In this document: in pieces, positions 1-64,000 of the stretch
How positions within the stretch are numbered: the first letter of the stretch is position 1
Layout: every line of letters starts with the position of its first letter
Assembly: GCA_049790315.1 (NCBI GenBank)
Contig: JBAQYV010000056.1
Span: 537-64,536, forward strand
DNA: 64,000 nucleotides
From: Candidatus Acidiferrales bacterium
GTDB lineage: Bacteria > Acidobacteriota > Terriglobia > Acidiferrales > UBA7541
Reading direction: 5' to 3'
Translations under genes and position numbers: made by a program
Notes under the pieces: generated by a model
Seen by the model: the letters and a program-made list of their open reading frames with translations, nothing else
Database searches by the model: none
Told to the model about the DNA's origin: nothing

Positions 1-3000
1 TCGCGACCAGCAGAACCAATGCGGCCGTCGGAACCAAGCGCCGCAGCGGCGATCGGTCATATCCGGCTAGACCTATCCCCCCCAGGAATAGCGCAATCGC
101 CGAGAGTGCCAACCATGTCGGCAATGACGTTGGAACGCTTGGCTCGTATGGTCCCAGCGGCCGTGCCGGTGTAGCCGAAACCGTCGTTCGCGACGTCGTC
201 GTCACCGTCATCGTCGTGCTGGTTCCCGGCGTCACGGAGCTCGGGTTGAACGTCGCCTCAGCGCCTGTCGGTAAACCGGATGCCGTAAAGGTCACTTGGC
301 TTGGCAACGTTCCGGCAACCGGCGCCGTCGTGATCACGAACATCGCCGATCCGCCCGCCGCCACCGTCTGCGGTCCGGTCGGACTCGATATGCTGTAATC
401 GATCACGGTGAACGTCAGACCGTTTGACGCGCCAACAGTCGGTGCCGCATTCAACACGGTGACCGTCGCGGCGCCGCCGACGGAAAGATCGGTCGCCGGA
501 ACCGTAGCAGTCAACTGCGTCGCACTGACGAACGTCGTGGTCAATGCCGCTCCGTTCCATTGCACAGCAGCGCCGCTCACGAAGTTGGTTCCCGTTACTG
601 TCAACATAAAGCTGGCGGTGCCGTCAAGCGCGGACGTCTGCGACAACGACGCGAGGGTGGGCGTCAGGTTGTTGACCGTGAACATTTGCGGAGCGGTGCT
701 CGCCGAGGCATATCCATTTGTGCTGGTGTATGCGGCGGAAAGCGTGTGCGTGCCAACGCTAAGACCGTTCACCGAGGTGGATGCGGTCCCGTTGACGAGA
801 TTCACCGATATTGTCGTGGTATCGACTGTGAACACGACCGAGCCCGCCGGCGTCACTCCTACGCCGGACACTGTCGCGCTGACCGTCACGGCCTGTCCGA
901 CTAGCGGTGAGGCTGGCGATATCGCGCCCAGTGCAATCGTAGGCGTGGGCGCCACGGATGGTCCGGTCAACGTCAACTGTACAGTCGACGGCGTGGAGAG
1001 CGCGGCGTTTGCGAGATTGCCGTTGAACGTCGCGACATCGGTCGGATTGACGAAGGTTGTCGGCGTAAATGCAGCGGTCAGTGTGCAAACTCCGCCTACG
1101 TTCACGGCCGATGGCAAAGTTCCCGTGAGAGTGCAGTCAGTGGAAGTAGCAGCCGCCAGACTGAAGTCTGTTGTATCGGTCTGGCTTACCGACGTCAGTT
1201 GCAGCGCCTGATTGCCGGACTCAAGCAGCGACGCATTCTGCGGCCCAGCACCCGCGCTCGCGAACTGCACGGCTCCCTGAGTACGCGTGAGTTTAAGAAC
1301 GCCTCCCCCGCTTCCCGTGTAGAGATTTCCGGCAGCATCGATCGCCAACGCAGAAGGCGTAACGCTCGCTACTGTAAACGCCGCGCTGTTCGCGCTGGCC
1401 GGAACGGCGAGAATCGCGGCCGTGTCGGCAATCAGTAAGTTCCCTGCCGCATCCGTGGCGATCGCCGACGGTTTCACCGCCGTAGAAGTTACAGTCGACG
1501 TCGCCCCGGTCGACACGTTGAACCGGTAAATCGCCGGCGCGCCGGGATCCGTAACCAGCAAGTTTCCACTCGGATCGATAGCAAGTCCGGCGGGCGCAAC
1601 CAAAGTGCCGACGGCAAGAACGCGCTGCGCTCCGGTAATCGGGCTGAGCTGATAAACGGCTAGCGCGGAAGAATCCGACACATAAAGATTGTTCAGCGCA
1701 TCGACAGTCAATCCACCGGGCTTCGTAAACTGTGACGGCAACGTAGCAACCGCGCCAGTCGGTGAAACCTGCGTGATCAAACCGGTCGATGTATCGGCGA
1801 CATAAACGAAACCCCGGGCATCGACGGCCACGGCGCCCGGCGCGGTGAGTGTTGCCAGGGTCGTCGAAGCGGCGCTTGTGCCCTGCGTGAGAGCTGCTGA
1901 GGCAAACTTCAACAGCGACTTGCTCTTAGCGTCCGACACGTAGACGTTTCCCGAATTATCGGTTGCAAGACCAGTGACCTGAAGGTTCGCACCAAAGTTA
2001 GTCTTGCTTGCGGGATCAAGCGTCGCACCTGCGCCAATGCCGGTGCCGGTAAGCGCGAGGAACGCCGTATTTCCACCGGAACTGTTCACCGTCAGCGGCG
2101 TTGAGCGCGCTCCCGGAACCGCCGGCGTAAAGCTGGAGTTCACGACGCAATCGACTGTCGTATCCAGGTTCGTGGTGCACGCCGGCGTGCCCAAACTCCA
2201 CTCGCTCGAAGCAGCGGCGAAAGCATTGGCGGTCGCCGGGCTATCGCCCGCGATGAAATGAATCTCGATCGGTAACGTCGTGGTGGCGGCGGTCGCGGTG
2301 GCCGGCGAATTCAAGTTCGTCGATACCTTACGAATCCGCGCGTTCAACGTGTCAGAGACGTAGATATTTCCGAGTGTGTCCGTGCCCACGCCGATGCCGT
2401 TGCCACCATCCCCGATAATGGCCTGGATTGCGGGGCAACCATCGCCGAAGCTGTCGGTTGCGCTGGCGCAATTCGTGGTCGTATCGCCCGCGATCGGGCG
2501 GATGAAGTCCGTACGGCCATCAACGAACCAAGCAGCGCCGGAACCGTCGGAAATATAGAGATCACCGCTCGTATCCATGGCCAGCTTCTGCGGGTTCATC
2601 GTTATCGTGTTGGCGAGCGCCGGGCCGGCATACGCCGCGCTTCCTCCGCCGGCCAATGTGTAGATGAATCCATTCTGTGGAGTCGTGACGCCGACTTTGT
2701 TCAAGAGTTGATAAAGCGCCGAGCCCGGTTCGCAGGTTACGCAAACCACGCGCACCTTCTGTGAATCGGCGATGTAGACATTGTCGTTGGCATCCGTCAA
2801 CACGCCCTGCGGATTATCGATCGTCGCGACGGTAGCGAGTCCATTATCGCCCGTTGATGTGGCAGCGCCTGTGCCCGCAAAAGTTTGGATCGTGCCCGTT
2901 GAATTGACAACGCGTATCTTGTTGTCACTCGTGTCCGCAATATAGACATTGCCGACGCTGTCCGCCCATGCGCCGCGCGGGTTGTTGAGCATAGCGGCCG

Positions 3001-6000
3001 TCGCTGCGCCGCCATCGCCATTTGTTGCCGTTGGAGACGAGGGCTTGGTTCCGTTGCCGCCAACGAGAAAGAGCAAGCCGGTCGGGACACTAAACTTGTA
3101 AACCTTATTGTCGTCGTAGCCCGCGATGTAGACATTGCCCTGTGGATCGGTGGAGACGCCGCGCGGTTTGTCAAGTTTCACCAGCGACGGCGTGCAACCA
3201 ACGGTCGCGCTCGGCAGGCAAGAAGTACCCGAAACAAAACCCGCGAAGTTGCTGATCACACCGTTCGGCGCAATCTTACGCACCAAGCTCGAGTTCGCAT
3301 CCGTCAGATACACATTGCCAAACGGATCGGCGGCGACGCTGCGCAGATCGACCGATCCGCTAAACACCATCGACGTTCCCTGGCAACCGTCACCGAAGCT
3401 GTCGGTGGATCCAGCGCACGCCGTGTTGGCGTTGGCCGCCGTGGAACCTCCTGCGATCGTGGACATCGTGTATGGCAGCGAGATGGGATTGCCGGGCAAC
3501 GGAACCAAAACCGGCGGGTTCACGGTGATCGCGATTGGCGGCGTCGAGGAGGACGTCGCGAAGCTTCCGCTCGCGAGATACGTCGCCGTTACGCTGTCGA
3601 CGCCGATCGGCAGGTCAACCGAAGCGATGGCCACTCCACTCGTTAGCGTGGCTGACGCGAGAGCTGTCGGCGTGGTGTTGCCAACGGTAGTGTACGAAAA
3701 GTTGACCGTTCCAGTCGGCGTTCCGGCGACGGAAGAGACCGTCGCGGTGAGCGTAACCGGAACTCCCAGAGTAGTGGTATTCGTATTCGCCGAAAGCCCG
3801 GTCGCGGTTACGGCCGGAGTAATCACAAGCGCGGCCGATGTCGATGTCGAGCCAGCGTTTACTCCGTCTCCGCTGTAGACACCAGAAATCGTATACGTTC
3901 CGACCGGCAAGCTGAAAATCGCCTGCGCCGTGCCCGAAGAACCGAGCGCCGCATTGCTGTAAACAAGGCCGTTCACAACGAATTCAACCGTGCCCGTCGG
4001 GCTGCTTCCCAACACTGTAGCTGTCGCGGTGAACGCCGTGCCGAATGTGGTCGTAACCGGCACGCCGGACAAAGTTGTTGTGCTGGGGCTCAAGCTCCCG
4101 GCATTAACCGTGATGACGTACGGCTCCGTCGTCGAGTACGGCGTGCCCGATACCGTAGGAACGTAGTTCGAATCGCCCGAGTAGGTCGCGACGAACGTGT
4201 GTGTGCCGATCGAAAGACCGCTGAGCGGGATGGAAATCGTGTCGCCGGTTCCGGGTAGCGTCACGGTGGTCGTGCTCCCGGCGCCGTCGCTTATCGTGAC
4301 CGTGCCCGTGGGATATGCGCTGCCTCCCACCGCTGGAGTAAGAATCACGACAGCCGTAGCCGTCTGTCCAGCAGTGATCGTCTGCGGCAAGCCCGCGGGC
4401 CCCGTCAGCTCCGGCGCAATAAGTGTGAAGCCGCACGACGGCAACGATAACGATGTCGCCGTTCGATTATCGGCAAGGGTGTTGCCGTTCATTCCGACAA
4501 ACGTCTGGTAATCGGTGACGATGTCCGTCGAGACCTGACCAGGACCGAGAGTCATCTGGGTTTCGCTAGGCGCGGGCGTCAGATCGGACGCGGGCAGCAT
4601 CGCAAAACTCACGTTGTCCAGAGTGAGAATCAGTGGATTGATCACGCCATTGTTGTCCGCTCCCGTCAGGCCCACCGTACCAGCCGTCAGGAACGCGAGA
4701 TTCTGCATCAGAATGCTCTTGAAGTTCGGTGTCAGGGTTCCGGTGTTGGTGTTGTAGACGGGCGTGAATTGAACTTCAATATTGTGATTCTCAAAGCACG
4801 AATTTGAATATTGGATGTTCTGCACCAGCCCGCCGCGATCGTTCGCGGATTTTATGCGGATTCCGGTGGAATTCGAATCAACGCTGCTGTTGCCGGCCAG
4901 CATGTTGCCGTCAAACAGGATGTTGCTCACACCGGCTGAAGTGAAGCTACCGATCGATTCGCCGTGGCCCGCGAAGAAATGATTATTGGTGACGGAAATA
5001 TTCGTCGAGGCCGAGCTGGGTCCGCCAGAAGCGCCAACGGCAACGTTGTCGTCGCCGTCGGAGATCCATGACCGCGTAATGGTGAAATTCTGTGCCTGAT
5101 CGGGATCGATGCCGTCCGTATTACGTGCGCTGGTCGGCGTGACGATCTTAATGTCCCACGCGGTCAAGCCATTGACTTCCCCGCCGTTCGTGGAAACGTG
5201 GAACAGCGGAGAATTTTTCAGCGTGATCTTATAAAGCGTGACGTTCGTCGCATTGCCCACCTGAATAAAGCGCGGATTTTGCTGGCTGCCGCCGCTATTG
5301 GCGATGGCCGACAGTCCCCACCAACTCTGCCCCGCGAAGCTCGACGGGAAAGCATTGATCAGAGTGTCGCCTCCACGGCCGTCCAGCTTGCCGAATCCCA
5401 TCACGCCAACGTTCGAAACGCCTGTAATGTTGATCAGCGGCAGGCACGAAGACGTGGCCGTGTTGGAATTCACCGTGCCGCAAGTGTGCGTGCCTTGCAC
5501 GACGTCGTAATCCTGCACGTTGCGCGAGAAATAAACGAAAACGCCAGGGTCGACCAGCAGAGTAACTCCCGAAGGCATATTCAGCGGACCTGTGAGGTAC
5601 GCATCGTGTCCAGCACCATCGATCGAAAGCCGTACGGCCTGATTCGTGTTCGCGCAGGAATTTAAAGCGGCCTGAATCCGCGCGCCGTCAGGATTGGTAA
5701 TCGTGGCGTCGACAGAAGTCGGGATGTCATCGTTCACCGACGTCAGCGCCGCGGCAAGCGTCGCGCAAACGGATGGGAACTCGGGTTCAGTAACGGTGCG
5801 GCTGTCGCCCGTGGCCACGGGTGCTGCGAAAGTTGTCGCTTCAATCGTCAGCTCACCGTTCGTAAATGTGAATGTATAGTTGCCGGCCGCAAGCGTACCG
5901 GTAGACGCAACGATCGGATATTCGCCAATCGCCGTGGGAGTCGCCGGGGTCGTAGTGAGCGACGGGGCGCCGCTCGTTGCGCTCGTCTGCGTATCTCCGT

Positions 6001-9000
6001 TCGCAAAACCGGTTATCGTCGCGGTGTAAGCGGGCGCGCTCTGCCCCATCATGATTGTGATGTTGTTCGCCGCAACCTGCAGAATGCCTCGCGCAACCGT
6101 GATCGCGATCGCGTTTGACGTGCTGGCCGCGTTGGTGATGTCGCCGCCGTAACTCGCCGTCAGCGTGTGACTCCCCGCCGCAACACCCGTGAGCGAGTAA
6201 CTGCAAGACCCTCCATTCAGCGTGCAGGTCCCGGCAGTCGCGCCATCCACAAGCAAACTCACCGCGCCCGTCGGGCTCACGCTGCCTGATGCGGGCGTTA
6301 CAGAAACTGTCCCGGTAATCGCAGTGCCATACGTTGTGCTGGGATTCGCGGACGTAAGCACCGAAGTGGTGTTGGTTAACGAAGCGGCCACAGTGATTGT
6401 GAACGTAGACGAAGACGAACTTGCATTGAAATTCGAATCGCCTCCATACGTCATCGTGATTGTGTGCGGACCGACAGCCAGCGTACTGATAGTAAGATAA
6501 GCCTCACCGCTGGCATCGAGCGTACCGGACGCTAGCACCGTGCTGCCATCCAGGAATTGATATGCGCCGGTAGGAATCACTCCCGCGCCCGGAGTCACAG
6601 GCCTGCCCAGAATCGTCACACTGCTTCCCGCGTTCACCGTCAAGCTGCCCGTCGGCGCGAACGAATTCACATCATTGGCCAACGCAGTTATCGGGTTCCA
6701 ATTCGCCTGGAATCCCGTGTAGGTTTGCGCCGGCACCGTCGCCGAAAGAAATGCCACGGGATAATATGCCGCGGCCTCCGCCGCCGTGAGACTCGTCTTG
6801 ATGGAATTCGACGCTTCGATCGTTCCCGGGTCCTGCGATTCCGTTTCGCGCGTACCCGTAACACCCGTGCCGGTGTTTCCTCCGGTGGGCGTCACATTGC
6901 CTGGCAGCGCAGCCGGATATCCGTCCGTTCCAACCGCCGGGTCCGTTAATGGAGAAGTGTTGTACTCCGCGTACGTTGACGTCGGAAGATTTGTATCGCC
7001 CGAGAATTCTATCCAGCCGATCGGATTCACCTGATCAACTTTCGAATTGAGCATGATCCAGGTCGAATACTGTCCGTACGGCCGGCCGTAATCCAGTTGC
7101 GTCATCCCTGTGCTCTGCGAAAACAGAGTGCAGGCGTTACAGACATAGCCGCTCAAATAATCGCTGGCGCTGCCAGTTTCAAATTTCTTGTTCTGCGCTT
7201 CGATGGTTTCTGTTCCCGTGGCAGAATTGCCGTGCCACGCTGTGAAAAATGTCGTGTGGTCATATACCATCGCCGCATCGCCGAACACATAGTCGACATC
7301 GCCGTTGATGGTTCCTTGCCACATGTATTGACGTGCCGCAGTGCAAGCGCTGCCGCATCCTTGGCTCCCCGCATAGAGCGTGTCCTGCTGGCTCGTCAGG
7401 TTCACGTTGTTCAACACAGCCTGATCCGCGGTAATCCACAACGCCAGCGCCTGCGAATTGCATTGTGTCCCGGCGTTGTAAATCGCTTGCAGTGTCTGCG
7501 CGGTCCCGGTATTCGCGCACGAACCGCTCGCCGTGGAATACGTGGTAGTTGTAGTGGGATCTGTGTTGTAAGTGTTTTGAATGGTCAGATACTCGGCGTA
7601 AAAATTAGCCGGGGTATATACAGCGTTGCCGGCCGTCGCCTGGTTGCCGATGAACGCGCTCTTCGAGACATCCAGTATCGATGATCCTTGATCTCCGCTG
7701 GCATTCGCATTGCCGGCGCCGCTGCCTGGGTAAACAAAGGGCGCTGAGAACGCACCATCCTCGCCCGCGATGATCACTTTCGTTGGATCGCCACCCAATC
7801 CGCGCAGCGACACATTGGGATAACTTATGGCGTTCTGCCCCGTGTAAGTTCCTGGCTTCAGGTAAATCGTGCCGCCGGTAACCGGTAGCGCAAGCAATGC
7901 AGCCGTCAGCGACGTGTAATTCCCGCTGCCGTCTGCCGCGACCACATTGTTTGACGCGCCGACTCCCGCGGTCGTGTTCGCCTTGGTCACTGCGTAGGTC
8001 GCCACCGAACCCGTGGATCCGATGTAATCGATCTGATCCGCCGGCGTAAACGTCACCGCCAGCGCATACGTGCCGATCGGCAGATAGCTCGAAGCGTCAA
8101 TCGACGTCGTCGGTCCGCCCGAAGGCGTCGCGGTGTAAGTGAAATCTCCAGGGACGTTTGGCGCGACGGTCGCATCCAGCACGCCCGAACCAATGCCCTG
8201 GCTGAATTGCTGCGTTACGACAGCCGGCGACCAGGTCACGACCGTGGCCGCCTGCTCCACGCTGAAATTCGTGGTAGTCGAATTCGATCCAGTGAAACCG
8301 TTCTGCGTCGCATACGACGCCGCGATCGTGTGGCTACCCGCGCTGATGCCCGAAAGCGTCACGGTCGCAGCACCGCTGCCATTCAGCGTGTACTGCGCTG
8401 CGGTGCCGGAATCCACCGTCACGTTCACGGTACCCGATGCCGTCCCACTGCTCGCTGCAACGGTCACGGTAAATACGACAGTCGGCCCGGTGGCCACGTA
8501 CACGGGATTCGCCGGCGTCTCTCCGCCAATCGTCGTCGTCGTTGTGATCGCCGCGCCTGTCTTCACCGCACTCATCGTTAAACCGCCGATAGTCGACGCC
8601 GCCGGCACATAACTGAGCACATCGCTCACCGTCCCGGTGCCCGCCTGCGGCGTAAATGTCGCCGACAGCGTGCAAGCATTGCCAACCGCCTGTGGCCCGA
8701 GCACGCTCGTCGTAAAGTCGCAAGGCGCGGTCGCTCCGCCCACCACCGCGAAGTCCGACGTGTCGGTCGTCGTGTTCGAGCCGGTCACGCTTTGATTGCC
8801 TACGTTCGTCAGCGTGCCCGCAAGAGTCGTCGCGATGCTTGATCCGAAGCTGAACGAGACTCCGTCGCGCACAACCTGTGTAATGCTCGTGCTGCCCGAA
8901 TCGGCGCTGTAAACATCGCCCGCACCGTCAACCGCAAGACCTGCCGGTGTCACAAGGCCCGTCAGTACCGTCGTGTTCGGACCGCCGACAGGCACCTCAA

Positions 9001-11656
9001 TCACCGACAGACTCACCGAATCCTGCACATAAAGATCGCCCGCCGCATCCACCGCGACTCCAACCGGAACCACCCCCGACAACGCGACAGTCGATTGCAC
9101 GTAGCCCGGGACTCCGCCGACCAAACCCGGCGTCAACTTGTAAACCGCCTCCGCACTCTTGTCTGCCACGTAGACGTTCCCGTACGCGTCAACCGCCAAC
9201 GAGACCGGATTGGTAAAGCCCGTCGCCACCGCCACCTGTGGCGCAAGCGTGTTCGGAACCAGCGACAGTCGGTAAATCGCCGTGTTGGCCGTCGTGCTCT
9301 GTTTATCCGCCACGAAAAGATTACCCGCATCATCCACCGCAATGGCTTGCGGCGTGGCCGTTCCGTTGATCGGCGTATACGAAACTGTTGTGTCCGTATA
9401 GGCAGATGGCTGACCGGCCGAGGCCGGCGCTCCGCTCACAGCAAGTTCTGTAATCGTCGGGGTCCCACTTCCCACCGCAAACACATCGCCAAGCTCATCC
9501 ACTGCGATCTGGCTTGGACTTGCCGGCAATGTTCCCGCCAAGGCCACGCTGCTTCCAGCCTGAATATCCTCAAGGAATTGCCCGCCGCGCGTGTCCATCG
9601 TGTACACGTTTCCGGCGCCATCCAGCGCCACACCCGCCGCAGTGATTCCGCTGAAGATTGCGTTCGTTGTGGGCGCGATGGGCGTGGTGGTTCCGTCATT
9701 CGAACTTGCGCTGTCAAACGCGAGCACCGACCCGGATACCGTTCCATCGAGAGCAATGTTCGCGACCGAAGTTGCCGCCGACCCACCGCCCGGAGTGAAC
9801 GGCAAACTCACGCTCAAAGTTGCGGATCGCAAACCGGCCCTCGAAGGCGTCGATGTCACGGCCACGTTGCAATCGAAAGAATTGTCGTGATTCTGGGCTC
9901 CGCAGCTCAGCGTGCCCGCTGTCATATCTGGTGTCGTCGTTAGCGCCGCGGCCGGCGTCGATGCGGTCCCGGCTGCCGTCTCTGAGAAGTGCACCTGGAA
10001 ATTCTGAATCAGCGTTGTGCCCACAGTCTGCTGAGCCAGCCCCTGCGCCAATACCTTGCGCACGAGCATGCCGGTGGCATTGCTGGAAGCGTCGAACAGA
10101 TAAAGATTATCCTGCCCATCCGCGGCAACGCCCAATCCGTTGCCGTTAGAAAAAAGAGAATCGGATGCAGGACACCCATCGCTATATGCGCTCAGCGATT
10201 CCTGGCCCGAAGAGCCCGTGCAAAAGCCGCCCGTCGTAACATTCGCCGAGCCCGTAAACAGCAACCGCACATACCCGGTATTCATGTCGTAGAAAACGAC
10301 CTTGCTGCTATCTCCAATAAAAATATTTCCCTGCGGAGTCACGTTCACCTTCGTGATCGTCGTGTCCGTGGCCTTCGTGCTCGTTCCGAGCGTCGGCGCG
10401 GCCGCGAGCGTTGTCCCTCCGCCGCCCCACAACAGGTAAATAAATCCAGGCTGCGGCGTCACGCCTGGATTGTTGGCGATAATCGCCGCCTGCATCTTCG
10501 CCGCTGCCGCGCTGGTGCCGCCCACATAAAACACGCGCAGCCCGTGCGTCGGATCGGTAAAAACCATATCGCCCGCCGCGTCGACAGCCACGCCGCTGGT
10601 ATATCCCGAGCTCGCCATCACAGAGCTAAAACTAAACGGGCAGCCGTCCCCGAGCGTGTCGAGCGCGGTTCCGGCGTACGTGAGGCTGTTCACAGTGTTC
10701 GAGCAGCTCTCGTTCACGGTCGTCGCCGTACCGCCCGTGCTCGCGCTCGTCCCCGTGATGTTCACTACCGAATATACAAATCCTTGTGTCACCGCCGCGT
10801 AATTCACTCCCAGCGCCGCATAAACCGGATTGTTCCCCGTAAAGTACGGCGATGTCAGCGGCCCCACCACCACGCGGGTGCGCGACGTTGTTGTGTCGGC
10901 AAAATAAATGTTGCCATACATATCTGCCGTGACGCCGCGCGGTTGATCCACTTCTCCGTTCGACGTTGTGCATCCCGCGGTTACAAAAGTTTGCACCGCC
11001 AGCACGTTGTCGATGCCCACGCCGCCCGAAGGACCGCTTCCCGCGTTCTTCACGCATCCCGCCATCAACCTCATCATTCCAACCTGCGCCGTGGTGCACA
11101 GCGGAGAGCCGACCCGGCAAACCAGATGAATCGCGTTATCGCCGTAGCCGGCAAGCAACACGTTGCCGTAAGGATCGATCCCGATGCCGCGTGACGCGCC
11201 AATTTTCGTCTGTGTCGCCGCAAGGCAGCCATCGCCTTCGGAATCCACAGCACCGCTCGCGCCCGCGCCGCTCGCTTCGGCGCACACGGAAGTCGCGCCA
11301 CCCGCCAGCACACTCATCACTCCGGTAGTAGGATCGACCACGTGAACGATGGAATTCACGTCGTCGGCGACAAATACATTCCCGAACGAATCCACCTCCA
11401 CGCCGCCGCGCCCCGCCGCGCCAAAAATTCCGTTAACCGCCAGACATCCGTCGCCAAAAGCATCTGTCGACACCGCACCCGTCCGCGCATTGAGCGTCGG
11501 ACACGGCGTGCCCGCCACCGCCGTCATCGGCGAGTTCCCGGCAATGGTCGACATCGTGTAGGGCAACGCAACGGAACTCTGTTGCGCGATTGCAGCTGGG
11601 GAGAAAACGACGCACAACACACACACGAATCCGGCGACGCGGGCGGGTCGCATCAT
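1..11656 (-). CDS. Giant secreted multidomain protein, >=3,885 aa, 3' end beyond left window edge. Order: signal peptide, NHL-type propeller array I, Ig-like repeats, CE8 pectin methylesterase domain, Ig-like repeats, GH28 polygalacturonase-type beta-helix, Ig-like repeats, NHL-type array II, Ig-like repeats, TM segments
   Basis: ATG ATG at 11656/11653 sits 6 nt after GGGAGG (rc of 11663-11668). The N-terminus [26 protein letters not shown] is Sec-signal-like. No track ORF anywhere in 1-11656 lies in this minus frame (first codon base = 1 mod 3). Hand translation at 2-262, 3121-3178, 3421-3500, 4801-5158, 7021-7140, 7261-7498, 7861-7978, 8281-8440, 9121-9205 and 11360-11656 gave continuous protein-like sequence in that frame. 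It is therefore one open frame with no in-window stop, which is why the track omits it. Confidence 0.85.
2..130 (-). other. C-terminal membrane module of giant CDS (truncated by window): TM helix, basic loop, start of second hydrophobic helix
   Basis: Base-by-base translation of 2-130 gives [44 protein letters not shown], with the frame still open at base 2. Confidence 0.7.
1300..3490 (-). other. Domain region of giant CDS: NHL-type beta-propeller repeat array II
   Basis: It opens with [15 protein letters not shown] (about 3445-3490), the same motif that opens array I. Blades include [20 protein letters not shown] (3121-3178) and [16 protein letters not shown] (about 1330-1380). Boundaries are approximate. 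Confidence 0.6.
4560..5790 (-). other. Domain of giant CDS: glycoside hydrolase family 28 (polygalacturonase-type) right-handed beta-helix
   Basis: Hand translation gives NTDGIDP (5102-5122), GDDNVAV (5036-5056), GHGESIGS (4946-4969) and RIKS (4847-4858). These are the four conserved GH28 active-site blocks (NTD, G/QDD, GHG, RIK) in the right order and spacing. The upstream [20 protein letters not shown] (about 5642-5701) resembles the GH28 N-terminal cap. Confidence 0.8.
6950..7945 (-). other. Domain of giant CDS: carbohydrate esterase family 8 (pectin methylesterase) beta-helix
   Basis: Hand translation gives [28 protein letters not shown] (from about 7945), [27 protein letters not shown] (7373-7453), [15 protein letters not shown] (7271-7315) and LDYGRPYG (7073-7096). 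These match the CE8 signature set QAVAL / QDTLY / DFIFG / GRPW, including both catalytic Asp and the Arg. Confidence 0.8.
8880..11566 (-). other. Domain region of giant CDS: NHL/SMP-30-like beta-propeller repeat array I (probably two propellers separated by a beta-sandwich insert)
   Basis: It opens with [11 protein letters not shown] (about 11536-11566). Blades of the type VD..GN(V/L)(Y/F)(V/I)AD recur, e.g. [14 protein letters not shown] (11360-11401) and [16 protein letters not shown] (about 9160-9205). Boundaries are approximate. Confidence 0.6.
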
Positions 11657-12307
11657 CAAACGCCTCCCAAGATAAACGTGTAGAAAAGCTAGTAGGGAAA
11701 AGGGACCGTTGTGGTACGTGCTATGCCACATTTAAAAAAACTAAAGATTAGACCCTATATACGTACGGGATTACTAAAGGCGGAGATTTGTAGTATCACT
11801 GGACGCAAACGTCAAGAGGAAAAATGCCTCGGCAAGCGGATTTTCCGTCATGCCAGCTTCCCACTGCCTTCCGGCGCCTTCACGAACCAGCTGAAGTCGC
11901 AGAAAACATTGGGTTAATCTCCGAATTGGGCCGTAGGACGGACCACCCCAACGGTTGCGTGCTTCACACTATGGTTCGAGATCAAATCAAGGAGATCCAC
12001 AAGATTCGCGATTTGACGACCGTATTCTCAATTCCAAAAAGTGGATTCTCGTCATGGCAAGTCGCACCTTACTCCTCCGAGCGAGTGGCCCCCTGCCGTC
12101 AGTCAATCGATTCGAAATGATCCATCGGACACTCTTTCCTACACCCACGTCGAAATGTGTCCCTTTTTGCACGGAAACACTTTCTCGCGCCATCTAATAT
12201 CCGGTATTGGTACGCTTGCGGATAATCCGCGCCAAAGAATCGAGTATCGGCGGCCAGAAGCCGAGCGATCAGCCGAACTAACAAGTACGAAGATAGAGGT
12301 AAACACT

Positions 12308-12778
12308 ATGCCCCAACCAAAAAGAAAAGAATCACAGCCGGGCGCCGTCGGTCACGAATCGATTGACGGGTCCCTGACCGGCTCAGAACTGGAATTCGAT
12401 CTTGCCTCCGAACTCGATCAACTGCATCAGGACGAATCATGGCTCCAGCCCGCCGGGCGAAGCTCAAAGACACTTGTAAAGTACCCGGATCTCCGCATCG
12501 TGCTGATTGCCATGAAGGCGAACACGCGCATGAATGAGCACGTCGCCGCGGGCAGAATCTCAGTGCATTCCCTCAACGGTCATATTCGTCTTCACTTGCC
12601 GGATCGCGTTGTCGATCTTCCGCCCGGCCACTTGATCGCCATGGATCAATGCGTACCGCACGACGTAGAGGCCTCCGAGGACAGCGCCTTTCTGCTGACG
12701 CTTTCGTGGCCGCTAAAAACAAAAATCGCGTCGTCGGCCGCTCGCCAGAAGAAAACCGTCCGCCGGAAGCGGAGATAG
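12308..12778 (+). CDS. Cupin-like small protein (hypothetical)
   Basis: This is Met-90 of track ORF 12041..12778, preceded by GAGG (12296-12299). The C-terminal half (LVKYPDLRIVLIAMKANTRMNEHVAAGRISVHSLNGHIRLHL...LIAMDQCVPHDVEA) looks like a cupin barrel. The upstream 267 nt lies in AT-richer intergenic DNA and was trimmed. Confidence 0.6.
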   Translation: MPQPKRKESQPGAVGHESIDGSLTGSELEFDLASELDQLHQDESWLQPAGRSSKTLVKYPDLRIVLIAMKANTRMNEHVAAGRISVHSLNGHIRLHLPDRVVDLPPGHLIAMDQCVPHDVEASEDSAFLLTLSWPLKTKIASSAARQKKTVRRKRR

Positions 12779-12825
12779 CGGAACGGCCGCACGCGTACGG
12801 CCCAGATACTCCAGCGAGGTTCATC

Positions 12826-13047
12826 ATGACGCCGCTCTCTTTGCGTGTTTTGCGTTTGTTCGGAGAACTTGGAAAAGATCGACTGGACCTCCACTCGCTG
12901 TTCGAGGCCGCGGGCAACGAACCAGCCGAACGGCGGAGTGTGCTGGACGCCATCGAAGAACTGGCCAGTGCCGGCGTGCTCGAAGAGTCCGGCAGCGACT
13001 TCTATACGCTCACGGAAAAAGGTAAGCAGGCGATCGCTCAGGCTTGA
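12826..13047 (+). CDS. Small (73 aa) winged-helix-like hypothetical protein
   Basis: This is Met-60 of track ORF 12649..13047, with GAGG at 12816-12819. Sequence: MTPLSLRVLRLFGELGKDRLDLHSLFEAAGNEPAERRSVLDAIEELASAGVLEESGSDFYTLTEKGKQAIAQA. The helix-turn-helix/wing pattern is only a guess. Confidence 0.45.
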   Translation: MTPLSLRVLRLFGELGKDRLDLHSLFEAAGNEPAERRSVLDAIEELASAGVLEESGSDFYTLTEKGKQAIAQA

Positions 13048-13102
13048 GCAGTGCGCGATCCCTTCACGGTCTGCGACCGTCAAATCGGAAAAGAAATAGT
13101 TC

Positions 13103-13714
13103 ATGCGAAAGGCCAAGACCAAACTACCCGCTGTCTTGACGATTGGCCATTCCACGCGCACATGGAAGGAATTCCTCGATCTTCTCCGTGCGCATCGCAT
13201 CAAGCGCGTCGTCGACGTACGCAGCATCCCGCGGTCGAGGCACAACCCGCAGTTCAATCGCGAGATCCTGTCGACGAAGCTGCGCGCCGCAAGAATCGCC
13301 TATGTGCATTTGAAAAAACTTGGCGGACGGCGCCACGCGCGGCGCGACTCGCCGAACATGGGTTGGCGCAATGCTTCATTCCGCGGTTTCGCCGACTATA
13401 TGCAGACTTCGGACTTCGAGGAGGGGCTCGACCGATTGATGAAATTGGCGGCGCAGAAACGTAGCGCAATTATGTGCGCGGAAGCGGTTCCGTGGCGTTG
13501 CCATCGTTCGCTGATCGCCGATGCGCTAACGGTGCGCGGCATTCATGTTGAAGATATTATGACCATGAATCGCGCGAGCGCTCATTCGCTGATCCCCTTT
13601 GCGCGCGTCCACAGTCACCGCGTCACGTACCCCATCGATAAGTCCGTTCGCGGAAAAACCTCCCAAGCTAATTCTCGCGGAAATTCGCAAACGAGCCGGC
13701 GAGCCAAAAACTAA
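13103..13714 (+). CDS. DUF488 family protein
   Basis: LTIGHSTRTWKEFLDLLRAHRIKRVVDVRSIPRSRHNPQF and CAEAVPWRCHRSLIAD are the characteristic DUF488 blocks as I remember them. Only 2 nt separate its stop from the next start. Confidence 0.8.
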   Translation: MRKAKTKLPAVLTIGHSTRTWKEFLDLLRAHRIKRVVDVRSIPRSRHNPQFNREILSTKLRAARIAYVHLKKLGGRRHARRDSPNMGWRNASFRGFADYMQTSDFEEGLDRLMKLAAQKRSAIMCAEAVPWRCHRSLIADALTVRGIHVEDIMTMNRASAHSLIPFARVHSHRVTYPIDKSVRGKTSQANSRGNSQTSRRAKN

Positions 13715-13716
13715 AA

Positions 13717-15213
13717 ATGTCACCAGTGATGCTACTTGACTATCCCTTGTGGCTGCGCGCCGCGCACTTCTTCAATTTTCTACTTCTGTCGCTCCTCGTT
13801 CGCAGCGGCCTTGAGATCTTGAGCGCGCATCCCAGGCTTTACTGGAACGATCACTGCACGCCGGGCAGCGAATGGCTCAAGTTCACGAAGAAGCAGCGGC
13901 CCAATGACCGCCTTTGGACCGCCAGCGACGAAGAAACTTCATTCCCATCCGCCGTTGCGCTGCCAGGCCATGAAAATCTGGGTCTCGGCCGCCACTGGCA
14001 CTTTCTCGCCGATTTCGCCTGGCTGTTCACAGGGTTGGCCTACATTGCGATGCTCTTCATCACGCCGGAATGGCGGCGACTGATTCCGACTTCCTGGCAA
14101 ATTATCCCGGACGCGTGGCGCTCAATGCTTACGTATCTGAGCTTCCACCTTGTGGAAACGCCAGGCGGATATAACGCATTGCAGCAGTTGAGTTACGCGG
14201 CAGTTGTATTCCTGCTCGCGCCGTTCAGCATCGCCACCGGAATCGCGATGTCTCCCGCCCTTGCCGCCCGCTTCCCGTGGTATATCAAAATATTTCACGG
14301 ACGGCAGAGCGCGCGGAGCCTGCACTTCCTGGCTCTCTGTGCGTTCATCGTTTTCCTCGTCGTGCACGTCACCATCGTCGCTCTGCATGGTTTCCGGACG
14401 GAACTCGCGCTGATTGTCTTGGGTGAGACCCACAATCCGCACCTCACGCGCGCTCTCGCGATCTGGCTCTCCGGATTGACCGGTATCGTCATCATCCACA
14501 TCGTGACAACCGTGTGCTCGCGGCGCCGTCCGCGCTTTGTACAGAGAGCCACGCAATCGATCACCGATCCCATGCGCACACTGCTTTTCGGCCACGAAAT
14601 ATCTTCGCAGCATTATTCCCACGCGGACATCTCGCCTTACTTCTGGGTGAATGGACGGCCGCCGAAAGAGGAATCTTTCCTCGCGATGGCGAGAGAGAAT
14701 TTTGCACACTACAGCTTGGAAATCAGCGGATTGGTCGAAACGCATCTGCGTCTAACGCTCGCGGACCTTCGCGCCATGCCGAAGCACACTCAAATCACCA
14801 AACATTGTTGCATCCAGGGCTGGTCGGGCGTCGCCGAATGGACCGGCGTGCCTCTGAGTCATATCGTTGCGCTGTGTCGCCCGCTTCCTTCCGCTCGTTA
14901 CATCGTCTTCTACGCGTTTGACAACAAATCCACATCGGAGCCCCACGCGCAGGGGCCGGGATATTTCTACGGCACGATTCGTCTGGAATTGGCGGACGAT
15001 CCACAAACTATTCTTGCCTACGAAATGAATGGCCAGCCGCTTCCGGCTGACCACGGAGCCCCACTCCGCCTTCGCGCCGAAACGCAGTTGGGTTTCACAA
15101 TGGTGAAGTACATCCGCGCGATCGAGTTCGTCGAGGATTACAAAAACATCGGCCAGGGCCAAGGCGGCTGGCGGGAAGACTACCAGTATTTCAGCCAGGA
15201 AGCCGGAATCTGA
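13717..15213 (+). CDS. Fusion protein: N-terminal multi-TM b-type cytochrome-like domain plus C-terminal molybdopterin-dependent oxidoreductase (sulfite oxidase/MsrP-YedY family) domain
   Basis: The N-terminal ~280 aa has 5-6 hydrophobic helices carrying His in AAHFF, HWHF, SLHF and VVHV contexts. The C-terminal part has KHCCIQGWSGVAEWTGVPL, YEMNGQPLPADHGAPLRL and GFTMVKYIRAIEF, typical of the Moco-binding fold with the Cys ligand. Confidence 0.85.
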   Translation: MSPVMLLDYPLWLRAAHFFNFLLLSLLVRSGLEILSAHPRLYWNDHCTPGSEWLKFTKKQRPNDRLWTASDEETSFPSAVALPGHENLGLGRHWHFLADFAWLFTGLAYIAMLFITPEWRRLIPTSWQIIPDAWRSMLTYLSFHLVETPGGYNALQQLSYAAVVFLLAPFSIATGIAMSPALAARFPWYIKIFHGRQSARSLHFLALCAFIVFLVVHVTIVALHGFRTELALIVLGETHNPHLTRALAIWLSGLTGIVIIHIVTTVCSRRRPRFVQRATQSITDPMRTLLFGHEISSQHYSHADISPYFWVNGRPPKEESFLAMARENFAHYSLEISGLVETHLRLTLADLRAMPKHTQITKHCCIQGWSGVAEWTGVPLSHIVALCRPLPSARYIVFYAFDNKSTSEPHAQGPGYFYGTIRLELADDPQTILAYEMNGQPLPADHGAPLRLRAETQLGFTMVKYIRAIEFVEDYKNIGQGQGGWREDYQYFSQEAGI

Positions 15214-15287
15214 TTCGCGTCCCGGAGAAGCTCCCGCAGGCATCAAACGGAAGAATTGATCGGGCCACGATCATAGGAGGGCAAATT

Positions 15288-16028
15288 ATGAGCACTGCCG
15301 CCGCGTCGCCAGGTTTCATTTGCAAATTGAAGCATCGAGAGCTAATCGCGGAACGCACGATGGCTTTTAGATTCGAAAAACCGCCGCGATGGGCGTTTAA
15401 GCCCGGCCAGTATCTCGACATGACTTTGCTCGGTCCTTCCGAAACCGACTCCGAGGGAAACGTGCGTAGCTTTTCCGTCGCGAGCACCCCGCATGAAGAA
15501 ACGATAATGGTGGCGACGCGCATGCGCGATACGGCGTTCAAACGCGTATTGAAAACCATGCCGATGGGCACTGCCGTAAAGATTGAAGGCCCATCCGGCG
15601 ATTTGATTCTTCAAAACGATGCCGCGCGAACCGCCGTGCTCCTCGCAGGCGGTATTGGTATCACGCCCTTTCGGAGTATCGCCCACTGGGCCGCGAAGCA
15701 GCAGTCGCCGAATCGCATTGTACTTTTCTATTCCAATAGACGCCCCGAAGATGCGCCGTTCCTCGCCGAGCTTCAAAGGTTGGAAAAAGACAATCCGAAA
15801 TACGAATTAGTCGCCACGATGACTGAAATCGAAAAATCGCATCAACCATGGAACGGCGAAACCGGCTTGATCGATCAAGAAATGCTCGCGAAACATTTAA
15901 AAGGCGCGACGTCGCCCATCTACTACATTGCCGGGCCGCCCGCGATGGCGAAAGGTTTGCTCACCATGTTGACTAAGACCGGAGTAAAAAACGACGACAT
16001 CCACGCGGAAGAATTCGCCGGCTACTGA
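15288..16028 (+). CDS. FAD/NAD(P)-binding ferredoxin-NADP-reductase-like oxidoreductase
   Basis: It has RSFSVAS (R-x-Y/F-S FAD motif), LLAGGIGITPFRS (NAD(P) GGxGxxP motif) and YIAGPPAM, ending ...EEFAGY. Confidence 0.85.
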   Translation: MSTAAASPGFICKLKHRELIAERTMAFRFEKPPRWAFKPGQYLDMTLLGPSETDSEGNVRSFSVASTPHEETIMVATRMRDTAFKRVLKTMPMGTAVKIEGPSGDLILQNDAARTAVLLAGGIGITPFRSIAHWAAKQQSPNRIVLFYSNRRPEDAPFLAELQRLEKDNPKYELVATMTEIEKSHQPWNGETGLIDQEMLAKHLKGATSPIYYIAGPPAMAKGLLTMLTKTGVKNDDIHAEEFAGY

Positions 16029-16176
16029 CGAGCGTGCGAGATCGGTAAGCAACCATCCGCGCGACGCACGCAAGAAACATCGCGCGCAAACAGCCTGTGC
16101 CCTTTGCGTACAAGGGCAATCGTCCTCAAACAATATCCGCGCGGGCCCTCAATGCTTTAGAATCACGGTACGCAGC

Positions 16177-16253
16177 GCGCCCGTAGCTCAGCTGGATAGA
16201 GCGTCTGCCTTCTAAGCAGAGGGTCGGGAGTTCGAGCCTCCCCGGGCGCGCCA
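16177..16253 (+). tRNA. tRNA-Arg (anticodon TCT)
   Basis: Cloverleaf read by eye. Acceptor GCGCCCG/CGGGCGC; D-arm TAGCTCAGCTGGATAGAGC; anticodon stem TCTGC/GCAGA with loop CTTCTAA; T-arm GGGAGTTCGAGCCTCCC; encoded CCA. Confidence 0.9.
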
Positions 16254-16269
16254 CTTTCTTGCCAAAAAT

Positions 16270-17211
16270 CTAATTGTGCACCGGCGGCGGCAACGTGGTC
16301 GGCGGCGGAAGACCGGGCGCCACCGCCGTCGGATCCATCAACTCCAGCCGCGTTCCATCCGGATCGTACAAGTTGCACTGCCACTTATTATCGGCGCCGA
16401 TCTTCGGCACGATGGTCTTTTCGTACAAGCCTTTCGCAGCCCGGCTTTTCAACGTGTCGGCCGTCTTTTGCATGCCGCCCGCGTTCACCGCCAGTGCCAC
16501 GTGATTATTCACGCCGCGATGGTCCGGCGCCGGATACGGCCCGTACAGCATGAACTCCACGTAATCCACGCCATCCGGCACCTTCATATCGATCCAGCTT
16601 ACATTTTTTCCGTTACCTGATCCGCGCCAGAATTCCGTGAATCCCAAAATCCCGTTGTAAAACTTCGTCGACTTATCCAGATCGCCCACGATAAATCCGG
16701 TATGCAGGATGCGATCCGAAATCCGCGTCTCCGGCAAATGTTTCCCGATGTCTCGCCCCGTCAAACTATTCGGCTCGTACTGCACAAACTCCAGCAGATG
16801 CCCATCCGGATCCTTCACCTCGAAACTCTTGTTACCCGTTTCATCCTTCATCACCTTCGCCGGCACCTCCACGCCCTGTGCCGCCAAATAGCGCCGCATC
16901 TGCTCCGCGTTATCCGTGTAGACCGCCGTGTGCTCCAGTTGCCCCTCGCCACGATCCTTTTCATTATCCAGCTCCAGAAACTGGTGATCGTTGATCTTCA
17001 CGAACGCCACGCGCACTCCGCCCGAACTATTCGGCAGCGTGAACGCCTCTTCATATCCCAGAAAATCCTCATAGAACGCGCGCGACTTCGCCAGATCCGA
17101 CACGAAGTATGAAACATTCGCGATCCCCAGGATTTTCGCCCGCTTCACCGCCGGTTTCGCCCCAACCGAAGTCGCAATCAGCAAACACGCCATCACTCGT
17201 AACGTTTTCAT
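16270..17211 (-). CDS. Secreted two-domain VOC (glyoxalase/bleomycin-resistance/dioxygenase) family protein
   Basis: This is Met-36 of track ORF 16270..17316 (MKTLRVMACLLIATSVGA signal peptide), with GGAG upstream. It contains two VOC-like halves (ILGIANVSYFVSDLAKSRAFYEDFLGY... and ILHTGFIVGDLDKSTKFYNGILGF...). Confidence 0.8.
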   Translation of the reverse strand: MKTLRVMACLLIATSVGAKPAVKRAKILGIANVSYFVSDLAKSRAFYEDFLGYEEAFTLPNSSGGVRVAFVKINDHQFLELDNEKDRGEGQLEHTAVYTDNAEQMRRYLAAQGVEVPAKVMKDETGNKSFEVKDPDGHLLEFVQYEPNSLTGRDIGKHLPETRISDRILHTGFIVGDLDKSTKFYNGILGFTEFWRGSGNGKNVSWIDMKVPDGVDYVEFMLYGPYPAPDHRGVNNHVALAVNAGGMQKTADTLKSRAAKGLYEKTIVPKIGADNKWQCNLYDPDGTRLELMDPTAVAPGLPPPTTLPPPVHN

Positions 17212-17526
17212 TCTTTCGCTCCACAAGTGTCGCGCCCGTGAGCGCATCTCGACATTGATTTGTCCAGGTTTTGATTCATCGCGTGGTCGCCCCGCCGGCT
17301 TTTCTTCGCTCGCCACGAATCCTGATTCGCGAACGCGCCGGGGATCCCGCTTGCTCCTTCGCGCCGGTATTGTGGCACCAACCCGCTCCGCAAGCCCCCA
17401 ATATTCCGTCTCGGCGATCTTCGGCTTGGCGCAAAAAATATCTTGACCAATCGCCTGCCTTAGGCCATTTTGCTCTAGGCCTTTGCAAACCCAGCGTCAA
17501 CCGTCGGCCCACGAGGCTCCATCACC

Positions 17527-17868
17527 ATGAAATCCGCCGAACAGCGCGACCTCTTCCCCGGCGCCCTCGAGATCATGATTCTCCGTACGCTCAAGCGCCA
17601 GCCGCTCCATGGCTACGCCCTCGTCCAGCACATCAAGCGCGCCTCGAACGATCTCCTGCAAATCGAAGAAGGCTCCCTCTATCCCGCGCTCCAGCGCCTG
17701 CTCAAAGATAAATTGCTCACCGCCGAATGGAGCGTCTCCTCCACCAATCGCCGCGTCCGCGTTTACAAGCTAACGCCCGCCGGTAAAAAACATCTCGATC
17801 ACGAAGTCTCAAAATTCGAGCGCATGCTCGACGGCATCACCCGCGTGCTCGCGCCGGTGAAATCATGA
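17527..17868 (+). CDS. PadR family transcriptional regulator
   Basis: ILRTLKRQPLHGYALVQHIKRASNDLLQIEEGSLYPALQRLLKDKLL is a textbook PadR wHTH. Its stop overlaps the next start (ATGA at 17865-17868). Confidence 0.9.
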   Translation: MKSAEQRDLFPGALEIMILRTLKRQPLHGYALVQHIKRASNDLLQIEEGSLYPALQRLLKDKLLTAEWSVSSTNRRVRVYKLTPAGKKHLDHEVSKFERMLDGITRVLAPVKS

Positions 17869-20537
17869 ACTGGTTCGCAAAATTGTTCTCCAGCCGCCAC
17901 AACGCCGACATCTCCGACGAGATCCACGAGCATCTCGACGAAAAAGTCGACGAGCTCGTCGCCGCCGGAATGTCTCGCGCCGAAGCCACCGCCGACGCCC
18001 GCCGCCAATTCGGCAACGTCGCCCTCATCGAAGAGCGCACCCGCGAAGTCTGGAAATGGTCCTGGCTCGAAAATCTCTCCACCGACATCCGCTACGCCCT
18101 GCGCATGCTCCGCAAAAGTCCCGGCTTCACCATCGTCGCTATTCTCACGCTCGCCCTCGGCATCGGCGCCAACACCGCGATTTTTTCCGTCGTCAACACC
18201 GTCATCCTTCAGCCGCTCGCCTACCCAAATCCCGATCGCCTCGTCGAACTCGAAATGACCTCGCCGCAGGGCAACTCGAACATCACCTCGGTTCCGAAAT
18301 TCAACATCTGGCGCGAGCAAACACAAGTATTCGATTCCGTCGCTGCCTACGATCTCTCCGGCCCGGGAATCAATCTCACCGGCGTCGATCTCCCTGAACA
18401 GCTCAAAGGCATTCACGCGTCCGCCGATTATTTCCGCGTCTTCGGCGCACCCGTCGCGCTCGGCCGCACTTTCACCTCCGGCGAAGATCGCCCCGGCGGT
18501 CCCGATGTCGTGGTGATTAGCAACGGATTGTGGCACAGCAGATTCGGCGGCGATCCGGAGATTATCGGCCGATCCATCGAACTCGGCGGAGACCCGTACA
18601 CGATTGTCGGAGTCCTCGGCCCCACATTCACAAGCGATCCCCCAAGCGATATCTGGCTCCCTCTCAAGGCCGATCCCAACAGCACTGAGCAGGGCCACTA
18701 TCTGCGATCGACCGCCCGTCTGAAGCCCGGCGTCTCGCTCGCACAGGCCAAAGCCGCCATGGCCCTGGCTGCGCAAGAGTTCATTCGAAAATTTCCCAGC
18801 GCCGCAGACATGGCCATGGGACCTGGATCCAGTTTCACCGCCATTCCCCTGCGAGACAGCGTCATCGGCGACGTTCGTTTCGGTCTGTATCTTCTTTTCG
18901 GCGCCGTCGGTTTCGTCCTCCTGATCGCATGCGCCAATGTAGCCAACCTGCTTCTCGTCCGCGCCGCGATCCGCCGCCGCGAAATCGCCATCCGCGCCGC
19001 GCTCGGCGCGGGACGCGCCCGCATCATTTCGCAATTGCTCACCGAAAGTTTGCTTCTCTCTCTCGCCGGCGGCGCGCTCGGACTCGCCATCGGCTATTTC
19101 GGCGTGCGCGCGCTCCTGGCCATCAATCCCGGCGGCATTCCCCGCGTCGGCGAGCAAGGCGCCGGCGTCACGCTTGACTGGCGCGTTCTCGCCTTCACTT
19201 TCGCCGCGGCGATCGTCACCGGAATTTTGTTCGGACTCGTTCCCGCGCTCACCGCGTCGCATTCCGATCTCAACAGTACGCTGCGCGAAAGCGGCACGCG
19301 CGCCGGCGGAGGCGTGCGCCACAACAAAGCCCGCTCCGTTCTCGTCGTCACGGAAATGGCGCTCGCGCTCGTCCTGCTCGTCGGCGCCGCGCTCCTTCTT
19401 CGCACCTTCGGCGCTCTGCGCGGCGTTAATCCCGGCTTTGACGCGCGTAACGTGCTCACCATGCAAATGTCGCTCACCGGCGCGCGCTTCGAAAAATCCG
19501 CCGGCGTCGATCAACTCGAACGCGACGGCCGCCAGCGCCTCGAAGCTCTCCCCGGAGTCGCCGCCGCGGCCATGACCTGCTGCCTTCCGCTCCAAGGCGG
19601 CTTCGGCCTTCCCTTCACGATCGAAGGACGCCCGCTCCAGCACGGCCCGTATCACGGCGGCGCCGGCTACGACATTATTTCCCCGCGCTATTTCGACGTC
19701 TTCCGCATTCCCGTTCTCGCCGGCCGCGCCTTCAATGATCAGGACACCGGCGGTTCCGGCGGTGTCGTCATCCTCAGCCAGGGGATGGCCAAACAATACT
19801 GGCCCAAAGGCGATGCCATCGGCGCGCGCATCACCATCGGCAAAGGTGTCGGTCCCGAGTTTGAAGATCCCGCGCGGCAAATCGTTGGCATTGTCGCCGA
19901 TGTTCATCAGGGCGCGCTCAATCAGCCGCCTCCGCCAATCATGTACGTACCCATCGCCCAACTTCCTGACGGCATCACCGCGCTCAACAACCGCATCGTT
20001 CCCATGATGTGGGTCGTCCGCACCAAATATCAGCCCTTCGCACTGAGCCAGGATATCCAACGCGAATTGCGCGACGCCAGCGGCGGACTTCCTGTCGCTC
20101 ACATCAGAAGCATGCTGCAAGTCGTCGGCGATTCCACCTCGCGCAACGATTTCTACACCACGCTCCTCTCCATTTTCGCCGGCGTCGCCCTGCTTCTCGC
20201 CGCCATCGGCGTCTACGGCTTGATGGCCTACTCCGTCCAGCAGCGCACGCAAGAAATCGGCGTGCGCATGGCCCTCGGAGCCAGCCCGCAACAAGTTCGC
20301 CGCATGGTCGTCCTCCAGGGAATGCTCCTGGCCCTGATCGGCGTGATCATCGGCGTCGCCTCCGCCCTGGCCCTTACGCGCCTAATGCGCACCCTGCTCT
20401 TCGGCGTAAAACCCTACGATCCCGCCACAATCATTCTGGTAGCCGTGCTCCTGAGCGTCGTCACCTTAGTCGCCACCTATCTCCCCGCCCGCCGCGCCAG
20501 CCGCGTCGATCCCATGATCGCCCTCCGCTACGAGTAA
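17865..20537 (+). CDS. ADOP-family duplicated ABC transporter permease (MacB/FtsX-like, two permease modules)
   Basis: It has the N-terminal soluble leader (...ARRQFGNVALIEERTREVW...), then YALRMLRKSPGFTIVAILTLALGIGANTAIFSVVN, and two FtsX-type 4-TM modules. At 890 aa it has the usual Acidobacteria PadR+ADOP layout. Confidence 0.9.
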   Translation: MNWFAKLFSSRHNADISDEIHEHLDEKVDELVAAGMSRAEATADARRQFGNVALIEERTREVWKWSWLENLSTDIRYALRMLRKSPGFTIVAILTLALGIGANTAIFSVVNTVILQPLAYPNPDRLVELEMTSPQGNSNITSVPKFNIWREQTQVFDSVAAYDLSGPGINLTGVDLPEQLKGIHASADYFRVFGAPVALGRTFTSGEDRPGGPDVVVISNGLWHSRFGGDPEIIGRSIELGGDPYTIVGVLGPTFTSDPPSDIWLPLKADPNSTEQGHYLRSTARLKPGVSLAQAKAAMALAAQEFIRKFPSAADMAMGPGSSFTAIPLRDSVIGDVRFGLYLLFGAVGFVLLIACANVANLLLVRAAIRRREIAIRAALGAGRARIISQLLTESLLLSLAGGALGLAIGYFGVRALLAINPGGIPRVGEQGAGVTLDWRVLAFTFAAAIVTGILFGLVPALTASHSDLNSTLRESGTRAGGGVRHNKARSVLVVTEMALALVLLVGAALLLRTFGALRGVNPGFDARNVLTMQMSLTGARFEKSAGVDQLERDGRQRLEALPGVAAAAMTCCLPLQGGFGLPFTIEGRPLQHGPYHGGAGYDIISPRYFDVFRIPVLAGRAFNDQDTGGSGGVVILSQGMAKQYWPKGDAIGARITIGKGVGPEFEDPARQIVGIVADVHQGALNQPPPPIMYVPIAQLPDGITALNNRIVPMMWVVRTKYQPFALSQDIQRELRDASGGLPVAHIRSMLQVVGDSTSRNDFYTTLLSIFAGVALLLAAIGVYGLMAYSVQQRTQEIGVRMALGASPQQVRRMVVLQGMLLALIGVIIGVASALALTRLMRTLLFGVKPYDPATIILVAVLLSVVTLVATYLPARRASRVDPMIALRYE

Positions 20538-20608
20538 CCGCGATCCAGCCCGCTTCGTTTCGCCGCAAGCCCCATAAGCGCACCGCATTCTACCGAAGGG
20601 CCGAGTAG

Positions 20609-20637
20609 CACAGGCACTCCTGCCTGTGTGCCCTTTT
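20609..20637 (+). terminator. Putative intrinsic terminator after the ADOP gene
   Basis: An 8-bp stem CACAGGCA/TGCCTGTG with loop CTCC (20609-20628) is followed by TGCCCTTTTGCG. The T tract is short. Confidence 0.45.
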
Positions 20638-20882
20638 GCGAGGAATCGCTACCCAACATCTAAGAACAGCTTTACCGGCCGCGACACGTTCCTCGGTCCA
20701 AATTCGAAAACGCCCACGAACCAACGATCGCCATCCTGTGGATTTCTATTCGAATAGCTATATAATTATATTGACTAATGCGCCATAAACTGCTATCGTT
20801 TCCTATGTCCCCGAAACACATCCCCGCTCCCAAAATCATTCCAAATGCCTCGATTTGGCAACTTTCCACCCGCAACTCTCCC

Positions 20883-21044
20883 AGAATCAACACTTCCAGG
20901 ATTTTTCACGAATCCCGTATCTTATTGATTCCGCAGGATTTCAAACCTACTAGAATCAACACTTCTGGCTCAAAGGACTTAAAGTTCTTTAGAATCAACA
21001 GTTCTGGGAATAAGGACTTAAAGTCCTTTAGAATCAACACTTCC
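20883..21044. repeat. Intergenic direct-repeat array: 4 copies of AGAATCAACACTTC, the last three spaced 39 bp, with two units carrying an AAGGAC-TTAAA-GT(C/T)CTT hairpin
   Basis: Copies lie at 20883, 20952, 20991 (one mismatch) and 21030. Units 20952-20990 and 20991-21029 differ at 6 of 39 positions. The array lies between the convergent 3' ends of the ADOP gene and the 21096..21926 gene. Confidence 0.8.
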
Positions 21045-21095
21045 AAAAAACACGGTAGGGGGGAGGGGGGTTCGTCTCGCGAAGCCAGAAAACAG

Positions 21096-21926
21096 CTAAT
21101 TCGGGAACTGCTCGACCTTGATCACAATGTCGCCGTCGAAGCTCACGAACACCGTCTTGCCCGGCGGCGTGCCATAAATCCAGTCTTCAATCTCCGTGCC
21201 GTCAGCCTGCGTCTCGCGAACCTTGTGCTCCGGCTTGCCCATCGCCGCGATCACTTCGTCGCGCGTCATGCCGTAAACCGCTTTCTTGTCCGTGATCGCC
21301 TGCTGCACCTGTGGCGGCAGCGTAGTAACCCATTGCACCGCCGCGGAGCGCTGGCCGCCGAAATCCAGCATCGCCGAAAGATATTTCTTCAGGTCGTCGG
21401 GAGTCATGTCCGGCAGTGGCTTATCGAAATCCAGGTAGATGGTCGCGCCGGGCGTCGCCTGCAGCGAAGGCACATTAGGATCGCCCATCACCTGCCCCCC
21501 GCCGCCGACGTCCAGTTGCACGTGATCCTTCCAACTATTGCCCCTGTTTCCGCCACCATTGATGTACACAGCGATTTGCTTTTCGCGGAATTGCAGTTTT
21601 GTAATCTGAACTTTATCGCCCGGGTTGGCGGCCGCTTCGTGGCCCTGCAGCACCATCTGAAGTGTGTGCGTGTCCAGCGGCGCTCCCGCCTTCAAGTGGA
21701 AACCGCTCTTCCCCGTGGGCAGAGGAGCCACAGCTTTGGCGAATTCCCCGTCGACATAGCGCACCAGCGCCAGACGGGATTCTTCCTGCAATGTGTCGGA
21801 TTTCGGAGGGGTCTGATCTTCGGGGCCGCTGCCAGGCCCGGGAGCAGCGCGAAGCGGCAACGCCAGGGGCACAGTTCCCCCGATGAGGAAAATCGCCGAG
21901 GCCGCAATCCAGGTAAGGCGAGGCAT
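21096..21926 (-). CDS. Secreted hypothetical protein (C-terminal SmpA/OmlA/BamE-like motif, tentative)
   Basis: It has the signal peptide MPRLTWIAASAIFLIGGTVPLALPLRAAP. The C-terminus GMTRDEVIAAMGKPEHKVRE...EDWIYG...VFVSFDGDIVIKVE resembles the BamE-type fold motif. I recognise no other family. Confidence 0.65.
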   Translation of the reverse strand: MPRLTWIAASAIFLIGGTVPLALPLRAAPGPGSGPEDQTPPKSDTLQEESRLALVRYVDGEFAKAVAPLPTGKSGFHLKAGAPLDTHTLQMVLQGHEAAANPGDKVQITKLQFREKQIAVYINGGGNRGNSWKDHVQLDVGGGGQVMGDPNVPSLQATPGATIYLDFDKPLPDMTPDDLKKYLSAMLDFGGQRSAAVQWVTTLPPQVQQAITDKKAVYGMTRDEVIAAMGKPEHKVRETQADGTEIEDWIYGTPPGKTVFVSFDGDIVIKVEQFPN

Positions 21927-22133
21927 ACAGCACCTGCTGCTGGGATTCTACGCCGATTTGATGCCGCGTCCACAGAAAAGAAACGAATATTCGCTCAGGT
22001 CAGCCCGCCTGTCCCGCGACGGAACATCTTGCCAGCCTCCATTCCACGCCGCGTTTCCGCCTATGTTGGGTCGGAGGTCGCCTCCGCCCGTGTTCGTTTC
22101 GAGACACGCCATCATCTTTTTGGCCGCCGGCAA

Positions 22134-23174
22134 CTATGGCGTCGCCGACACCTGCACGCCTTGCCGGTCGATTCGCAACGGCATGAGTTGCGCGCCCGAT
22201 TTCGCCACGGCCGCTTCCACGCGCGCTCGCGCATCCGGCTCGATCAGCATCACCATGCAGCCGCCGCCGCCCGCGCCGCAAACTTTTCCCGCCAGCGCGC
22301 CTTCACGCCGCGCCGCGGCCAGCACGCGATCGATCGTCGCCGTCGAAATGGTCGGCAAATTGCAACGCCGGAATTCCCATTCCTCGCGCATCAACCGGCC
22401 CATTTCCTTCCACTCATTGCGCTCCAACGCCGCGCGCAATTCGCGCGCGACAGCCGCGATTTTTTCCAGATTTCGCACGATGCGCTTATCGCCATCGATA
22501 TGTTTCGCGAAAACTTCCCAATTATTGATTCCGTGTTGTCGCGGCTTGCCGGTGTAGCACAACACCAGTCGCCGCTCGAGTTCTTCGATGTCGCATCCGA
22601 GCGCCTCGCGCCGCTCGCCGCCCGGAGCCAGCACGATCGAGCTAACGCCGCCAAATGCCGCCGGATAATGATCCTGCGTTCCCGTCGGCACGCCGATCAC
22701 GATCGCCTCGGCATCGCGGCTGATGTGAATCCAATCCTCCAGTCGGCGGCCGGAGCCCGCCAGCCGATCGAGCGCCGCGCAAATCGCCACCGCCATGGCG
22801 CTCGATCCGCCCAGGCCCGCGCCCGACGGCACTTCCGAATTTGTAGTGAGCGTAAAGCCGACAGTAGGGCCGAAGAATCGCACGAGATGCGCCAGCAGCG
22901 GCAGCCGATAACGCCGCGCACGGCGCAACGCTTCAAGCGACGCGAACGATTCCCTTCGCCGCGTGTCCGTCGAGACGACAGCGATACCGCGTCGCCCTTC
23001 ACCTCGCGCGGTCCCGGTTCGTCCCTCGCCGCGCGTCTCGATCACGCAAGAAGCGTATCGCGCGATCGCGCAGTTCACAGTCAACGCGCCTTCGTGGAAC
23101 AGGTAGAGCGGCCAAATGTCGAGCGTGCCTCCCGCCAGATCCACTCGTGTGGGAGCACGGGCTTCAATTCTCAC
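22134..23174 (-). CDS. GHMP-family sugar kinase (HddA/fucokinase-like)
   Basis: It has RAPTRVDLAGGTLDIWP (motif I-like), EVPSGAGLGGSSAMAVA (motif II) and KVCGAGGGGCMVML (motif III). An Arg/Gly-rich insert ETRGEGRTGTARGEGRRG follows the first strand block. Confidence 0.8.
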   Translation of the reverse strand: MRIEARAPTRVDLAGGTLDIWPLYLFHEGALTVNCAIARYASCVIETRGEGRTGTARGEGRRGIAVVSTDTRRRESFASLEALRRARRYRLPLLAHLVRFFGPTVGFTLTTNSEVPSGAGLGGSSAMAVAICAALDRLAGSGRRLEDWIHISRDAEAIVIGVPTGTQDHYPAAFGGVSSIVLAPGGERREALGCDIEELERRLVLCYTGKPRQHGINNWEVFAKHIDGDKRIVRNLEKIAAVARELRAALERNEWKEMGRLMREEWEFRRCNLPTISTATIDRVLAAARREGALAGKVCGAGGGGCMVMLIEPDARARVEAAVAKSGAQLMPLRIDRQGVQVSATP

Positions 23175-23278
23175 TTTGACTCGCCCTCCTGCGTGAAGTT
23201 AGCCTCGTGCTGGCGCGATCGGCATCGCACGATTCGCGGCCCGGCACAACGAATGTTTGACGGAGCGGATGATAGCAG

Positions 23279-24394
23279 ATGAGCGCAATGCACAGACGCA
23301 AATCGGATTGGCCGCGCGAAGTGCTCGCGCGCTTCGTCGTTGGATTTGAAGGCGCGCGTGTCACCGGCGAACTCGCGTCGCTACTCGAAGGCGGACTCGC
23401 CGGCGTCGCCATCTTCCGCCGCAACTACCGCGGCGTCGATGAACTGCGTTCGCTCACCGCGGAAATTCGCCGCGCCGCCGGCAGGCCGGTACTAATTGGA
23501 ATGGATCAAGAAGGCGGACGTGCGCGCTTCGCGCTCGATGCTCCGTTTACGATTTGGCCGGGCGCGGCGGCGCTTGGCCAAATCGGTGATGCCGCGCTTG
23601 TCGAGGAAATCGCCACAGCTATGGCGCGGGAGCTGCGCGCCGCGGGAGCGAATCTTGATTTCGCTCCGATGCTGGATTTGCACATTCAGCCGGAAAGTCC
23701 GATCACACGCGAGCGCAGTTTCGGCGCGGACCCGGAAATTGTCGCGCGTCTCGGCCGCGCGTTCGTTTGCGGATTGCGCGCGGGCGGCGTGCTCGCGTGC
23801 GCGAAGCATTTTCCGGGGCATGGTGACACGCGGACCGATCCGCATCTCGATTTGCCGGCATTTTCGGGACCGCTCGAGCGGCTTGAAACAGTGGAGTTGA
23901 TTCCCTTCGCCGCGGCGATCGCTGATTCGGTCCCGCTGATCATGACGGCGCACATTCTGCTGCCGCAAATCGATTCCGAGCGGCCGGCTTCTCTTTCGCG
24001 CCGCGTTCTCACCGGGTTGTTGCGCGAACAAATGGGTTTTCGTGGCGCGATTATCGCCGACGATCTCGGCATGGGGGCAATTGCGAGAACTTTCAGCGCG
24101 GGCCAAGCGGCTGTCGAGACATTCGCCGCCGGCGCGGACCTTGCGATGTTGTGTCACGAAGAATCCGCTGTTGCACCGGCCATCGATGCCGTCGCGCGCG
24201 CGCTGGAGGCGGGACAGTTTGACGCCGCCGAATGGAAAGCGAGCCAGGCGCGCATCGAGCGCCTCGTCGCCGCCGGGGACTCGAACGGCGATGCACTCAC
24301 CGCCGTGGGCGGCGACCAAAATGTGATCGGCTGCGATGCGCACCACAAGTTGGCCGAAACTGCGCGCCGTAAAGCGAGCGAGATCCGAGAGTGA
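23279..24394 (+). CDS. nagZ: Beta-N-acetylhexosaminidase, GH3 (NagZ type)
   Basis: It has LIGMDQEGGR, NLDFAPMLD, KHFPGHGDTRTDPHLDLP and GFRGAIIADDLGMGAI, which are GH3 NagZ signature blocks. Confidence 0.85.
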   Translation: MSAMHRRKSDWPREVLARFVVGFEGARVTGELASLLEGGLAGVAIFRRNYRGVDELRSLTAEIRRAAGRPVLIGMDQEGGRARFALDAPFTIWPGAAALGQIGDAALVEEIATAMARELRAAGANLDFAPMLDLHIQPESPITRERSFGADPEIVARLGRAFVCGLRAGGVLACAKHFPGHGDTRTDPHLDLPAFSGPLERLETVELIPFAAAIADSVPLIMTAHILLPQIDSERPASLSRRVLTGLLREQMGFRGAIIADDLGMGAIARTFSAGQAAVETFAAGADLAMLCHEESAVAPAIDAVARALEAGQFDAAEWKASQARIERLVAAGDSNGDALTAVGGDQNVIGCDAHHKLAETARRKASEIRE

Positions 24395-24515
24395 GGAGGA
24401 TATGTTGTGCTGGCGTTCGAGGTCTGAGGCTAAAGAAAAGTTTGAGGCTAAAAAGATGACGGCGCGCGGAAGCCGGACGGAACGGGAAATTGTGGCGAGG
24501 GGCGAATCCGGGAGA

Positions 24516-25145
24516 TCAGTGAGTGCCGCCGGCGGCGCTTGCGGCGGCTTGCTTGCCGGCTTTTTCGGCTTCGACTTTTTCGTGCGCCAATTGCGGCTCA
24601 AAGCAGCGGCGGCAACGCGCTTCGTACATTCCGCCGGCGCCCACCACAATCAAATCGTCGGAGGCCACCAGGCGCTGCGTGTGCGCGGCGGGATTGCCGC
24701 AGCGCATGCAGATCGCAAGAAGCTTGGTGATTTCTTCGGCTTCGGCCAGCAGGCGCGGCATGGGGTCAAACGGACGGCCAAGGTAATCGGTGTCGAGTCC
24801 CGAAACAATTACTCGCTTGCCCGCGTCGGCAAGCTGATTGCAAACTTTGACGAGCGATTCGCCGAGGAATTGCGCTTCATCGATGCCGATCACTTCAGTT
24901 CGCGCTTCCACGCGCGCCAGCACGTCCGCCGCATCCTTCACGATTTCCGAACGAATGCCCAACCCCGAGTGAGAAACGATTTCGGTGACTGAATAGCGAT
25001 TATCGAGCTGCGGCTTGAAAATTTGCACGCGTTGCCGCGCGATCTCGGCGCGCTTCAATCGGCGGATCAGCTCTTCGCTCTTGCCCGAGAACATCGGGCC
25101 AACGATCACTTCGATCCATCCCATGTTGCCCGTCACGATGTCCAA
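24516..25145 (-). CDS. tdk: Thymidine kinase
   Basis: It has the P-loop [18 protein letters not shown], and the Zn ribbon CMRCG...ARCRRC. The TTG start at 25145 lies 5 nt after GGAGGA; an internal ATG at 25124 is an alternative. Confidence 0.9.
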
Positions 25146-25268
25146 GCGAGTCCTCCGACCCCTGCGTGCGCCGCAGCCGCTAATCTAACACAGCATTCGC
25201 TGAACGCACATCCATACACCGCTCAACTCGTCGCTCGATCCGAACAACCGCTCACGCCGCAAGACAGA

Positions 25269-26153
25269 TCACGCCGAGCCATGATGCGCGCGAGCTTCCG
25301 CGGATGCGTACATGCCGGCATTGAAAAATGGCGCGAAGGCGTTGATCACGCCGATGCGGAACGAATCACGGCGCGTGATTAGTCCCGCGGTGAGCACGCC
25401 CCATGCGCCTTCGGCATCGCGCACGCCGATTTTCGCCGCGAACGCGTCGATCGCAACGCTCAGAGAAACGCCGCGATCGAGCACTTGGGCGGCGAGCGGT
25501 TCCGGCAACTCAATCGCGCCGGATTGGCCGAATGCACCGCGGCCGGAACCATCGGTGACGTATGCCCAACTCGAAAGAAACACCGCGCGCTGGACGATTG
25601 AGCCACCGCGCTCCACGCGGACCGGCGAAACGCCGCGATTCGCGCGAAGCGGTGAACTATCGCGTTCGGCGCGGAGCGGCTGCTCGAAAACATCGAGGCC
25701 GCCTTCGAGGCCGACAAAGTATTGCCACGGAAGTTTTTCTTCGCGCGCGATTTGCACCAACGCTTCAGCGCGATTGCGCGCGCCAGCCATCGATTCCGCG
25801 CGGCTCAACGGAGTTTCGCGCACGCCGGAAGGCACATCGATGCCGACGATTTCAAAACTCGCGGCGGGCGACACCAATTTCGATTCCAATTTAGATTTCG
25901 TTTCCGATTTCGAGTCTGCATTCGTTTCTGATTTCGATTCCGATTTCGATTCCGATTTCGATTCCGATTCTGATTCCAATTCCAATTTCGATTTCGCTTC
26001 CGATTTCGACTCTGCATTCGTTTCTGATCTCGATTCCGATTCCGATTCCGATTCCGATTTCGGCGCCAGGTTTGGCCAAAGAGCATCGAGCGCATCGCGC
26101 ACCGCGTCGAGTTTGGGCCGGCGTGCGCTGCCAACAGCAATTACGATCGGCAT
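25269..26153 (-). CDS. yjjX: Inosine/xanthosine triphosphatase-like NTPase (YjjX/DUF84 family) with low-complexity insertion
   Basis: This is Met-37 of track ORF 25269..26261. MPIVIAVGSARRPKLDAVRDAL..., VPSGVRETPLSRAESMAGARNRA, YFVGLEGGL and GAWGVLTAGLITRRDSF are collinear with E. coli YjjX as I remember it. A ~63-aa (SE/SK)n insert is not part of the family. Confidence 0.75.
   Translation of the reverse strand: MPIVIAVGSARRPKLDAVRDALDALWPNLAPKSESESESESRSETNAESKSEAKSKLELESESESKSESKSESKSETNADSKSETKSKLESKLVSPAASFEIVGIDVPSGVRETPLSRAESMAGARNRAEALVQIAREEKLPWQYFVGLEGGLDVFEQPLRAERDSSPLRANRGVSPVRVERGGSIVQRAVFLSSWAYVTDGSGRGAFGQSGAIELPEPLAAQVLDRGVSLSVAIDAFAAKIGVRDAEGAWGVLTAGLITRRDSFRIGVINAFAPFFNAGMYASAEARAHHGSA
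25875..26062 (-). repeat. Hexanucleotide microsatellite-like tract (GATTCC/GATTTC)n with a ~93-bp higher-order duplication, in frame inside the yjjX-like CDS
   Basis: Seen directly: TCCGATTTCGA(G/C)TCTGCATTCGTTTCTGAT(T/C)TCGATTCCGAT occurs at about 25903 and 25996, embedded in runs of GATTCC/GATTTC. It translates on the minus strand to KSESESESESRSETNAESKSEAKSKLELESESESKSESKSESKSETNADSKSETKSKLESKL. All three minus frames stay open across it. Confidence 0.9.
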
Positions 26154-26164
26154 GGCGATACCTT

Positions 26165-26662
26165 TCAATCTTTCCAAAGCGGAGCCTGCCTCTCGCGGCC
26201 ATACCGTTCGAGGAGAAATTTCTTGAGCGCGTCGATGGAATCGAAAACCTGGTCGGCGCACGCGAGCATCCAGCCGCTGATTTGCTCAGCGGGCAAATCG
26301 GTGACCAGGTAGACCGGGATGCCGCGCCGATACGCCAGCGTCAGTTCGGCCGACGTGCCACCGCCGGCGCTGGCGATCTCGCCCGCGGTGAGGTGGCAAA
26401 TCAAATAGTCGGCCTTGTTTTCGATTTGATCGAGATCGAAGCGAATGATTTTGCGGACGGCGCGGCGAAATCGCTCGACGTCGGAAGTTCTCCACTCGCG
26501 GAAATGCGCGGTTTCTTCGTCGGTCAGATTCTTCTTCTCATCCTCGGCGGGGTCGTAGACGCGATGGCCCAGGTCCTGGCTGAGGAACGGGGAAAGCTTG
26601 CGGCGCCACATCTTGCCGCCATCCGCGGAGAATTCGATGGGACCGCAAAGGTATGCGAGCAT
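26165..26662 (-). CDS. Nucleoside 2-deoxyribosyltransferase-like (SLOG/Rossmann-like) protein
   Basis: MLAYLCGPIEFS... at the N-terminus and ...SAGGGTSAELTLAYRRGIPVYLV match the GT.xE / N-terminal YL.GP pattern of NDT-like proteins (from memory). The stop is 11 nt before the yjjX-like start. Confidence 0.6.
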   Translation of the reverse strand: MLAYLCGPIEFSADGGKMWRRKLSPFLSQDLGHRVYDPAEDEKKNLTDEETAHFREWRTSDVERFRRAVRKIIRFDLDQIENKADYLICHLTAGEIASAGGGTSAELTLAYRRGIPVYLVTDLPAEQISGWMLACADQVFDSIDALKKFLLERYGRERQAPLWKD

Positions 26663-26704
26663 CGGCGTAAGCGACGGAATTAACTGTGTGCCGGACTCGA
26701 CGAA

Positions 26705-26778
26705 TGGAGCGGCCGAGGGGACTCGAACCCCCGCCTACAGCTTGGCAAGCTGTCGTACTACCCCTATACTACGGCCGC
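26705..26778 (-). tRNA. tRNA-Gly (anticodon GCC)
   Basis: The reverse complement reads GCGGCCGTAGTATAGGGGTAGTACGACAGCTTGCCAAGCTGTAGGCGGGGGTTCGAGTCCCCTCGGCCGCTCCA. Acceptor GCGGCCG/CGGCCGC; anticodon stem ACAGC/GCTGT with loop TTGCCAA; T-arm GGGGGTTCGAGTCCCCC; CCA encoded. Confidence 0.9.
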
Positions 26779-26907
26779 TCGGAACAGCCAATTTATAACA
26801 TGGGCGTACAGCGCGAACAAGATCGCGAGATGCGCCCAGCGGAAGCGCGCGGAAGGTTACGCACGCGAGAACTGCAACGAACTAATTTTCATTCCAAGCA
26901 GCGGACG

Positions 26908-27153
26908 TCAGTGAACTTGACGCACTCGCGCGGAACGCACGACCGGGGACTTCTTTTGGCGTGCCGCGAACCGGGTGGCGCGGCCGCGATCCGTGTAAAT
27001 GCGGGCAAACCTTTCACCATCGCGGTAAAAGACGGTAACCTGCCAGTGGCGGTGTTTGCGGCGCTGATCAGTGCCGAAGCTTGTTACTCTTTTCCGTTGG
27101 GTCTTCGTTCGTGAAGTCGCAGTGGCTTTGACCTTGACCGTTTTCTTCATCAA
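26908..27153 (-). CDS. Small basic hypothetical protein (81 aa)
   Basis: ATG ATG lies 8 nt after GGAG. Codon usage resembles neighbouring genes. Sequence: MMKKTVKVKATATSRTKTQRKRVTSFGTDQRRKHRHWQVTVFYRDGERFARIYTDRGRATRFAARQKKSPVVRSARVRQVH. No family recognised. Confidence 0.4.
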   Translation of the reverse strand: MMKKTVKVKATATSRTKTQRKRVTSFGTDQRRKHRHWQVTVFYRDGERFARIYTDRGRATRFAARQKKSPVVRSARVRQVH

Positions 27154-27788
27154 CAGGAACTCCGTCCGGGTTCTATGAAGGATAAATGCTTTCCAACACT
27201 ATCGCAGCCGAATAAGGGCCAGCGCAAGTATCGCGCATAACAGTGTTAGAAGTGGTATCTATTCGTACGGTGATAATAGCAGAGGCAGCGGATCGGTGAA
27301 GACGACAGTCGCGGCCGCGAGGTCCGGTCGTTGCCCGCACAGCTGCGAGGGCCAATGCGAGCCGTACCGAACCCCACCGTGCGCTCCGGGTTGTTGCGGC
27401 CGCGGTCGTCTGGTGAGACGTTAGCCCGTGGCGATGCGGAAAACCATTGCCCTGGCGGACAGAACTGGTACAGGCGGGGGGTACCGGCCGCGCACGGCCG
27501 GGCGCGAATCCGGCAACCGTTCTGGGGATCGGACATCTAATTAATCGATGCGGATCAGAAACAGAATTGCTACTGATGTGCTCAGGAACGCGTCAAAATA
27601 GAGATAAGGTGCACCGCGCACGCCCGCGTAGGACACCCTGGCGCCGCGACTGAGCGATAGGCCTCTACGGCGGGTGTGAATGAAACATTCCGAGCGTAGG
27701 TGCGTATAACGATAGGAAGGACAAACAGGGCTCAAGTTACCGGATCTACGAGCCCGAGCAATAAGGAGACGGGAAGGAACGAAAGTAA

Positions 27789-28091
27789 ATGAGCGAACAG
27801 ACCAAGCAGCCGCTGGACATCGAAAATCTGCGCAATTATCCCGCCGAAGTCGTTGACGAGCTACGTCGATTGCTCGCTTCGGACGCCCCGGCGCGTCCTG
27901 ATCCGCATCGTCCGGACTTTTACGAGATGGAAGGACCCACTCGGGTTTATTACGTTCACGTTTCGGCGGCCATCGGAAGCGTGCTTTTGCTGGGAATCTG
28001 GCCGCGGGATGGCGCCACGGGCGCAACGACAACATGCGAGAAAACCAAGACAGATAAAGCAGAAATAGAATCGGCGAGTTGGGTCTGCTAA
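27789..28091 (+). CDS. Hypothetical protein (100 aa)
   Basis: ATG follows GGAAGGAACGAAAGTAA. The sequence is protein-like (MSEQTKQPLDIENLRNYPAEVVDELRRLLASDAPARPDPHRPDFYEMEGPTRVYYVHVS...). No family recognised. Confidence 0.4.
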   Translation: MSEQTKQPLDIENLRNYPAEVVDELRRLLASDAPARPDPHRPDFYEMEGPTRVYYVHVSAAIGSVLLLGIWPRDGATGATTTCEKTKTDKAEIESASWVC

Positions 28092-28178
28092 AGCCTTCGC
28101 TTAGAGAGCGACGATTTTCCTGGCTGGTCGTAATTGTTAACCGCGCGACCAGCCAGGTACACATAAGAGGCGGGCTGG

Positions 28179-28619
28179 TTGATTTCGGAATCAGGCGCCA
28201 GTAAGATGGAAGCGAAATCATACGCAGTACGGTTATCGCCTTCGTCTCCGCGAATGGAAGTTTCCCCACAAGCCGAAACGCAAATTCTCAGAACCGAGCC
28301 GCGCGCACAGCTGCTTCTGCTGTTTCCAACGTTCCTCGTAGTCGTCTGCCTGCTCGGCCTGATGGCGATCGCGAAGGGCAGCTCTTTCGTGCCGCGGCCG
28401 AAGCATTCGCCGCAATACGCGGAAACGCTGACGAAGAAGCATGTGATGCACTCTCCCACCATGATCCTTCGGGAGCCGCTACCCTTGGTTGGCAGAAACG
28501 CTCCGATTCCGCTCGTAGCTTTTGTCGCGCGCATCGGACACATCCAGTTGCGTGTGTCGCCGGCCGCAGGCGTCAACGCTTCGATTCGCGACCGTTCTCC
28601 CCCGTCCTTCCTCTCGTAG
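28179..28619 (+). CDS. Hypothetical single-TM membrane protein (146 aa)
   Basis: The TTG start lies 8 nt after AAGAGG (28163-28168). It has one clear TM helix (LLLLFPTFLVVVCLLGLMAIA). I prefer it over the antisense ORF 28088..28729, which shares the same wobble positions but is Arg/Cys/Ser-rich. The call is weak. Confidence 0.3.
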   Translation: MISESGASKMEAKSYAVRLSPSSPRMEVSPQAETQILRTEPRAQLLLLFPTFLVVVCLLGLMAIAKGSSFVPRPKHSPQYAETLTKKHVMHSPTMILREPLPLVGRNAPIPLVAFVARIGHIQLRVSPAAGVNASIRDRSPPSFLS

Positions 28620-28727
28620 CGCGTTCCAGACCTAGAACGTTCTTTCGAATGCATCCAACCTGCTGGTGAAGTTTGACCAGCTCGGGCCTGTGGGACGTAG
28701 CATGCCCGCGTTCCCAACGAGGTTTCC

Positions 28728-29426
28728 ATGACACCGAAAGTAGTATCTACAGCTCATCTGGAGCAATTGCGGCGGCTAAGTACGTGCGTGGTAGCCAGCG
28801 CGATTGAGAGGTTTGGCGTGCGGCTTCGAAACACGGGCTTCGCCGATTCCGGAGTGCGGTGCATCTTCAAGGATCTGCCAACTACGGTGGGATACGCGAC
28901 GACGGCGCGAATCCGGACGTCCGATCCGCCGATGGAAGGCCGTAGTTACTACGACCGGACTGACTGGTGGAACCACCTACTGACGATGCCGAGCCCGCGC
29001 ATCGTGGTGATCGAGGACATGGACGATCCGCCGGGTTTGGGTGCATTTGTGGGAGAAGTGCACGCGAATATCCTGGTGTCACTCGGTTGCGCGGGACTGG
29101 TGACCAACGGCGCAGTGCGGGACATCGAGGACGTGCGCAAAGCGGGTTTCCCCTTGTTCGCCGGGAACATCTCGGTTTCCCACGGATACGCGCACGTTTT
29201 CGATTTTGGAAGCGAAGTAACCGTGGGAGGACTGAAAATTAAACCGGGCGATTTGATACAGGCGGACCGGCACGGAGTCCAAACGGTGCCGCTTGAAATC
29301 GCGGAAAAAGTTCCCGCAGCGGCGGAGGAAATTCTGCAAATAAGAAGAACGATCATTGGCCTGTGCCGGTCTTCCGACTTCTCAATTGAGAAACTGCGAA
29401 AAATCGTTCATGAAATCGGAACCTGA
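28728..29426 (+). CDS. RraA-family protein (RraA / HMG-CHA aldolase / oxaloacetate decarboxylase fold)
   Basis: STCVVASAIERFGVRLRN..., GAFVGEVHANILVSLGCAGLVTNGAVRDIEDV and GDLIQADRHGVQTVPLEIA match the RraA-like fold pattern. Confidence 0.8.
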   Translation: MTPKVVSTAHLEQLRRLSTCVVASAIERFGVRLRNTGFADSGVRCIFKDLPTTVGYATTARIRTSDPPMEGRSYYDRTDWWNHLLTMPSPRIVVIEDMDDPPGLGAFVGEVHANILVSLGCAGLVTNGAVRDIEDVRKAGFPLFAGNISVSHGYAHVFDFGSEVTVGGLKIKPGDLIQADRHGVQTVPLEIAEKVPAAAEEILQIRRTIIGLCRSSDFSIEKLRKIVHEIGT

Positions 29427-29503
29427 GTGTGGTTATGCGTGAAATCCCGCACTTCGGAGAGATTGCCACGTCATTATTGAGATCCAGAGAATCGAGCGCG
29501 AAC

Positions 29504-30847
29504 ATGAAATCAAACGACGCTGGTGGGCACCGATGGCCCAGAGTTCCGATGGTGTTTTTATTTATCGCGGGCGTGACGTGCGGATGCGGCGGCGGCAAGA
29601 ATAACGATGCCGACAATCCGGCGAACGCGCCGAAAGCGGCTGTTGTGATGGTGCAGCGCAGGGACCTTTCCGACACGCTCGAGATTGCGTCGGAATTTCT
29701 GCCGTTTCAGGAGATCGACGTCTACGCGAAAGTCTCCGGTTACATCCAGAAATTGGACGTGGATTGGGGAACGCACGTGAAGCGCGGCCAACTGCTCGCG
29801 GTGCTGGAAATTCCGGAGCTGCAACAACAACTGCTGCAGGACGAAGCCGACGTGCGGCACAGCGAACAAGATGTGGCGCGCGCGCACGAGGAGATGACGA
29901 GCGCTGAATCGGCCTACGATGTCTCTCACTTGACGTACACGCGGCTGGAAGATGTGGACAAGAGCAGGCCGGGCCTTGTCGCGCAGGAAGAAGTTGACGA
30001 GGCACACGGGAAAGATATTCAAGGGAACGCCGGGGTTTCCGCCGCCAAGGATTCGCTAGCCGGCTCGCAGCAGGCGCTGGCCGCGGCGCAAGCGATGCTT
30101 GAAAAAGATCGCGTGATGTTCGGGTACGCGCGCATCACGGCGCCATTCGATGGCGTGGTGACACAGGTGAACGCTTACACGGGCGCGCTTTTGCCCGCGG
30201 GAACTTCGTCGAATAAGGGAGACCTTTCGCTGTGCCATCTGTCGCAAAACAATCTGTTGCGGCTGGTGATTCCGGTGCCGGAGGAGGCCGTGCCGGACGT
30301 TAAGGATGGCGAGACGATCGCGGTAAAAGTATCGGCGCTGAACAAAACATTCCAGGGACAAATCGTGCGCATCGCAGGACAAATCGATATGGACACGCGG
30401 ACAATGCACACGGAAGTGGACGTGCCGAATGCGGATTACGTGCTCGTGCCGGGAATGTACGCGTCGGTGGAAATTCCGTTGCATCATTTGACGCAGGTTC
30501 TAACGGTGCCCATACAGGCGGTGCAGACTTCCGGCAACGGGCAAGGATCAGTGCTGGTGGTGAACGCCGCCAATCAGATCGAGCGGCGCGGCGTGACGCT
30601 TGGTTTGGAGACGGCGACAGAGTACGAAGTGACCGGAGGATTGCGCGAGGGCGAGCGCGTGATTTTCGGCGAGCAGAGCCAATACAGGCAGGGCGAGTTG
30701 GTTTCGCCGCAAATCGTTCAGCCAGGGGCGGCGCCAGCGCAAGCATCGCCGGCACCGCCAGCGGGTTCGAGATCAACGATCTCACTTACGCCTCCGCCAT
30801 CTTCGTTATCACCAGAGGGCGCGACCGCGCCTTCGGCGACGGAGTAG
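29504..30847 (+). CDS. RND efflux periplasmic adaptor (membrane fusion protein)
   Basis: It has the lipoyl/hairpin pattern DVYAKVSGYIQKLDVDWGTHVKRGQLLAVLEIPELQQQLLQDEADV...ARITAPFDGVVTQVN. Met-26 of the track ORF gives a signal/lipoprotein-like N-terminus (MKSNDAGGHRWPRVPMVFLFIAGVTCGC). A GTG at 29429, 2 nt after the RraA stop, is the alternative start. Confidence 0.85.
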   Translation: MKSNDAGGHRWPRVPMVFLFIAGVTCGCGGGKNNDADNPANAPKAAVVMVQRRDLSDTLEIASEFLPFQEIDVYAKVSGYIQKLDVDWGTHVKRGQLLAVLEIPELQQQLLQDEADVRHSEQDVARAHEEMTSAESAYDVSHLTYTRLEDVDKSRPGLVAQEEVDEAHGKDIQGNAGVSAAKDSLAGSQQALAAAQAMLEKDRVMFGYARITAPFDGVVTQVNAYTGALLPAGTSSNKGDLSLCHLSQNNLLRLVIPVPEEAVPDVKDGETIAVKVSALNKTFQGQIVRIAGQIDMDTRTMHTEVDVPNADYVLVPGMYASVEIPLHHLTQVLTVPIQAVQTSGNGQGSVLVVNAANQIERRGVTLGLETATEYEVTGGLREGERVIFGEQSQYRQGELVSPQIVQPGAAPAQASPAPPAGSRSTISLTPPPSSLSPEGATAPSATE

Positions 30848-30855
30848 GCGCGCCG

Positions 30856-33800
30856 ATGCCTTCATTTTCACTCAAACATCCTTACTTCATCATCGTGCTG
30901 TGTCTTTTCGCGTGCGCGCTGGGACTGATCAGCACGTTTCAAATGCCAGTGGACATGTTTCCGCCGATCAACATCCCGGTGGTGCTGGTGGCCACATTTT
31001 ACAGCGGCATGCCGCCGCAGCAGATCGAAGCGGACATTACCGACACGTTCGAGCGGTTTTTCACGCTGGGCAGCGGAATCGATCACATGGAATCGAGATC
31101 GATGACGGGCGTGAGCTTGATCAAAATATATTTTCAGCCGGGCACGGACGCGAACGCCGACGTGACGCAGATCTCAAATCTGGCGATGGCGGACTTGCGC
31201 CGATTGCCGCAGGGCACGCTGCCGCCGGTGGTGATGAAAGTGGACGCTTCGAGTTTGCCGGTGTGCCTGCTCACCGTGGAAGGGCAAGGCTTGAGCGAAA
31301 CCGAACTTCACGACGTGCTGCAATATCAAATCCGCAATCAGATCGCGGGCGTGCCCGGGGCCACCGTGCCTCCGCCATACGGCGGGAAGTACCGGCAGAT
31401 CATGGTGTACGTGGACCCGTTGAAATTGCAGGCGCATCAACTGAGCCCGATGGATGTGGTGCGCGCAACGGACCAATCGAATTTGATTCTGCCGGCCGGC
31501 GACGTGCGCATCGGGCCGATGGATTACAACATTTATACGAACGCGCAGGTGGCGAACGCCGAGGCGCTTAACAACATTCCGATAAAAACGGACGGACAGA
31601 ATTCGGTTTTCCTTTCCGACGTAGGCAAGGCCGTGGACGGGTCGGCCTTGCAATACAACATCGTGCGCGTGAACGGACAGCGATCCGTGTACGTGCCAAT
31701 TCTGAAGCAGGGCGGCGATACAAACACGATCGAAGTGGTGAATGGAATTAAAAAAGCGATCTTGACGCTGCGCGATATTCCGCCACAACTGAAAGCGCAC
31801 GTGGTATTCGATCAATCGCTATTCGTGAAACAGGCCATTTCGACGGTGATACGCGAAGGCGGGATTGGCTTGCTGCTGACGGCGGTGATGGTGCTTATTT
31901 TTCTGGGCAGCATGCGCGCCACGCTGGCGGTGTTTCTTTCGATTCCGATTTCGCTGCTGGCGACTTTTTTCTTTTTACATTTGGGAGGCGGCACGATCAA
32001 CAGCATGGTTTTGAGCGGATTGGCGCTGGCATTTTCGCGGCTGATCGACAATTCCGTGGTGGTGATCGAGAACATCTATCGACATCTGGAGCAAGGGGCG
32101 GAGCCAGCGGTAGCCGCAGAGCAAGGAACAAACGAAGTGGCGCTGGCGGTGCTTGCGATCACGCTGGTTACCGTCGTTGTGTTTTTTCCGGTCACACTGC
32201 TTTTCGGAGTGAGCAAATATCTTTTTTCCGCCCTGGCGCTCGGCGTGGTGATCGCGTTGTTCGCTTCTTACTTCGTCGCGGTGACGGTGGTGCCGCTGTT
32301 CTGCGCGCGGTTCCTGAAGGCTATCGCGCATCACGGCGCCGAGGCGGTGGCCGGGGGCGCGTCGCGAGCGTCGAAACTGGGCGCGCGATTCAACATCTGG
32401 TTCAACGCACAATTTCAGAGGCTGCTCGAGGCGTATGACCGGTGGGTGCAACGGGCGCTCGATGAACCAGGGTACGTGCTGGGTGGCTTCGCGTGCGTGT
32501 TTGTTCTGAGTTTCGCGTTGATGCCGCTGGTGGGACTTTCATTTTTCCCGCGAACGGACGCGGGGCAATTCGTAATCCATCTGAAAGCGCCGACGGGCAC
32601 GCGAATTGAGGTGACCGAAGGCTACGTGGCGCAAGTGGAAGACATCATCCGCCAACAAATTCCCAAGGATGAGTTGAACACGGTGGTCTCAAACATCGGA
32701 TTGATGTCCGATCTTTCCTCGCTGTTCACGCCGAACTCAGGAATGCATACGGCGTTCATCCAAGTGGGCTTGGCGCCGGACCATCGCGTGAGCAGTTTTG
32801 AATATATGGATCGCGTGCGGCAGCAGGTGGCGCAGCAACTTCCGCAAGTGCGCACATTCTTCGAGTCGGGCGGATTGGTGGACGCGGTGTTGAATCAGGG
32901 CGCGCCGGCGCCGATCGATGTGCAAGTGAGCGGCTCGGACTTGAACGCCGACAGCCGGGTGGCGCAGGATCTCGCGCGGCAATTCAAACAGTTGGCGGGA
33001 ATTTCGGACGTCTATGTGCCGCAGGATATGGATTACCCGGCGCTGCAGGTGAACGTGAATCGCGCGAGAGCGAGCGAACTCGGTCTGAATCCGCAGGAAG
33101 TGGTGGACAACATCATCACGGCGCTGACGTCAAACGCGATGATCGCGCCGAGCTATTGGGTGGATCCAAAAACGGGCAACAACTATTTCGTGACCGTGCA
33201 GTATCCGGAGAATCAGGTGCGCTCGATCGAGGATTTGAAGACGATGCCGTTGCGCGCACCGAAACTGACGCAGCCGACTTACCTCGATCAGGTGGCGGAC
33301 ATAACGCAAATCATGTCGCCGACGGAAGTGGATCACTACCAACTGGAGCGCAGCATCGACGTGTACGTGGCGCCGACGGCGGAAGATCTGGGAAAGCCGC
33401 TCGAGCGGATCAACAAAGTGATTCGGTCGACGGAGTTGCCCGCGGGAATTCGGATCGACACGCGCGGGTTAGTGGTGACGATGCAGCAATCGTTTCGGAG
33501 TTTTGGATTTGGTTTGGTGCTAGCGATCCTGCTGCTTTATTTGATTCTGGTGGCGCAATTTTCATCGTTCATCGATCCTTTTTTGATCGTCCTGGCGGTG
33601 CCAACGGGATTGATTGGCGTGATGCTGACGCTGGCGTTCACGTCCACGACGCTGAACGTGCAATCGCTGATGGGTATCGTGATGCTGCAAGGAATGGTGG
33701 TGTCAAACAGCATCTTGATCGTGGACTTCGCCAACGTGCTGCGCGCGCAAGGGCACAGCGTGCGCGAAGCTGTGGCGCATTCGTGCCGCATCCGGCTGCG

Positions 33801-34029
33801 GCCGATTCTGATGACTTCGCTTGCGACGATTGTCGGTCTGCTGCCCATGGCGCTGAAACTCGAAACGGGCAGCGAAGCGTATGCGCCGCTGGCCCGCGTG
33901 ATCATCGGCGGATTGCTGACCTCGATTGTGCTGACGGTTTTCGTGGTGCCGGCGGCTTACTTGATGATTTATCGCGATCGAGCGGCGACGGTGGGAAATG
34001 CGGGAGATGTGGTCCCGGCGGAAAGTTGA
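30856..34029 (+). CDS. RND efflux transporter permease (AcrB/HAE family)
   Basis: The protein is 1,057 aa with 12-TM RND architecture and the typical N-terminus MPSFSLKHPYFIIVLCLFACALGLISTFQMPVDMFPPINIPVV. Confidence 0.95.
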   Translation: MPSFSLKHPYFIIVLCLFACALGLISTFQMPVDMFPPINIPVVLVATFYSGMPPQQIEADITDTFERFFTLGSGIDHMESRSMTGVSLIKIYFQPGTDANADVTQISNLAMADLRRLPQGTLPPVVMKVDASSLPVCLLTVEGQGLSETELHDVLQYQIRNQIAGVPGATVPPPYGGKYRQIMVYVDPLKLQAHQLSPMDVVRATDQSNLILPAGDVRIGPMDYNIYTNAQVANAEALNNIPIKTDGQNSVFLSDVGKAVDGSALQYNIVRVNGQRSVYVPILKQGGDTNTIEVVNGIKKAILTLRDIPPQLKAHVVFDQSLFVKQAISTVIREGGIGLLLTAVMVLIFLGSMRATLAVFLSIPISLLATFFFLHLGGGTINSMVLSGLALAFSRLIDNSVVVIENIYRHLEQGAEPAVAAEQGTNEVALAVLAITLVTVVVFFPVTLLFGVSKYLFSALALGVVIALFASYFVAVTVVPLFCARFLKAIAHHGAEAVAGGASRASKLGARFNIWFNAQFQRLLEAYDRWVQRALDEPGYVLGGFACVFVLSFALMPLVGLSFFPRTDAGQFVIHLKAPTGTRIEVTEGYVAQVEDIIRQQIPKDELNTVVSNIGLMSDLSSLFTPNSGMHTAFIQVGLAPDHRVSSFEYMDRVRQQVAQQLPQVRTFFESGGLVDAVLNQGAPAPIDVQVSGSDLNADSRVAQDLARQFKQLAGISDVYVPQDMDYPALQVNVNRARASELGLNPQEVVDNIITALTSNAMIAPSYWVDPKTGNNYFVTVQYPENQVRSIEDLKTMPLRAPKLTQPTYLDQVADITQIMSPTEVDHYQLERSIDVYVAPTAEDLGKPLERINKVIRSTELPAGIRIDTRGLVVTMQQSFRSFGFGLVLAILLLYLILVAQFSSFIDPFLIVLAVPTGLIGVMLTLAFTSTTLNVQSLMGIVMLQGMVVSNSILIVDFANVLRAQGHSVREAVAHSCRIRLRPILMTSLATIVGLLPMALKLETGSEAYAPLARVIIGGLLTSIVLTVFVVPAAYLMIYRDRAATVGNAGDVVPAES

Positions 34030-34042
34030 TAGGAGAACCGCA

Positions 34043-35344
34043 ATGATACGCACTATTTTTTCGATACTTACTGTCTGTTGCGCCGGGGCCGTGGCGGTAC
34101 CGGCGGGCGCGCAAACGGCGCAAGCTCCACAAACGCTGACGCTGGCACAGGCGCACGCCATCGCCGTGCAGAATGAGCCGCGGCTGCTCTCGGCGCAATA
34201 TCAGGCCGCGGCCGCACGCGCGATCACTTCCGAGGAACGCTCGGCTTATTATCCACAAGTGTTCGGCGATTTGACTGGCGCGGATGCCGAAAACAACAGT
34301 CGCATCGCCGCCGGCGCGCTGAACAATCCGATCATTTACACGCGCTATGCGAACGGAATCGAAGCCACGCAACTGGTGACGGATTTCGGAAGGACGCACA
34401 GCCGCGTGGCGTCGGCCAATTTTGAAGCGAAATCGCAGCAACAATCCGCGGAGGCGACTCGAGCCGACGTGCTGCTGAACGTGGATCAAGCCTACTTTCG
34501 CGCGCTGGCCGCACAGGCTGTACTGAAAGTGGCGCAGCAGGATGTGGACGCGCGGCAAGCGGTGGCAGATCAAGTGGGCGAATTGGCGAAGAACAAGCTT
34601 AGATCTTCGCTCGACGTGAGCTTCGCGAATGTGAATTTGGCGCAGGGGAAACTTTTTTTGATACAAGCGCGGAACGAATTCCAGGCGGCGGAAGCTGGGC
34701 TTTCGCTTGCGCTGGGCGATACAAACGGGGGCGCATATCAGCTTCAGGACGAGCCGTTGCCGCCGGCACCGACGGGCGACGTGGCGGCATTGATCGCGCA
34801 GGCGTATCAACAGCGGCCCGAACTTGCAGGGAGCCGTTTTCACGTGCAATCGGCGCAAGAACATTCGCGCGCCGAAGCGGAATTGTGGCTGCCCACACTT
34901 TCAGCAGCGGGCGCGGCGGGCTTAACGCCAGTGCGCGAGGCGCCGCTGGACGACCGGTACGCCGCGGCGGGATTCAATTTGTCGATTCCGATTTTCAACG
35001 GGCGACTGTATGAAGCGCGGCACGCGGAAGCGAGCGCCGAAGAGTCCGCGGCGAATCAGGACATGATCGAACTCCAAGACCAGATCGCACACGACGTGCG
35101 CGTGGCGCGGCTAAACGCGAATACGGCGTATGACCGGCTGGCGGTAACGCAGGAATTGCTCGACCAAGCCACACAGTCGCTGCAACTCGCGCAGGCGCGG
35201 TACGACTTGGGACTGAGTTCGATCGTGGAACTGAGTCAGGCGGAACTGAATCAGACTCAGGCGCAAGTCAGTAACGCACAGGCCAATTATGATTTCCAAA
35301 CGGCGATTAGCGCACTGAGTTTTGCGGTGGGGACGCTGCGGTAG
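34043..35344 (+). CDS. TolC-family outer membrane efflux protein
   Basis: This is Met-16 of the track ORF, 7 nt after AGGAG (34031-34035). It has the signal peptide MIRTIFSILTVCCAGAVAVPAGAQT and two TolC repeats (LTLAQAHAIAVQNEPRL..., ...LQLAQARYDLGLSSIVELSQAELNQTQAQ). Confidence 0.85.
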   Translation: MIRTIFSILTVCCAGAVAVPAGAQTAQAPQTLTLAQAHAIAVQNEPRLLSAQYQAAAARAITSEERSAYYPQVFGDLTGADAENNSRIAAGALNNPIIYTRYANGIEATQLVTDFGRTHSRVASANFEAKSQQQSAEATRADVLLNVDQAYFRALAAQAVLKVAQQDVDARQAVADQVGELAKNKLRSSLDVSFANVNLAQGKLFLIQARNEFQAAEAGLSLALGDTNGGAYQLQDEPLPPAPTGDVAALIAQAYQQRPELAGSRFHVQSAQEHSRAEAELWLPTLSAAGAAGLTPVREAPLDDRYAAAGFNLSIPIFNGRLYEARHAEASAEESAANQDMIELQDQIAHDVRVARLNANTAYDRLAVTQELLDQATQSLQLAQARYDLGLSSIVELSQAELNQTQAQVSNAQANYDFQTAISALSFAVGTLR

Positions 35345-35367
35345 CGTAACTGCGTGTCGGCGCGCGA

Positions 35368-36783
35368 TCAGGCGCGTGCGGATTCTTCGCGCATTAATGA
35401 CCAGAGGGCGCGAACGTGTTCGAGTTCTGTGTGCTCGGCGCCGATCGATACGCGAACCATCCATCGGCCATCGAGTGTCGCCGGCGTGAGATACGCACGG
35501 CCCGAACGATTCACGCGATCCACCCAATCGCGCGTGTGACGATCGAGATCTTCGGCGGCGAGGCCCGGCGGCTCATGTCGCACGCATAGCGTCTGCAAGC
35601 GAACCGGCGCGAGGATGTGCCAATTGGGCTCGGCGGAGATTTGCCCGGCGAGCCAGCGCGCGTTCGCGAGATCTCGGCGCAGTCTTTCCTGCAAGCCGCG
35701 TACTCCTTGCTCACGAATCAAACACCACAGCTTCAGCGCGCGGAAGCGCCGGCCGAGCGGAATGCCCCAATCGCGGAAATTCGTCACTTGCGCGTCAGCG
35801 ACGGATTGCAGATAGCTGGGATTCGTGGAGAAAACGCGGACGAGGTGCTGCGCATCGCGCACATAGTAGAGCGAGCAATCGAACGCCGCGCCCAGCCATT
35901 TGTGCGCATTCACAATCAACGAATCGGCCTGCTCAATTCCCTGCCAGAGCGCGCGGCACTCCGGCAAAATCATCGCCGAGCCCGCCATGGCCGCATCCAC
36001 GTGCAGCCATACCGAGTGGCGACGCGCGATTTCAGCAAGTGTTTCGATGGGATCGAACGCCGTTGTGGCCGTCGTGCCGGTGGTGGCGACGATGGCGCAG
36101 GGACGAGCGCCATCGGCTACGTCGCGCGCAATCATTTCATCGAGCGCATCGGGACGCATGGCGTATTCGGCGTCGTGCGGCACAACGCGTACGTTGCTTC
36201 TGCCGAAGCCGGCGAGGAGCGCGGCTTTTTCGACGGAACTGTGGGTGTGAGCCGAAACGTAGACGGTGAGCCGCTGCGGCGAAGATTGCAGGCCACCGGC
36301 TGCGAGGCCGTAATTCGTAGATTGCTCGCGCGCCGAAATTAATGCAACAAGCGTGCTTGTGGAGGCGGTGTCTTGAATCACGCCGCTCCACGCGTCGGAT
36401 AATCCGACCATGCGGCGCACCCAATCGAGCGTGACCTCTTCGAGTTCGGTGAGCGCGGGACTCGATTGCCAGGAAAGGCCGAGAACGCCCAACCCCGTGC
36501 TCAGGTAATCGCCGAGCACGCTCGATAGCGTTCCGTTCGACGGGAAGTAGCCAAAAAAGCTGGGATGCTGCCAATGCAAAAGGCCGGGCATGAAGATGCG
36601 ATCGAGGTCGCTGAAAATCGCGTCGAACGATTCGGGCGCTTCAGGCGGGGCTACGGGCAGCTGCTTGCGAATTTCGCCGGGCGCGACGCGTGGCGCGACC
36701 GGCAATGAGGCGACGCGGGCGCGGTAGTCGGCGACCCAGTCGATCAGATGATGTCCGAGTTTGCGAAATTCTTCGGGGGTCAT
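35368..36783 (-). CDS. Group II pyridoxal-phosphate-dependent decarboxylase (aromatic-L-amino-acid/tyrosine decarboxylase-like)
   Basis: This is Met-179 of track ORF 35368..37317 (MTPEEFRKLGHHLIDWVADY...). It has HWQHPSFFGYFPS, TGTTATTAFDP and the PLP-lysine block SLIVNAHKWLG. The 178-codon upstream extension overlaps galE antisense and is Arg/Pro-rich, so I rejected it. Confidence 0.85.
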   Translation of the reverse strand: MTPEEFRKLGHHLIDWVADYRARVASLPVAPRVAPGEIRKQLPVAPPEAPESFDAIFSDLDRIFMPGLLHWQHPSFFGYFPSNGTLSSVLGDYLSTGLGVLGLSWQSSPALTELEEVTLDWVRRMVGLSDAWSGVIQDTASTSTLVALISAREQSTNYGLAAGGLQSSPQRLTVYVSAHTHSSVEKAALLAGFGRSNVRVVPHDAEYAMRPDALDEMIARDVADGARPCAIVATTGTTATTAFDPIETLAEIARRHSVWLHVDAAMAGSAMILPECRALWQGIEQADSLIVNAHKWLGAAFDCSLYYVRDAQHLVRVFSTNPSYLQSVADAQVTNFRDWGIPLGRRFRALKLWCLIREQGVRGLQERLRRDLANARWLAGQISAEPNWHILAPVRLQTLCVRHEPPGLAAEDLDRHTRDWVDRVNRSGRAYLTPATLDGRWMVRVSIGAEHTELEHVRALWSLMREESARA

Positions 36784-36925
36784 ATAAACTGGCCGCCGCG
36801 CGCAAGAAGCCAGGTCCAGCGGGAAAGAAGTTTGCTCCCGGCGAGCGGTCTGCGCAAGATTGCGGCGCGAATGTCGGGTCAAATCGCCGGTCGATTTGCA
36901 GGCCAACGGGAAACGGGAAAACACA

Positions 36926-37921
36926 ATGGGAATGCGCATTCTTGTCACCGGGGGCGCCGGATATATCGGCAGCACCGTCGCGGCGCAACTGGTTGAATCG
37001 GGGCACACTGTTGTGGTGATCGACGACTTGCGGCGCGGCCACCGCGGGGCGGCGGCGCGCGGCGCGGAGTTGATCGTCGGGAATGTGGGAGACGCCGCAG
37101 TGTTGGAGCGCGCGTTTTCCGGCGCCGGCATTGACGCCGTGATGCATTTCGCGGCGCTGGCCGAAGTTGGCGAGTCCATGCTGAATCCGGGCGCGTACTT
37201 CAGCAACAACACGTCGAACACATTGCGATTGATCGAGGCGATGGTGGCACGCGGCGTGCGCAAGATCGTTTTTTCCTCAACCGCGGCCGTGTTCGGCAGC
37301 CCCGAACGCACGCCCATCGAGGAAACGGCGCCGAAGAAACCGACGAATCCGTACGGCGAATCGAAACTTCAAGTGGAACAGATGCTGGCTTGGTTCTACC
37401 AGATTCATGGATTGCGCTATGCCACGCTGCGTTATTTCAACGTGGCCGGCGGAAATCCTAATTGCGGAGAGGATCACGTTCCGGAATCACATTTGGTGCC
37501 GCGCATCCTGCAAGTGGCGCTCGGCCAGTACAAGAGCATCAAGATTTTCGGCGACGACTATCCCACTCCGGACGGCACATGCGTACGCGATTACGTACAT
37601 GTGTCAGACCTGGCGCAGGCGCACGTGCTGGCGCTGGGCGCGCTGGAAAGCCGCGCCCCGCTGATTTACAACCTGGGAAATGGAAAAGGATTTAGCGTGC
37701 GAGAAGTGGTGGAAGCCGCGCGGCGCGTGACGGGCCACGAGATTCCCGCGGAAATTGAGGCGCGGCGGCCAGGCGATCCGCCGGTGCTGGTGGCAAGTTC
37801 GGAAAAAATCATACGCGAGCTTGGCTGGGCTCCGAAATATGCCGCGCTTGAAACGATCATCTCGAGCGCGTGGGAATGGCACCGCACACATCCGAAAGGC
37901 TACGACGACAAGAAGGCGTGA
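36926..37921 (+). CDS. galE: UDP-glucose 4-epimerase
   Basis: It has MGMRILVTGGAGYIGS (Rossmann GxxGxxG), PYGESK (YxxxK) and DGTCVRDYVHVSDLA. Confidence 0.9.
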   Translation: MGMRILVTGGAGYIGSTVAAQLVESGHTVVVIDDLRRGHRGAAARGAELIVGNVGDAAVLERAFSGAGIDAVMHFAALAEVGESMLNPGAYFSNNTSNTLRLIEAMVARGVRKIVFSSTAAVFGSPERTPIEETAPKKPTNPYGESKLQVEQMLAWFYQIHGLRYATLRYFNVAGGNPNCGEDHVPESHLVPRILQVALGQYKSIKIFGDDYPTPDGTCVRDYVHVSDLAQAHVLALGALESRAPLIYNLGNGKGFSVREVVEAARRVTGHEIPAEIEARRPGDPPVLVASSEKIIRELGWAPKYAALETIISSAWEWHRTHPKGYDDKKA

Positions 37922-37963
37922 GCGGCGCGCGCTGTGCGAGAACGCGCGCCGCATGGGCGTGGG

Positions 37964-38899
37964 TCAAGGAAAGAGCTTGCGGATCAGAAAAAGTCCCACC
38001 AGCGCACTTAAGAGCGTATAGAACATTCCGTGCGGCGAAAATTCATCGACGCTGACCGTGTTCGGCGGAGTGCCGGGGTTACCGGGCGTGTTTGGTGACG
38101 GCGGCAAGGTGAAAATCGGCGGCGGAGTAATTCCGCCGATGCTCGAACAGCAACCAGGCGGAGGGGTACCTGCCGGAGGAATACCCGCGGAGGGAGTTCC
38201 ACTCGGCGGAATGCCAGCGTCGATTCCGAGAGGCGGATCCGAGAACGGGGTAAACGTTTCGACGATGGTGTTCGTATCCGTCGGCGAATCGGTCTCCGCG
38301 GGACTCTGCGGCGCGTACGAAATCATATTTCCGCAGCGCACGCGGATGAAATTGGTGCCGTCGGTAATCACTTCCTCGCCGGCCATGATCAGCTCAGGCT
38401 TGCTCGTCCAGTAGATTCCTTTTCCGTCCACGCGATAAGAAACGTAGGCCATGATGTTGTGGTCAAGACGGATGAAACGGGCGCGCGAAATATCGAATCC
38501 CTTGTAGTGCTGCGCGGCGAGCGGGTCAGTGGCGATCACGTTGAGCAATTCGGCGAGGCTGTGGATACCACCTTTGACGATCGAGTGCCCATATACCGCG
38601 CGTGGCGCGTCCATTGGGCGCAAGGAAACGGACAGCAATCTCCCTGTCGGAGTGACGCGAGCCGCCGGACTGGTGTAGCGGACGCCAGTGCCCAAGTTGA
38701 TTGACCGGGCCGAGTGCCTGCTTAGCAAGCCGAAGCCGCACATCAGCGCAAGCAGGCAGAAACTTGTGGCCACGAGAACACGAGCGCGCGATGCACTGGC
38801 GCGTTTTCGTAGCAACAGGTAAATGCCGGCCACGGCTACTGTGGCGATGGCCGACGCGCTCAGCGTGCCGGGAAGTTGGACCATGAACGTTGATGCCAT
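37964..38899 (-). CDS. Hypothetical membrane protein: two N-terminal TM helices, globular middle, Pro-rich tract, C-terminal TM anchor
   Basis: ATG follows AAGGGG. The TMs are SASAIATVAVAGIYLLL and VLVATSFCLLALMCGFGLL. The Pro-rich tract is IPPSGTPSAGIPPAGTPPPG...PPSPNTPGNPGTPPN. The C-terminus is HGMFYTLLSALVGLFLIRKLFP. Confidence 0.7.
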   Translation of the reverse strand: MASTFMVQLPGTLSASAIATVAVAGIYLLLRKRASASRARVLVATSFCLLALMCGFGLLSRHSARSINLGTGVRYTSPAARVTPTGRLLSVSLRPMDAPRAVYGHSIVKGGIHSLAELLNVIATDPLAAQHYKGFDISRARFIRLDHNIMAYVSYRVDGKGIYWTSKPELIMAGEEVITDGTNFIRVRCGNMISYAPQSPAETDSPTDTNTIVETFTPFSDPPLGIDAGIPPSGTPSAGIPPAGTPPPGCCSSIGGITPPPIFTLPPSPNTPGNPGTPPNTVSVDEFSPHGMFYTLLSALVGLFLIRKLFP

Positions 38900-39292
38900 G
38901 TTTTCGCCCCTTTACACATGTGAGGTTAAGGGCAAGGGAAGGGCGCAACAATGGCTCGGAGGTACGGCTAGCGGCGAACCCAGGGCCTAGTACGAGGTCG
39001 TTCCGGCATAGCTCTTTTAGTTTCAGTATGGTACAGGCGACGGTTTGCCGCGACCGGGGGCCGTTTGTAGGGCGCGGGCAGGAAGCAGAACCCGTGGTCA
39101 AGGAGACAAACGACGGCGTAGGGTTGCCGGGCAGAGGCTCTCCGAAATGCCAGGTCCCTGGAATCTGCGAAAGAAGGACAGAGTGCGCTCCGCGCGCTGC
39201 ATATACCCGACGCGGAAATTGTCTCGACGCGAAAACAGGTCCACGGATTTCTGACCAGTCGGGCCGGCAATTCCGGAAGCGACTGATCGCCA

Positions 39293-40501
39293 CTACCAAC
39301 TGTGCATGGTGCCGTCGACTTTTCGATTGATGGGAAGATAGGCGCGGCGGTAAGGGAACGTCGCAGCCAGCGCTTCATCGAGGTCCACGCCCAGGCCCGG
39401 TTTTTCGCCGGGATGCATCATGCCTTCGGAGAATTTGTAGGCGTGGGGGAAGACGCGATCGGTGTCTTCAGAGTGATGCATGTATTCCTGAATTCCAAAA
39501 TTGTACACGCTCAAATCGAAGTGCAGCGCGGCGGCGAGGCACACGGGACTTAAATCCGTAGCACCGTGGCAGCCAGTGCGCACGTGATAGATGTCAGCGA
39601 GATTTGCGACTTTCCGCAACGGCGTGATGCCGCCGCCGTGTACGACGGCCATACGGATGTAATCGATCAATTGCTCCTTGATGAGCTGCTCGCAATCGTA
39701 GATCGAGTTAAAGACTTCGCCGACAGCGAGAGGCGTGGTGGTGTGCTGGCGAATCAGGCGGAAACTTTCCTGCAATTCGGCCGGGACAGCGTCTTCAAGC
39801 CAGAACAAATGATATGGTTCCAAACTTTTTCCCAGGCGTGCGGCTTCGATGGGCGTCAGTCGATGATGAGCGTCATGCAGGAGCGGCAGATCTTCGCCGA
39901 ACTCCTTGCGCAGGCGCTCGAACAATTTCGGAGCGAAATTCAGGTAAAGGTCAGTGTTCCAACTGCTTTCCGATGGCAGGCCCTCTTCGGCGGGCTCGTA
40001 TTGCATTTTTCCTTTGCCGACGCCGTAGATGCTGGCGATACCCGGAATTCCAGATTGCGCGCGAATCGCTTTGTATCCGAGCTTCACATATTCGGCAACG
40101 GCTTCGACCGTTTTTTCGATATCGGCGCCATTGGCGTGGCCATATACCAGGACGGCATCGCGCGATGCGCCGCCGAGCAATTGATATAGCGGCACATTCA
40201 AACTTTTTCCCTTGATGTCCCATAGCGCCATATCCACCGCGCCAATCGCGGCCATGGTGACGGGACCGCGGCGCCAGTAGGCGCCTTTGTAGAGATATTG
40301 CCAGGTGTCCTCGATGCGGCGCGCGTCGCGGCCGATCAACAATGGACAGACGTGATCGCTCAAATAGCTCGCGACGGCGAGTTCGCGTCCATTGAGCGTG
40401 GCGTCGCCCAAGCCGTAGACGCCATCCTGGGTTACAATCTTTAGCGTGACGAAATTTCTGCCGGGACTGCAAACGATCACTTTCGCGTCGACAATTTTCA
40501 T
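39293..40501 (-). CDS. manD: D-mannonate dehydratase of the enolase superfamily (ManD subgroup)
   Basis: [47 protein letters not shown]...[21 protein letters not shown] is near-diagnostic for ManD as I remember it. The protein is 402 aa. Confidence 0.9.
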
Positions 40502-40570
40502 TTTTGGTTCGGCCTGTTACCGCGGGATTTCGATTCCAATGCGCAATCCATACGCCACCAAGGAGAACTG

Positions 40571-41347
40571 ATGGGGTATTCAAAACTCGATCTTACGGGC
40601 AAGAACGCAGTCGTGGTCGGCGGAACTTCCGGCATCGGACTCGCGATTACCATGGGCTTGGCCGAAGCCGGCGCGAACGTTGTTCCGACCGGGCGCCGCG
40701 TTCCGGAAGTGAAGGCGGCGGCGAAAGCGGTGGAAACTCTGGGCCGGCGGTCGCTCGCGATGCCAACCGATGTGACGAGCACGGCAAGTCTCGAAGCTCT
40801 GCGTGACGCGGCGCTGGGCGCTTTCGGCAGCGTGGAGATTCTGGTGAATTGCGCGGGAACGATCAAGCGCACGCCCACGCTCGATGTGCCCGAAGAAGAG
40901 TGGAATCGGATTCTGGACACAAATCTGACCGGAACGCTGCGCTCTTGCCGGGTGTTCGGCCGGCACATGATCGAACGAAAGTATGGGCGCATCGTGAACA
41001 TTGCGTCGCTCACCGCGTTTGTCGCGCTCCTCGAAGTCGCCGCCTACGGCGCAAGTAAAGCGGCTGTTGTCGCCCTGACTCGATCGCTCGCCGTGGAATG
41101 GGCGCCGCATGGCGTAACCGTGAATGCCATCGCGCCGGGCATATTCCGCACGGACCTGAATGCCGCACTGCTGGACGGTACCGGGCGCGGCAAGGAACTC
41201 TTGATGCGCACGCCCATGAAGCGATTCGGGCAGCTCAACGAAAATGTTGGCGCCGCGATATTTCTGGCGTCGGAAGCCGCGAGCTTCGTCACCGGGCAAG
41301 TGCTTGCTGTGGACGGCGGCTTTCTCGCGAGCGGCGTGAACCAGTAA
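40571..41347 (+). CDS. SDR-family oxidoreductase (gluconate-5-dehydrogenase/KduD-like)
   Basis: It has VVGGTSGIGLAI (TGxxxGxG) and YGASKAAV (YxxxK), with AAGGAG 5 nt upstream of the ATG. Confidence 0.85.
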   Translation: MGYSKLDLTGKNAVVVGGTSGIGLAITMGLAEAGANVVPTGRRVPEVKAAAKAVETLGRRSLAMPTDVTSTASLEALRDAALGAFGSVEILVNCAGTIKRTPTLDVPEEEWNRILDTNLTGTLRSCRVFGRHMIERKYGRIVNIASLTAFVALLEVAAYGASKAAVVALTRSLAVEWAPHGVTVNAIAPGIFRTDLNAALLDGTGRGKELLMRTPMKRFGQLNENVGAAIFLASEAASFVTGQVLAVDGGFLASGVNQ

Positions 41348-41371
41348 GCTCTTCGCGGCCAGCGCTCGCAG

Positions 41372-42034
41372 CTATCGCGATTCGCGGCTGGCTCGAGCCT
41401 GCTGCACAATTTCTATAAATTTTCGCGCCGCTTCGGCAATCACTTCCGGTTTGCCGGCTTTGAGCGCCGCCGTCTGCACCAATTCCCCACCCACGCCGAG
41501 CGCTTCGGAACCGGCGAGAATAAAATCCGCGGCGGTTTCAAGATTCACGCCGCCGGTGGGAACCAACGGAATTTGCGGCAGCGGACCTTTCAGCGCCTTG
41601 ATATATTTTGCGCCGCCGACAGCTCCGCACGGAAATACTTTTACGAAATCCGCGCCGGCTCTCCAGGCCGAGATGATCTCGGACGGGGAAAGCGCGCCCG
41701 GCATCATCACTTTGCCTTCCTTGAGCACGAGCGCCATCGTTTCGAGATCGATTCCGGGGCTGACGATGAATTGCGCACCTGCATCGAGACACCGCCGCGC
41801 GGCTTCGGCGTCGAGCACCGTGCCCGCGCCGATCAGGACGTCCGAACCGCGCGCCTTGGAAAGTTCCCGAATGATTTCAATCGCGCCCGGAACCGTCATC
41901 GTAATTTCCACGACCGAAATTCCGCCTTGATACACGGCCTCGACAGCGAGTTTCGCCTCCTGCGATGAGGATGCGCGCACGACGGGGAGCACGCCAATTT
42001 CGATGATGCGCTTTTTGATCTCTTCCCTGTTCAT
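41372..42034 (-). CDS. eda: 2-dehydro-3-deoxyphosphogluconate (KDPG)/KHG aldolase
   Basis: It has VLPVVRASS, ISVVEITMTVPGA, IGAGTVLD, and FVKVFPCGAVGG with the Schiff-base Lys context. Confidence 0.85.
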   Translation of the reverse strand: MNREEIKKRIIEIGVLPVVRASSSQEAKLAVEAVYQGGISVVEITMTVPGAIEIIRELSKARGSDVLIGAGTVLDAEAARRCLDAGAQFIVSPGIDLETMALVLKEGKVMMPGALSPSEIISAWRAGADFVKVFPCGAVGGAKYIKALKGPLPQIPLVPTGGVNLETAADFILAGSEALGVGGELVQTAALKAGKPEVIAEAARKFIEIVQQARASRESR

Positions 42035-42092
42035 CGGGATGGCTGGCTCCAGTCTTTGTCTCGCGTGACCCGCGTGCGTTCCTTGCGTTCTG

Positions 42093-43187
42093 TCAGCGTG
42101 CGATGCGAGCGCCGCCGCCTTTCATCACTTGCAAGACTTCTTTCAATGTGGCGGTGGTGGTGTCACCCGGCGTAGTCATCGCCAGCGCGCCGTGAGCGGC
42201 ACCGCATTCTACGGCCCACTGCGGGCCCTTGTCGGTCAGAAATCCGTAGATCAGGCCGGCGGCGAACGAATCGCCTCCGCCGACGCGATCGTAAATTTCG
42301 AGATCGTCGCGGCGCTGCGCCTGATAGAACTTTCCTTCGTAGTAGCAGATGGCGCCCCAATCGTTTCGGGCGGCGGTTTTGGCCTGCCGCAAAGTGGTGG
42401 CGACAACCTGGAACGGAAAATCTTTCACTACGTTTTCGATCATACGCTCGAAGCCTTCGACGTTGAGCTTTGCCAAACTTTCATCGACGCCGGGCACCGC
42501 GTAGCCCAGCGCGGCTGAGAAGTCTTCTTCGTTGCCGAGCGCGACATCGATGAACGGCGCGATGCGGCGATTGACCTCTTGCGCGCGCTTTTTCCCGCCG
42601 ATCGCGGCCCACAGCGATTCGCGGTAATTCAAATCGTAAGAGATGATCGTGCCGTGTTTTCGCGCGGCCTGCACGGCTTCGAGCGCAACTTCAATCGTGG
42701 ATTCCGAAAGCGCGCAGAAAATCCCGCCGGTGTGGAACCAGCGCGCGCCCTGTTTGCCGAACACGTGATCCCAATCGACGTCGCCGGCCTTCATTTGCGA
42801 AATCGCGGTATGGCCACGGTCCGAAGCGCCGAGAGCCGCGCGCACGCCGAAACCGCGCTCGGTGAAGTTCAAACCGTTGCGCACGCTGCGGCCCACGCCG
42901 TCATAGGGCACCCAGCGAACCATCGATTGATCCACGCCGCCCTGATAAACCAGATCCTGGAGGAGCTTGCCGACGGGGTTGTCGGCGAATGCAGTCACGA
43001 CGGCGGTGTCCAAGCCGAAGCAACGCTTCAAACCGCGAGCCACATTGTATTCGCCGCCGCCTTCGCACACGTCGAATTTGCGCGTGGTCCAAATGCGCTG
43101 ATCGCCGGGATCGAAGCGCAGCATGATCTCGCCGAGCGCGATCATGTCCCAGCGACATTCCTGCTTGGATTTGATCCTCAAGGCCAT
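42093..43187 (-). CDS. kdgK: 2-dehydro-3-deoxygluconokinase (PfkB family)
   Basis: This is Met-11 of the track ORF, with GGAG 6-7 nt upstream. It has the PfkB motifs IALGEIMLRF...GGGEYNVA and DRVGGGDSFAAGLIYG. Confidence 0.85.
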   Translation of the reverse strand: MALRIKSKQECRWDMIALGEIMLRFDPGDQRIWTTRKFDVCEGGGEYNVARGLKRCFGLDTAVVTAFADNPVGKLLQDLVYQGGVDQSMVRWVPYDGVGRSVRNGLNFTERGFGVRAALGASDRGHTAISQMKAGDVDWDHVFGKQGARWFHTGGIFCALSESTIEVALEAVQAARKHGTIISYDLNYRESLWAAIGGKKRAQEVNRRIAPFIDVALGNEEDFSAALGYAVPGVDESLAKLNVEGFERMIENVVKDFPFQVVATTLRQAKTAARNDWGAICYYEGKFYQAQRRDDLEIYDRVGGGDSFAAGLIYGFLTDKGPQWAVECGAAHGALAMTTPGDTTTATLKEVLQVMKGGGARIAR

Positions 43188-43271
43188 GAAATCTCCTCTA
43201 TCTATTATTGCAGACAATTTCGACGGGGGACGGCCGGCAACTGCTAAACACGAGCATCGTCCCGCGGAATA

Positions 43272-44684
43272 TTATGCTTGAGCGCCGGCGCCCAATGAAA
43301 CTGGCTTTAGCTGAGGAGCCAATATCTGGATGAACGCAAGCGCGATCAAGTACGCGATGCCGGCGATGAACAGCGGGATACCATAGCTCCCGGTGCGTTG
43401 CAGCAGGTGGCCTACCGTGTTTGCGATGATGAAGCCGCCGATGCCGCCCGCGGCTCCGCCGAGGCCGACGACCGAACCAACGGCGCGGCTCGGGAACATG
43501 TCCGAAGGTAACGTAAAAAGATTCGCGGAGAATGCCTGATGCGCGGCGGCCGCGACGCTGATGAGCGCAACCGCGATCCACGCGTTGTTACTTCGCGCCG
43601 CGAACATTACGGGGAACACAACGATCGCGCAGATCAGCATGACCGTCTTGCGCGCGACATTTACCGAGATTCCGCGCGCGATCAAGAACGAAGACATTCC
43701 GCCGCCGAGGACGCTTCCGAAATCCGAAACTACATAGATGATGAGAATGGGCAAAGCGATTTGCGCCAAGGTCATGCCGAAGCGGCGCTGAAACAAATCG
43801 GGCGCCCAAAATAACCAGAACCACCAGATCGGATCGATGCACAGCTTACCGATGATAAACGCCCACGTCTGACGATGGGGCAAGAGCACAGATAAACTGA
43901 CTTTCGATTTGGGGCCGGTATCCTGCGGATCGGAGAGTATGTAATCGAGCTCAGCCTTTGAGACGCGCGGGTGCTCCTGCGGGGTGCGATAAATCAGAAG
44001 CCAGAAAATCAGCCAGACGAATCCGAGGCTGCCGACCACGTAAAAGGCCCACGGCCACGACAGTCCCATACGAATGGTAATAAGGGCCACGACGAGCGGC
44101 GTGATACTCGCGCCGAGATTCGTGCCGGCGTTGAAAATCCCAGTCGCGAAAGCCCGCTCTTTTTTTGGAAACCATTCGGCCACCGCTTTGATACTCGCCG
44201 GAAACAGACCCGACTGTCCCAAGCCCATCGCGGCAGAGACGACAATGAACCCGGCGACGGTGCCGTGCGCGTCGGGGAAGAAACTCCAGAGTCCGTGCAG
44301 ATAGAAAAACGCGGAGCCCACGAAGCGCGCCAGCATCGGGGCAATGCCATACGCCATCGCGGCGAGGCTCCAAACCACCATGAAGATTGAGAATGCCTTG
44401 CGCGTACCGAGGCGATCCACCATGCGTCCGGCAATGAGCATGCCGAACGCGTAAAAAATTTGAAACGCCGCGACAATGTGGCCGTAGTCAATGTCGTTCC
44501 AGCCCAGGATAGGCTGGAGTGTGTGTTTCAGAGACGCAAGAACATTGCGGTCCATGTAGCTCTTCGTTGTGGCGAAAAGCAACAAGGCGCAGATGATCCA
44601 GCGAAAGCCTCTCCATCCCCGGCCTCCGGAAGCCCTCACTGAAGCGGAGGACTCTGGCGGCGCACCCTTGGTTTCGTCAGCCAT
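43272..44684 (-). CDS. exuT: MFS hexuronate transporter (ExuT-like)
   Basis: It is collinear with E. coli ExuT from memory: RWIICALLLFATTKSYMDRNV..., FPASIKAVAEWFPKKERAFATGIFNAG and FLGKLCIDPIWWFWLFW-type blocks. Confidence 0.8.
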   Translation of the reverse strand: MADETKGAPPESSASVRASGGRGWRGFRWIICALLLFATTKSYMDRNVLASLKHTLQPILGWNDIDYGHIVAAFQIFYAFGMLIAGRMVDRLGTRKAFSIFMVVWSLAAMAYGIAPMLARFVGSAFFYLHGLWSFFPDAHGTVAGFIVVSAAMGLGQSGLFPASIKAVAEWFPKKERAFATGIFNAGTNLGASITPLVVALITIRMGLSWPWAFYVVGSLGFVWLIFWLLIYRTPQEHPRVSKAELDYILSDPQDTGPKSKVSLSVLLPHRQTWAFIIGKLCIDPIWWFWLFWAPDLFQRRFGMTLAQIALPILIIYVVSDFGSVLGGGMSSFLIARGISVNVARKTVMLICAIVVFPVMFAARSNNAWIAVALISVAAAAHQAFSANLFTLPSDMFPSRAVGSVVGLGGAAGGIGGFIIANTVGHLLQRTGSYGIPLFIAGIAYLIALAFIQILAPQLKPVSLGAGAQA

Positions 44685-44748
44685 GTTTGGACGACTCGGT
44701 CCTTAAAAATATACAAATCCGCGAATCGAATGCAGCTGCGAGAACCGA

Positions 44749-45975
44749 TTATGCAGGCAAATGCGCCCGTGTGCCGAATTCCACAAACATTTTTTTCTCG
44801 ATGGCCTCGTTGCCCAACGTTACCGTGATCCCCGTCGTCCATCCGGTAGCTTCGTCGACTTCAGGACGCTTATCGTTGCGCAAGCAATCGAAGAACGAGC
44901 GAGCCGCCAGAAATTCGAGATTGGCTTCGAGGCCTTCGGGCACGCGAAAAGCTTCGCCGGGGCCGGCATACGGAATTTCCGGGCGGTAATTTGCGCCGGC
45001 AACGACGCCAGGAGGCAGAGGAATCTCGCCTCGCACGGGCGGTGCCGGCTCCAGGTATTGTGTGCCGCCAATTTGGGTGAGCACGATGGTGCCACCTGTG
45101 CCGCATATCACGAAATGCATTCCATTATAGGAGTTCGTTAGGCTTGCGCAGAAAAAGTGCGTCTGGCCATCCGGATAGCGATACGCCACTTGCACGTTGT
45201 CCGGTAATTCGCGGCCGTCCTTCCAATAATCGATTCCGCCGGAGCCAGCCACGGAAACCGGCATAGCGCCGAAAATTTCGTTCGACCACTGGATCATGTG
45301 CGTGCCGAACTCCGCAAGAATGCCGCCGGACATGTCGCGATACATTCGCCAGTTGATTAGATGTTCGAGCTTGGCGTCGGCTGGATTCGGTACGGGACGG
45401 CGCCAATCGTTGTTGCGATGCCAATAGGAATAAATCTGCGTGACCTGGCCGATCTTGCCGGCCTTGATGCGCGTGACGGCTTCCTGAAACCAGGGCGCGT
45501 AGTGATATTGCGTCCCGAATTGATAGAGCAACTTTGTGCGCTTAACAGCAGCGTACAAGCGATCGCATCCCTCGAGCGTAAGCGCCATATCTTTTTCGCT
45601 ATACACAGGCCGGCCGCTTTCGAGTACCGCGGCTACGTGCTCTTCGTGGAGGCCCAGGGGCGTTGCCACGAGGACGACGTCAACATCTTTGCGATCGAGC
45701 AGTGCGCGATAATCGCGGACTGCGGGAGTTTCCTCGCCTGTGACTTTGCGCGCCTGATCGAAGCGCGGTTCGTAAATGTCGCACAGCGCCGAGAAGTGCA
45801 CGCCCGGCACGCGCAGAAAGCTGCGCATTACATCCTGCCCGCGCGCGCCTGGTCCGATAACTCCAACATTGATTGTGTCGGAGACGGCCGTGGGACGAGC
45901 CTTTGCAGCGGACGCAATTGACGAGACCGCGGCCAAACCGCCCGCGGCTCTCCCGAAAAATTCCCTACGATTCAC
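44749..45975 (-). CDS. Gfo/Idh/MocA-family oxidoreductase with twin-arginine (TAT) signal
   Basis: The GTG start lies 7 nt after AGGAGA. It has MNRREFFGRAAGGLAAVSSIASAAKA (RR motif), then VGVIGPGARG (Rossmann) and EKDMALTLEG. Confidence 0.85.
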   Translation of the reverse strand: MNRREFFGRAAGGLAAVSSIASAAKARPTAVSDTINVGVIGPGARGQDVMRSFLRVPGVHFSALCDIYEPRFDQARKVTGEETPAVRDYRALLDRKDVDVVLVATPLGLHEEHVAAVLESGRPVYSEKDMALTLEGCDRLYAAVKRTKLLYQFGTQYHYAPWFQEAVTRIKAGKIGQVTQIYSYWHRNNDWRRPVPNPADAKLEHLINWRMYRDMSGGILAEFGTHMIQWSNEIFGAMPVSVAGSGGIDYWKDGRELPDNVQVAYRYPDGQTHFFCASLTNSYNGMHFVICGTGGTIVLTQIGGTQYLEPAPPVRGEIPLPPGVVAGANYRPEIPYAGPGEAFRVPEGLEANLEFLAARSFFDCLRNDKRPEVDEATGWTTGITVTLGNEAIEKKMFVEFGTRAHLPA

Positions 45976-46086
45976 TGCCGCGTTCTCCTAGCTGACCGCT
46001 GAAGTCCTGCGCTGTGCTGAGCACGCAAGTGGCCCCATCGGCGATTCCTGCGAAAATTCCCGGCTCCCGAGACTATGCGGTCTCGC

Positions 46087-46605
46087 TCACACAGCCCCCG
46101 GGCCGATCGCGACGACGAAGTATTTCGCGGGTGTGGAACCGGCGTTCTTGATGCCGTGCTCAGTCATCGAAGCCGCAAATCCGGCCGAGCCAGGACCGAT
46201 TTGATAAACCTTGCCGTCCACCGTGAATTCCACCGTGCCTTCGCGCACCAACCACATCTCGCTGTGCAAATGATGGTGCGGGGGATGCGGCGAGCCCCCT
46301 ACTGGCAGAATTGTTTCGTGCACTTCCACCAGCTCGCCAGTCGCCAGCTTGCCCATAAAAATGTGATGTGCTTCGGATGCCGGACTTTTGGTGACCGCCA
46401 TTTTATCGAGCGGATACGCGCCCGATGCGATGAGTTCCGGCGGCGCAGCCGGGGTTTGCGCGTCAGGCGTGGCGGGCGCTTGAGACGTGGTGTGAGCAGC
46501 GTCCGTTGACATCGAATTCTGCGCCGCGCGCGAATCGGCAAGAAGAGCTGCTGGCAAGATCATGCCGGGCAGGAGGACACACAGGTCACGTCGTGAGATC
46601 CGCAT
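46087..46605 (-). CDS. Exported cupin-domain protein (KdgF-like? tentative)
   Basis: This is Met-51 of the track ORF, after GGAGG. It has MRISRRDLCVLLPGMILPAALLA (RR signal), a Thr/Pro/Ala linker, and the cupin motif PHPPHHHLHSEMWLVREGTVEF...GFAASMTEHGIKN. Confidence 0.7.
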   Translation of the reverse strand: MRISRRDLCVLLPGMILPAALLADSRAAQNSMSTDAAHTTSQAPATPDAQTPAAPPELIASGAYPLDKMAVTKSPASEAHHIFMGKLATGELVEVHETILPVGGSPHPPHHHLHSEMWLVREGTVEFTVDGKVYQIGPGSAGFAASMTEHGIKNAGSTPAKYFVVAIGPGAV

Positions 46606-46696
46606 CAAAACCTCCGTTGATATCACCGAAGAGATGGACTCGCGTACTACCGTCGAAAGCGACCGTGCGTTTGCGCCGCTTCTCCGATTGACAGCA

Positions 46697-48142
46697 TCAC
46701 CGAGCTTTGACCGTTTCGCCCGCCACGCCCGCGGCGTTGGGCAATTCGAGGCCAAGATAGTCCCGTGCGTTGCCGAAACAGATGTTGCGGATCATCGGGC
46801 CGAGCAGCGAATCGTCGTCAGGCAGCTCGCCCGATTCAACATCGCGGCCGATCAAATTGCACAACACGCGACGGAAATATTCGTGGCGCGGAAACGACAT
46901 GAAGGATCGCGAGTCCGTGAGCATGCCGACGAACCGCGACAGCAGGCCGACGTTGGAGACGGCGTTCAATTGCCACTCGATCGCTTCCTTTTGATCGAGG
47001 TACCACCACCCGCTGCCGAACTGCATTTTACCGGCAATTGAGCCGTCCTGAAAATTTCCCATGGCCGTGGCGAACACGTAATTATCCGCAGGATTCAAAT
47101 TGTAGACGACCATTTTCGGTAGAGCATTCTCGCGATCGAGGCGATCGAGGTACGCGCAGAGCGCGCGACCCTGCTCCCAATCGCCGATGGAATCGAATCC
47201 AGAGTCCGGTCCGGCCATGCGCACGCCGCGCGTGCTGGCATTTCTGAGAGCGCCCAGGTGAAGCTGCTTGGTCCAACCTTTTTCAGCGTCAAGGCGGCCG
47301 AAATAGAGCATCAAAAAGGAAGCGAATTGCCGATGTTCGTCCGCGTTGGCTGCCTGGCCCGTGCGCGCGCGGTCAAAAATTCGCGACGCTTCGGCTTCCG
47401 TGGGGAAATCGGCGAAGCACATGTCTATTCCGTGATCGGAAAGGCGCCCGCCCATGGAGTGAAAATAGTCATGGCGAACTTCGAGGGCGCGCAAGAAATC
47501 CGTGAACGTGGCCACGTGAACGTTGCTTACCGCGGCCAACCGATCCGTCCAGGCGTTGAACGGCTCGGGCGAATTCACAGTCAGCGCCTTGTCGGGCCTG
47601 AACGCGGGATAGACGCGGAAGGCGTTTTCGGACTGCGCGATCTTCTTGTGCTCGGCGAGATCGCTGCATGGATCGTCAGTAGTGCAAAGCACGCGCACGT
47701 GGAAGCGCCGAATGATGCGGCGCGCCGAAAATTCGCCGCTTGCGAGCATTTCGCCGGCGCGATCCCACACCTTGCGCGCGTTGTGCTCGTCGAGCAGATC
47801 GTGAATGCCGAAGTAGCGCTCCAGCTCGAGATGCGTCCAGTGATATAAGGGATTACGCAGCGTCTGCGGCACCGTCCGCGCCCAAGCCGCGAATTTTTCA
47901 TACGGCGGGGCGTCGCCCGTGCAGAAACGTTCGGAAACACCATTGGCCCGCATCGCGCGCCATTTGTAGTGGTCGCCCTCGAGCCAAATCTCAAACAGGT
48001 TGGAAAATTCCCGGTCGCCGGCGATGTCGGCGGGCGGAAGATGATTGTGGTAATCGAGGATGGGCTCGCCTTCGGCGAATTCGTGGTATAGATGCCGCGC
48101 CGATTTTGTGCCCAGCAGAAAATCTTCGTTGATGAATCCCAT
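46697..48142 (-). CDS. uxaC: Glucuronate (uronate) isomerase
   Basis: It has MGFINEDFLL, ILDYHNHL, GDHYKWRAMRANG and NPLYHWTHLEL, with GGGAGGAG upstream of the start. Confidence 0.95.
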   Translation of the reverse strand: MGFINEDFLLGTKSARHLYHEFAEGEPILDYHNHLPPADIAGDREFSNLFEIWLEGDHYKWRAMRANGVSERFCTGDAPPYEKFAAWARTVPQTLRNPLYHWTHLELERYFGIHDLLDEHNARKVWDRAGEMLASGEFSARRIIRRFHVRVLCTTDDPCSDLAEHKKIAQSENAFRVYPAFRPDKALTVNSPEPFNAWTDRLAAVSNVHVATFTDFLRALEVRHDYFHSMGGRLSDHGIDMCFADFPTEAEASRIFDRARTGQAANADEHRQFASFLMLYFGRLDAEKGWTKQLHLGALRNASTRGVRMAGPDSGFDSIGDWEQGRALCAYLDRLDRENALPKMVVYNLNPADNYVFATAMGNFQDGSIAGKMQFGSGWWYLDQKEAIEWQLNAVSNVGLLSRFVGMLTDSRSFMSFPRHEYFRRVLCNLIGRDVESGELPDDDSLLGPMIRNICFGNARDYLGLELPNAAGVAGETVKAR

Positions 48143-48169
48143 GCCCTGTCTCCTCCCAGTACGAGGCAG

Positions 48170-48502
48170 CTACAGCTTGAAAACCCGTTCCATCAGAAGC
48201 CATTTTTCGCCCGGCTTGGCCTGCGGCAGCGGTTTTTGAAATTTCCACATCAGCCGCTCCCACTCGACAACTTTGGAATTTGAACGATCGGCCGCACCCT
48301 TAGCCTCAAACGAAAAACTGTCGTTCACATCCATGATCATGAACATCCGCGTGCCGAGCAAGTAGATCTGCATGTCCTCGATACCCGAATTCCCGATGCT
48401 CTCAAGGATCTCAGGCCAGACTTTTTCGTGGTGTTTCTTATACTCCGCGATAAGTTGCGGATCGTCTTGCAGATCGAGCGTCAGGCAATATCGTCGGCTC
48501 AT
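48170..48502 (-). CDS. rhaM: L-rhamnose mutarotase family protein
   Basis: The protein is 110 aa. RYCLTLDLQDDPQLIAEYKKHHEKVWPEILESI...MQIYLLGTRMFMIMD matches the RhaM/DUF718 pattern. Confidence 0.8.
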   Translation of the reverse strand: MSRRYCLTLDLQDDPQLIAEYKKHHEKVWPEILESIGNSGIEDMQIYLLGTRMFMIMDVNDSFSFEAKGAADRSNSKVVEWERLMWKFQKPLPQAKPGEKWLLMERVFKL

Positions 48503-48654
48503 GGCACCTTGTGTGACTCAAAATGCCGCTTCGCGGTAGCGGCAGGACCCTCACGCTACATCTGATCGGTCTTTTCGCGCAACCCCGGGAACGAGCACGC
48601 AATACCTTAATTATCGCGCAATCCCGGGCATTTCAGGAGGCCCGAATTGATACG

Positions 48655-49512
48655 TCAGCGCCCCTGGATACCGTAAAAACACGCTGCATTTTCGCCGAAA
48701 ATTGCCTGACCCACTTTGCGTTTTTGGGCGTCCACAGCGTAACGCCCGGCGATGTAAGCTTCGACAAGTTGTTTCACCTGGTTGTAAGTTCCGGCGATCA
48801 GACACACCGGCCAATCCGAACCGAACATCAACCGGTCGGGACCGAAGGCATCAAACACGACATCGAGATACAGCGTGAAGTTCTCCGGGCGCCAGGTGCG
48901 CCATTCCGCTTCGGTAATCAGGCCGGAAACTTTGCAATACACGTTGGGGCTGGCCGCGAGGTCGCGCATGTGTCGAGCCCAAGAATCGATTTCCTTAGAC
49001 TTGATCAGCGGCTTTGCCATGTGATCCACCACGAAGGGCTGCTCGGGCATGCGCTTGGCGAGTTCAACTGCCGCGGGTAACTGCTTCGGATAAATCAGAA
49101 TGTCGTAGGTAAAATGGAATTCTTTCAAGCACGCGAGGCCGCGGAGAAAATCCTCGTGCAGCAAGAAACGATCGTCCGGCTCGCCCTGAACGATGTGACG
49201 GAAGCCGCGCAATTTTTCGTATCGCGAATATTCACGCAGACGATCGCGCACGTTGGCTGCGCGCAGATCTACCCAACCGACGACGCCGGCAATTTTCTTG
49301 TGCATCACCGCGAGGTTCAGCAAAAACGATGTTCCCTTTTCACTTTGGCTCGATTGCACGGCGATCGAAGCATCCATGCCATTTGCCGAAAGCTCGCGCG
49401 CGAGTTCCTCGGGCAGAAAGTCTCGACGCAGCACGGCCATGTCGTCCGTGACCCATGAAAACTCCGGCGGGTCGTATTTCCAGAAATGTTGATGCGCGTC
49501 GATGCGAATCAT
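48655..49512 (-). CDS. Amidohydrolase-2 family sugar lactonase (L-fucono-1,5-lactonase-like)
   Basis: It has MIRIDAHQHFW (HxH metal site), FVVDHMAKP, CKVSGL and LMFGSDWPV. Confidence 0.8.
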   Translation of the reverse strand: MIRIDAHQHFWKYDPPEFSWVTDDMAVLRRDFLPEELARELSANGMDASIAVQSSQSEKGTSFLLNLAVMHKKIAGVVGWVDLRAANVRDRLREYSRYEKLRGFRHIVQGEPDDRFLLHEDFLRGLACLKEFHFTYDILIYPKQLPAAVELAKRMPEQPFVVDHMAKPLIKSKEIDSWARHMRDLAASPNVYCKVSGLITEAEWRTWRPENFTLYLDVVFDAFGPDRLMFGSDWPVCLIAGTYNQVKQLVEAYIAGRYAVDAQKRKVGQAIFGENAACFYGIQGR

Positions 49513-49548
49513 AAATGATGGCGTTCGGCCAGGCTCGAGCGTGCGCGC

Positions 49549-50343
49549 TCAGCCGCGAAGTGTGAGGAATCCTCCATCGACCGAATAATCCGCGCCGGTT
49601 ATGAACGAAGCCGCATCCGAGCAAAGAAATAGCGCGAGCATCGCGACTTCTTGCGGCTCACCCATGCGGCCGATGGGCTGAGCCATCGATAAGCGCTTCA
49701 TCATTTCCTCTTCACGCCCCGGGTACTGCTTCTTTACAAAATTGTCGACGAATGGCGTGTGCACGCGCGCCGGCGAAACGCAGTTGCAACGAATCTTGTC
49801 GCCGATGTAATCCCTGGCCACCGAAAACGTCATGGCGCGCACCGCGCCCTTGCTCATCGAATAGGCAAAACGCTCGGCAATTCCGGCCGAAGCGGCAATG
49901 GAGGCAAGATTCAGGATCACGCCGCCGCCATTTTGTTTCATGGACGCGATGCAGGCGCGCATGCACAGATAGACGCTCTTCACATTGACGCGATACAGCG
50001 CATCGAAATCTTTTTCGCCCGTCTTCTCCATGTCGCCGATGAATGCGATTCCCGCGTTGTTCACCAGAATGTCCACCGGGCCCTGCGCCAAGATATTGGC
50101 GAACACACTGTCGACACTGGCGGCATCGCCAACGTCGCAAGTGTAGGCGACGGCGCTCTCGCCGCCGATTTCCCGCACCGCGTCCTCGGCGCCCTTTTGG
50201 TCGAGATCCAAGATCGCGACCTTCGCGCCCCGTGCTGCGAAAGTGCGCGCGATCGCGCGGCCGATTCCCCTGGCCCCACCGGTGACAACGGCCGTCTTTC
50301 CATCCAATCGAAAAACCTGCGACGCGGAATCGGCAAGACTCAA
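49549..50343 (-). CDS. SDR-family sugar/sugar-acid dehydrogenase
   Basis: It has TGGARGIGRAIA and YSMSKGAV. The likely TTG start at 50343 lies 6 nt after GAGGAG and overlaps the upstream stop (TTGA). The track's GTG at 50364 is the maximal alternative. Confidence 0.85.
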   Translation of the reverse strand: MSLADSASQVFRLDGKTAVVTGGARGIGRAIARTFAARGAKVAILDLDQKGAEDAVREIGGESAVAYTCDVGDAASVDSVFANILAQGPVDILVNNAGIAFIGDMEKTGEKDFDALYRVNVKSVYLCMRACIASMKQNGGGVILNLASIAASAGIAERFAYSMSKGAVRAMTFSVARDYIGDKIRCNCVSPARVHTPFVDNFVKKQYPGREEEMMKRLSMAQPIGRMGEPQEVAMLALFLCSDAASFITGADYSVDGGFLTLRG

Positions 50344-52004
50344 AGTGAAACTCCTCTCTTCCACGGAATGAAATCGTCTTGTGCCAACATTTCGGCTTTC
50401 GTGCGGACTTCTCCGGAAGCCACGCGAATCACAGTCTCAAGCAACGCGTCGCCTGTTTGCTCGATGGTGCTTTCTCCGGTGATGACTCCGCCCGTATCGA
50501 AATCAATGATGTCGCTCATGCGCTGGGCCAGTGGCGTATTCGATGAAATCTTGATCACCGGCACGATGGGATTGCCAGTCGGCGTGCCCAAGCCCGTGGT
50601 AAACAACACGACGTTCGCGCCCGCGCCCACTTGCGCGCTCACAGCTTCCACGTCGCTGCCTGGGGTGCATTGCAGATTCAGGCCCGGCTCGCTCGAGTAT
50701 TCCGGGTAATCGAGCACCGCGGTGACGGGCGAAGTCCCGCCCTTTTTCGCCGCGCCCGCGGATTTCATCGCATCCGTAACCAAGCCATCGCGAATGTTCC
50801 CGGGGGACGGGTTCATGTCAAAGCCCGAGCGCACGGCCTTGGCGCGCGCGGCGTAATCCCGCATCAATTGAATGAAGCGATCACCCACTTCCTTGCGCAC
50901 GGCGCGGTGAATCAGCTCCTGCTCGACGCCGCACAGCTCCGGAAATTCCGACAAGATTCCCCGGCCGCCCAGCGCGGCTACGATATCCGCCACGTGCCCC
51001 ACCGCGGGATTCGCCGAGATGCCGGAAAATCCATCCGAGCCGCCGCATTTCAAGCCGAGCCACAGATGCGACAACGCCACCGGTGTGCGCCGCGCGCGAT
51101 CGGCGTCAACCAACCCGAGGAACGTTTTCTGAATTGCCGCGGACAACATGGCCGATTCCGACGCGCTGCGCTGCTGTTCAAAAATGAAAATCGGTTTCCC
51201 GAGCTTGGACGCGCGCAGCGCAATCTGCTCCTGAAGAATCGAAACCTGCGCATGCTGGCAGCCCAGGCTCAGTACGGTCACGCCGGCCACGTTCGGATGG
51301 TGAATGTAATCGGCAAGCAGGCCGCACAGATTCCGCGCGTCTTCGCGCGTGCCACCGCAGCCCGCCTGATGCAGCAAGAATTTGATTCCGTCCACATTCT
51401 CGAAAACCGGCGGCGCAGCCGCGCGGGCCATGCTCGCGGAAAACGGAAAATTGGTAACTTCTCCGGTCTTACCGGCGCGATAAAGACCCACAAGATCCGC
51501 CACGTATCGTCTGTAAATCTGTGGCGCGGCGAAGCCCAATTCTTCTTCAAACGCCTGCTTTAGCACCAACAGATTCCGATTCTCGCAAAACACCATCGGC
51601 ACAACCAACCAGTAGTTGCGCGTGCCCACTTGTCCATCCGCGCGCAGATAGCCCGGGAATGTCCGCGATTTCCACTTCGAAACGTCGGGTGGCTGCCAGT
51701 GAAAGGATCCCGATTCTTCATGGAATCCGGCCGCATCGTGCCGGATGTTGATGGTTGTGATGGCCGCGCCTTGCGCAATTGGCGCGGACGCGCGGCCCAC
51801 CATCACGCCATACATAAAGATTGGATCGCCCGGCGCGAAGGCCTTCGCCGCGAATTTGTGCTTTGCCGGAACGTCGGTCGCAAGAACGTATGTCTGGCTC
51901 TCCACGCGGACTGAATCGCCCTGTTTCAAATCAGTGAGCGCGATGATTACGGTATCGCGTGGGTCCAGACGCAGCACTCTATCTTGCACGCTGTCTTGCA
52001 TCAC
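50340..52004 (-). CDS. uxaA: Altronate dehydratase family protein (UxaA/GarD type: SAF N-domain plus GD_AH_C)
   Basis: It has N-terminal LRLDPRDTVIIALTDLKQGD...LATDVPAKHKFA (SAF), then GTRNYWLVVPMVFCENR and GCGGTRED blocks. The ATG at 52001 directly follows the GTG at 52004. Confidence 0.8.
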   Translation of the reverse strand: MMQDSVQDRVLRLDPRDTVIIALTDLKQGDSVRVESQTYVLATDVPAKHKFAAKAFAPGDPIFMYGVMVGRASAPIAQGAAITTINIRHDAAGFHEESGSFHWQPPDVSKWKSRTFPGYLRADGQVGTRNYWLVVPMVFCENRNLLVLKQAFEEELGFAAPQIYRRYVADLVGLYRAGKTGEVTNFPFSASMARAAAPPVFENVDGIKFLLHQAGCGGTREDARNLCGLLADYIHHPNVAGVTVLSLGCQHAQVSILQEQIALRASKLGKPIFIFEQQRSASESAMLSAAIQKTFLGLVDADRARRTPVALSHLWLGLKCGGSDGFSGISANPAVGHVADIVAALGGRGILSEFPELCGVEQELIHRAVRKEVGDRFIQLMRDYAARAKAVRSGFDMNPSPGNIRDGLVTDAMKSAGAAKKGGTSPVTAVLDYPEYSSEPGLNLQCTPGSDVEAVSAQVGAGANVVLFTTGLGTPTGNPIVPVIKISSNTPLAQRMSDIIDFDTGGVITGESTIEQTGDALLETVIRVASGEVRTKAEMLAQDDFIPWKRGVSL

Positions 52005-52104
52005 AATGGTCTCTGCCTTACGTGCTCAATCAGAATTGGGACGTACTCTTTTTTGGAGCGGCTCCAAGTAGAGCCTGCGCCCGATGGAGCCGCGCCCGAA
52101 AGGT

Positions 52105-53757
52105 TTAGTCGCGCCGAGTGACAACGCTCTCCACGGCACCGTCGGTCAAGGAAAGCGGCGTGCCGCCCGCGGTGTAGCGATTCCGAAGCAACTGCACGTT
52201 GTCATTTTGCTTTCCTGTCACTTCTACGAGCGGATCATTGCCAGGGGCGGCGGAACAAGACTCAACGACGGCGTTCTGCACGCCGTCCAATCGAATCACA
52301 GGCTGGCCCGGATTCGCTTTGTTCGTGCGAAATCGAAGTAGATCGATGTCGCGCGTATTGCTCACGGCGATCGACGGTCCGGCGTCCGCGTTGACGATCA
52401 CGTTCTCTATTGTGATGCCCGTGGCTTCCGTGCACACCGCGCCTGAAGCAGCCGCTTCCACGGAGATATCGCGGAGATAGACGTTCTGTATCGGGCTCTC
52501 CGGCAAGCCTTGTATGGCGATTGCGCGCTTCACTTTATTGGCCGTAACGCCGGAAAAATACACGTTGCGAATCGTGGGCGTGGTCGCGTCAAAGGGCATC
52601 GCGTGACTGGCGTCGCCGGATTGATAGAGCAGCGTCAGCATCACTGGCTCCTGCTCGATATTCCGCATCACCCAATTTACCGCGCGAATGTCCTCAATCA
52701 CGTTGCCGCGGCCGCGCGCGCTCTTGATGTAAAGACCGCGCACCGTACCGTCGCACACGCAATTGCTGGATGTAACGTTGCGCACGCCGCCCGCGGTCTC
52801 GCTGCCGATGCCGACACCGGCGTGCCCGAATCCGAAATAACAATTCGTCACAACCACTCCCTCGCAGGGCGCGAACGGGTGATCGGGAATATATTTGTAG
52901 CCGGACTTCAGTACAATGCAATCGTCGCCGGTGGAAATGTAACAATTCGAGATGCGCACGTTGCGGCACGATTCCGGGTCGATGCCATCGGTATTCGGAG
53001 AGAATTGGGGATTGACGATGCTAACGCCGTCAATCAGCACATTTTCGCAATCCACCGGATGAATGTTCCACGACGGCGAATTCACGATTGAGAGATCGCG
53101 GATCACAATATTTTTCGAGCGGTATAAATTGATTATGCGCGCGCGGGGCCACGCCAGCGGCGAGCCCGGCGGATTCTCTGGCTCGCGGCCCATCAGGTTC
53201 GCTTGGCGGCGTAAAGCCATCGTTTTGCGAAAAGCGTCCCACCAGATCTGACCTTGACCGTCGAGCGTGCCACGGCCCTGGATCGTTACGTTCTCAAGAT
53301 CGGAGCCGGTCAAAAGAGATGCAAATACTGTGCGGTCCAAACCCTCCCATCGTCCCGCCATCGTTGGATAATCGCTGAAGTTGCCGCTGCCAAGCAGCGT
53401 GGCGCCGGCGACGACTTCAAAAACGATATGGCTCTTGAGGAACAGCGGCCCTGTCAGGTACACGCCGGGCGGAACTACTACGGTTCCACCTCCCGCCTTG
53501 GAGCACGCATCGATCGCGGCCTGAATCGCCGCAGTGCATAGTGTTTTCCCGTCGCCAACAGCGCCGAATGCGCCCACGCTAAAGATATATGGCGACCCGG
53601 CCGTGCCCATCGGAACCGCCGTGGCGCCCTGCGCGCCGTATCGGCCGGCAGCACCGCGCGCGAACAAATCTCCCGCGGGCAACGCTGCGGCGGCGCCCAC
53701 CGCGAGGCCTTGCATAAATTTTCGACGGGATGAAGACGGTTCGCTTTCAGCGCACAT
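52105..53757 (-). CDS. GH28 polygalacturonase (exo-type?) with TAT signal
   Basis: AGGAGG lies 4 nt upstream. It has SSSRRKFMQGLAVGAAAALPAG (RR signal) and the GH28 blocks SPNTDGIDPESC, STGDDCIVLKSG, FGHAGVGIGSE and RGLYIKSARGRG. Confidence 0.9.
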   Translation of the reverse strand: MCAESEPSSSRRKFMQGLAVGAAAALPAGDLFARGAAGRYGAQGATAVPMGTAGSPYIFSVGAFGAVGDGKTLCTAAIQAAIDACSKAGGGTVVVPPGVYLTGPLFLKSHIVFEVVAGATLLGSGNFSDYPTMAGRWEGLDRTVFASLLTGSDLENVTIQGRGTLDGQGQIWWDAFRKTMALRRQANLMGREPENPPGSPLAWPRARIINLYRSKNIVIRDLSIVNSPSWNIHPVDCENVLIDGVSIVNPQFSPNTDGIDPESCRNVRISNCYISTGDDCIVLKSGYKYIPDHPFAPCEGVVVTNCYFGFGHAGVGIGSETAGGVRNVTSSNCVCDGTVRGLYIKSARGRGNVIEDIRAVNWVMRNIEQEPVMLTLLYQSGDASHAMPFDATTPTIRNVYFSGVTANKVKRAIAIQGLPESPIQNVYLRDISVEAAASGAVCTEATGITIENVIVNADAGPSIAVSNTRDIDLLRFRTNKANPGQPVIRLDGVQNAVVESCSAAPGNDPLVEVTGKQNDNVQLLRNRYTAGGTPLSLTDGAVESVVTRRD

Positions 53758-54122
53758 TCAGCCTCCTAATTTCATTAAATCTTGTCACGCGATCATTCGT
53801 TTGCGCAAAATTCTCCAACCTTGCCCTCCCGCATCGCGCCGCACTCCATTTACTCGGCGGCCGAACGGAGGCATGGCTGCGCTCGATTCCTCTGCAGATT
53901 CAGTCTCGGCGGTTAACAAACGAATGCCGCAACTCCGGGCGATTGTACCAAAAGATGCCCGGACCGTCCTCTGTTGACTGCGCGCTCGACATCAAATTAG
54001 GTGCATGCTCCAAAATACATGTTTCACTATGTGAGACGTTAATTCCTGAAGCGCGCGGGCAACGCCGCCGCCGCGCGGGGCATCTTTGGCTTTTCGGGCC
54101 TCTTTCGGGTGTGCTCTACCGA

Positions 54123-54530
54123 GGTTCGGGCCAATTTGGAGCCTGCGGCAATTTGAGCCCGTTCAATATCCGTTCACGCCTCGTGCTTCAGGTGGCCGGG
54201 CAGGTCGAGGACCGGAATCACAAGGGGCGCGCCTCCGGGGGAGGGGCGCGGAGATCGCCACAGTTTTCGTATAGTAGTCTTACCGGGATTACCAAATCCG
54301 GGGCATAATCTCAGGGCTGCGTGCTCAGGCTCAGGACGTTTCCCGCTGACTTTCTAGGTGCGGGCCAATTTGAGCGAAGCTCCTGCGAACGAGAGCGCCC
54401 AGCCAAGCCTCTTCACCGCAGTGAGCGATAGAATGAATCGCTGCCTTATGGGCACGATGCTCCAGGACAGAAAAGTTTAGGCGCACACATAACCGGGTGC
54501 GGGCCCCACTGGGGGCCCGCCAATTTAAGG
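54123..54530 (+). promoter_or_regulatory. Three to four copies of a GGTKCGGGCC..AATTTGRAG motif upstream of the YVTN gene; the last copy is split by a 9-bp all-GC hairpin (54499-54520) 6 nt before the SD
   Basis: Seen directly: GGTTCGGGCCAATTTGGAG (54123-54141) plus CTGCGGCAATTTGAGC (54143-54158); GGTGCGGGCCAATTTGAGC (54357-54375); GGTGCGGGCCCCACTGGGGGCCCGCCAATTTAAGGAG (54496-54532), with stem GCGGGCCCC/GGGGCCCGC. Function is unknown. Confidence 0.35.
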
Positions 54531-54531
54531 A

Positions 54532-57500
54532 GTGCCGACAGAAATGATCCGCGGAAGCTGTGCCAGAAAACACCTCGGCGAAGGCTTGAGGTTGATTCCC
54601 GAATTTGTCAGCAACAATGCCGTCCAGGTTGCGATCTGCGGCGTACTGTTCTGCGCGCTCGTTATGGCTCCGTCCGCTCGCGCGCAGACAGCCACGACCA
54701 CTGTGTTTTCGGGATCCACCCCGGATGCCGTGGCCGTGAACCCGGTGACGAACAAGATTTACGTTGCGAATGAAGGCGCCGGTTCGGTCACCGTGATCGA
54801 CGGCGCGACGAACAACACCACCAGCGTTTCTGTGGGCGCGAGTCCCGATGCCATCGCGGTCGATCCGGTTACGAATCAGATTTATGTCGCAAACCTCGGC
54901 AGCGGCACCGTCACGGTGATCGACGGACCGACCAACGCGGCCACCACGCTCACTTTGCCACCCGGAAGCGCGCCGGACGCCATTGCTGTGGACGCCACGA
55001 CGAACCAAGTTTTCGTCACCAACCAAATCGCCGGCACCGGCAGCGTTACGATCATCAACGGCGCATCGAATTCTCCCGCCGTCACAGCGACCGTCGTCAC
55101 GTCCCTTACTTTGGCAGCCGGAACTGAGCCTACTGCTGTGGCCATCGATCCCGTCACGAACCTGGCCTACGTCGCCACTGAAACCGGCGCCAACGGTAGC
55201 GTGACCATCATCAGTGGCGCGACCAGTTCCCTCTCGGGCACCGTGGCCACCGGAAGCGCGCCTGTCGCGCTTGCCGTCAATTCCATCACGGACACCATCT
55301 ACGTGGCGAATCAAGCCAGCGGCAGCGTAACGGTGATTAACGGATCGACGAACGGCACGGCCGCCATCGCGGTGGGCTCGAGTCCCTCGGCCGTATCCGT
55401 GAATGCCGTAACCAATGTGATTTACGTGGCGAATTCGGGCGGCAGTGGCAGCGTTTCCGTAATCAACGGATCCTCGAACACGGTTACGACGACCATCACC
55501 GGCGCCGGAATCGGGCCTTCGCCCTCGGCATTGGCCATCAATGCATCCAGCAACGAGATCTACATCGCGAACTACAGCAACAGCAATGGTAGTGTGAGCG
55601 CGATTAACGGCACCACGGATACAGTGTCGGCAACGTTGTCGACGGGTGCCGGTCCCCATTCCTTGGCCGCGAATCCTGTTACCGGCAAAGTTTACGTCGC
55701 GAATCTGGGCGGCAACACCGTGGGCGTTATCGACGGCGCCACGAATACTGCGACGCTTGTCACCCTGGGAAGCGACCCCATCGCCGGCACTGCGGATCCC
55801 GCGACGAACCAAGTTTTCATTGCGAACTTCGGCAGCTCCGACGTGACCGTGTTCAACGGACAAACCAACGCCATAACCGCCACCGTTCCGACCGGAGCGA
55901 ATCCCATCGCCATCGCGGACAATCCCGTCACCAGCGAGGTTTACGTCGCGAACCTGAGCAGCGCAAGCGTAACTGCGATCAACGCTGCTATGAGCCCTCC
56001 CACGACCGTGAACGTTCCTGTGGGCGCTGACCCAACCGCGGTAGCCGTGAACCCATTGACGAACAAGATCTATGTGGCCAATGAGCAAGGCAACAGCGTC
56101 ACGGTAATTAACGGTGCGTCGAACTCGGCAGCGACGGTTAGCGTTGGAACCTCGCCCGTCGCCATCGCCGTAAATCCAGTGTCTGACAACGTCTACGTCG
56201 TGAATAAGTTGGGCGGCAGCGTGACGGTCATCAGCGGGGCTACGAACGCTACGTCCACTGTGACCGTCGGAGCCGATCCCTCCGCCGTGGCAGTGGACAC
56301 AGTGACCAACCGGATTTACGTCGCGAACGACGATGGAACCGTCACCGTGATCAACGGTGCGACAAATTCCACTGCGACTGTTCCAATCGGCACAGGAGCC
56401 GTTGCCCTGGCGGTGAATCCGATCACGGACATGATTTATGTCGTCAACCAAGGCAGCAGCAACGTGACCGCCATCAACGGCGCGACGAACAGCGCCACGA
56501 CTATCGTAACCGGCTTGAGCCCGGTCTCGGTGGGCGTGGATCCCGTCTCCAACAAGATTTACGTTGCGAATTCAGGCGGAGGGTCGGTCTCTGTGATCGA
56601 TGGAGCCACCAATTTCGTGAGTACGGTTGCCGCCGGCATTTCTCCAGCCGGCGTAGTTATCGATCCGATCACGAATACGGTTTACGTTCCGAATACGAGC
56701 AGCGGCAATGTGACCATATTCCCCGAAGCCGGCGTGCAATCCGTGCCCTTGACCACCACGATCGCACCGCTCACTGGTAATCAGTCCGTTGGCGCTCCGA
56801 CATTTAATTTTACGACGTCGAGCACGTTCGCTCCGAACGCTCCCGCCGTGAGCGATGTTTATTTTCAGGTGGACACCTGGCAAGGGCCATGGATCGCGGC
56901 CGCAGGCAGCGGAAATACATTCTCAGGCCAGGCGCCGGCGCTCGCCGTAGGTACCCACATTCTTTACGCTTACGCCGCGGATGCGCAGTCTGCCACAGCA
57001 AATGGCTCAAGCAGCCCCGCGATCGGGAGCATCGCGGACTACGTGTTCACGATCATTCCCGCGAGCACATCCGTAACGCTCAGTTCGAATGCGGCCAATC
57101 CCAACCCCGCGGGCACAAGCGTCACTTTCACTGCGACTGTGACCGCCACCGGTCCGAACGCGCCAACCGGAAGCGTTACGCTCGCTGATGGCTCGACCAC
57201 TCTGGGCTCGGCTGCTGTGCAGCAAGTTGGCAACACCGTTGTAGCTACGGCAACCTTTTCCACCTCAACGCTGATTCCCGGGCCGCACTCGATCACTGCC
57301 ATATATAGTGGCGATGCCAACACAGGGGCGAGCGTGTCAGCAGCGTTGCCCGTGACCGTGGGGCCGCAAACGACGACGATCGCGCTCACGTCCGAGCCCA
57401 ATCCGGCGTTCTTCGGAGGGCCCATCACATTCACCGCGACCGTTACGTCGCAGGTGGGCGGCACGCCAACCGGAACTGTATCGTTCATCAATGCAACAGG

Positions 57501-58245
57501 GAACACGACTTTGGGTCAAGGGACTCTGCAGGCCAACGGTACGGCGACGTTTTCGACCTCGAGTCTCGCCTTGGGCACATTCAACATCAATGCCTCCTAT
57601 TCCGGCGATGCCCTGAACCAGCCGAGCACTACCGCCACCGCGCTTTCCCAATCCGTGGGCGCGGCAAGCTTCGTCGTTTCCGCTAGCCCGTCGTCGCAGA
57701 CCGTCACCCAGGGCCAGTCCGCGCTGTATGTGATCGGCATTCAGCCTGAAGGCAACGTCTCGTCTACGGTCTCGTTCAACCCCAGCAGTTCAACGACGGC
57801 GCCCGGCTGCAGCGGCTTGCCCACCGGTGCCACGTGCGTGTTTACGCCGTCTTCGGTAAAACCGGGCACGACATCCACGACCGTATCGCTTGCGATTGCG
57901 ACAGCCGCGCCCGCAACGTCATTGGTCGTTCCGCCGCCCGGGAGCGCGCCGAACTTCAGATTTGGCGCGTTTGGAGCATTTCTTGCGGCGCTCTTGATTC
58001 TCTGCGTCTTTGTAATCGATGGCTTGCGCAGGCGAAGGCGTGGAATGTTCGCGCGATTTGCGATGACGGTCGGCCTGGTGATCGCCATGGGCATGGCGCT
58101 CGCGTCATGCAAGAGTTACACCGCCCCGTCTACCGCTGGCGGCACTCCGGCGGGCAGTTACCTGATCACCGTTACGGCCATATCCGGCACTACGACAAGT
58201 TCTACGAACATCACGCTTAACGTGGGCGCTGCAAGCACCCCCTAA
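54532..58245 (+). CDS. Secreted YVTN-family beta-propeller repeat protein (16 repeats) with Ig-like domains and C-terminal TM-RRRRR-TM(lipobox) module
   Basis: The signal peptide is ...AICGVLFCALVMAPSARAQT. About 40-aa units of the type P.A(V/I)AV(N/D)P.TN.(I/V)YVAN..(S/G).(V)(T/S)VI(D/N)G.TN recur 16 times (54.72-56.72 kb). They are followed by Ig-like repeats with GSVT(L/F).DG...LG...(Y)SGD motifs. The ATG at 54544 (11 nt after AAGGAG) is a likely alternative to the GTG at 54532. Confidence 0.9.
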   Translation: MPTEMIRGSCARKHLGEGLRLIPEFVSNNAVQVAICGVLFCALVMAPSARAQTATTTVFSGSTPDAVAVNPVTNKIYVANEGAGSVTVIDGATNNTTSVSVGASPDAIAVDPVTNQIYVANLGSGTVTVIDGPTNAATTLTLPPGSAPDAIAVDATTNQVFVTNQIAGTGSVTIINGASNSPAVTATVVTSLTLAAGTEPTAVAIDPVTNLAYVATETGANGSVTIISGATSSLSGTVATGSAPVALAVNSITDTIYVANQASGSVTVINGSTNGTAAIAVGSSPSAVSVNAVTNVIYVANSGGSGSVSVINGSSNTVTTTITGAGIGPSPSALAINASSNEIYIANYSNSNGSVSAINGTTDTVSATLSTGAGPHSLAANPVTGKVYVANLGGNTVGVIDGATNTATLVTLGSDPIAGTADPATNQVFIANFGSSDVTVFNGQTNAITATVPTGANPIAIADNPVTSEVYVANLSSASVTAINAAMSPPTTVNVPVGADPTAVAVNPLTNKIYVANEQGNSVTVINGASNSAATVSVGTSPVAIAVNPVSDNVYVVNKLGGSVTVISGATNATSTVTVGADPSAVAVDTVTNRIYVANDDGTVTVINGATNSTATVPIGTGAVALAVNPITDMIYVVNQGSSNVTAINGATNSATTIVTGLSPVSVGVDPVSNKIYVANSGGGSVSVIDGATNFVSTVAAGISPAGVVIDPITNTVYVPNTSSGNVTIFPEAGVQSVPLTTTIAPLTGNQSVGAPTFNFTTSSTFAPNAPAVSDVYFQVDTWQGPWIAAAGSGNTFSGQAPALAVGTHILYAYAADAQSATANGSSSPAIGSIADYVFTIIPASTSVTLSSNAANPNPAGTSVTFTATVTATGPNAPTGSVTLADGSTTLGSAAVQQVGNTVVATATFSTSTLIPGPHSITAIYSGDANTGASVSAALPVTVGPQTTTIALTSEPNPAFFGGPITFTATVTSQVGGTPTGTVSFINATGNTTLGQGTLQANGTATFSTSSLALGTFNINASYSGDALNQPSTTATALSQSVGAASFVVSASPSSQTVTQGQSALYVIGIQPEGNVSSTVSFNPSSSTTAPGCSGLPTGATCVFTPSSVKPGTTSTTVSLAIATAAPATSLVVPPPGSAPNFRFGAFGAFLAALLILCVFVIDGLRRRRRGMFARFAMTVGLVIAMGMALASCKSYTAPSTAGGTPAGSYLITVTAISGTTTSSTNITLNVGAASTP
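57955..58245 (+). other. C-terminal module of YVTN protein: TM1 (57955-58026), RRRRR (58027-58041), TM2 ending in lipobox L-A-S-C (Cys codon 58108-58110), 44-aa beta-strand tail
   Basis: From the track translation: FRFGAFGAFLAALLILCVFVIDGL-RRRRR-GMFARFAMTVGLVIAMGMALAS-C-KSYTAPSTAGGTPAGSYLITVTAISGTTTSSTNITLNVGAASTP. Confidence 0.75.
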
Positions 58246-58315
58246 ACAAGGGATAGCGTAACTAGGACGGCACAGAAGTGAGCGCGGCCAGGGTTTGCGG
58301 TACTTGCGGTCGCCG

Positions 58316-59419
58316 TCAGGTTTTGCGATCCATGTAATGTATTTCACTGAGGCCGCGCAGCCGCTCGGCCGCGCTTTCCGGCGTAACATCGCGCTGCGGC
58401 GCACCAAGCAGCTCGTATCCCACCATAAATTTTCGCACTGTCGCCGAGCGCAGCAGCGGCGGAACGTAGTGCGCGTGAAAGTGCCACTCGTCATGCGTCT
58501 CGCCGTCCGTGGGGCTTTGATGAAAGCCCATCGAGTATGGGAACGGTGATTCAAACAAATTGTCGTAGCGAATCGTCAAACGCCGCAGAAGATCCGCCAG
58601 CTGCGATTTCTCCGCATCGCCTAAATCCCCCAAGCTTGTCGCGTGCCGCCTGCTCAACACCATCGTCTCGAATGGCCACACGGCCCAGTACGGCACTAGC
58701 GCCACGAAGCCTTCGTTCGCGCATACGATGCGTTCCTGGCGCGCAAGTTCGATTTCGAGATAGCGGCAAAGCAGGCAGGAGCCTTGGCGCTCGCGGTACT
58801 CACGCAATGATCGCTGTTCGAGTGCGGGAATATTTGGCAACTCCGCTTCGGCCCAAATCTGGCAATGCGGATGCGGATTGCTCGCACCCATCAAAGCACC
58901 GCGATTCTCAAAAATTTGCACGTGCCGCACGAAAGGCAGAGCCCCCAGTTCGCGATACTGCCCGGTCCAAGCTTCTACGATGCGGCGAACCTCTTCGACC
59001 GGCATTCGCGGGATCGTCAGATCGTGGCGCGGCGTAAAACACAACACACGGCAGCGTCCGGCTTCGGTGCGAGCCACGATCAAGCCGCCTTCATCAACAG
59101 ACTCCTGCGGCGCATCTGGCAGCAGTGCCGGAAAATCATTGTCGAACACGAATGTGCCCTGATAGACCGGATTGCGAACACCCTCGGCGCGGGCATTGCC
59201 CGGGCACAAATAGCAATTCGGATCGTAATCCAACTCGTGCTCTGCCGGAGCAGTTTCAATCTTGCCGAGCCACGGCCGCTTCGCGCGGTGCGGCGACACA
59301 AGCACCCATTCCCGCGTCAGCGGGTTGTAGCGCCGATGGGGAGTCTCGCTCAGAATTTGCTCGGCGATCGGATTCAGTTCGCTGCCCATGTCATTCGCAT
59401 CTCGCGCTCGATGCATCAC
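58316..59419 (-). CDS. galT: Galactose-1-phosphate uridylyltransferase
   Basis: It has CYLCPGN (Zn site), [10 protein letters not shown], and the active site [21 protein letters not shown] (HPH). The ATG at 59416 follows the GTG at 59419. Confidence 0.9.
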
Positions 59420-59452
59420 TCATTCTCGATACCGCGTTCCGAATCGCCGCGC

Positions 59453-60607
59453 TCATTCCACACGCCTCGCGCCCTCGGCTGGGTCGCAAATCTGGATATC
59501 GGGTTGACGACCCGTCACTTGCTCGTACTCGCGCGCCATGTTCTCGCGGAATCGATCTTCCCTGCCCGCTTCGACCACGTTTATGGTGCTACCGCCAAAT
59601 CCGCCGCCGGTCATCCGCGCTCCCAAAACGCCTTCCTGTCGATTCGCCAATTCGACCATCAGATCGAGTTCCGGCGAACTGACCTCGAACAGTGTGCGTA
59701 AACTTTCGTGCGATTCGGCCATGCGTTGGCCGAATGCGGCCAGGTCGTCCGCACCGAGCGCCCGAACCGCGGCCAAAACGCGCTCATTTTCGGCGACCAC
59801 GTGCGCCGCGCGCCGGTAGACCACGTCTGGCAACGCATCGCGATGCTTTTCCAACTGTTCCGGGGTGACGTCGCGCAGCGCGCTGATTCCCGTATAGAAC
59901 GCCGAAAGCCGCGCGACCGCCTCTTCACATTGCGCCCTTCGCACATTGTATTCCCCGGACGAATTCGCATGCTTCACCATCGTATTGCAAATCATCAGGT
60001 GCACCGAACTCGGAATCGGCGCCAATTCGTAGCCCAGCGATCGGCAATCCAGCACGATCGCTTTCCCGGCGCGTCCGAACACCGATGCGAATTGGTCCAT
60101 GATCCCGCAACGCGCCCCAACAAATTCGTTTTCCGCACGCTGCGCCACGCGCGCCAATTCCAAACCATCCGTCGGCGTTCCGTTGATGTCCAAAAGCGCG
60201 TAGCCTGTCGCCACCTCAATCGCCGCGGACGAGCTCAGCCCCGCGCCAATTGGCACATCACCATGAATGAACAAATTGGCGCCGCGCAGTTTCACGCCAT
60301 TTCGCGCGAACACCACCGCCACACCCACGGGATAGTCGCTCCATCCACCGGTTCGCGCGGGCTCGCCGTCCGCGAAATCCCACTCGAACGTTTCGGAAAA
60401 TTCTTCTGAGTGAACCACAAGCTTGCGATCCGTGCGTGCCGCCGCTGCTATCCAACACGTGCGGCCGATCGCAGCCGGCATCACGAAGCCGTCGTTGAAA
60501 TCGGTGTACTCGCCGATCAGGTTCACGCGCCCCGGTGCGCGGTACACGCGGGCTTCACTGCCGAATTTCGCACGAAATTTTTCTCGTAATTCGCTCGCTG
60601 TGATCAT
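59453..60607 (-). CDS. galK: Galactokinase
   Basis: It has the galactokinase signature GRVNLIGEYTDFNDGFVMP, GHMP motif II PIGAGLSSSAAIEV, and GARMTGGGFGGSTI. Confidence 0.95.
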   Translation of the reverse strand: MITASELREKFRAKFGSEARVYRAPGRVNLIGEYTDFNDGFVMPAAIGRTCWIAAAARTDRKLVVHSEEFSETFEWDFADGEPARTGGWSDYPVGVAVVFARNGVKLRGANLFIHGDVPIGAGLSSSAAIEVATGYALLDINGTPTDGLELARVAQRAENEFVGARCGIMDQFASVFGRAGKAIVLDCRSLGYELAPIPSSVHLMICNTMVKHANSSGEYNVRRAQCEEAVARLSAFYTGISALRDVTPEQLEKHRDALPDVVYRRAAHVVAENERVLAAVRALGADDLAAFGQRMAESHESLRTLFEVSSPELDLMVELANRQEGVLGARMTGGGFGGSTINVVEAGREDRFRENMAREYEQVTGRQPDIQICDPAEGARRVE

Positions 60608-60786
60608 TCTTCCCCGTTCTGAGGATGACTACTCTACATGAAGTTTAGATTTGGCAAAACCACCTCCAGTCGTAGTGCCAATCACTTCACATCCGGTTTC
60701 CAATGGAATGGTATGATGCGCCGGTCGAGATAGGCCAAGTCGATCGAGCTATCCGGCGTTCGGCCAGAATCTCCAAGGGGATACGC

Positions 60787-61992
60787 ATGAATCCGAATCG
60801 GCGCGCCGCGTTGCGTGCATTTGAAATGGCGCTAACACTTGCATCTCTTGTTTTGAGTTTCTCGCTGTGCGGAAGCGCGCAGTCTCAGCAGGTGGCCGCG
60901 ACGCCGCCGATGGGCTGGAACAGTTGGAACCATTTCGCCGGGAAAATCGACGACGCTACCGTGCGCGCGCAGGCCGACGCGATGGTCTCCACCGGCATGC
61001 GCGACGCCGGCTACGTCTACATCAACATCGACGACACCTGGGAAGGCGAACGCGACGCGCAGGGCAACATTCAACCCAACAGCAAGTTCCCCGACATGAA
61101 AGCCCTCGCCGACTACGTGCACAGCAAGGGCTTGAAACTCGGAATCTATTCAAGTCCCGGAGCCAAGACCTGCGCGAAATATGAAGGCAGCCTGAATCAC
61201 GAAGATCAGGACGCTCAAACTTACGCGAATTGGGGAATCGATTATCTGAAATACGATCTTTGCAGTTACCGGGACGTCATGAAAACCGCCGCTACGCCCG
61301 AAGCCGCGCACCAAATGATGGTGGACGCCTACATCAAAATGCGCGACGCGCTTAAAAAGACCGGCCGCCCGATGGTCTACAGCTTCTGCCAGTATGGCGA
61401 CGGCGCTGTGTGGCAATGGGCACCCGCGGCCGGCGCGAATCTGTGGCGCACTACCGGAGACATCAACGATCACTACGCCCGCATGGAGACCATTGGCTTC
61501 GAGCAAGCCGGCCTCTCGAAATACGCCGGCCCCGGCCACTGGAACGATCCCGACATGCTTGAAGTCGGCAACGGCGGAATGACCACCGACGAATACAAAA
61601 TGCACATGAGTCTCTGGGCTCTCCTCGCCGCGCCTTTGCTTTCCGGCAACGATCTTTCAACGATGTCGCCCGAGACGATCGCGCTGCTCACAAATCGCGA
61701 CGTCATTGCTGTCGACCAGGATCCCGCCGGCAAGCAGGGCGATCGTGTCTGGGCTGAAGGACCGATGGAAATCTGGTCGAAACCCATGGCCGATGGATCG
61801 CAAGCCGTCGGAATGTTCAATCGCCAACAGGGAACGATGACGTTCTCCGTGGATTTCGCGAAGCTCGGCTTCACGGGCAAAGTGAAAGTGCGCGATCTGT
61901 GGGCCGGCAAAGATCTCGGCACGATGAGCGGCCCGTACACCGCGACGCTCACCGCGCACAGTGTCATCTTGCTGCGCGTCTGGCCGCAGTGA
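60787..61992 (+). CDS. Alpha-galactosidase, GH27, secreted
   Basis: This is Met-29 of the track ORF after AAGGGG, with a signal peptide. It has PPMGWNSWNHF, YVYINIDDTW, DYLKYDLC (nucleophile Asp context) and HWNDPDMLEVGN. Confidence 0.9.
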   Translation: MNPNRRAALRAFEMALTLASLVLSFSLCGSAQSQQVAATPPMGWNSWNHFAGKIDDATVRAQADAMVSTGMRDAGYVYINIDDTWEGERDAQGNIQPNSKFPDMKALADYVHSKGLKLGIYSSPGAKTCAKYEGSLNHEDQDAQTYANWGIDYLKYDLCSYRDVMKTAATPEAAHQMMVDAYIKMRDALKKTGRPMVYSFCQYGDGAVWQWAPAAGANLWRTTGDINDHYARMETIGFEQAGLSKYAGPGHWNDPDMLEVGNGGMTTDEYKMHMSLWALLAAPLLSGNDLSTMSPETIALLTNRDVIAVDQDPAGKQGDRVWAEGPMEIWSKPMADGSQAVGMFNRQQGTMTFSVDFAKLGFTGKVKVRDLWAGKDLGTMSGPYTATLTAHSVILLRVWPQ

Positions 61993-62086
61993 ATTTCGCC
62001 GCGCCGGAAACATGCTCTGCTGCGGCTCGAAACGTGTCTGATACAATCCGTTTGGCAAACCGGCTTTTGCGTCTAGGAGGAAGCCA

Positions 62087-63313
62087 GTGAACCTGCGTCC
62101 ATCTGCTCGATGCTGGATGATGTTCGCGTCTGCCGCGATCCTCGTGGCGGCCGCCATTCCCGCCGTGGCGCAACAAGTCGCGCCCTCGACAGTGCAACAG
62201 TCACAAGCGCCACCCACGGCGCGCCCCGCTCCACCCGCGGCGCAAACGGAATTTGTGCCGGCGTCCCAAGTTTCCCAATCGTTACAACCCAGCGGCGGCG
62301 GCTGTCCTGGCACCGTCTTCAAAGTTTTTCAGTTCCCCGCGAACATGATTCCGCGCATTGACGGCAATGCCGGCGATTGGGACATTGTTCCCGACGACTA
62401 CGCCATCGGCATCGATCGCATGCACGACGACACCGGCAAGCATCCCGCTCCCGATCCGCAATATCTCGATGTGAAAGTGAAAGTCGGCTGGGTGAAAGGC
62501 CTCAATCGACTCTATTTTCTCTACCAGGCCTACGACAAATATTGGGATTTCGCGCGCCCCGATTTGCACAACGACACTTTCGAAATCGTCGTTGACGGCG
62601 ATCTCTCCGGTGGCCCGCTGATCGCCGAACAGCATCCAAACAAAGATCTCAGCCCCAGCGACGCCTTTTTTTCATTTCAAAGCGTTCAGGCGCAGAACTA
62701 CCACATCTTTACTCCCGCCGTGAATAAAGACTGGACCATGATGTGGGGTCCGCAGCAATGGCTGAAGGAACTGCCGTATTCCAACCACGCTTACAATTAC
62801 AATTTCAAACCCGGCGAATCCGGCAAACTCACTCTCGAATTTTTCATTACGCCGTTCGACTACGCCGCCGCTGAAGGCCCGCTGCGCTCCGTCGAATCCA
62901 ATCTTTACGAAAACAAACTGATCGGCCTCTCCTGGGCCGTGATCGATTACAACGACGTAACCAAGGAAGGCAACGACGGCTTCTGGAATCTCTCGAACCA
63001 GCACAAAATGTATGGCAACGCTTCCTTGCTCTGTGAATTCCGGCTCATGCCCCTCGAGCCGCAATTCCGCAAAGCTATTGACGCACAATGGTCCTTCACC
63101 GTCGTCGATATGGATCGTCGCCTCGTCGCGTTCAAGGATCTCTCCGCTGGCGCCACCTCATGGAAATGGGATTTCGGCGACGGCACAGCCTCAACCGAAC
63201 AAAATCCAATTCACCAATTTCCGCGGTCCGGGCGCTACACCGTTATTCTCGACATTGCTGGACCCGCCGGAACGTCGCGCCTCTCCAAAGTTTGGGGCGT
63301 AAATGTAAAATGA
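62087..63313 (+). CDS. Secreted carbohydrate-binding (CBM9/DOMON-like, tentative) protein with C-terminal PKD domain
   Basis: The GTG start lies 6 nt after AGGAGG, and there is a signal peptide. It has IPRIDGNAGDWDIVPDDY... (CBM9-like) and the C-terminal WKWDFGDGTASTEQNPIHQFPRSGRYTVIL (PKD signature). Confidence 0.75.
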   Translation: MNLRPSARCWMMFASAAILVAAAIPAVAQQVAPSTVQQSQAPPTARPAPPAAQTEFVPASQVSQSLQPSGGGCPGTVFKVFQFPANMIPRIDGNAGDWDIVPDDYAIGIDRMHDDTGKHPAPDPQYLDVKVKVGWVKGLNRLYFLYQAYDKYWDFARPDLHNDTFEIVVDGDLSGGPLIAEQHPNKDLSPSDAFFSFQSVQAQNYHIFTPAVNKDWTMMWGPQQWLKELPYSNHAYNYNFKPGESGKLTLEFFITPFDYAAAEGPLRSVESNLYENKLIGLSWAVIDYNDVTKEGNDGFWNLSNQHKMYGNASLLCEFRLMPLEPQFRKAIDAQWSFTVVDMDRRLVAFKDLSAGATSWKWDFGDGTASTEQNPIHQFPRSGRYTVILDIAGPAGTSRLSKVWGVNVK

Positions 63314-64000
63314 CGCGACGCGTAAAAACAAATGTATCTTTTCGCGGAGCGTTATTATTCCGCTCCGTGATTTTGTCCGCGGCCCTGCTCGCCGGGGCGT
63401 CCTTCGCCGCCGCACAGCAGCCCTCGCCAATCGCTTCCCTGCCCCACCTGCAAAAAAACGGCAACGTCACGCAGCTCATCGTCGATGGCAAACCCTATCT
63501 CGTCCTCGGCGGCGAGCTCCACAATTCAAGCTCTTCCAGCGTGGAGTACATGCGGCCGATCTGGCCCAAGCTCGCTGCGATGCACCTGAACACCGTGCTT
63601 ACGCCCGTCACCTGGCAGCAAATCGAACCCGCGGAAGGCCGCTTCGATTTCACCGTGCTCGACGGCCTGCTTCGCGACGCGCGAAGCAACAATCTGCATT
63701 TGGTCTTGCTCTGGCTTGGCAGTTGGAAAAACTCGAGCTCTACCTACACTCCGGCGTGGGTGAAAAAGGACTTCGCAAGATTCCCTCTCGTTCAAAACAG
63801 CGGCGGCCAATCTTTCGAGATCCTCTCCACTTTCGGCGATGCGAGCCGCGATGCCGATGCTCGCGCCTTCGCCGCGCTGCTCCACCACGTTCGTGAAGTG
63901 GATTCCTCGCGGCACACGGTCTTATTTATCCAGGTCGAAAACGAAGTTGGCGTCCTCGGCGATTCGCGCGACCACAGCGCCGCCGCAAACGCGGCGTTCA
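63310..64000 (+). CDS. Secreted clan GH-A glycoside hydrolase, beta-galactosidase-like (GH35/DUF5597-type), N-terminal 230 aa only (runs off window)
   Basis: It is not in the track because it has no in-window stop. The ATG at 63310 overlaps the previous stop (ATGA). Hand translation: MTRRVKTNVSFRGALLFRSVILSAALLAGASFAAAQQ...LIVDGKPYLVLGGELHNSSSSS...MHLNTVLTPVTWQQIEPAEGRFDF...LVLLWLGSWKNSSSTYTPAWVK...LFIQVENEVG (NE acid/base motif). Confidence 0.75.
   Translation, partial: MTRRVKTNVSFRGALLFRSVILSAALLAGASFAAAQQPSPIASLPHLQKNGNVTQLIVDGKPYLVLGGELHNSSSSSVEYMRPIWPKLAAMHLNTVLTPVTWQQIEPAEGRFDFTVLDGLLRDARSNNLHLVLLWLGSWKNSSSTYTPAWVKKDFARFPLVQNSGGQSFEILSTFGDASRDADARAFAALLHHVREVDSSRHTVLFIQVENEVGVLGDSRDHSAAANAAF

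Follow-up and report, generated by a model that had tools for sequence, protein, structure and literature searches.

Does the left end of this locus encode one giant protein in which a pectin methylesterase and a polygalacturonase share a single chain, and where would such a protein work? Acidobacteriota count among the most abundant bacteria in soil, and little is understood of how they deploy their enzymes for plant polymers. Isolates of subdivision 1 include pectin degraders, such as Granulicella pectinivorans according to a reference given in PMC4885859. The window analysed here (the whole stretch of DNA, 64,000 nucleotides long) was originally predicted to carry, in a frame absent from its list of open reading frames (ORFs), a gene of at least 3,885 codons joining both enzymes to NHL propellers and Ig-like spacers.

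Translation of complement(2..11656) gave 3,885 codons with zero stops. The frame continues past the window edge, and it had escaped the ORF list merely because it is open there. Extension to the left, by means of contig JBAUAA010000149.1 of an independent MAG (GCA_049675265.1), shows that the stop lies 47 codons past window position 1. The full-length protein thus has ~3,932 residues; the window contains the N-terminal 3,885 and the last 47 are outside it. The MAG contig matches window positions 1-9374 at 99.55 % identity (42 mismatches, 0 gaps), and this gap-free stretch of 9,374 bp spans the CE8 and GH28 modules and the second propeller array. The MAG copy of the gene is interrupted by the contig end, and for residues 1-781 the support comes from orthologues of up to ~82 % identity, in place of a near-identical second copy. 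Junctions between the parts of the protein lie in linkers, with in-frame continuity kept. The giant frame is a real single protein of a Terriglobia (Acidobacteriota) bacterium. In-frame stops are present farther upstream of the ATG at 11656, which is preceded by a Shine-Dalgarno-like sequence. A promoter and terminator scan upstream of the gene gave zero sites, with no sigma-70-like promoter in 11500-12300. From the N- to the C-terminus, the protein comprises a Sec signal, NHL array I, an Ig-like domain, a CE8 cassette, a PehA-like GH28 module, three Ig-like domains, NHL array II, an Ig-like domain, a choice-of-anchor-Z repeat and a so-called lipo-invert anchor. The features are as follows.

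2..11656, minus strand: giant ORF (translation and independent MAG contig)
11663..11668, minus strand: Shine-Dalgarno-like GGGAGG, 6 nt upstream of the ATG at 11656 (direct sequence reading)
11585..11656, minus strand: Sec-type signal peptide, aa 1-24, MMRPAR, hydrophobic core, then AIA followed by QQ (read by eye; homologues begin at the same position)
8522..11569, minus strand: NHL array I, aa ~30-1045, with a divergent N-terminal propeller region, a beta-sandwich and a PknD-like propeller at aa ~756-928 (Pfam NHL/SBBP; PDB Pizza/PknD, 166 bits)
8255..8512, minus strand: Big_3_5 Ig-like domain 1, aa 1049-1134 (Pfam and internal HMM)
5834..8254, minus strand: CE8 cassette, aa 1135-1941, made up of an Ig/MBG-like domain, CE8, two Big_3_5 and MBG_2 (comparison with the cassette-less relative P0122)
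6737..7969, minus strand: CE8 pectin methylesterase domain, aa ~1230-1640 (Pfam, 100-108 bits; alignment with 1xg2 and 1gq8)
6092..6649, minus strand: Big_3_5 domains 2 and 3, aa 1670-1757 and 1770-1855 (Pfam and internal HMM)
5846..6082, minus strand: MBG_2 domain, aa 1859-1937 (Pfam, 56 bits)
4457..5818, minus strand: GH28 polygalacturonase module, aa 1947-2400, beginning DSRTVTEP (Pfam, 135 bits; 1BHE, 200 bits)
3518..4393, minus strand: Big_3_5 domains 4-6, aa 2422-2518, 2531-2613 and 2623-2713 (Pfam and internal HMM)
932..3487, minus strand: NHL array II, aa 2724-3575, with a six-bladed NHL propeller (2730-3115), an Ig-like sandwich (3126-3207), a PknD-like propeller (~3226-3460) and a further sandwich (Pfam, PDB matches, AF2, Foldseek)
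671..922, minus strand: Big_3_5 domain 7, aa 3579-3662 (Pfam and internal HMM)
404..664, minus strand: choice-of-anchor Z repeat (NF058597), aa ~3665-3751 (NCBIfam, 101 bits, cut-off 30)
2..403, minus strand: terminal Ig-like domain with lipo-invert anchoring tail (NF058595 from aa ~3813, window 220 downwards)

A Sec signal was read by eye, and profile searches bore out the rest of the predicted composition, two NHL arrays and Ig-like spacers in one polypeptide with both enzymes: PF01095, PF00295, NHL (PF01436) and Big_3_5 (PF16640) all matched above their cut-offs. Big_3_5 reached 222 bits in seven stretches, and the internal HMM places seven domains; the Ig peptide quoted in the original prediction starts at aa 1075 (window 8434 downwards), inside the first of them. 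The other Pfam scores (NHL ~82 bits, SBBP 86, TEN_NHL ~70, MBG_2 56) are all far above gathering cut-offs.

Both enzyme modules had been read by eye as intact, and their catalytic motifs indeed stand at positions homologous to those of solved enzymes. The Pectinesterase profile gave 100.4 bits on the whole protein and 108 bits on the segment, with a cut-off of 27. QDTLY is found at aa 1424, DYVFG at 1455 and GRP at 1524, and the key residues are Q1402, Q1424, D1425, D1455, R1525 and W1548. In carrot pectin methylesterase (PME), the catalytic set is Q113, Q135, D136, D157 and R225; QALAL, QDTLY, DYVFG and GRPY of the giant align with the catalytic Gln, Gln-Asp, Asp and Arg of the tomato and carrot enzymes (1xg2, 1gq8). 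The aromatic residue after GRP is Tyr here in place of Trp. Q1402, Q1424, D1425, D1455 and R1525 are invariant in an alignment of 10 dual-enzyme giants (this protein and nine others). The CE8 module is apparently a functional pectin methylesterase. The GH28 module starts ~300 residues after CE8 and scored 134.6 bits with Glyco_hydro_28, for a cut-off of 22.9. Its residues 1951-2351 are collinear with nearly all of Pectobacterium PehA (1BHE, 200 bits), and NTDGID (aa 2179), GDD (2201), GHG (2230) and RIK (2267) are all aligned. The key residues are D2181, D2202, D2203, H2231, R2267 and K2269, and the catalytic residues are again invariant in the 10 giants. This module, too, is apparently a functional polygalacturonase. 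Its scores with NCBIfam equivalogs are low (PglA 68 for a cut-off of 600, rhamnogalacturonidase 43 for 650, galacturonidase 31 for 800), the best match being the endo-polygalacturonase PehA, and the PehA-type module is probably endo-acting. The equivalog names PglA, BT4153, BT4155 and ScyF, all scoring far below cut-offs, were not adopted; the ScyF match (scytonemin NHL PEP-CTERM protein, NF035926; 90.5 bits for a cut-off of 350) reflects generic NHL similarity only.

The chain is not peculiar to one genome. GenBank already contains a protein that is 99.5 % identical, comes from MAG GCA_049675265.1 and is annotated “pectinesterase family protein”. At least three other species of Terriglobia have full-length orthologues, collinear at 49-76 % identity, with domain order, catalytic residues and lipo-invert tail as in the giant described here. 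For two of them, L005 (76 %) and L007 (74 %; contig of 2.1 Mb), a single HSP each covers residues 1-3932; the third, at 49 %, belongs to the type strain Bryocella elongata DSM 22489 (NZ_FNVA01000001.1:651226-673008) and is collinear over residues 5-3932. In Edaphobacter dinghuensis, a CE8+GH28 protein of 3,283 aa, identical in two assemblies, has the domain order and catalytic residues of the giant but extends no farther than the first propeller of array II; its C-terminus differs and is without TM segment. Between orthologues, GH28 is the most conserved region (91 %), followed by the CE8 cassette (81 %) and the scaffold (about 76-82 %); in Bryocella the corresponding values are 71 %, 53 % and 40 %.

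We therefore favour, with a probability of roughly 0.78, a reading in which the giant is a ~3,932-residue envelope protein that would degrade pectin sequentially, with CE8 and GH28 carried on an anchored NHL/Ig scaffold. It belongs to a conserved family whose scaffold consists of two NHL arrays, seven Big_3_5 domains, an MBG domain and a choice-of-anchor-Z repeat and bears pectinase cassettes. The Sec signal would export the chain and the C-terminal tail would keep it on a membrane. CE8 would then remove esters from methylated homogalacturonan, and the adjoining GH28 would cut the de-esterified stretches, so that the classical PME/polygalacturonase (PG) synergy becomes intramolecular. The oligogalacturonides and galacturonate so freed could supply the hexuronate catabolism encoded 28 kb away, while the NHL and Ig parts would serve as spacer and binding scaffold.

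The original prediction spoke of tethering by TM segments; a C-terminal membrane segment is indeed predicted, and it is part of a curated NCBIfam module, the lipo-invert putative C-terminal anchoring domain. With the tail completed from P0121, the near-identical MAG protein, NF058595 scored 84.5 bits (cut-off 37, model 2-113/113), a match of which the first ~73 residues only are inside the window. Like this model, the choice-of-anchor Z model is matched well above its cut-off; both models are computational definitions, “lipo-invert” is labelled putative, and a literature search for this term found no paper. The window holds TM helix 1, a YDRSPLRRL loop and part of helix 2; the lipobox Cys, invariant in an alignment of 20 tails, and the final beta-hairpin are beyond its edge. 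An AF2 model searched with Foldseek supports the view of the tail as an Ig-like domain split by an insert of two helices. Within this last Ig-like domain, a stop-transfer helix would be followed by an Arg cluster and then by a lipoprotein-signal-like helix bearing the lipobox Cys; these elements would hold the chain, and the protein is predicted to be membrane-anchored in this way. Cleavage by signal peptidase II at the lipobox would leave the passenger joined to the helical hairpin and not to lipid.

Acidobacteria have two membranes, and a 400-kDa protein might get no farther than the periplasm or the inner membrane. There it would act on imported oligogalacturonides rather than on polymeric pectin at the surface; it might also be released by proteolysis and work untethered. 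We regard such placements as possible, though rather unlikely. The stop-transfer and lipoprotein-signal-like helices are the sole membrane elements, with default insertion in the cytoplasmic membrane, and neither an outer-membrane secretion signal nor dedicated secretion genes were found beside the gene. A further point for these placements is that TonB-dependent-receptor-like genes flank the Edaphobacter homologue. The TM tail is absent from several close relatives (P0233, L006, L009, L015), which would suit an untethered protein; tethering is hence not essential to the family. Against retention inside the cell, a scaffold of >3,000 residues fits a long-reach surface structure better, and choice-of-anchor domains are defined, in NCBIfam naming, by association with surface-sorting signals. 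Moreover, the substrates of PMEs and PehA-type endo-polygalacturonases are polymers too large to pass the outer membrane.

A bolder version of the envelope reading would make the giants a cassette-swapping surface platform, with whole cassettes gained or lost at linkers, and give them a new kind of anchor. Lipoprotein processing would take place at the invariant Cys, and the C-terminal beta-hairpin, now lipidated, would complete the passenger's last Ig sandwich, tying the 400-kDa array non-covalently to a lipid anchor that could travel to the outer membrane. We consider it doubtful as a whole. The modularity on which it draws is nevertheless visible among relatives with the common scaffold, >100 of which carry CE8 only (~2,050 aa) and >100 GH28 only (~3,250 aa). 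The closest relative, P0122 (80-82 % identity), differs by the absence of precisely the ~805-aa CE8 cassette, whose boundaries fall cleanly in linkers. Since P0122 is the closest on every shared region and more distant orthologues retain the cassette, the comparison favours its loss in P0122 rather than its gain here.

A further rival reading starts from the scaffold. NHL and Ig sequence accounts for more than 75 % of the chain, and the terminal Ig domain resembles S-layer SbsC domains; the giant might then be chiefly an adhesin or S-layer-like structure, with CE8 and GH28 as non-catalytic pectin binders, or the propellers themselves might be the catalysts, of lyase or lactonase type. In favour of catalytic propellers, JGI names relatives “sugar lactone lactonase YvrE” or “streptogramin lyase”, and SGL and Lactonase give weak Pfam matches, those of SGL being below or near cut-offs. 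Both predicted propeller arrays are nonetheless NHL structures by Pfam and PDB matches, and array II also by AF2 and Foldseek. NHL scored 81.6 bits (cut-off 20) and TEN_NHL (PF25021) 69.6 bits (cut-off 27.1); array I, which matches Pizza/PknD, is ~29 % identical to array II. The AF2 model of array II has six blades (pLDDT 80, pTM 0.77) and retrieves with Foldseek a teneurin-like protein (9ifo, E = 8e-25) and Pizza6 (TM 0.8). The 50 best structural neighbours of the propeller model are NHL proteins with a binding or scaffold role (teneurin, SOQ1, PknD-derived, NHLRC2, TRIM NHL), with no lyase or lactonase among them; enzymatic propellers were rejected on this count. None of these 50 is described as a lectin, whereas lectin-like propellers had been proposed. 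Together with the invariance of all catalytic residues of both enzymes in the 10 giants, which are at 50-75 % identity, and with the enzyme modules being the best-conserved parts, this makes the structural or propeller-catalyst reading very unlikely. Within the preferred reading, we infer that spacer and binding scaffold is the most likely role of the NHL and Ig parts.

Finally, the notion that repeat-rich NHL and Ig sequences caused an assembly chimera of two or three neighbouring genes (NHL-CE8, GH28-NHL), or that a stop was lost by sequencing error, draws on the existence of CE8-only (~2,050 aa) and GH28-only (1,770-3,300 aa) proteins as separate genes in many genomes and on the contig break in the MAG, a sign of a locus difficult to assemble, and is all but excluded by zero indels over 9.4 kb across CE8, GH28 and array II in the independent assembly, by single collinear ORFs over ~1-3932 in three other species (in one case on a 2.1-Mb contig, in another in a type-strain genome), by the same fusion in both E. 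dinghuensis assemblies and by the linker-located junctions with their continuous frame.

The link to sugar catabolism is looser than had been proposed. The region 39.3-53.8 kb does contain hexuronate catabolism genes, with UxaC (643 bits), altronate-dehydratase domains, a PfkB kinase, KDPG aldolase, an MFS transporter, oxidoreductases and a stand-alone GH28. A canonical UxaB was not identified in it, so that the description of a complete galacturonate cluster stands for the catabolic genes present and not for completeness. It lies ~28 kb from the giant gene, with unrelated genes between, and no hexuronate catabolic genes were found within 10 kb of the P0122, P0233 and P0121 loci; over the same distance around the Edaphobacter homologue, such a cluster was likewise not found. 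An operon uniting the giant gene with the uronate cluster was rejected, given the unrelated intervening genes and a linkage that is not conserved in relatives.

On the preferred reading, a whole clade puts methylesterase and polygalacturonase on one very long, probably cell-attached scaffold, and cassettes come and go between close relatives. The value of the system is in envelope biology and in the ecology of soil carbon turnover, rather than in a new principle. Because cultured strains (B. elongata DSM 22489, E. dinghuensis) carry orthologues, the architecture, the location and the “lipo-invert” anchor are accessible to experiment.

To the original prediction, no described enzyme with such an architecture was known. 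A literature search covering acidobacterial NHL-pectinase giants and the pectinases of Terracidiphilus, Edaphobacter and Bryocella found no relevant paper, which agrees with it; however, the claim of novelty goes too far, as the architecture recurs in public genomes (the 99.5 % identical GenBank protein and at least three other species) and a natural fusion of PME with PG has been characterised from a fungus. Among solved structures, the two catalytic modules are closest to Pectobacterium carotovorum PehA (1BHE) and to the plant PMEs 1XG2 and 1GQ8, stand-alone secreted enzymes of 320-380 residues, whereas the giant has both modules in one chain; its GH28 module and mature PehA begin at the same residue (DSRTV[ST]EP). 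Small bacterial SP-GH28-CE8 fusions of ~800 aa, common in Acidobacteriota MAGs (P0107; loci L057, L064, L072, L074, L075 and L081), have both catalytic motif sets in one ORF, but with GH28 first, the reverse of the order in the giant, and with no scaffold and no anchor. The bifunctional pectinase of Penicillium oxalicum SX6 is reported to be a natural fusion whose PME and PG catalytic domains are separate (Tu et al., 2014, Appl Microbiol Biotechnol 98:5019, PMID 24584459). As in the giant, a CE8-type methylesterase and a GH28 share one natural polypeptide, a precedent for intramolecular PME/PG synergy; in contrast, the fungal enzyme is small, secreted and two-domained, and is not known to have propellers, Ig spacers or a membrane anchor. 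A common origin of the P. oxalicum and acidobacterial fusions is unlikely. The pairing of PME with PG thus has a precedent, and the giant is a further variant among multimodular pectinases, not new enzyme chemistry.

Translation of complement(2..11656) yields 3,885 sense codons without a single stop. The start ATG at 11656 is preceded by a GGGAGG motif 6 nt upstream and, further upstream, by in-frame stops. Because ORFs running off the window go unlisted, the mechanical ORF list gives only short ORFs for this region, all of them in other frames. Thr, Ala, Gly, Ser, and Val together make up 58 % of the protein, as is typical of secreted repeat proteins, and every motif quoted in the original prediction was found in its expected place.

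The missing end of the gene is supplied by contig JBAUAA010000149.1 (MAG GCA_049675265.1). At the DNA level, this contig matches window positions 1-9374 with 99.55 % identity, 42 mismatches, and no gap; it is therefore the independently assembled sequence of a nearly identical strain. The contig confirms the frame of residues 782-3885 and places the stop 47 codons past the window edge, giving a full-length protein of about 3,932 aa. The GenBank entry of this copy, [quoted passage not shown] (Terriglobia, Acidobacteriota), has only 3,151 aa since the contig end cuts the gene. In this copy, the giant gene is followed after 300 bp by a DUF481 gene (385 aa, L001:9819-10976); in P0122, the closest distinct relative, the downstream gene codes for a different protein of 226 aa without a Pfam match.

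In a Pfam scan of the whole protein, Glyco_hydro_28 scores 135 bits (cut-off 22.9) and Pectinesterase 100 bits (cut-off 27), together with Big_3_5 (222 bits in seven stretches), SBBP (86 bits), NHL (82 bits), TEN_NHL (70 bits), and MBG_2 (56 bits). A ten-segment Pfam scan and an HMM of the internal repeats were used to build the following map.

Domains of the giant protein (amino-acid positions)
1-24, signal peptide
~30-1045, NHL array I
1049-1134, Big_3_5
1135-1225, Ig/MBG-like domain
~1230-1640, CE8
1670-1757 and 1770-1855, two Big_3_5 domains
1859-1937, MBG_2
1947-2400, GH28
2422-2518, 2531-2613, and 2623-2713, three Big_3_5 domains
2724-3575, NHL array II
3579-3662, Big_3_5
3665-3751, choice-of-anchor-Z repeat
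3752 to end, terminal Ig-like domain with anchoring tail

The choice-of-anchor-Z repeat went unreported when the whole 3,885-aa protein was scanned with NCBIfam and reached 101 bits with the C-terminal 340 aa alone, probably through an effect of the HMMER bias filter on a long, compositionally skewed protein. Such scans of giant proteins can therefore overlook domains.

Both enzyme modules carry their catalytic residues. The CE8 segment aligns to the pectin methylesterases (PMEs) of tomato (1xg2, 72 bits) and carrot (1gq8, 53 bits), where QALAL1402, QDTLY1424, DYVFG1455, and GRPY1524 stand opposite QAVAL, QDTLY/QDSLY, DFIFG, and GRPW. These motifs supply the active-site residues known to be catalytic in CE8 enzymes, namely two Gln, two Asp, and one Arg. 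Residues 1951-2351 align to nearly the whole of the Pectobacterium endo-polygalacturonase PehA (1BHE, 200 bits), with a residue-for-residue match at NTDGIDP, GDDNVA, GHG.SIGS, and RIKS. The first residues of the GH28 module, DSRTVTEP, correspond to the N-terminus of mature PehA, so the giant chain contains a secreted-enzyme module in full. All catalytic residues of both modules are invariant in an alignment of the giant with nine other CE8+GH28 giants (53-72 % identity), and orthologues differ less from one another in the GH28 module and CE8 cassette than in the scaffold. Purifying selection on active enzymes would be expected to leave such a pattern. Synergy between PME and polygalacturonase (PG) is textbook pectin biochemistry.

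The NHL propellers of the original prediction are borne out, and the evidence speaks neither for nor against their description as “lectin-like.” Searches of PDB sequences relate both arrays to the PknD sensor propeller and its “Pizza” designs (166 bits for array I), and array II in addition to a bacterial teneurin-like protein (105 bits). The arrays share about 29 % identity. An AlphaFold2 model of residues 2716-3212 (14 sequences, pLDDT 80, pTM 0.77) folds into six blades of four strands each and then an Ig-like sandwich. Closest to it in structure are 9ifo (a teneurin-like protein, E = 8e-25), SOQ1, teneurins, Pizza6 (TM 0.8), NHLRC2, TRIM71, and Thin. Each of these is an NHL propeller with a binding or scaffold role, and the top 50 contain no lectin, polysaccharide lyase, or lactonase.

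The giant ends with a putative anchoring module.

Putative anchor module of the giant gene
window 2-220, minus strand, continuing 141 nt past the window edge (L001:9157-9517 in the MAG copy), lipo-invert tail

Over its full length, the NCBIfam model NF058595 (“lipo-invert putative C-terminal anchoring domain”) fits the completed tail at 84.5 bits (cut-off 37), and the NF058597 “choice-of-anchor Z” repeat (101 bits) lies N-terminal to it. A TM helix, the loop YDRSPLRRL, a second helix, a Cys, and about 40 residues ending TPAGTYSIVVTATSGTAVHSTTVTLIVQ follow one another. Tails of this type occur in 42 of the 240 relatives retrieved, and the Cys and one Arg are invariant across 20 aligned tails. 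Some relatives have other C-termini without a TM segment, which fits the “choice-of-anchor” idea. In the AF2 model (mean pLDDT 71), an Ig-like sandwich is followed by a disordered linker, two helices, and a terminal hairpin with pLDDT >90. Foldseek spreads Ig domains of 86 residues over about 180 query columns (TM 0.61-0.66), so that the hairpin is part of the sandwich and the helical pair is an insertion of about 90 residues. The modelled tail thus resembles an Ig-like sandwich interrupted before its last two strands by an insert, in which a TM helix and an Arg/Lys cluster precede a lipoprotein-signal-like helix that ends at the invariant Cys. The first helix could act as a transfer stop, the Arg cluster would be held in the cytoplasm, and the second helix may behave like a lipoprotein signal peptide, re-exporting the last strands. 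We found no paper mentioning the lipo-invert domain. A second protein of the window with this anchor (54532-58245, plus strand, 1,237 aa) has YNCE/lactonase/NHL-type propeller matches, two Big_3_5 domains, and a complete tail (RRRRR, an LASC lipobox, and the TPAGSYLITVTAISG hairpin). Its gene is divergent from the stand-alone GH28 gene at the edge of the uronate cluster.

Pectin-related genes outside the giant
39,293-53,757, minus strand, hexuronate and pectin-product catabolic cluster
52105-53757, minus strand, stand-alone GH28 (153 bits)

The cluster codes for an enolase-superfamily dehydratase, KDPG aldolase, PfkB kinase, MFS transporter, GFO/IDH oxidoreductase, UxaC (643 bits), amidohydrolase, SDR, an altronate-dehydratase-type enzyme, and the stand-alone GH28; a canonical UxaB was not found in it. 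Its proposed role in hexuronate catabolism holds, and the link to the giant is weaker than the original prediction implied. About 28 kb of unrelated genes (DUF488, molybdopterin oxidoreductase, MacB-type permease, GH3, RND efflux system, PLP decarboxylase) separate the two, and no hexuronate cluster was found within 10 kb of the loci of the MAG copy, P0122, or P0233, another relative. This is genomic co-occurrence, not an operon. The stand-alone GH28 has a twin-arginine-like N-terminus (SRRKFMQG). Its identity to the GH28 of the giant is no more than 29 %, so that the two probably differ in GH28 subfamily or in specificity. Carbohydrate-use genes are generally abundant in the window, and Leloir-pathway GalT and GalK stand beside a GH27 alpha-galactosidase (58316-61992). 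An 834-aa ORF (20778-23282, plus strand) without a Pfam match at E <= 1e-4 overlaps the start of the GH3 gene (23279-24394) by 4 nt, and the RND efflux operon (29429-35344, plus strand) comprises an HlyD-type adaptor, an AcrB-type pump, and an outer-membrane factor.

With each GTDB species represented by one genome, a scan returned 569 related stretches. A single HSP covers residues 1-3932 of the giant in two full-length orthologues, L005 (a Terriglobia MAG, 76 %) and L007 (on a 2.1-Mb contig, 74 %), and the alignment of Bryocella elongata DSM 22489 spans residues 5-3932 (49 %); all three share its C-terminal tail. In at least 10 species representatives, the complete motif sets of CE8 and GH28 stand in a single ORF of 2,600-4,230 aa. 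The CE8+GH28 protein of Edaphobacter dinghuensis (3,283 aa) is identical in two assemblies. The independent assembly of the near-identical strain, this collinearity across species, and the agreement of the two E. dinghuensis assemblies make an assembly chimera very unlikely.

By a strict motif census, 107 of the 240 relatives have CE8 only, 107 GH28 only, and 14 both. The CE8-only proteins (~2,050 aa; for example, Granulicella mallensis and G. rosea) are collinear with residues 1-1940 of the giant. Those with GH28 only are mostly ~3,250 aa long, some ~1,770 aa in the order SP-GH28-Ig-NHL (for example, Edaphobacter aggregans). Acidobacteriota MAGs commonly encode smaller proteins (~800-1,100 aa) in which a signal peptide is followed by GH28 and then CE8 (L057, L064, L072, L074, L075, L081; P0107), and further loci without a motif-complete ORF were matched in Actinomycetota, Rhodanobacteraceae, and Myxococcales MAGs. 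Evidently, the two-pectinase fusion arose repeatedly, or spreads. P0122 (L002:10001-19396), with 80-82 % amino-acid and about 78 % DNA identity to the giant, exactly lacks the CE8 cassette of ~805 aa (residues 1135-1941, window 5834-8254). The shared regions are 82 %, 91 %, and 82 % identical, the DNA flanks (78.5 % and 77.2 %) enclose a clean gap, and the protein-level breakpoints fall within inter-domain linkers. Since the more distant orthologues L005, L007, and Bryocella keep the cassette, parsimony suggests an in-frame loss in the P0122 lineage.

Frame, profile, and alignment evidence thus bear out the original prediction of a giant ORF fusing CE8, GH28, NHL arrays, and Ig-like domains, whose functional interpretation also largely stands. 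The novelty of the architecture is overstated, as it belongs to a conserved and publicly deposited, though unstudied, family (L005, L007, Bryocella, E. dinghuensis). Literature searches turned up no description of acidobacterial CE8/GH28 giants, and their database names are all automatic (“pectinesterase family protein,” “Ig-like domain repeat protein,” “polygalacturonase/sugar lactone lactonase YvrE”). The anchoring mechanism and the cassette modularity are the most interesting aspects of the family. The giant is one of the multimodular bifunctional pectinases. A natural bifunctional pectinase from Penicillium oxalicum, in which the PME and PG domains are separate, has already been characterised (Tu et al., 2014, PMID 24584459). 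The giant differs from it in its scale, in having twin NHL arrays and Ig spacers, and in its cassette polymorphism and lipo-invert tail.

Follow-up and report, generated by a model that had tools for sequence, protein, structure and literature searches.

We find that the last domain of a large secreted protein from a Candidatus Acidiferrales bacterium is an Ig-like domain interrupted by a membrane hairpin. Judging by its profile score, the resulting C-terminal cassette is a member of the NCBIfam lipo-invert module (NF058595.1, “invert_tail”; lipo-invert putative C-terminal anchoring domain), which has been curated already as a putative anchor. After about 75% of the Ig-like domain, the C-terminus continues with a Pro-rich linker, a first helix of 22 residues, RRRRR, a second helix ending in L-A-S-C, and a tail of 44 residues. 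We propose, with a probability of roughly 60%, that the lipo-invert module is a split-Ig-domain lipid anchor that works through its hairpin and lipobox and uses Lgt and LspA. By “window” we mean throughout the whole stretch of 64,000 nucleotides that was analysed.

The cargo protein is encoded at 54532..58245 on the plus strand (1237 amino acids counted from the GTG at 54532), and both this reading frame and its C-terminal translation are exactly as the initial annotation, made from the letters of the window, had quoted them. The most likely start is the ATG at 54544 (1233 amino acids): an AAGGAG lies just 5′ of it (54527-54532), and the aligned first Met of the ortholog P0166 coincides with it. 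A public MAG annotation (GCA_049674145.1) uses the TTG at 54592 (1217 amino acids). All residue positions are given here in the GTG-54532 numbering and shift by 4 or 20 with the ATG or the TTG start, respectively. Pfam and NCBIfam recognize YVTN-type beta-propeller repeats and two Big_3_5 domains in the protein. The N-terminal Sec-type signal peptide region (54592..54684, plus strand) has the hydrophobic core AVQVAICGVLFCALVMAPSARA, followed by Q; the hydrophobic signal spans amino acids 25-51, the region is kept in the orthologs P0019 and P0166, and an A-x-A pattern suggests the signal peptidase cleavage site. Across the whole protein, Kyte-Doolittle 19-mers of at least 1.6 occur only in this signal peptide and in the two C-terminal helices.

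All elements of the cassette lie on the plus strand. The first piece of the Ig-like domain (amino acids 1045-1128; 57664..57915), placed by HMM and alignment, ends in the strand TTVSLAIATAAP, and its strands are modelled by AF2 at a pLDDT of around 90. The Pro-rich linker TSLVVPPPGSAPNFR (57916..57960), read from the sequence, leads from the domain to helix 1; its AF2 pLDDT is low (53-65), and the family profile has a conserved Pro (column 22) in this region. Helix 1 (FGAFGAFLAALLILCVFVIDGL; 57961..58026) has Kyte-Doolittle values of up to 2.77, forms a helix at residues 99-121 of the 192-amino acid AF2 model, and is hydrophobic in its column throughout 157 family members. It is predicted to be a stop-transfer helix with its N-terminus outside and its C-terminus inside. 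The RRRRR loop (58027..58041), also read from the sequence, is predicted to be cytoplasmic and to double as the n-region of a lipoprotein-type signal. Helix 2 (GMFARFAMTVGLVIAMGMALAS; 58042..58107), assigned from its hydrophobicity and its agreement with the PS51257-type core pattern, is the predicted re-entrant helix and h-region of a type II signal peptide. Its end, together with Cys1193 (58108..58110), makes up the lipobox L-A-S-C (58099-58110). The Cys is invariant in our diverse cassette alignment (A2) and in all 157 aligned family members; it is the predicted site of diacylglycerol attachment and the predicted +1 residue of LspA cleavage. The tail of 44 residues past the Cys (58111-58242; 45 residues with the Cys) opens with the flexible tether KSYTAPSTAGG (58111..58143). 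It goes on with the strands TPAGSYLITVTAISGTTTSSTNITLNV (58144..58227), which the HMM of uninterrupted domains and AF2 identify as the last two beta-strands of the split domain, and the stop codon follows at 58243-58245. The AF2 pLDDT drops below 50 at model residues 144-155, from the lipobox into the first part of the tether. The initial annotation had described two transmembrane helices around RRRRR, the first of 22 amino acids and the second ending in ALAS-C, and all of these are present at the claimed place. Its topology argument, in which an N-terminal Sec signal is combined with a basic loop inside and both flanks outside, is consistent with all sequence features.

Is the last domain really one domain in two pieces? 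An alignment (A1) with uninterrupted copies shows one clean gap, at the insertion. An HMM built from 67 uninterrupted copies of the Ig-like domain matches on both sides of the insertion, first at amino acids 1045-1128 (HMM positions 2-75, 48.6 bits, E 4e-17) and again at amino acids 1195-1232 (HMM positions 65-102, 18 bits, E 1.5e-7), where the conserved match starts only at about position 76. With two matching pieces flanking the insertion, the reading of the last domain as one Ig-like domain split by about 75 residues holds. Once the insertion is taken out, the window domain resembles DUF5980 (PF19410) and related bacterial Ig-like domains: the spliced domain matches positions 26-93 of 97 of the Pfam model, spanning the junction, with a score (24.5 bits, E 3.8e-5) just under the gathering cutoff of 27.1. 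The uninterrupted relatives match DUF5980 too, and the intact window sequence gave no match for this domain in the Pfam scan. The clean gap, the two-piece match and the near-threshold match over the junction bear out the suggestion of the initial annotation that a terminal Ig-like domain is interrupted by the hairpin. Its further suggestion, that the tail is the two missing final strands of the same fold, agrees with the match of HMM positions of about 76-102 in the tail.

Structure prediction on the C-terminus, which had been proposed as a check, points the same way. The 192-amino acid AF2 model has tail strands at 163-173 and 176-187 with a pLDDT of 91-94, as high as that of the N-terminal strands, and places the two helices between the two sets of strands. 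From pLDDT, DSSP and homology, the tail probably pairs with the earlier strands. Foldseek results serve as consistency checks only. The insertion of about 75 residues spoils the superposition of the full model, which therefore gave only weak matches to Ig V-domains (E about 0.01, TMq about 0.2); the best matches of a spliced model (pLDDT 69.8, from a 6-sequence alignment) are Ig domains over about 116-139 columns, and are weak as well (best E 2.9e-3). The split tails carry an extra constraint: the motif GTPxG is found in 138 of 155 split tails versus 1 of 67 uninterrupted domains.

The cassette scores 68.4 bits against NF058595 (cutoff 37, E 6.4e-19), over profile positions 2-112 of 113. The match covers amino acids 1117-1231 (57772..58224, plus strand) and ends 6 residues ahead of the stop codon. 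Ten of ten diverse relatives also score above the cutoff (67.8-107 bits). The model covers the same 113-position span, from the last strand before the insertion through helix 1, the basic loop, helix 2 and the Cys to the tail strands, and its architecture is identical to that of the window copy. The statement of the initial annotation that no named sorting signal has such a layout was therefore wrong, since NF058595 covers exactly this segment and its diverse relatives. Its exclusion of LPXTG, PEP-CTERM, GlyGly-CTERM and the T9SS CTD stands, as none of these models matched in the Pfam and NCBIfam scans. The window subfamily differs from the common form of NF058595 in having a Gly-rich helix 1 (FGAFGAF...) in place of FYA-x-LLPG and K/H in place of G at position +2.

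A search with a cassette profile had been suggested along with the reading of the cassette. Of the 1.84 billion representative proteins in the library, 10,114 matched the profile at E<=1e-3; the stricter limit of E<=1e-10 left 1,137 protein clusters, and the cassette nearly always stood at their extreme C-terminus. Among the best 150 matches, 146 of the 148 new proteins cover most or all of the profile and end the match within about 14 residues of the C-terminus. The cassette is kept at 56-70% identity in close homologues, and the orthologs P0019 and P0166 (70% identity over their full length) are identical at MGMALASC. Conservation in close homologues and in more than 1,000 clusters indicates that the cassette is more than a chance resemblance. 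Short stand-alone genes (94-128 amino acids) among the matches do not look like natural split versions but like contig-edge fragments that start inside the preceding strand.

Every element of the cassette is conserved. Family traits (helices, basic loop, Cys, tail) were taken from the member alignment made in this analysis, and position counts from hmmalign-based columns. Beside the invariant Cys, a small residue (S, A or G) occupies position -1 in 154 of 155 members, and 105 of 155 have L or M at position -3. Gly predominates at positions +2 and +3; across the family, +2 is Gly or Ser and almost never Asp. The loop has a median of 4-4.5 K/R and of 0 D/E (range 0-2), the tail is 37-51 residues long, and the stretch from the Cys to GTP (8-19 amino acids, median 12) is rich in G/S/T/P/N. 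In most members the outer end of helix 1 has the motif [FY][YF]A-x-[LW]-L-P-x-x-G; the window subfamily is without this FYA-LLP motif, its helix 1 being FGAFGAFLAALL. Among apparently full-length members, 29 of 46 have an N-terminal hydrophobic signal. A scan of a species-representative genome collection confirmed 183 cassette loci; it used the alignment of the commonest subfamily (A3), not the diverse alignment A2, so the taxonomic picture is biased towards that subfamily. The sampled loci of this commonest subtype are almost all from Acidobacteriota, and on that sample the module is found here almost only in this phylum.

The window holds a second, truncated copy of the cassette (2..400, minus strand), recognized from its translation and a partial NF058595 match (profile 2-63 of 113, 23.4 bits); our own cassette HMM, run on the six-frame translation of the window, detects the complete copy only. 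The initial annotation had seen the same cassette at 2-262. The cassette is indeed present at the truncated end of a giant protein, which is its C-terminus on the minus strand, and it spans 2-400. The gene (11731..2, minus strand; at least 3,910 amino acids) is cut by the window edge inside the second helix. Its cassette comprises the Ig N-part (194-400), the linker (116-193), helix 1 (59-115), the basic loop (29-58) and the start of helix 2 (2-28), with the remainder past the edge, all on the minus strand. The homologues of this C-terminus all go on with the second helix, [AG]-C, a G/S linker and GTPAGxY...TV. The cargo here consists of Pectinesterase, GH28, seven Big_3_5 domains and NHL/SBBP.

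We compared the end of helix 2 with the PROSITE lipoprotein rule. The window sequence VIAMGM-AL-A-S-C agrees with the PS51257 core, {DERK}(6)-[LIVMFWSTAG](2)-[LIVMFYSTAGCQ]-[AGS]-C, as do 112 of 155 family members. The other 43 fail the strict expression, most of them with Q at -3 or P at -2, and 4 of the 43 are too short for the comparison. The fit to the PROSITE-type rule and the invariant Cys favor the earlier description of the second helix and its Cys as a lipobox. The positional part of PS51257 (Cys at residues 15-35, K/R in the first 7) does not apply to the whole protein, where the Cys stands at 1193 (at 1189 or 1173 if counted from the other starts); it does apply to the isolated segment from RRRRR on, where the Cys is at position 28. 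Viewed alone, RRRRR-GMFARFAMTVGLVIAMGMALAS-C is built like a canonical lipoprotein precursor (Sec/SPII, Lgt-LspA-Lnt), with n-region, h-region, lipobox and +1 Cys, and helix 2 shares the N-in/C-out orientation of such precursors by prediction. Canonical signals lie within the first 35 residues, whereas this one lies about 1,165 residues from the N-terminus and is preceded both by the Sec signal at the N-terminus and by a stop-transfer helix. Unlike in canonical lipoproteins, the “mature lipoprotein” would be just 45 residues long, and cleavage would split a folded domain. We also considered an internal start that would make the tail a separate mini-lipoprotein. Relatives have M, V, I, L or S where the window protein has its Met after RRRRRG, and because of this variation the idea was rejected as a general mechanism.

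The following course of events, from membrane topology and lipid attachment to cleavage, docking of the cleaved tail and the final place of the protein, is inferred from this anatomy. The N-terminal Sec signal would export the passenger of about 1,100 residues, with its beta-propeller repeats and Big_3_5 domains. Helix 1 would then halt translocation, with the Arg cluster remaining in the cytoplasm, and helix 2 would re-insert N-in/C-out, as a normal lipoprotein signal peptide does, bringing L-A-S-C to the outer face. Lgt would be expected to add diacylglycerol to Cys1193, and LspA to cut immediately before it. The hairpin would sit in the loop between the last Ig-like strands, and the lipidated 44-residue tail would give the domain its two final strands; in this way the passenger would end up tied at its C-terminal end to a lipid anchor through the completed beta-sandwich. 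A counterpoint is that the cut by LspA would leave the passenger covalently attached to both helices of the hairpin, so that the lipid adds nothing obvious unless a further cut removes helix 1. It is tempting to extend the proposal, although we do so only tentatively: LspA might cut inside the Ig-like domain, a second enzyme might remove the hairpin or ligate the passenger to the lipidated Cys at its free amino group, and the protein might be displayed at the surface by strand complementation with the 44-residue lipopeptide.

How does the module compare with known C-terminal tags? LPXTG/sortase, PEP-CTERM/exosortase, GlyGly-CTERM/rhombosortase and PGF-CTERM/archaeosortase have a three-part layout (motif, helix, basic cluster) like the first half of the cassette, and like lipo-invert they occur on many unrelated secreted cargoes. 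In lipo-invert, by contrast, about 70 more residues come after the basic cluster and include another helix, the lipobox and two beta-strands, and no PEP, GG or LPXTG motif precedes helix 1. We know of no dedicated sortase for the lipo-invert tail. Closer to it is MYXO-CTERM of the Myxococcota (myxosortase MrtX), a C-terminal tag on Sec-exported surface proteins whose invariant Cys is a proposed site of lipidation, possibly through Lgt, and of subsequent cleavage (PMC11980579). Its layout is a Cys motif, one helix and an Arg tail, so that the Cys precedes an N-out/C-in helix; its authors speak of an “inverted topology” without a defined lipobox (PMC11980579). Both are C-terminal tags with an invariant Cys on secreted proteins, with many cargo types per genome. 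In lipo-invert, however, a second helix restores the canonical orientation, a lipobox is present, and the Cys comes after the helices and is followed by 44 structured residues. The NCBIfam scan of the last 201 amino acids at E<=0.1 gave NF058595 alone and no match to MYXO-CTERM (TIGR03901). If LspA does cut, there is also a likeness to the GAIN/GPS region of adhesion GPCRs and the SEA domains of mucins, which cut themselves in a tight turn and whose halves are held non-covalently: strands on either side of the cut would hold the domain together, and an extracellular fragment would be tethered to a membrane-anchored one. In lipo-invert, in contrast, a membrane peptidase would do the cutting, a membrane hairpin of about 55 residues would lie between the parts, and a lipopeptide would be the anchored part; the domains are unrelated to it in sequence and in fold.

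One alternative, which we consider possible and on the unlikely side, is that the cassette is a sorting tag with two cuts. Besides the Lgt and LspA steps, an extra intramembrane or juxtamembrane enzyme, either a protease (rhomboid-, CPBP- or S2P-like) or a transpeptidase, would act at or before helix 1, and the hairpin would be discarded. The passenger would be held by the docked lipidated tail or re-ligated, and then moved to the outer membrane or surface by Lol or type II secretion. The cargoes suit this idea, as they act on extracellular polymers (S53 peptidases, pectinesterase/GH28) and would be of little use at the inner membrane. So does the [FY][YF]A-x-[LW]-L-P-x-x-G motif with its helix-breaking Pro and Gly, such as also occur in the substrates of intramembrane proteases and in other motif-TM-basic tags, although the window subfamily itself is without this motif. 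By the E. coli +2 rule, a lipoprotein without Asp at +2 is not retained in the inner membrane, so the Gly or Ser at +2, almost never Asp, argues against retention there. The idea rests entirely on inference, and no candidate enzyme adjoins the two cassette genes of the window. A precedent exists in MYXO-CTERM, with lipidation first, then a cut by a dedicated protease, and finally type II secretion (PMC11980579).

A plain double-helix anchor in the cytoplasmic membrane, with the Cys not acylated, or acylated without cleavage, and the chain in one piece, seems to us distinctly improbable. Two hydrophobic helices and a basic loop would suffice for anchoring, 43 of the 155 members depart from the strict lipobox pattern, and there is no established case, as far as we know, of Lgt and LspA acting on a site beyond residue 1,000 of a protein. 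Such an anchor, however, would have no need of a Cys conserved throughout (157 of 157), nor of a small -1 residue or a G/S-rich tether; and since a single C-terminal helix would do, it would leave the second helix, the strict length of the tail (37-51 amino acids) and the insertion into a domain loop without a reason. An artefact (a gene fusion, frameshift or assembly error that joined a membrane fragment to a small lipoprotein) or a fortuitous resemblance has nothing in its favor but the unusual position of the signal and is next to impossible, being refuted by the in-frame conservation of the same architecture in orthologs from independent assemblies, with a continuous reading frame, more than 1,000 clusters, 183 confirmed loci and two copies in the window itself.

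The split-domain lipid anchor is thus our preferred reading of a module that, in the cassette cargoes we examined, is attached to S53 pro-kumamolisin peptidases, NHL/beta-propeller proteins, pectinesterase/GH28 proteins and Ig-repeat proteins, which look like extracytoplasmic enzymes or adhesins. The neighbors of the cassette genes are genes of pectin/galacturonate and galactose catabolism, an ADOP permease and oxidoreductases; no lgt, lspA, dedicated protease or acyltransferase gene lies near either cassette gene in the window. In the literature on lipo-invert, internal or C-terminal lipoboxes and choice-of-anchor domains, we found no publication that describes the module. Polymer-degrading Acidobacteriota are abundant in soil and peat, and the module bears on the question of how they keep large hydrolases at the surface; more than 1,000 distinct protein clusters carry it. 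As clear targets for experiments, the analysis points to the Cys together with the residue before it, to GTPxG as the re-entry motif and to the motif that is conserved where helix 1 begins. The module could also be put to use as a portable tag for display. Use of the lipobox would mean that the ordinary Lgt/LspA pathway acts on a signal inside the chain, beyond residue 1,000, and cuts within a folded domain. If the proposal is true, these bacteria would have a C-terminal lipid anchor reached by a route unlike that of the sortase-like systems, through the machinery of N-terminal lipoproteins.

The C-terminal layout proposed in the initial annotation reappears on translation, with the same elements in the same order. 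The cargo gene (ORF listing: 54532..58245, + strand) encodes 1237 amino acids, numbered here from GTG 54532. Its C-terminal region begins with Ig-like strands, the N-terminal part of a split domain (amino acids 1045–1128). Then come a Pro-rich linker, a hydrophobic helix 1 (FGAFGAFLAALLILCVFVIDGL; 57961–58026), an RRRRR loop (58027–58041), a hydrophobic helix 2 (GMFARFAMTVGLVIAMGMALAS; 58042–58107), Cys1193 (58108–58110) and a 44-residue tail (KSYTAPSTAGGTPAGSYLITVTAISGTTTSSTNITLNVGAASTP) that runs up to the stop codon, all on the + strand. These two helices and the N-terminal signal (amino acids 25–51, ...VMAPSARA then Q) are the only strongly hydrophobic segments of the protein, whose body has a YVTN-type beta-propeller (TIGR02276, 12 repeats) and two Big_3_5 Ig-like domains (Pfam/NCBIfam). 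The start codon is ambiguous within 54527–54594: the ORF finder takes the GTG, while TTG 54592 is used in a public MAG annotation (GCA_049674145.1), giving 1217 amino acids. The likeliest start is ATG 54544; AAGGAG lies 11 nt 5' of it (54527–54532), and its Met aligns with the first Met of the ortholog P0166.

This arrangement had been thought to correspond to no named signal, but NCBIfam does name it. The last 201 amino acids match NF058595.1, “invert_tail” (68.4 bits, cutoff 37; amino acids 1117–1231, profile positions 2–112 of 113), described as [quoted passage not shown] All ten diverse cassette relatives that we scored also match NF058595 (67.8–107 bits), so the family defined by our own cassette profile is that of NCBI. 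Full-text literature searches found no paper describing the lipo-invert module. The cassette is thus a further member of a kind already curated in NCBIfam and, as far as we found, unpublished.

All elements of the cassette are kept in close homologues (56–67% identity over the last 192 amino acids), and the full-length “Candidatus Acidiferrales” orthologs, at 70% identity, have an identical MGMALASC. A profile search reveals a large family. At E ≤ 1e-3 the 118-position cassette profile matches 10,114 proteins among 1.84 billion cluster representatives, and at E ≤ 1e-10 it matches 1,137. The top 150 include 148 new proteins; 146 of these are matched along most of the profile or its entire length, with no more than about 14 residues between the end of the match and the C-terminus. 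We also scanned one genome per species for the commonest cassette subfamily and obtained 183 confirmed loci, of which the top-scoring 80 are almost all in Acidobacteriota MAGs (Acidobacteriaceae, Ca. Sulfotelmatobacter, Ca. Acidoferrum, Terriglobales). Elsewhere in the family, the tail is attached mainly to pro-kumamolisin (S53) peptidases, NHL proteins and chitobiase-associated domains.

The alignment of 157 family C-termini bears out the lipoprotein-type character of helix 2 and its Cys. The Cys is present in 157/157, and 154 of 155 have S, A or G at position −1. L or M stands at position −3 in 105/155, and Gly occupies positions +2 and +3 in 127 and 123 of 155, respectively. A PROSITE-type lipobox core pattern is matched by the window protein and by 112/155 members; the exceptions mostly have Q at −3 or P at −2, and four are sequences too short for the test. 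The loop has a median of 4–4.5 K/R and of 0 D/E (range 0–2). The tail is 37–51 amino acids long (median 43), with a G/S/T/P/N-rich linker of 8–19 amino acids from the Cys to the next strand. Gln at −3 (18/155, e.g., ...VFQSAC, ...LQLGC) and Pro at −2 (11/155, e.g., ...WMPAC) are unusual for canonical lipoboxes. The deviant members, among them P0054, P0055, P0062, P0093, P0125 and P0165, may represent subfamilies or a relaxed specificity of acidobacterial LspA/Lgt.

The Ig-like domain is indeed interrupted. Aligned with copies that lack the interruption, some of which lie upstream within the same proteins (e.g., P0006, P0012), it shows one clean insertion, between the strand “...TLTITT” and “(G)TPxGxYxxTVT.” An HMM of 67 uninterrupted domains (103 positions) matches the window protein in two pieces: positions 2–75 on amino acids 1045–1128 (48.6 bits, E = 4e-17), and amino acids 1195–1232 (18 bits, E = 1.5e-7), where the alignment spans positions 65–102 and the conserved match starts at about 76. 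Removing the insertion computationally leaves a domain whose alignment to Pfam DUF5980 spans the junction (24.5 bits, narrowly short of the 27.1 cutoff), and the best PDB matches of the spliced model are Ig domains over essentially the whole length, with weak E-values. In the AlphaFold2 model of the last 192 amino acids, the helices (model residues 99–121 and 128–141) have a pLDDT of approximately 50–77, and the tail strands (163–173 and 176–187) reach 91–94, matching the N-terminal strands. The pairing of the tail strands with the N-terminal part is supported by homology and model confidence rather than by inspected contacts. The motif GTPxG, at which the fold is re-entered, occurs in 138/155 split tails versus 1/67 uninterrupted domains, a difference suggesting that tails of split domains are under an additional constraint. 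In the window protein the motif opens the tail strand (58144–58158, GGTPAG). The split domain also carries approximately 7–10 extra residues (NPSSSTTAPG; 57772–57801, amino acids 1081–1090) missing from the orthologs P0019 and P0166 and from close homologues; AlphaFold2 confidence there is below 50 (model residues 43–45).

A second copy does lie at the truncated end of the giant protein (2–11731, − strand; at least 3,910 amino acids), which has an N-terminal signal peptide, Pectinesterase, GH28 polygalacturonase, seven Big_3_5 and MBG_2 domains, and NHL/SBBP propeller repeats. Its translation gives, on the − strand, the Ig N-terminal part (194–400), linker (116–193), a 19-residue helix 1 (59–115), a 10-residue loop (29–58) and the first nine residues of helix 2 (2–28) before the window edge, with a partial NF058595 match (profile positions 2–63 of 113). 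In homologues that cover this fragment in full, the chain goes on through helix 2, [AG]-C, a G/S linker and GTPAGxY...TV(Q). In two homologues of this C-terminus, P0176 and P0178, NCBIfam NF058597 “choice-of-anchor Z” repeats, whose accession neighbours NF058595, directly precede invert_tail, which suggests that to the curators it is one among several anchors that can replace one another; NF058597 has no match in the giant protein of the window.

The window is rich in genes for pectin/galacturonate catabolism, and the neighbours also include galK/galT, alpha-galactosidase and an ADOP-type permease. Directly upstream of the cassette gene, a hexuronate and pectin utilisation run (43272–53757, −) encodes an MFS transporter, GFO/IDH/MocA oxidoreductase, UxaC glucuronate isomerase, amidohydrolase, SDR, altronate/galactarate dehydratase and a GH28 with a twin-Arg-like leader. 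The permease (17865–20534, +; 890 amino acids) has the duplicated MacB_PCD + FtsX architecture of acidobacterial duplicated orphan permeases, consistent with an acidobacterial origin of the window. The 834-amino-acid ORF at 20778–23279 (+) has no Pfam match at E ≤ 1e-5, and a 408-amino-acid ORF (62087–63310, +) has a PKD domain at its end. Neither lgt nor lspA nor a candidate sorting protease occurs near the cassette genes in the window.

From Sec topology and what is known of Lgt and LspA, the cassette most likely works as follows. The passenger would be exported via its N-terminal signal until helix 1 stops transfer, keeping the basic loop inside. Helix 2 would re-insert N-in/C-out, the Cys would be acylated and the chain then cut just before it, and the lipidated tail would supply the last two strands of the Ig-like domain. 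LspA's cut alone would leave the passenger joined to the hairpin; where the cargo is an enzyme that attacks polymers outside the cell, this speaks for an additional cut. The motif [FY][YF]A-x-[LW]LP-x-x-G, conserved at the outer end of helix 1 in most members, would be a fitting target for an intramembrane protease, but it is missing from the window's own subfamily and no enzyme for this cut was identified. If the hairpin were simply a two-helix anchor that carries no lipid, the invariant Cys, the small −1 residue, the fixed tail length and the position of the insertion inside a domain would go unexplained. Conservation across independent assemblies rules out an artefact of gene fusion or assembly. 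On the Lgt/LspA-type route, helix 2 would present the lipobox in the orientation these enzymes normally see, unlike MYXO-CTERM, in which the Cys precedes an N-out/C-in helix, an inverted topology with no defined lipobox according to its authors (PMC11980579). The proposed mechanism would account for the curators' word “invert.”
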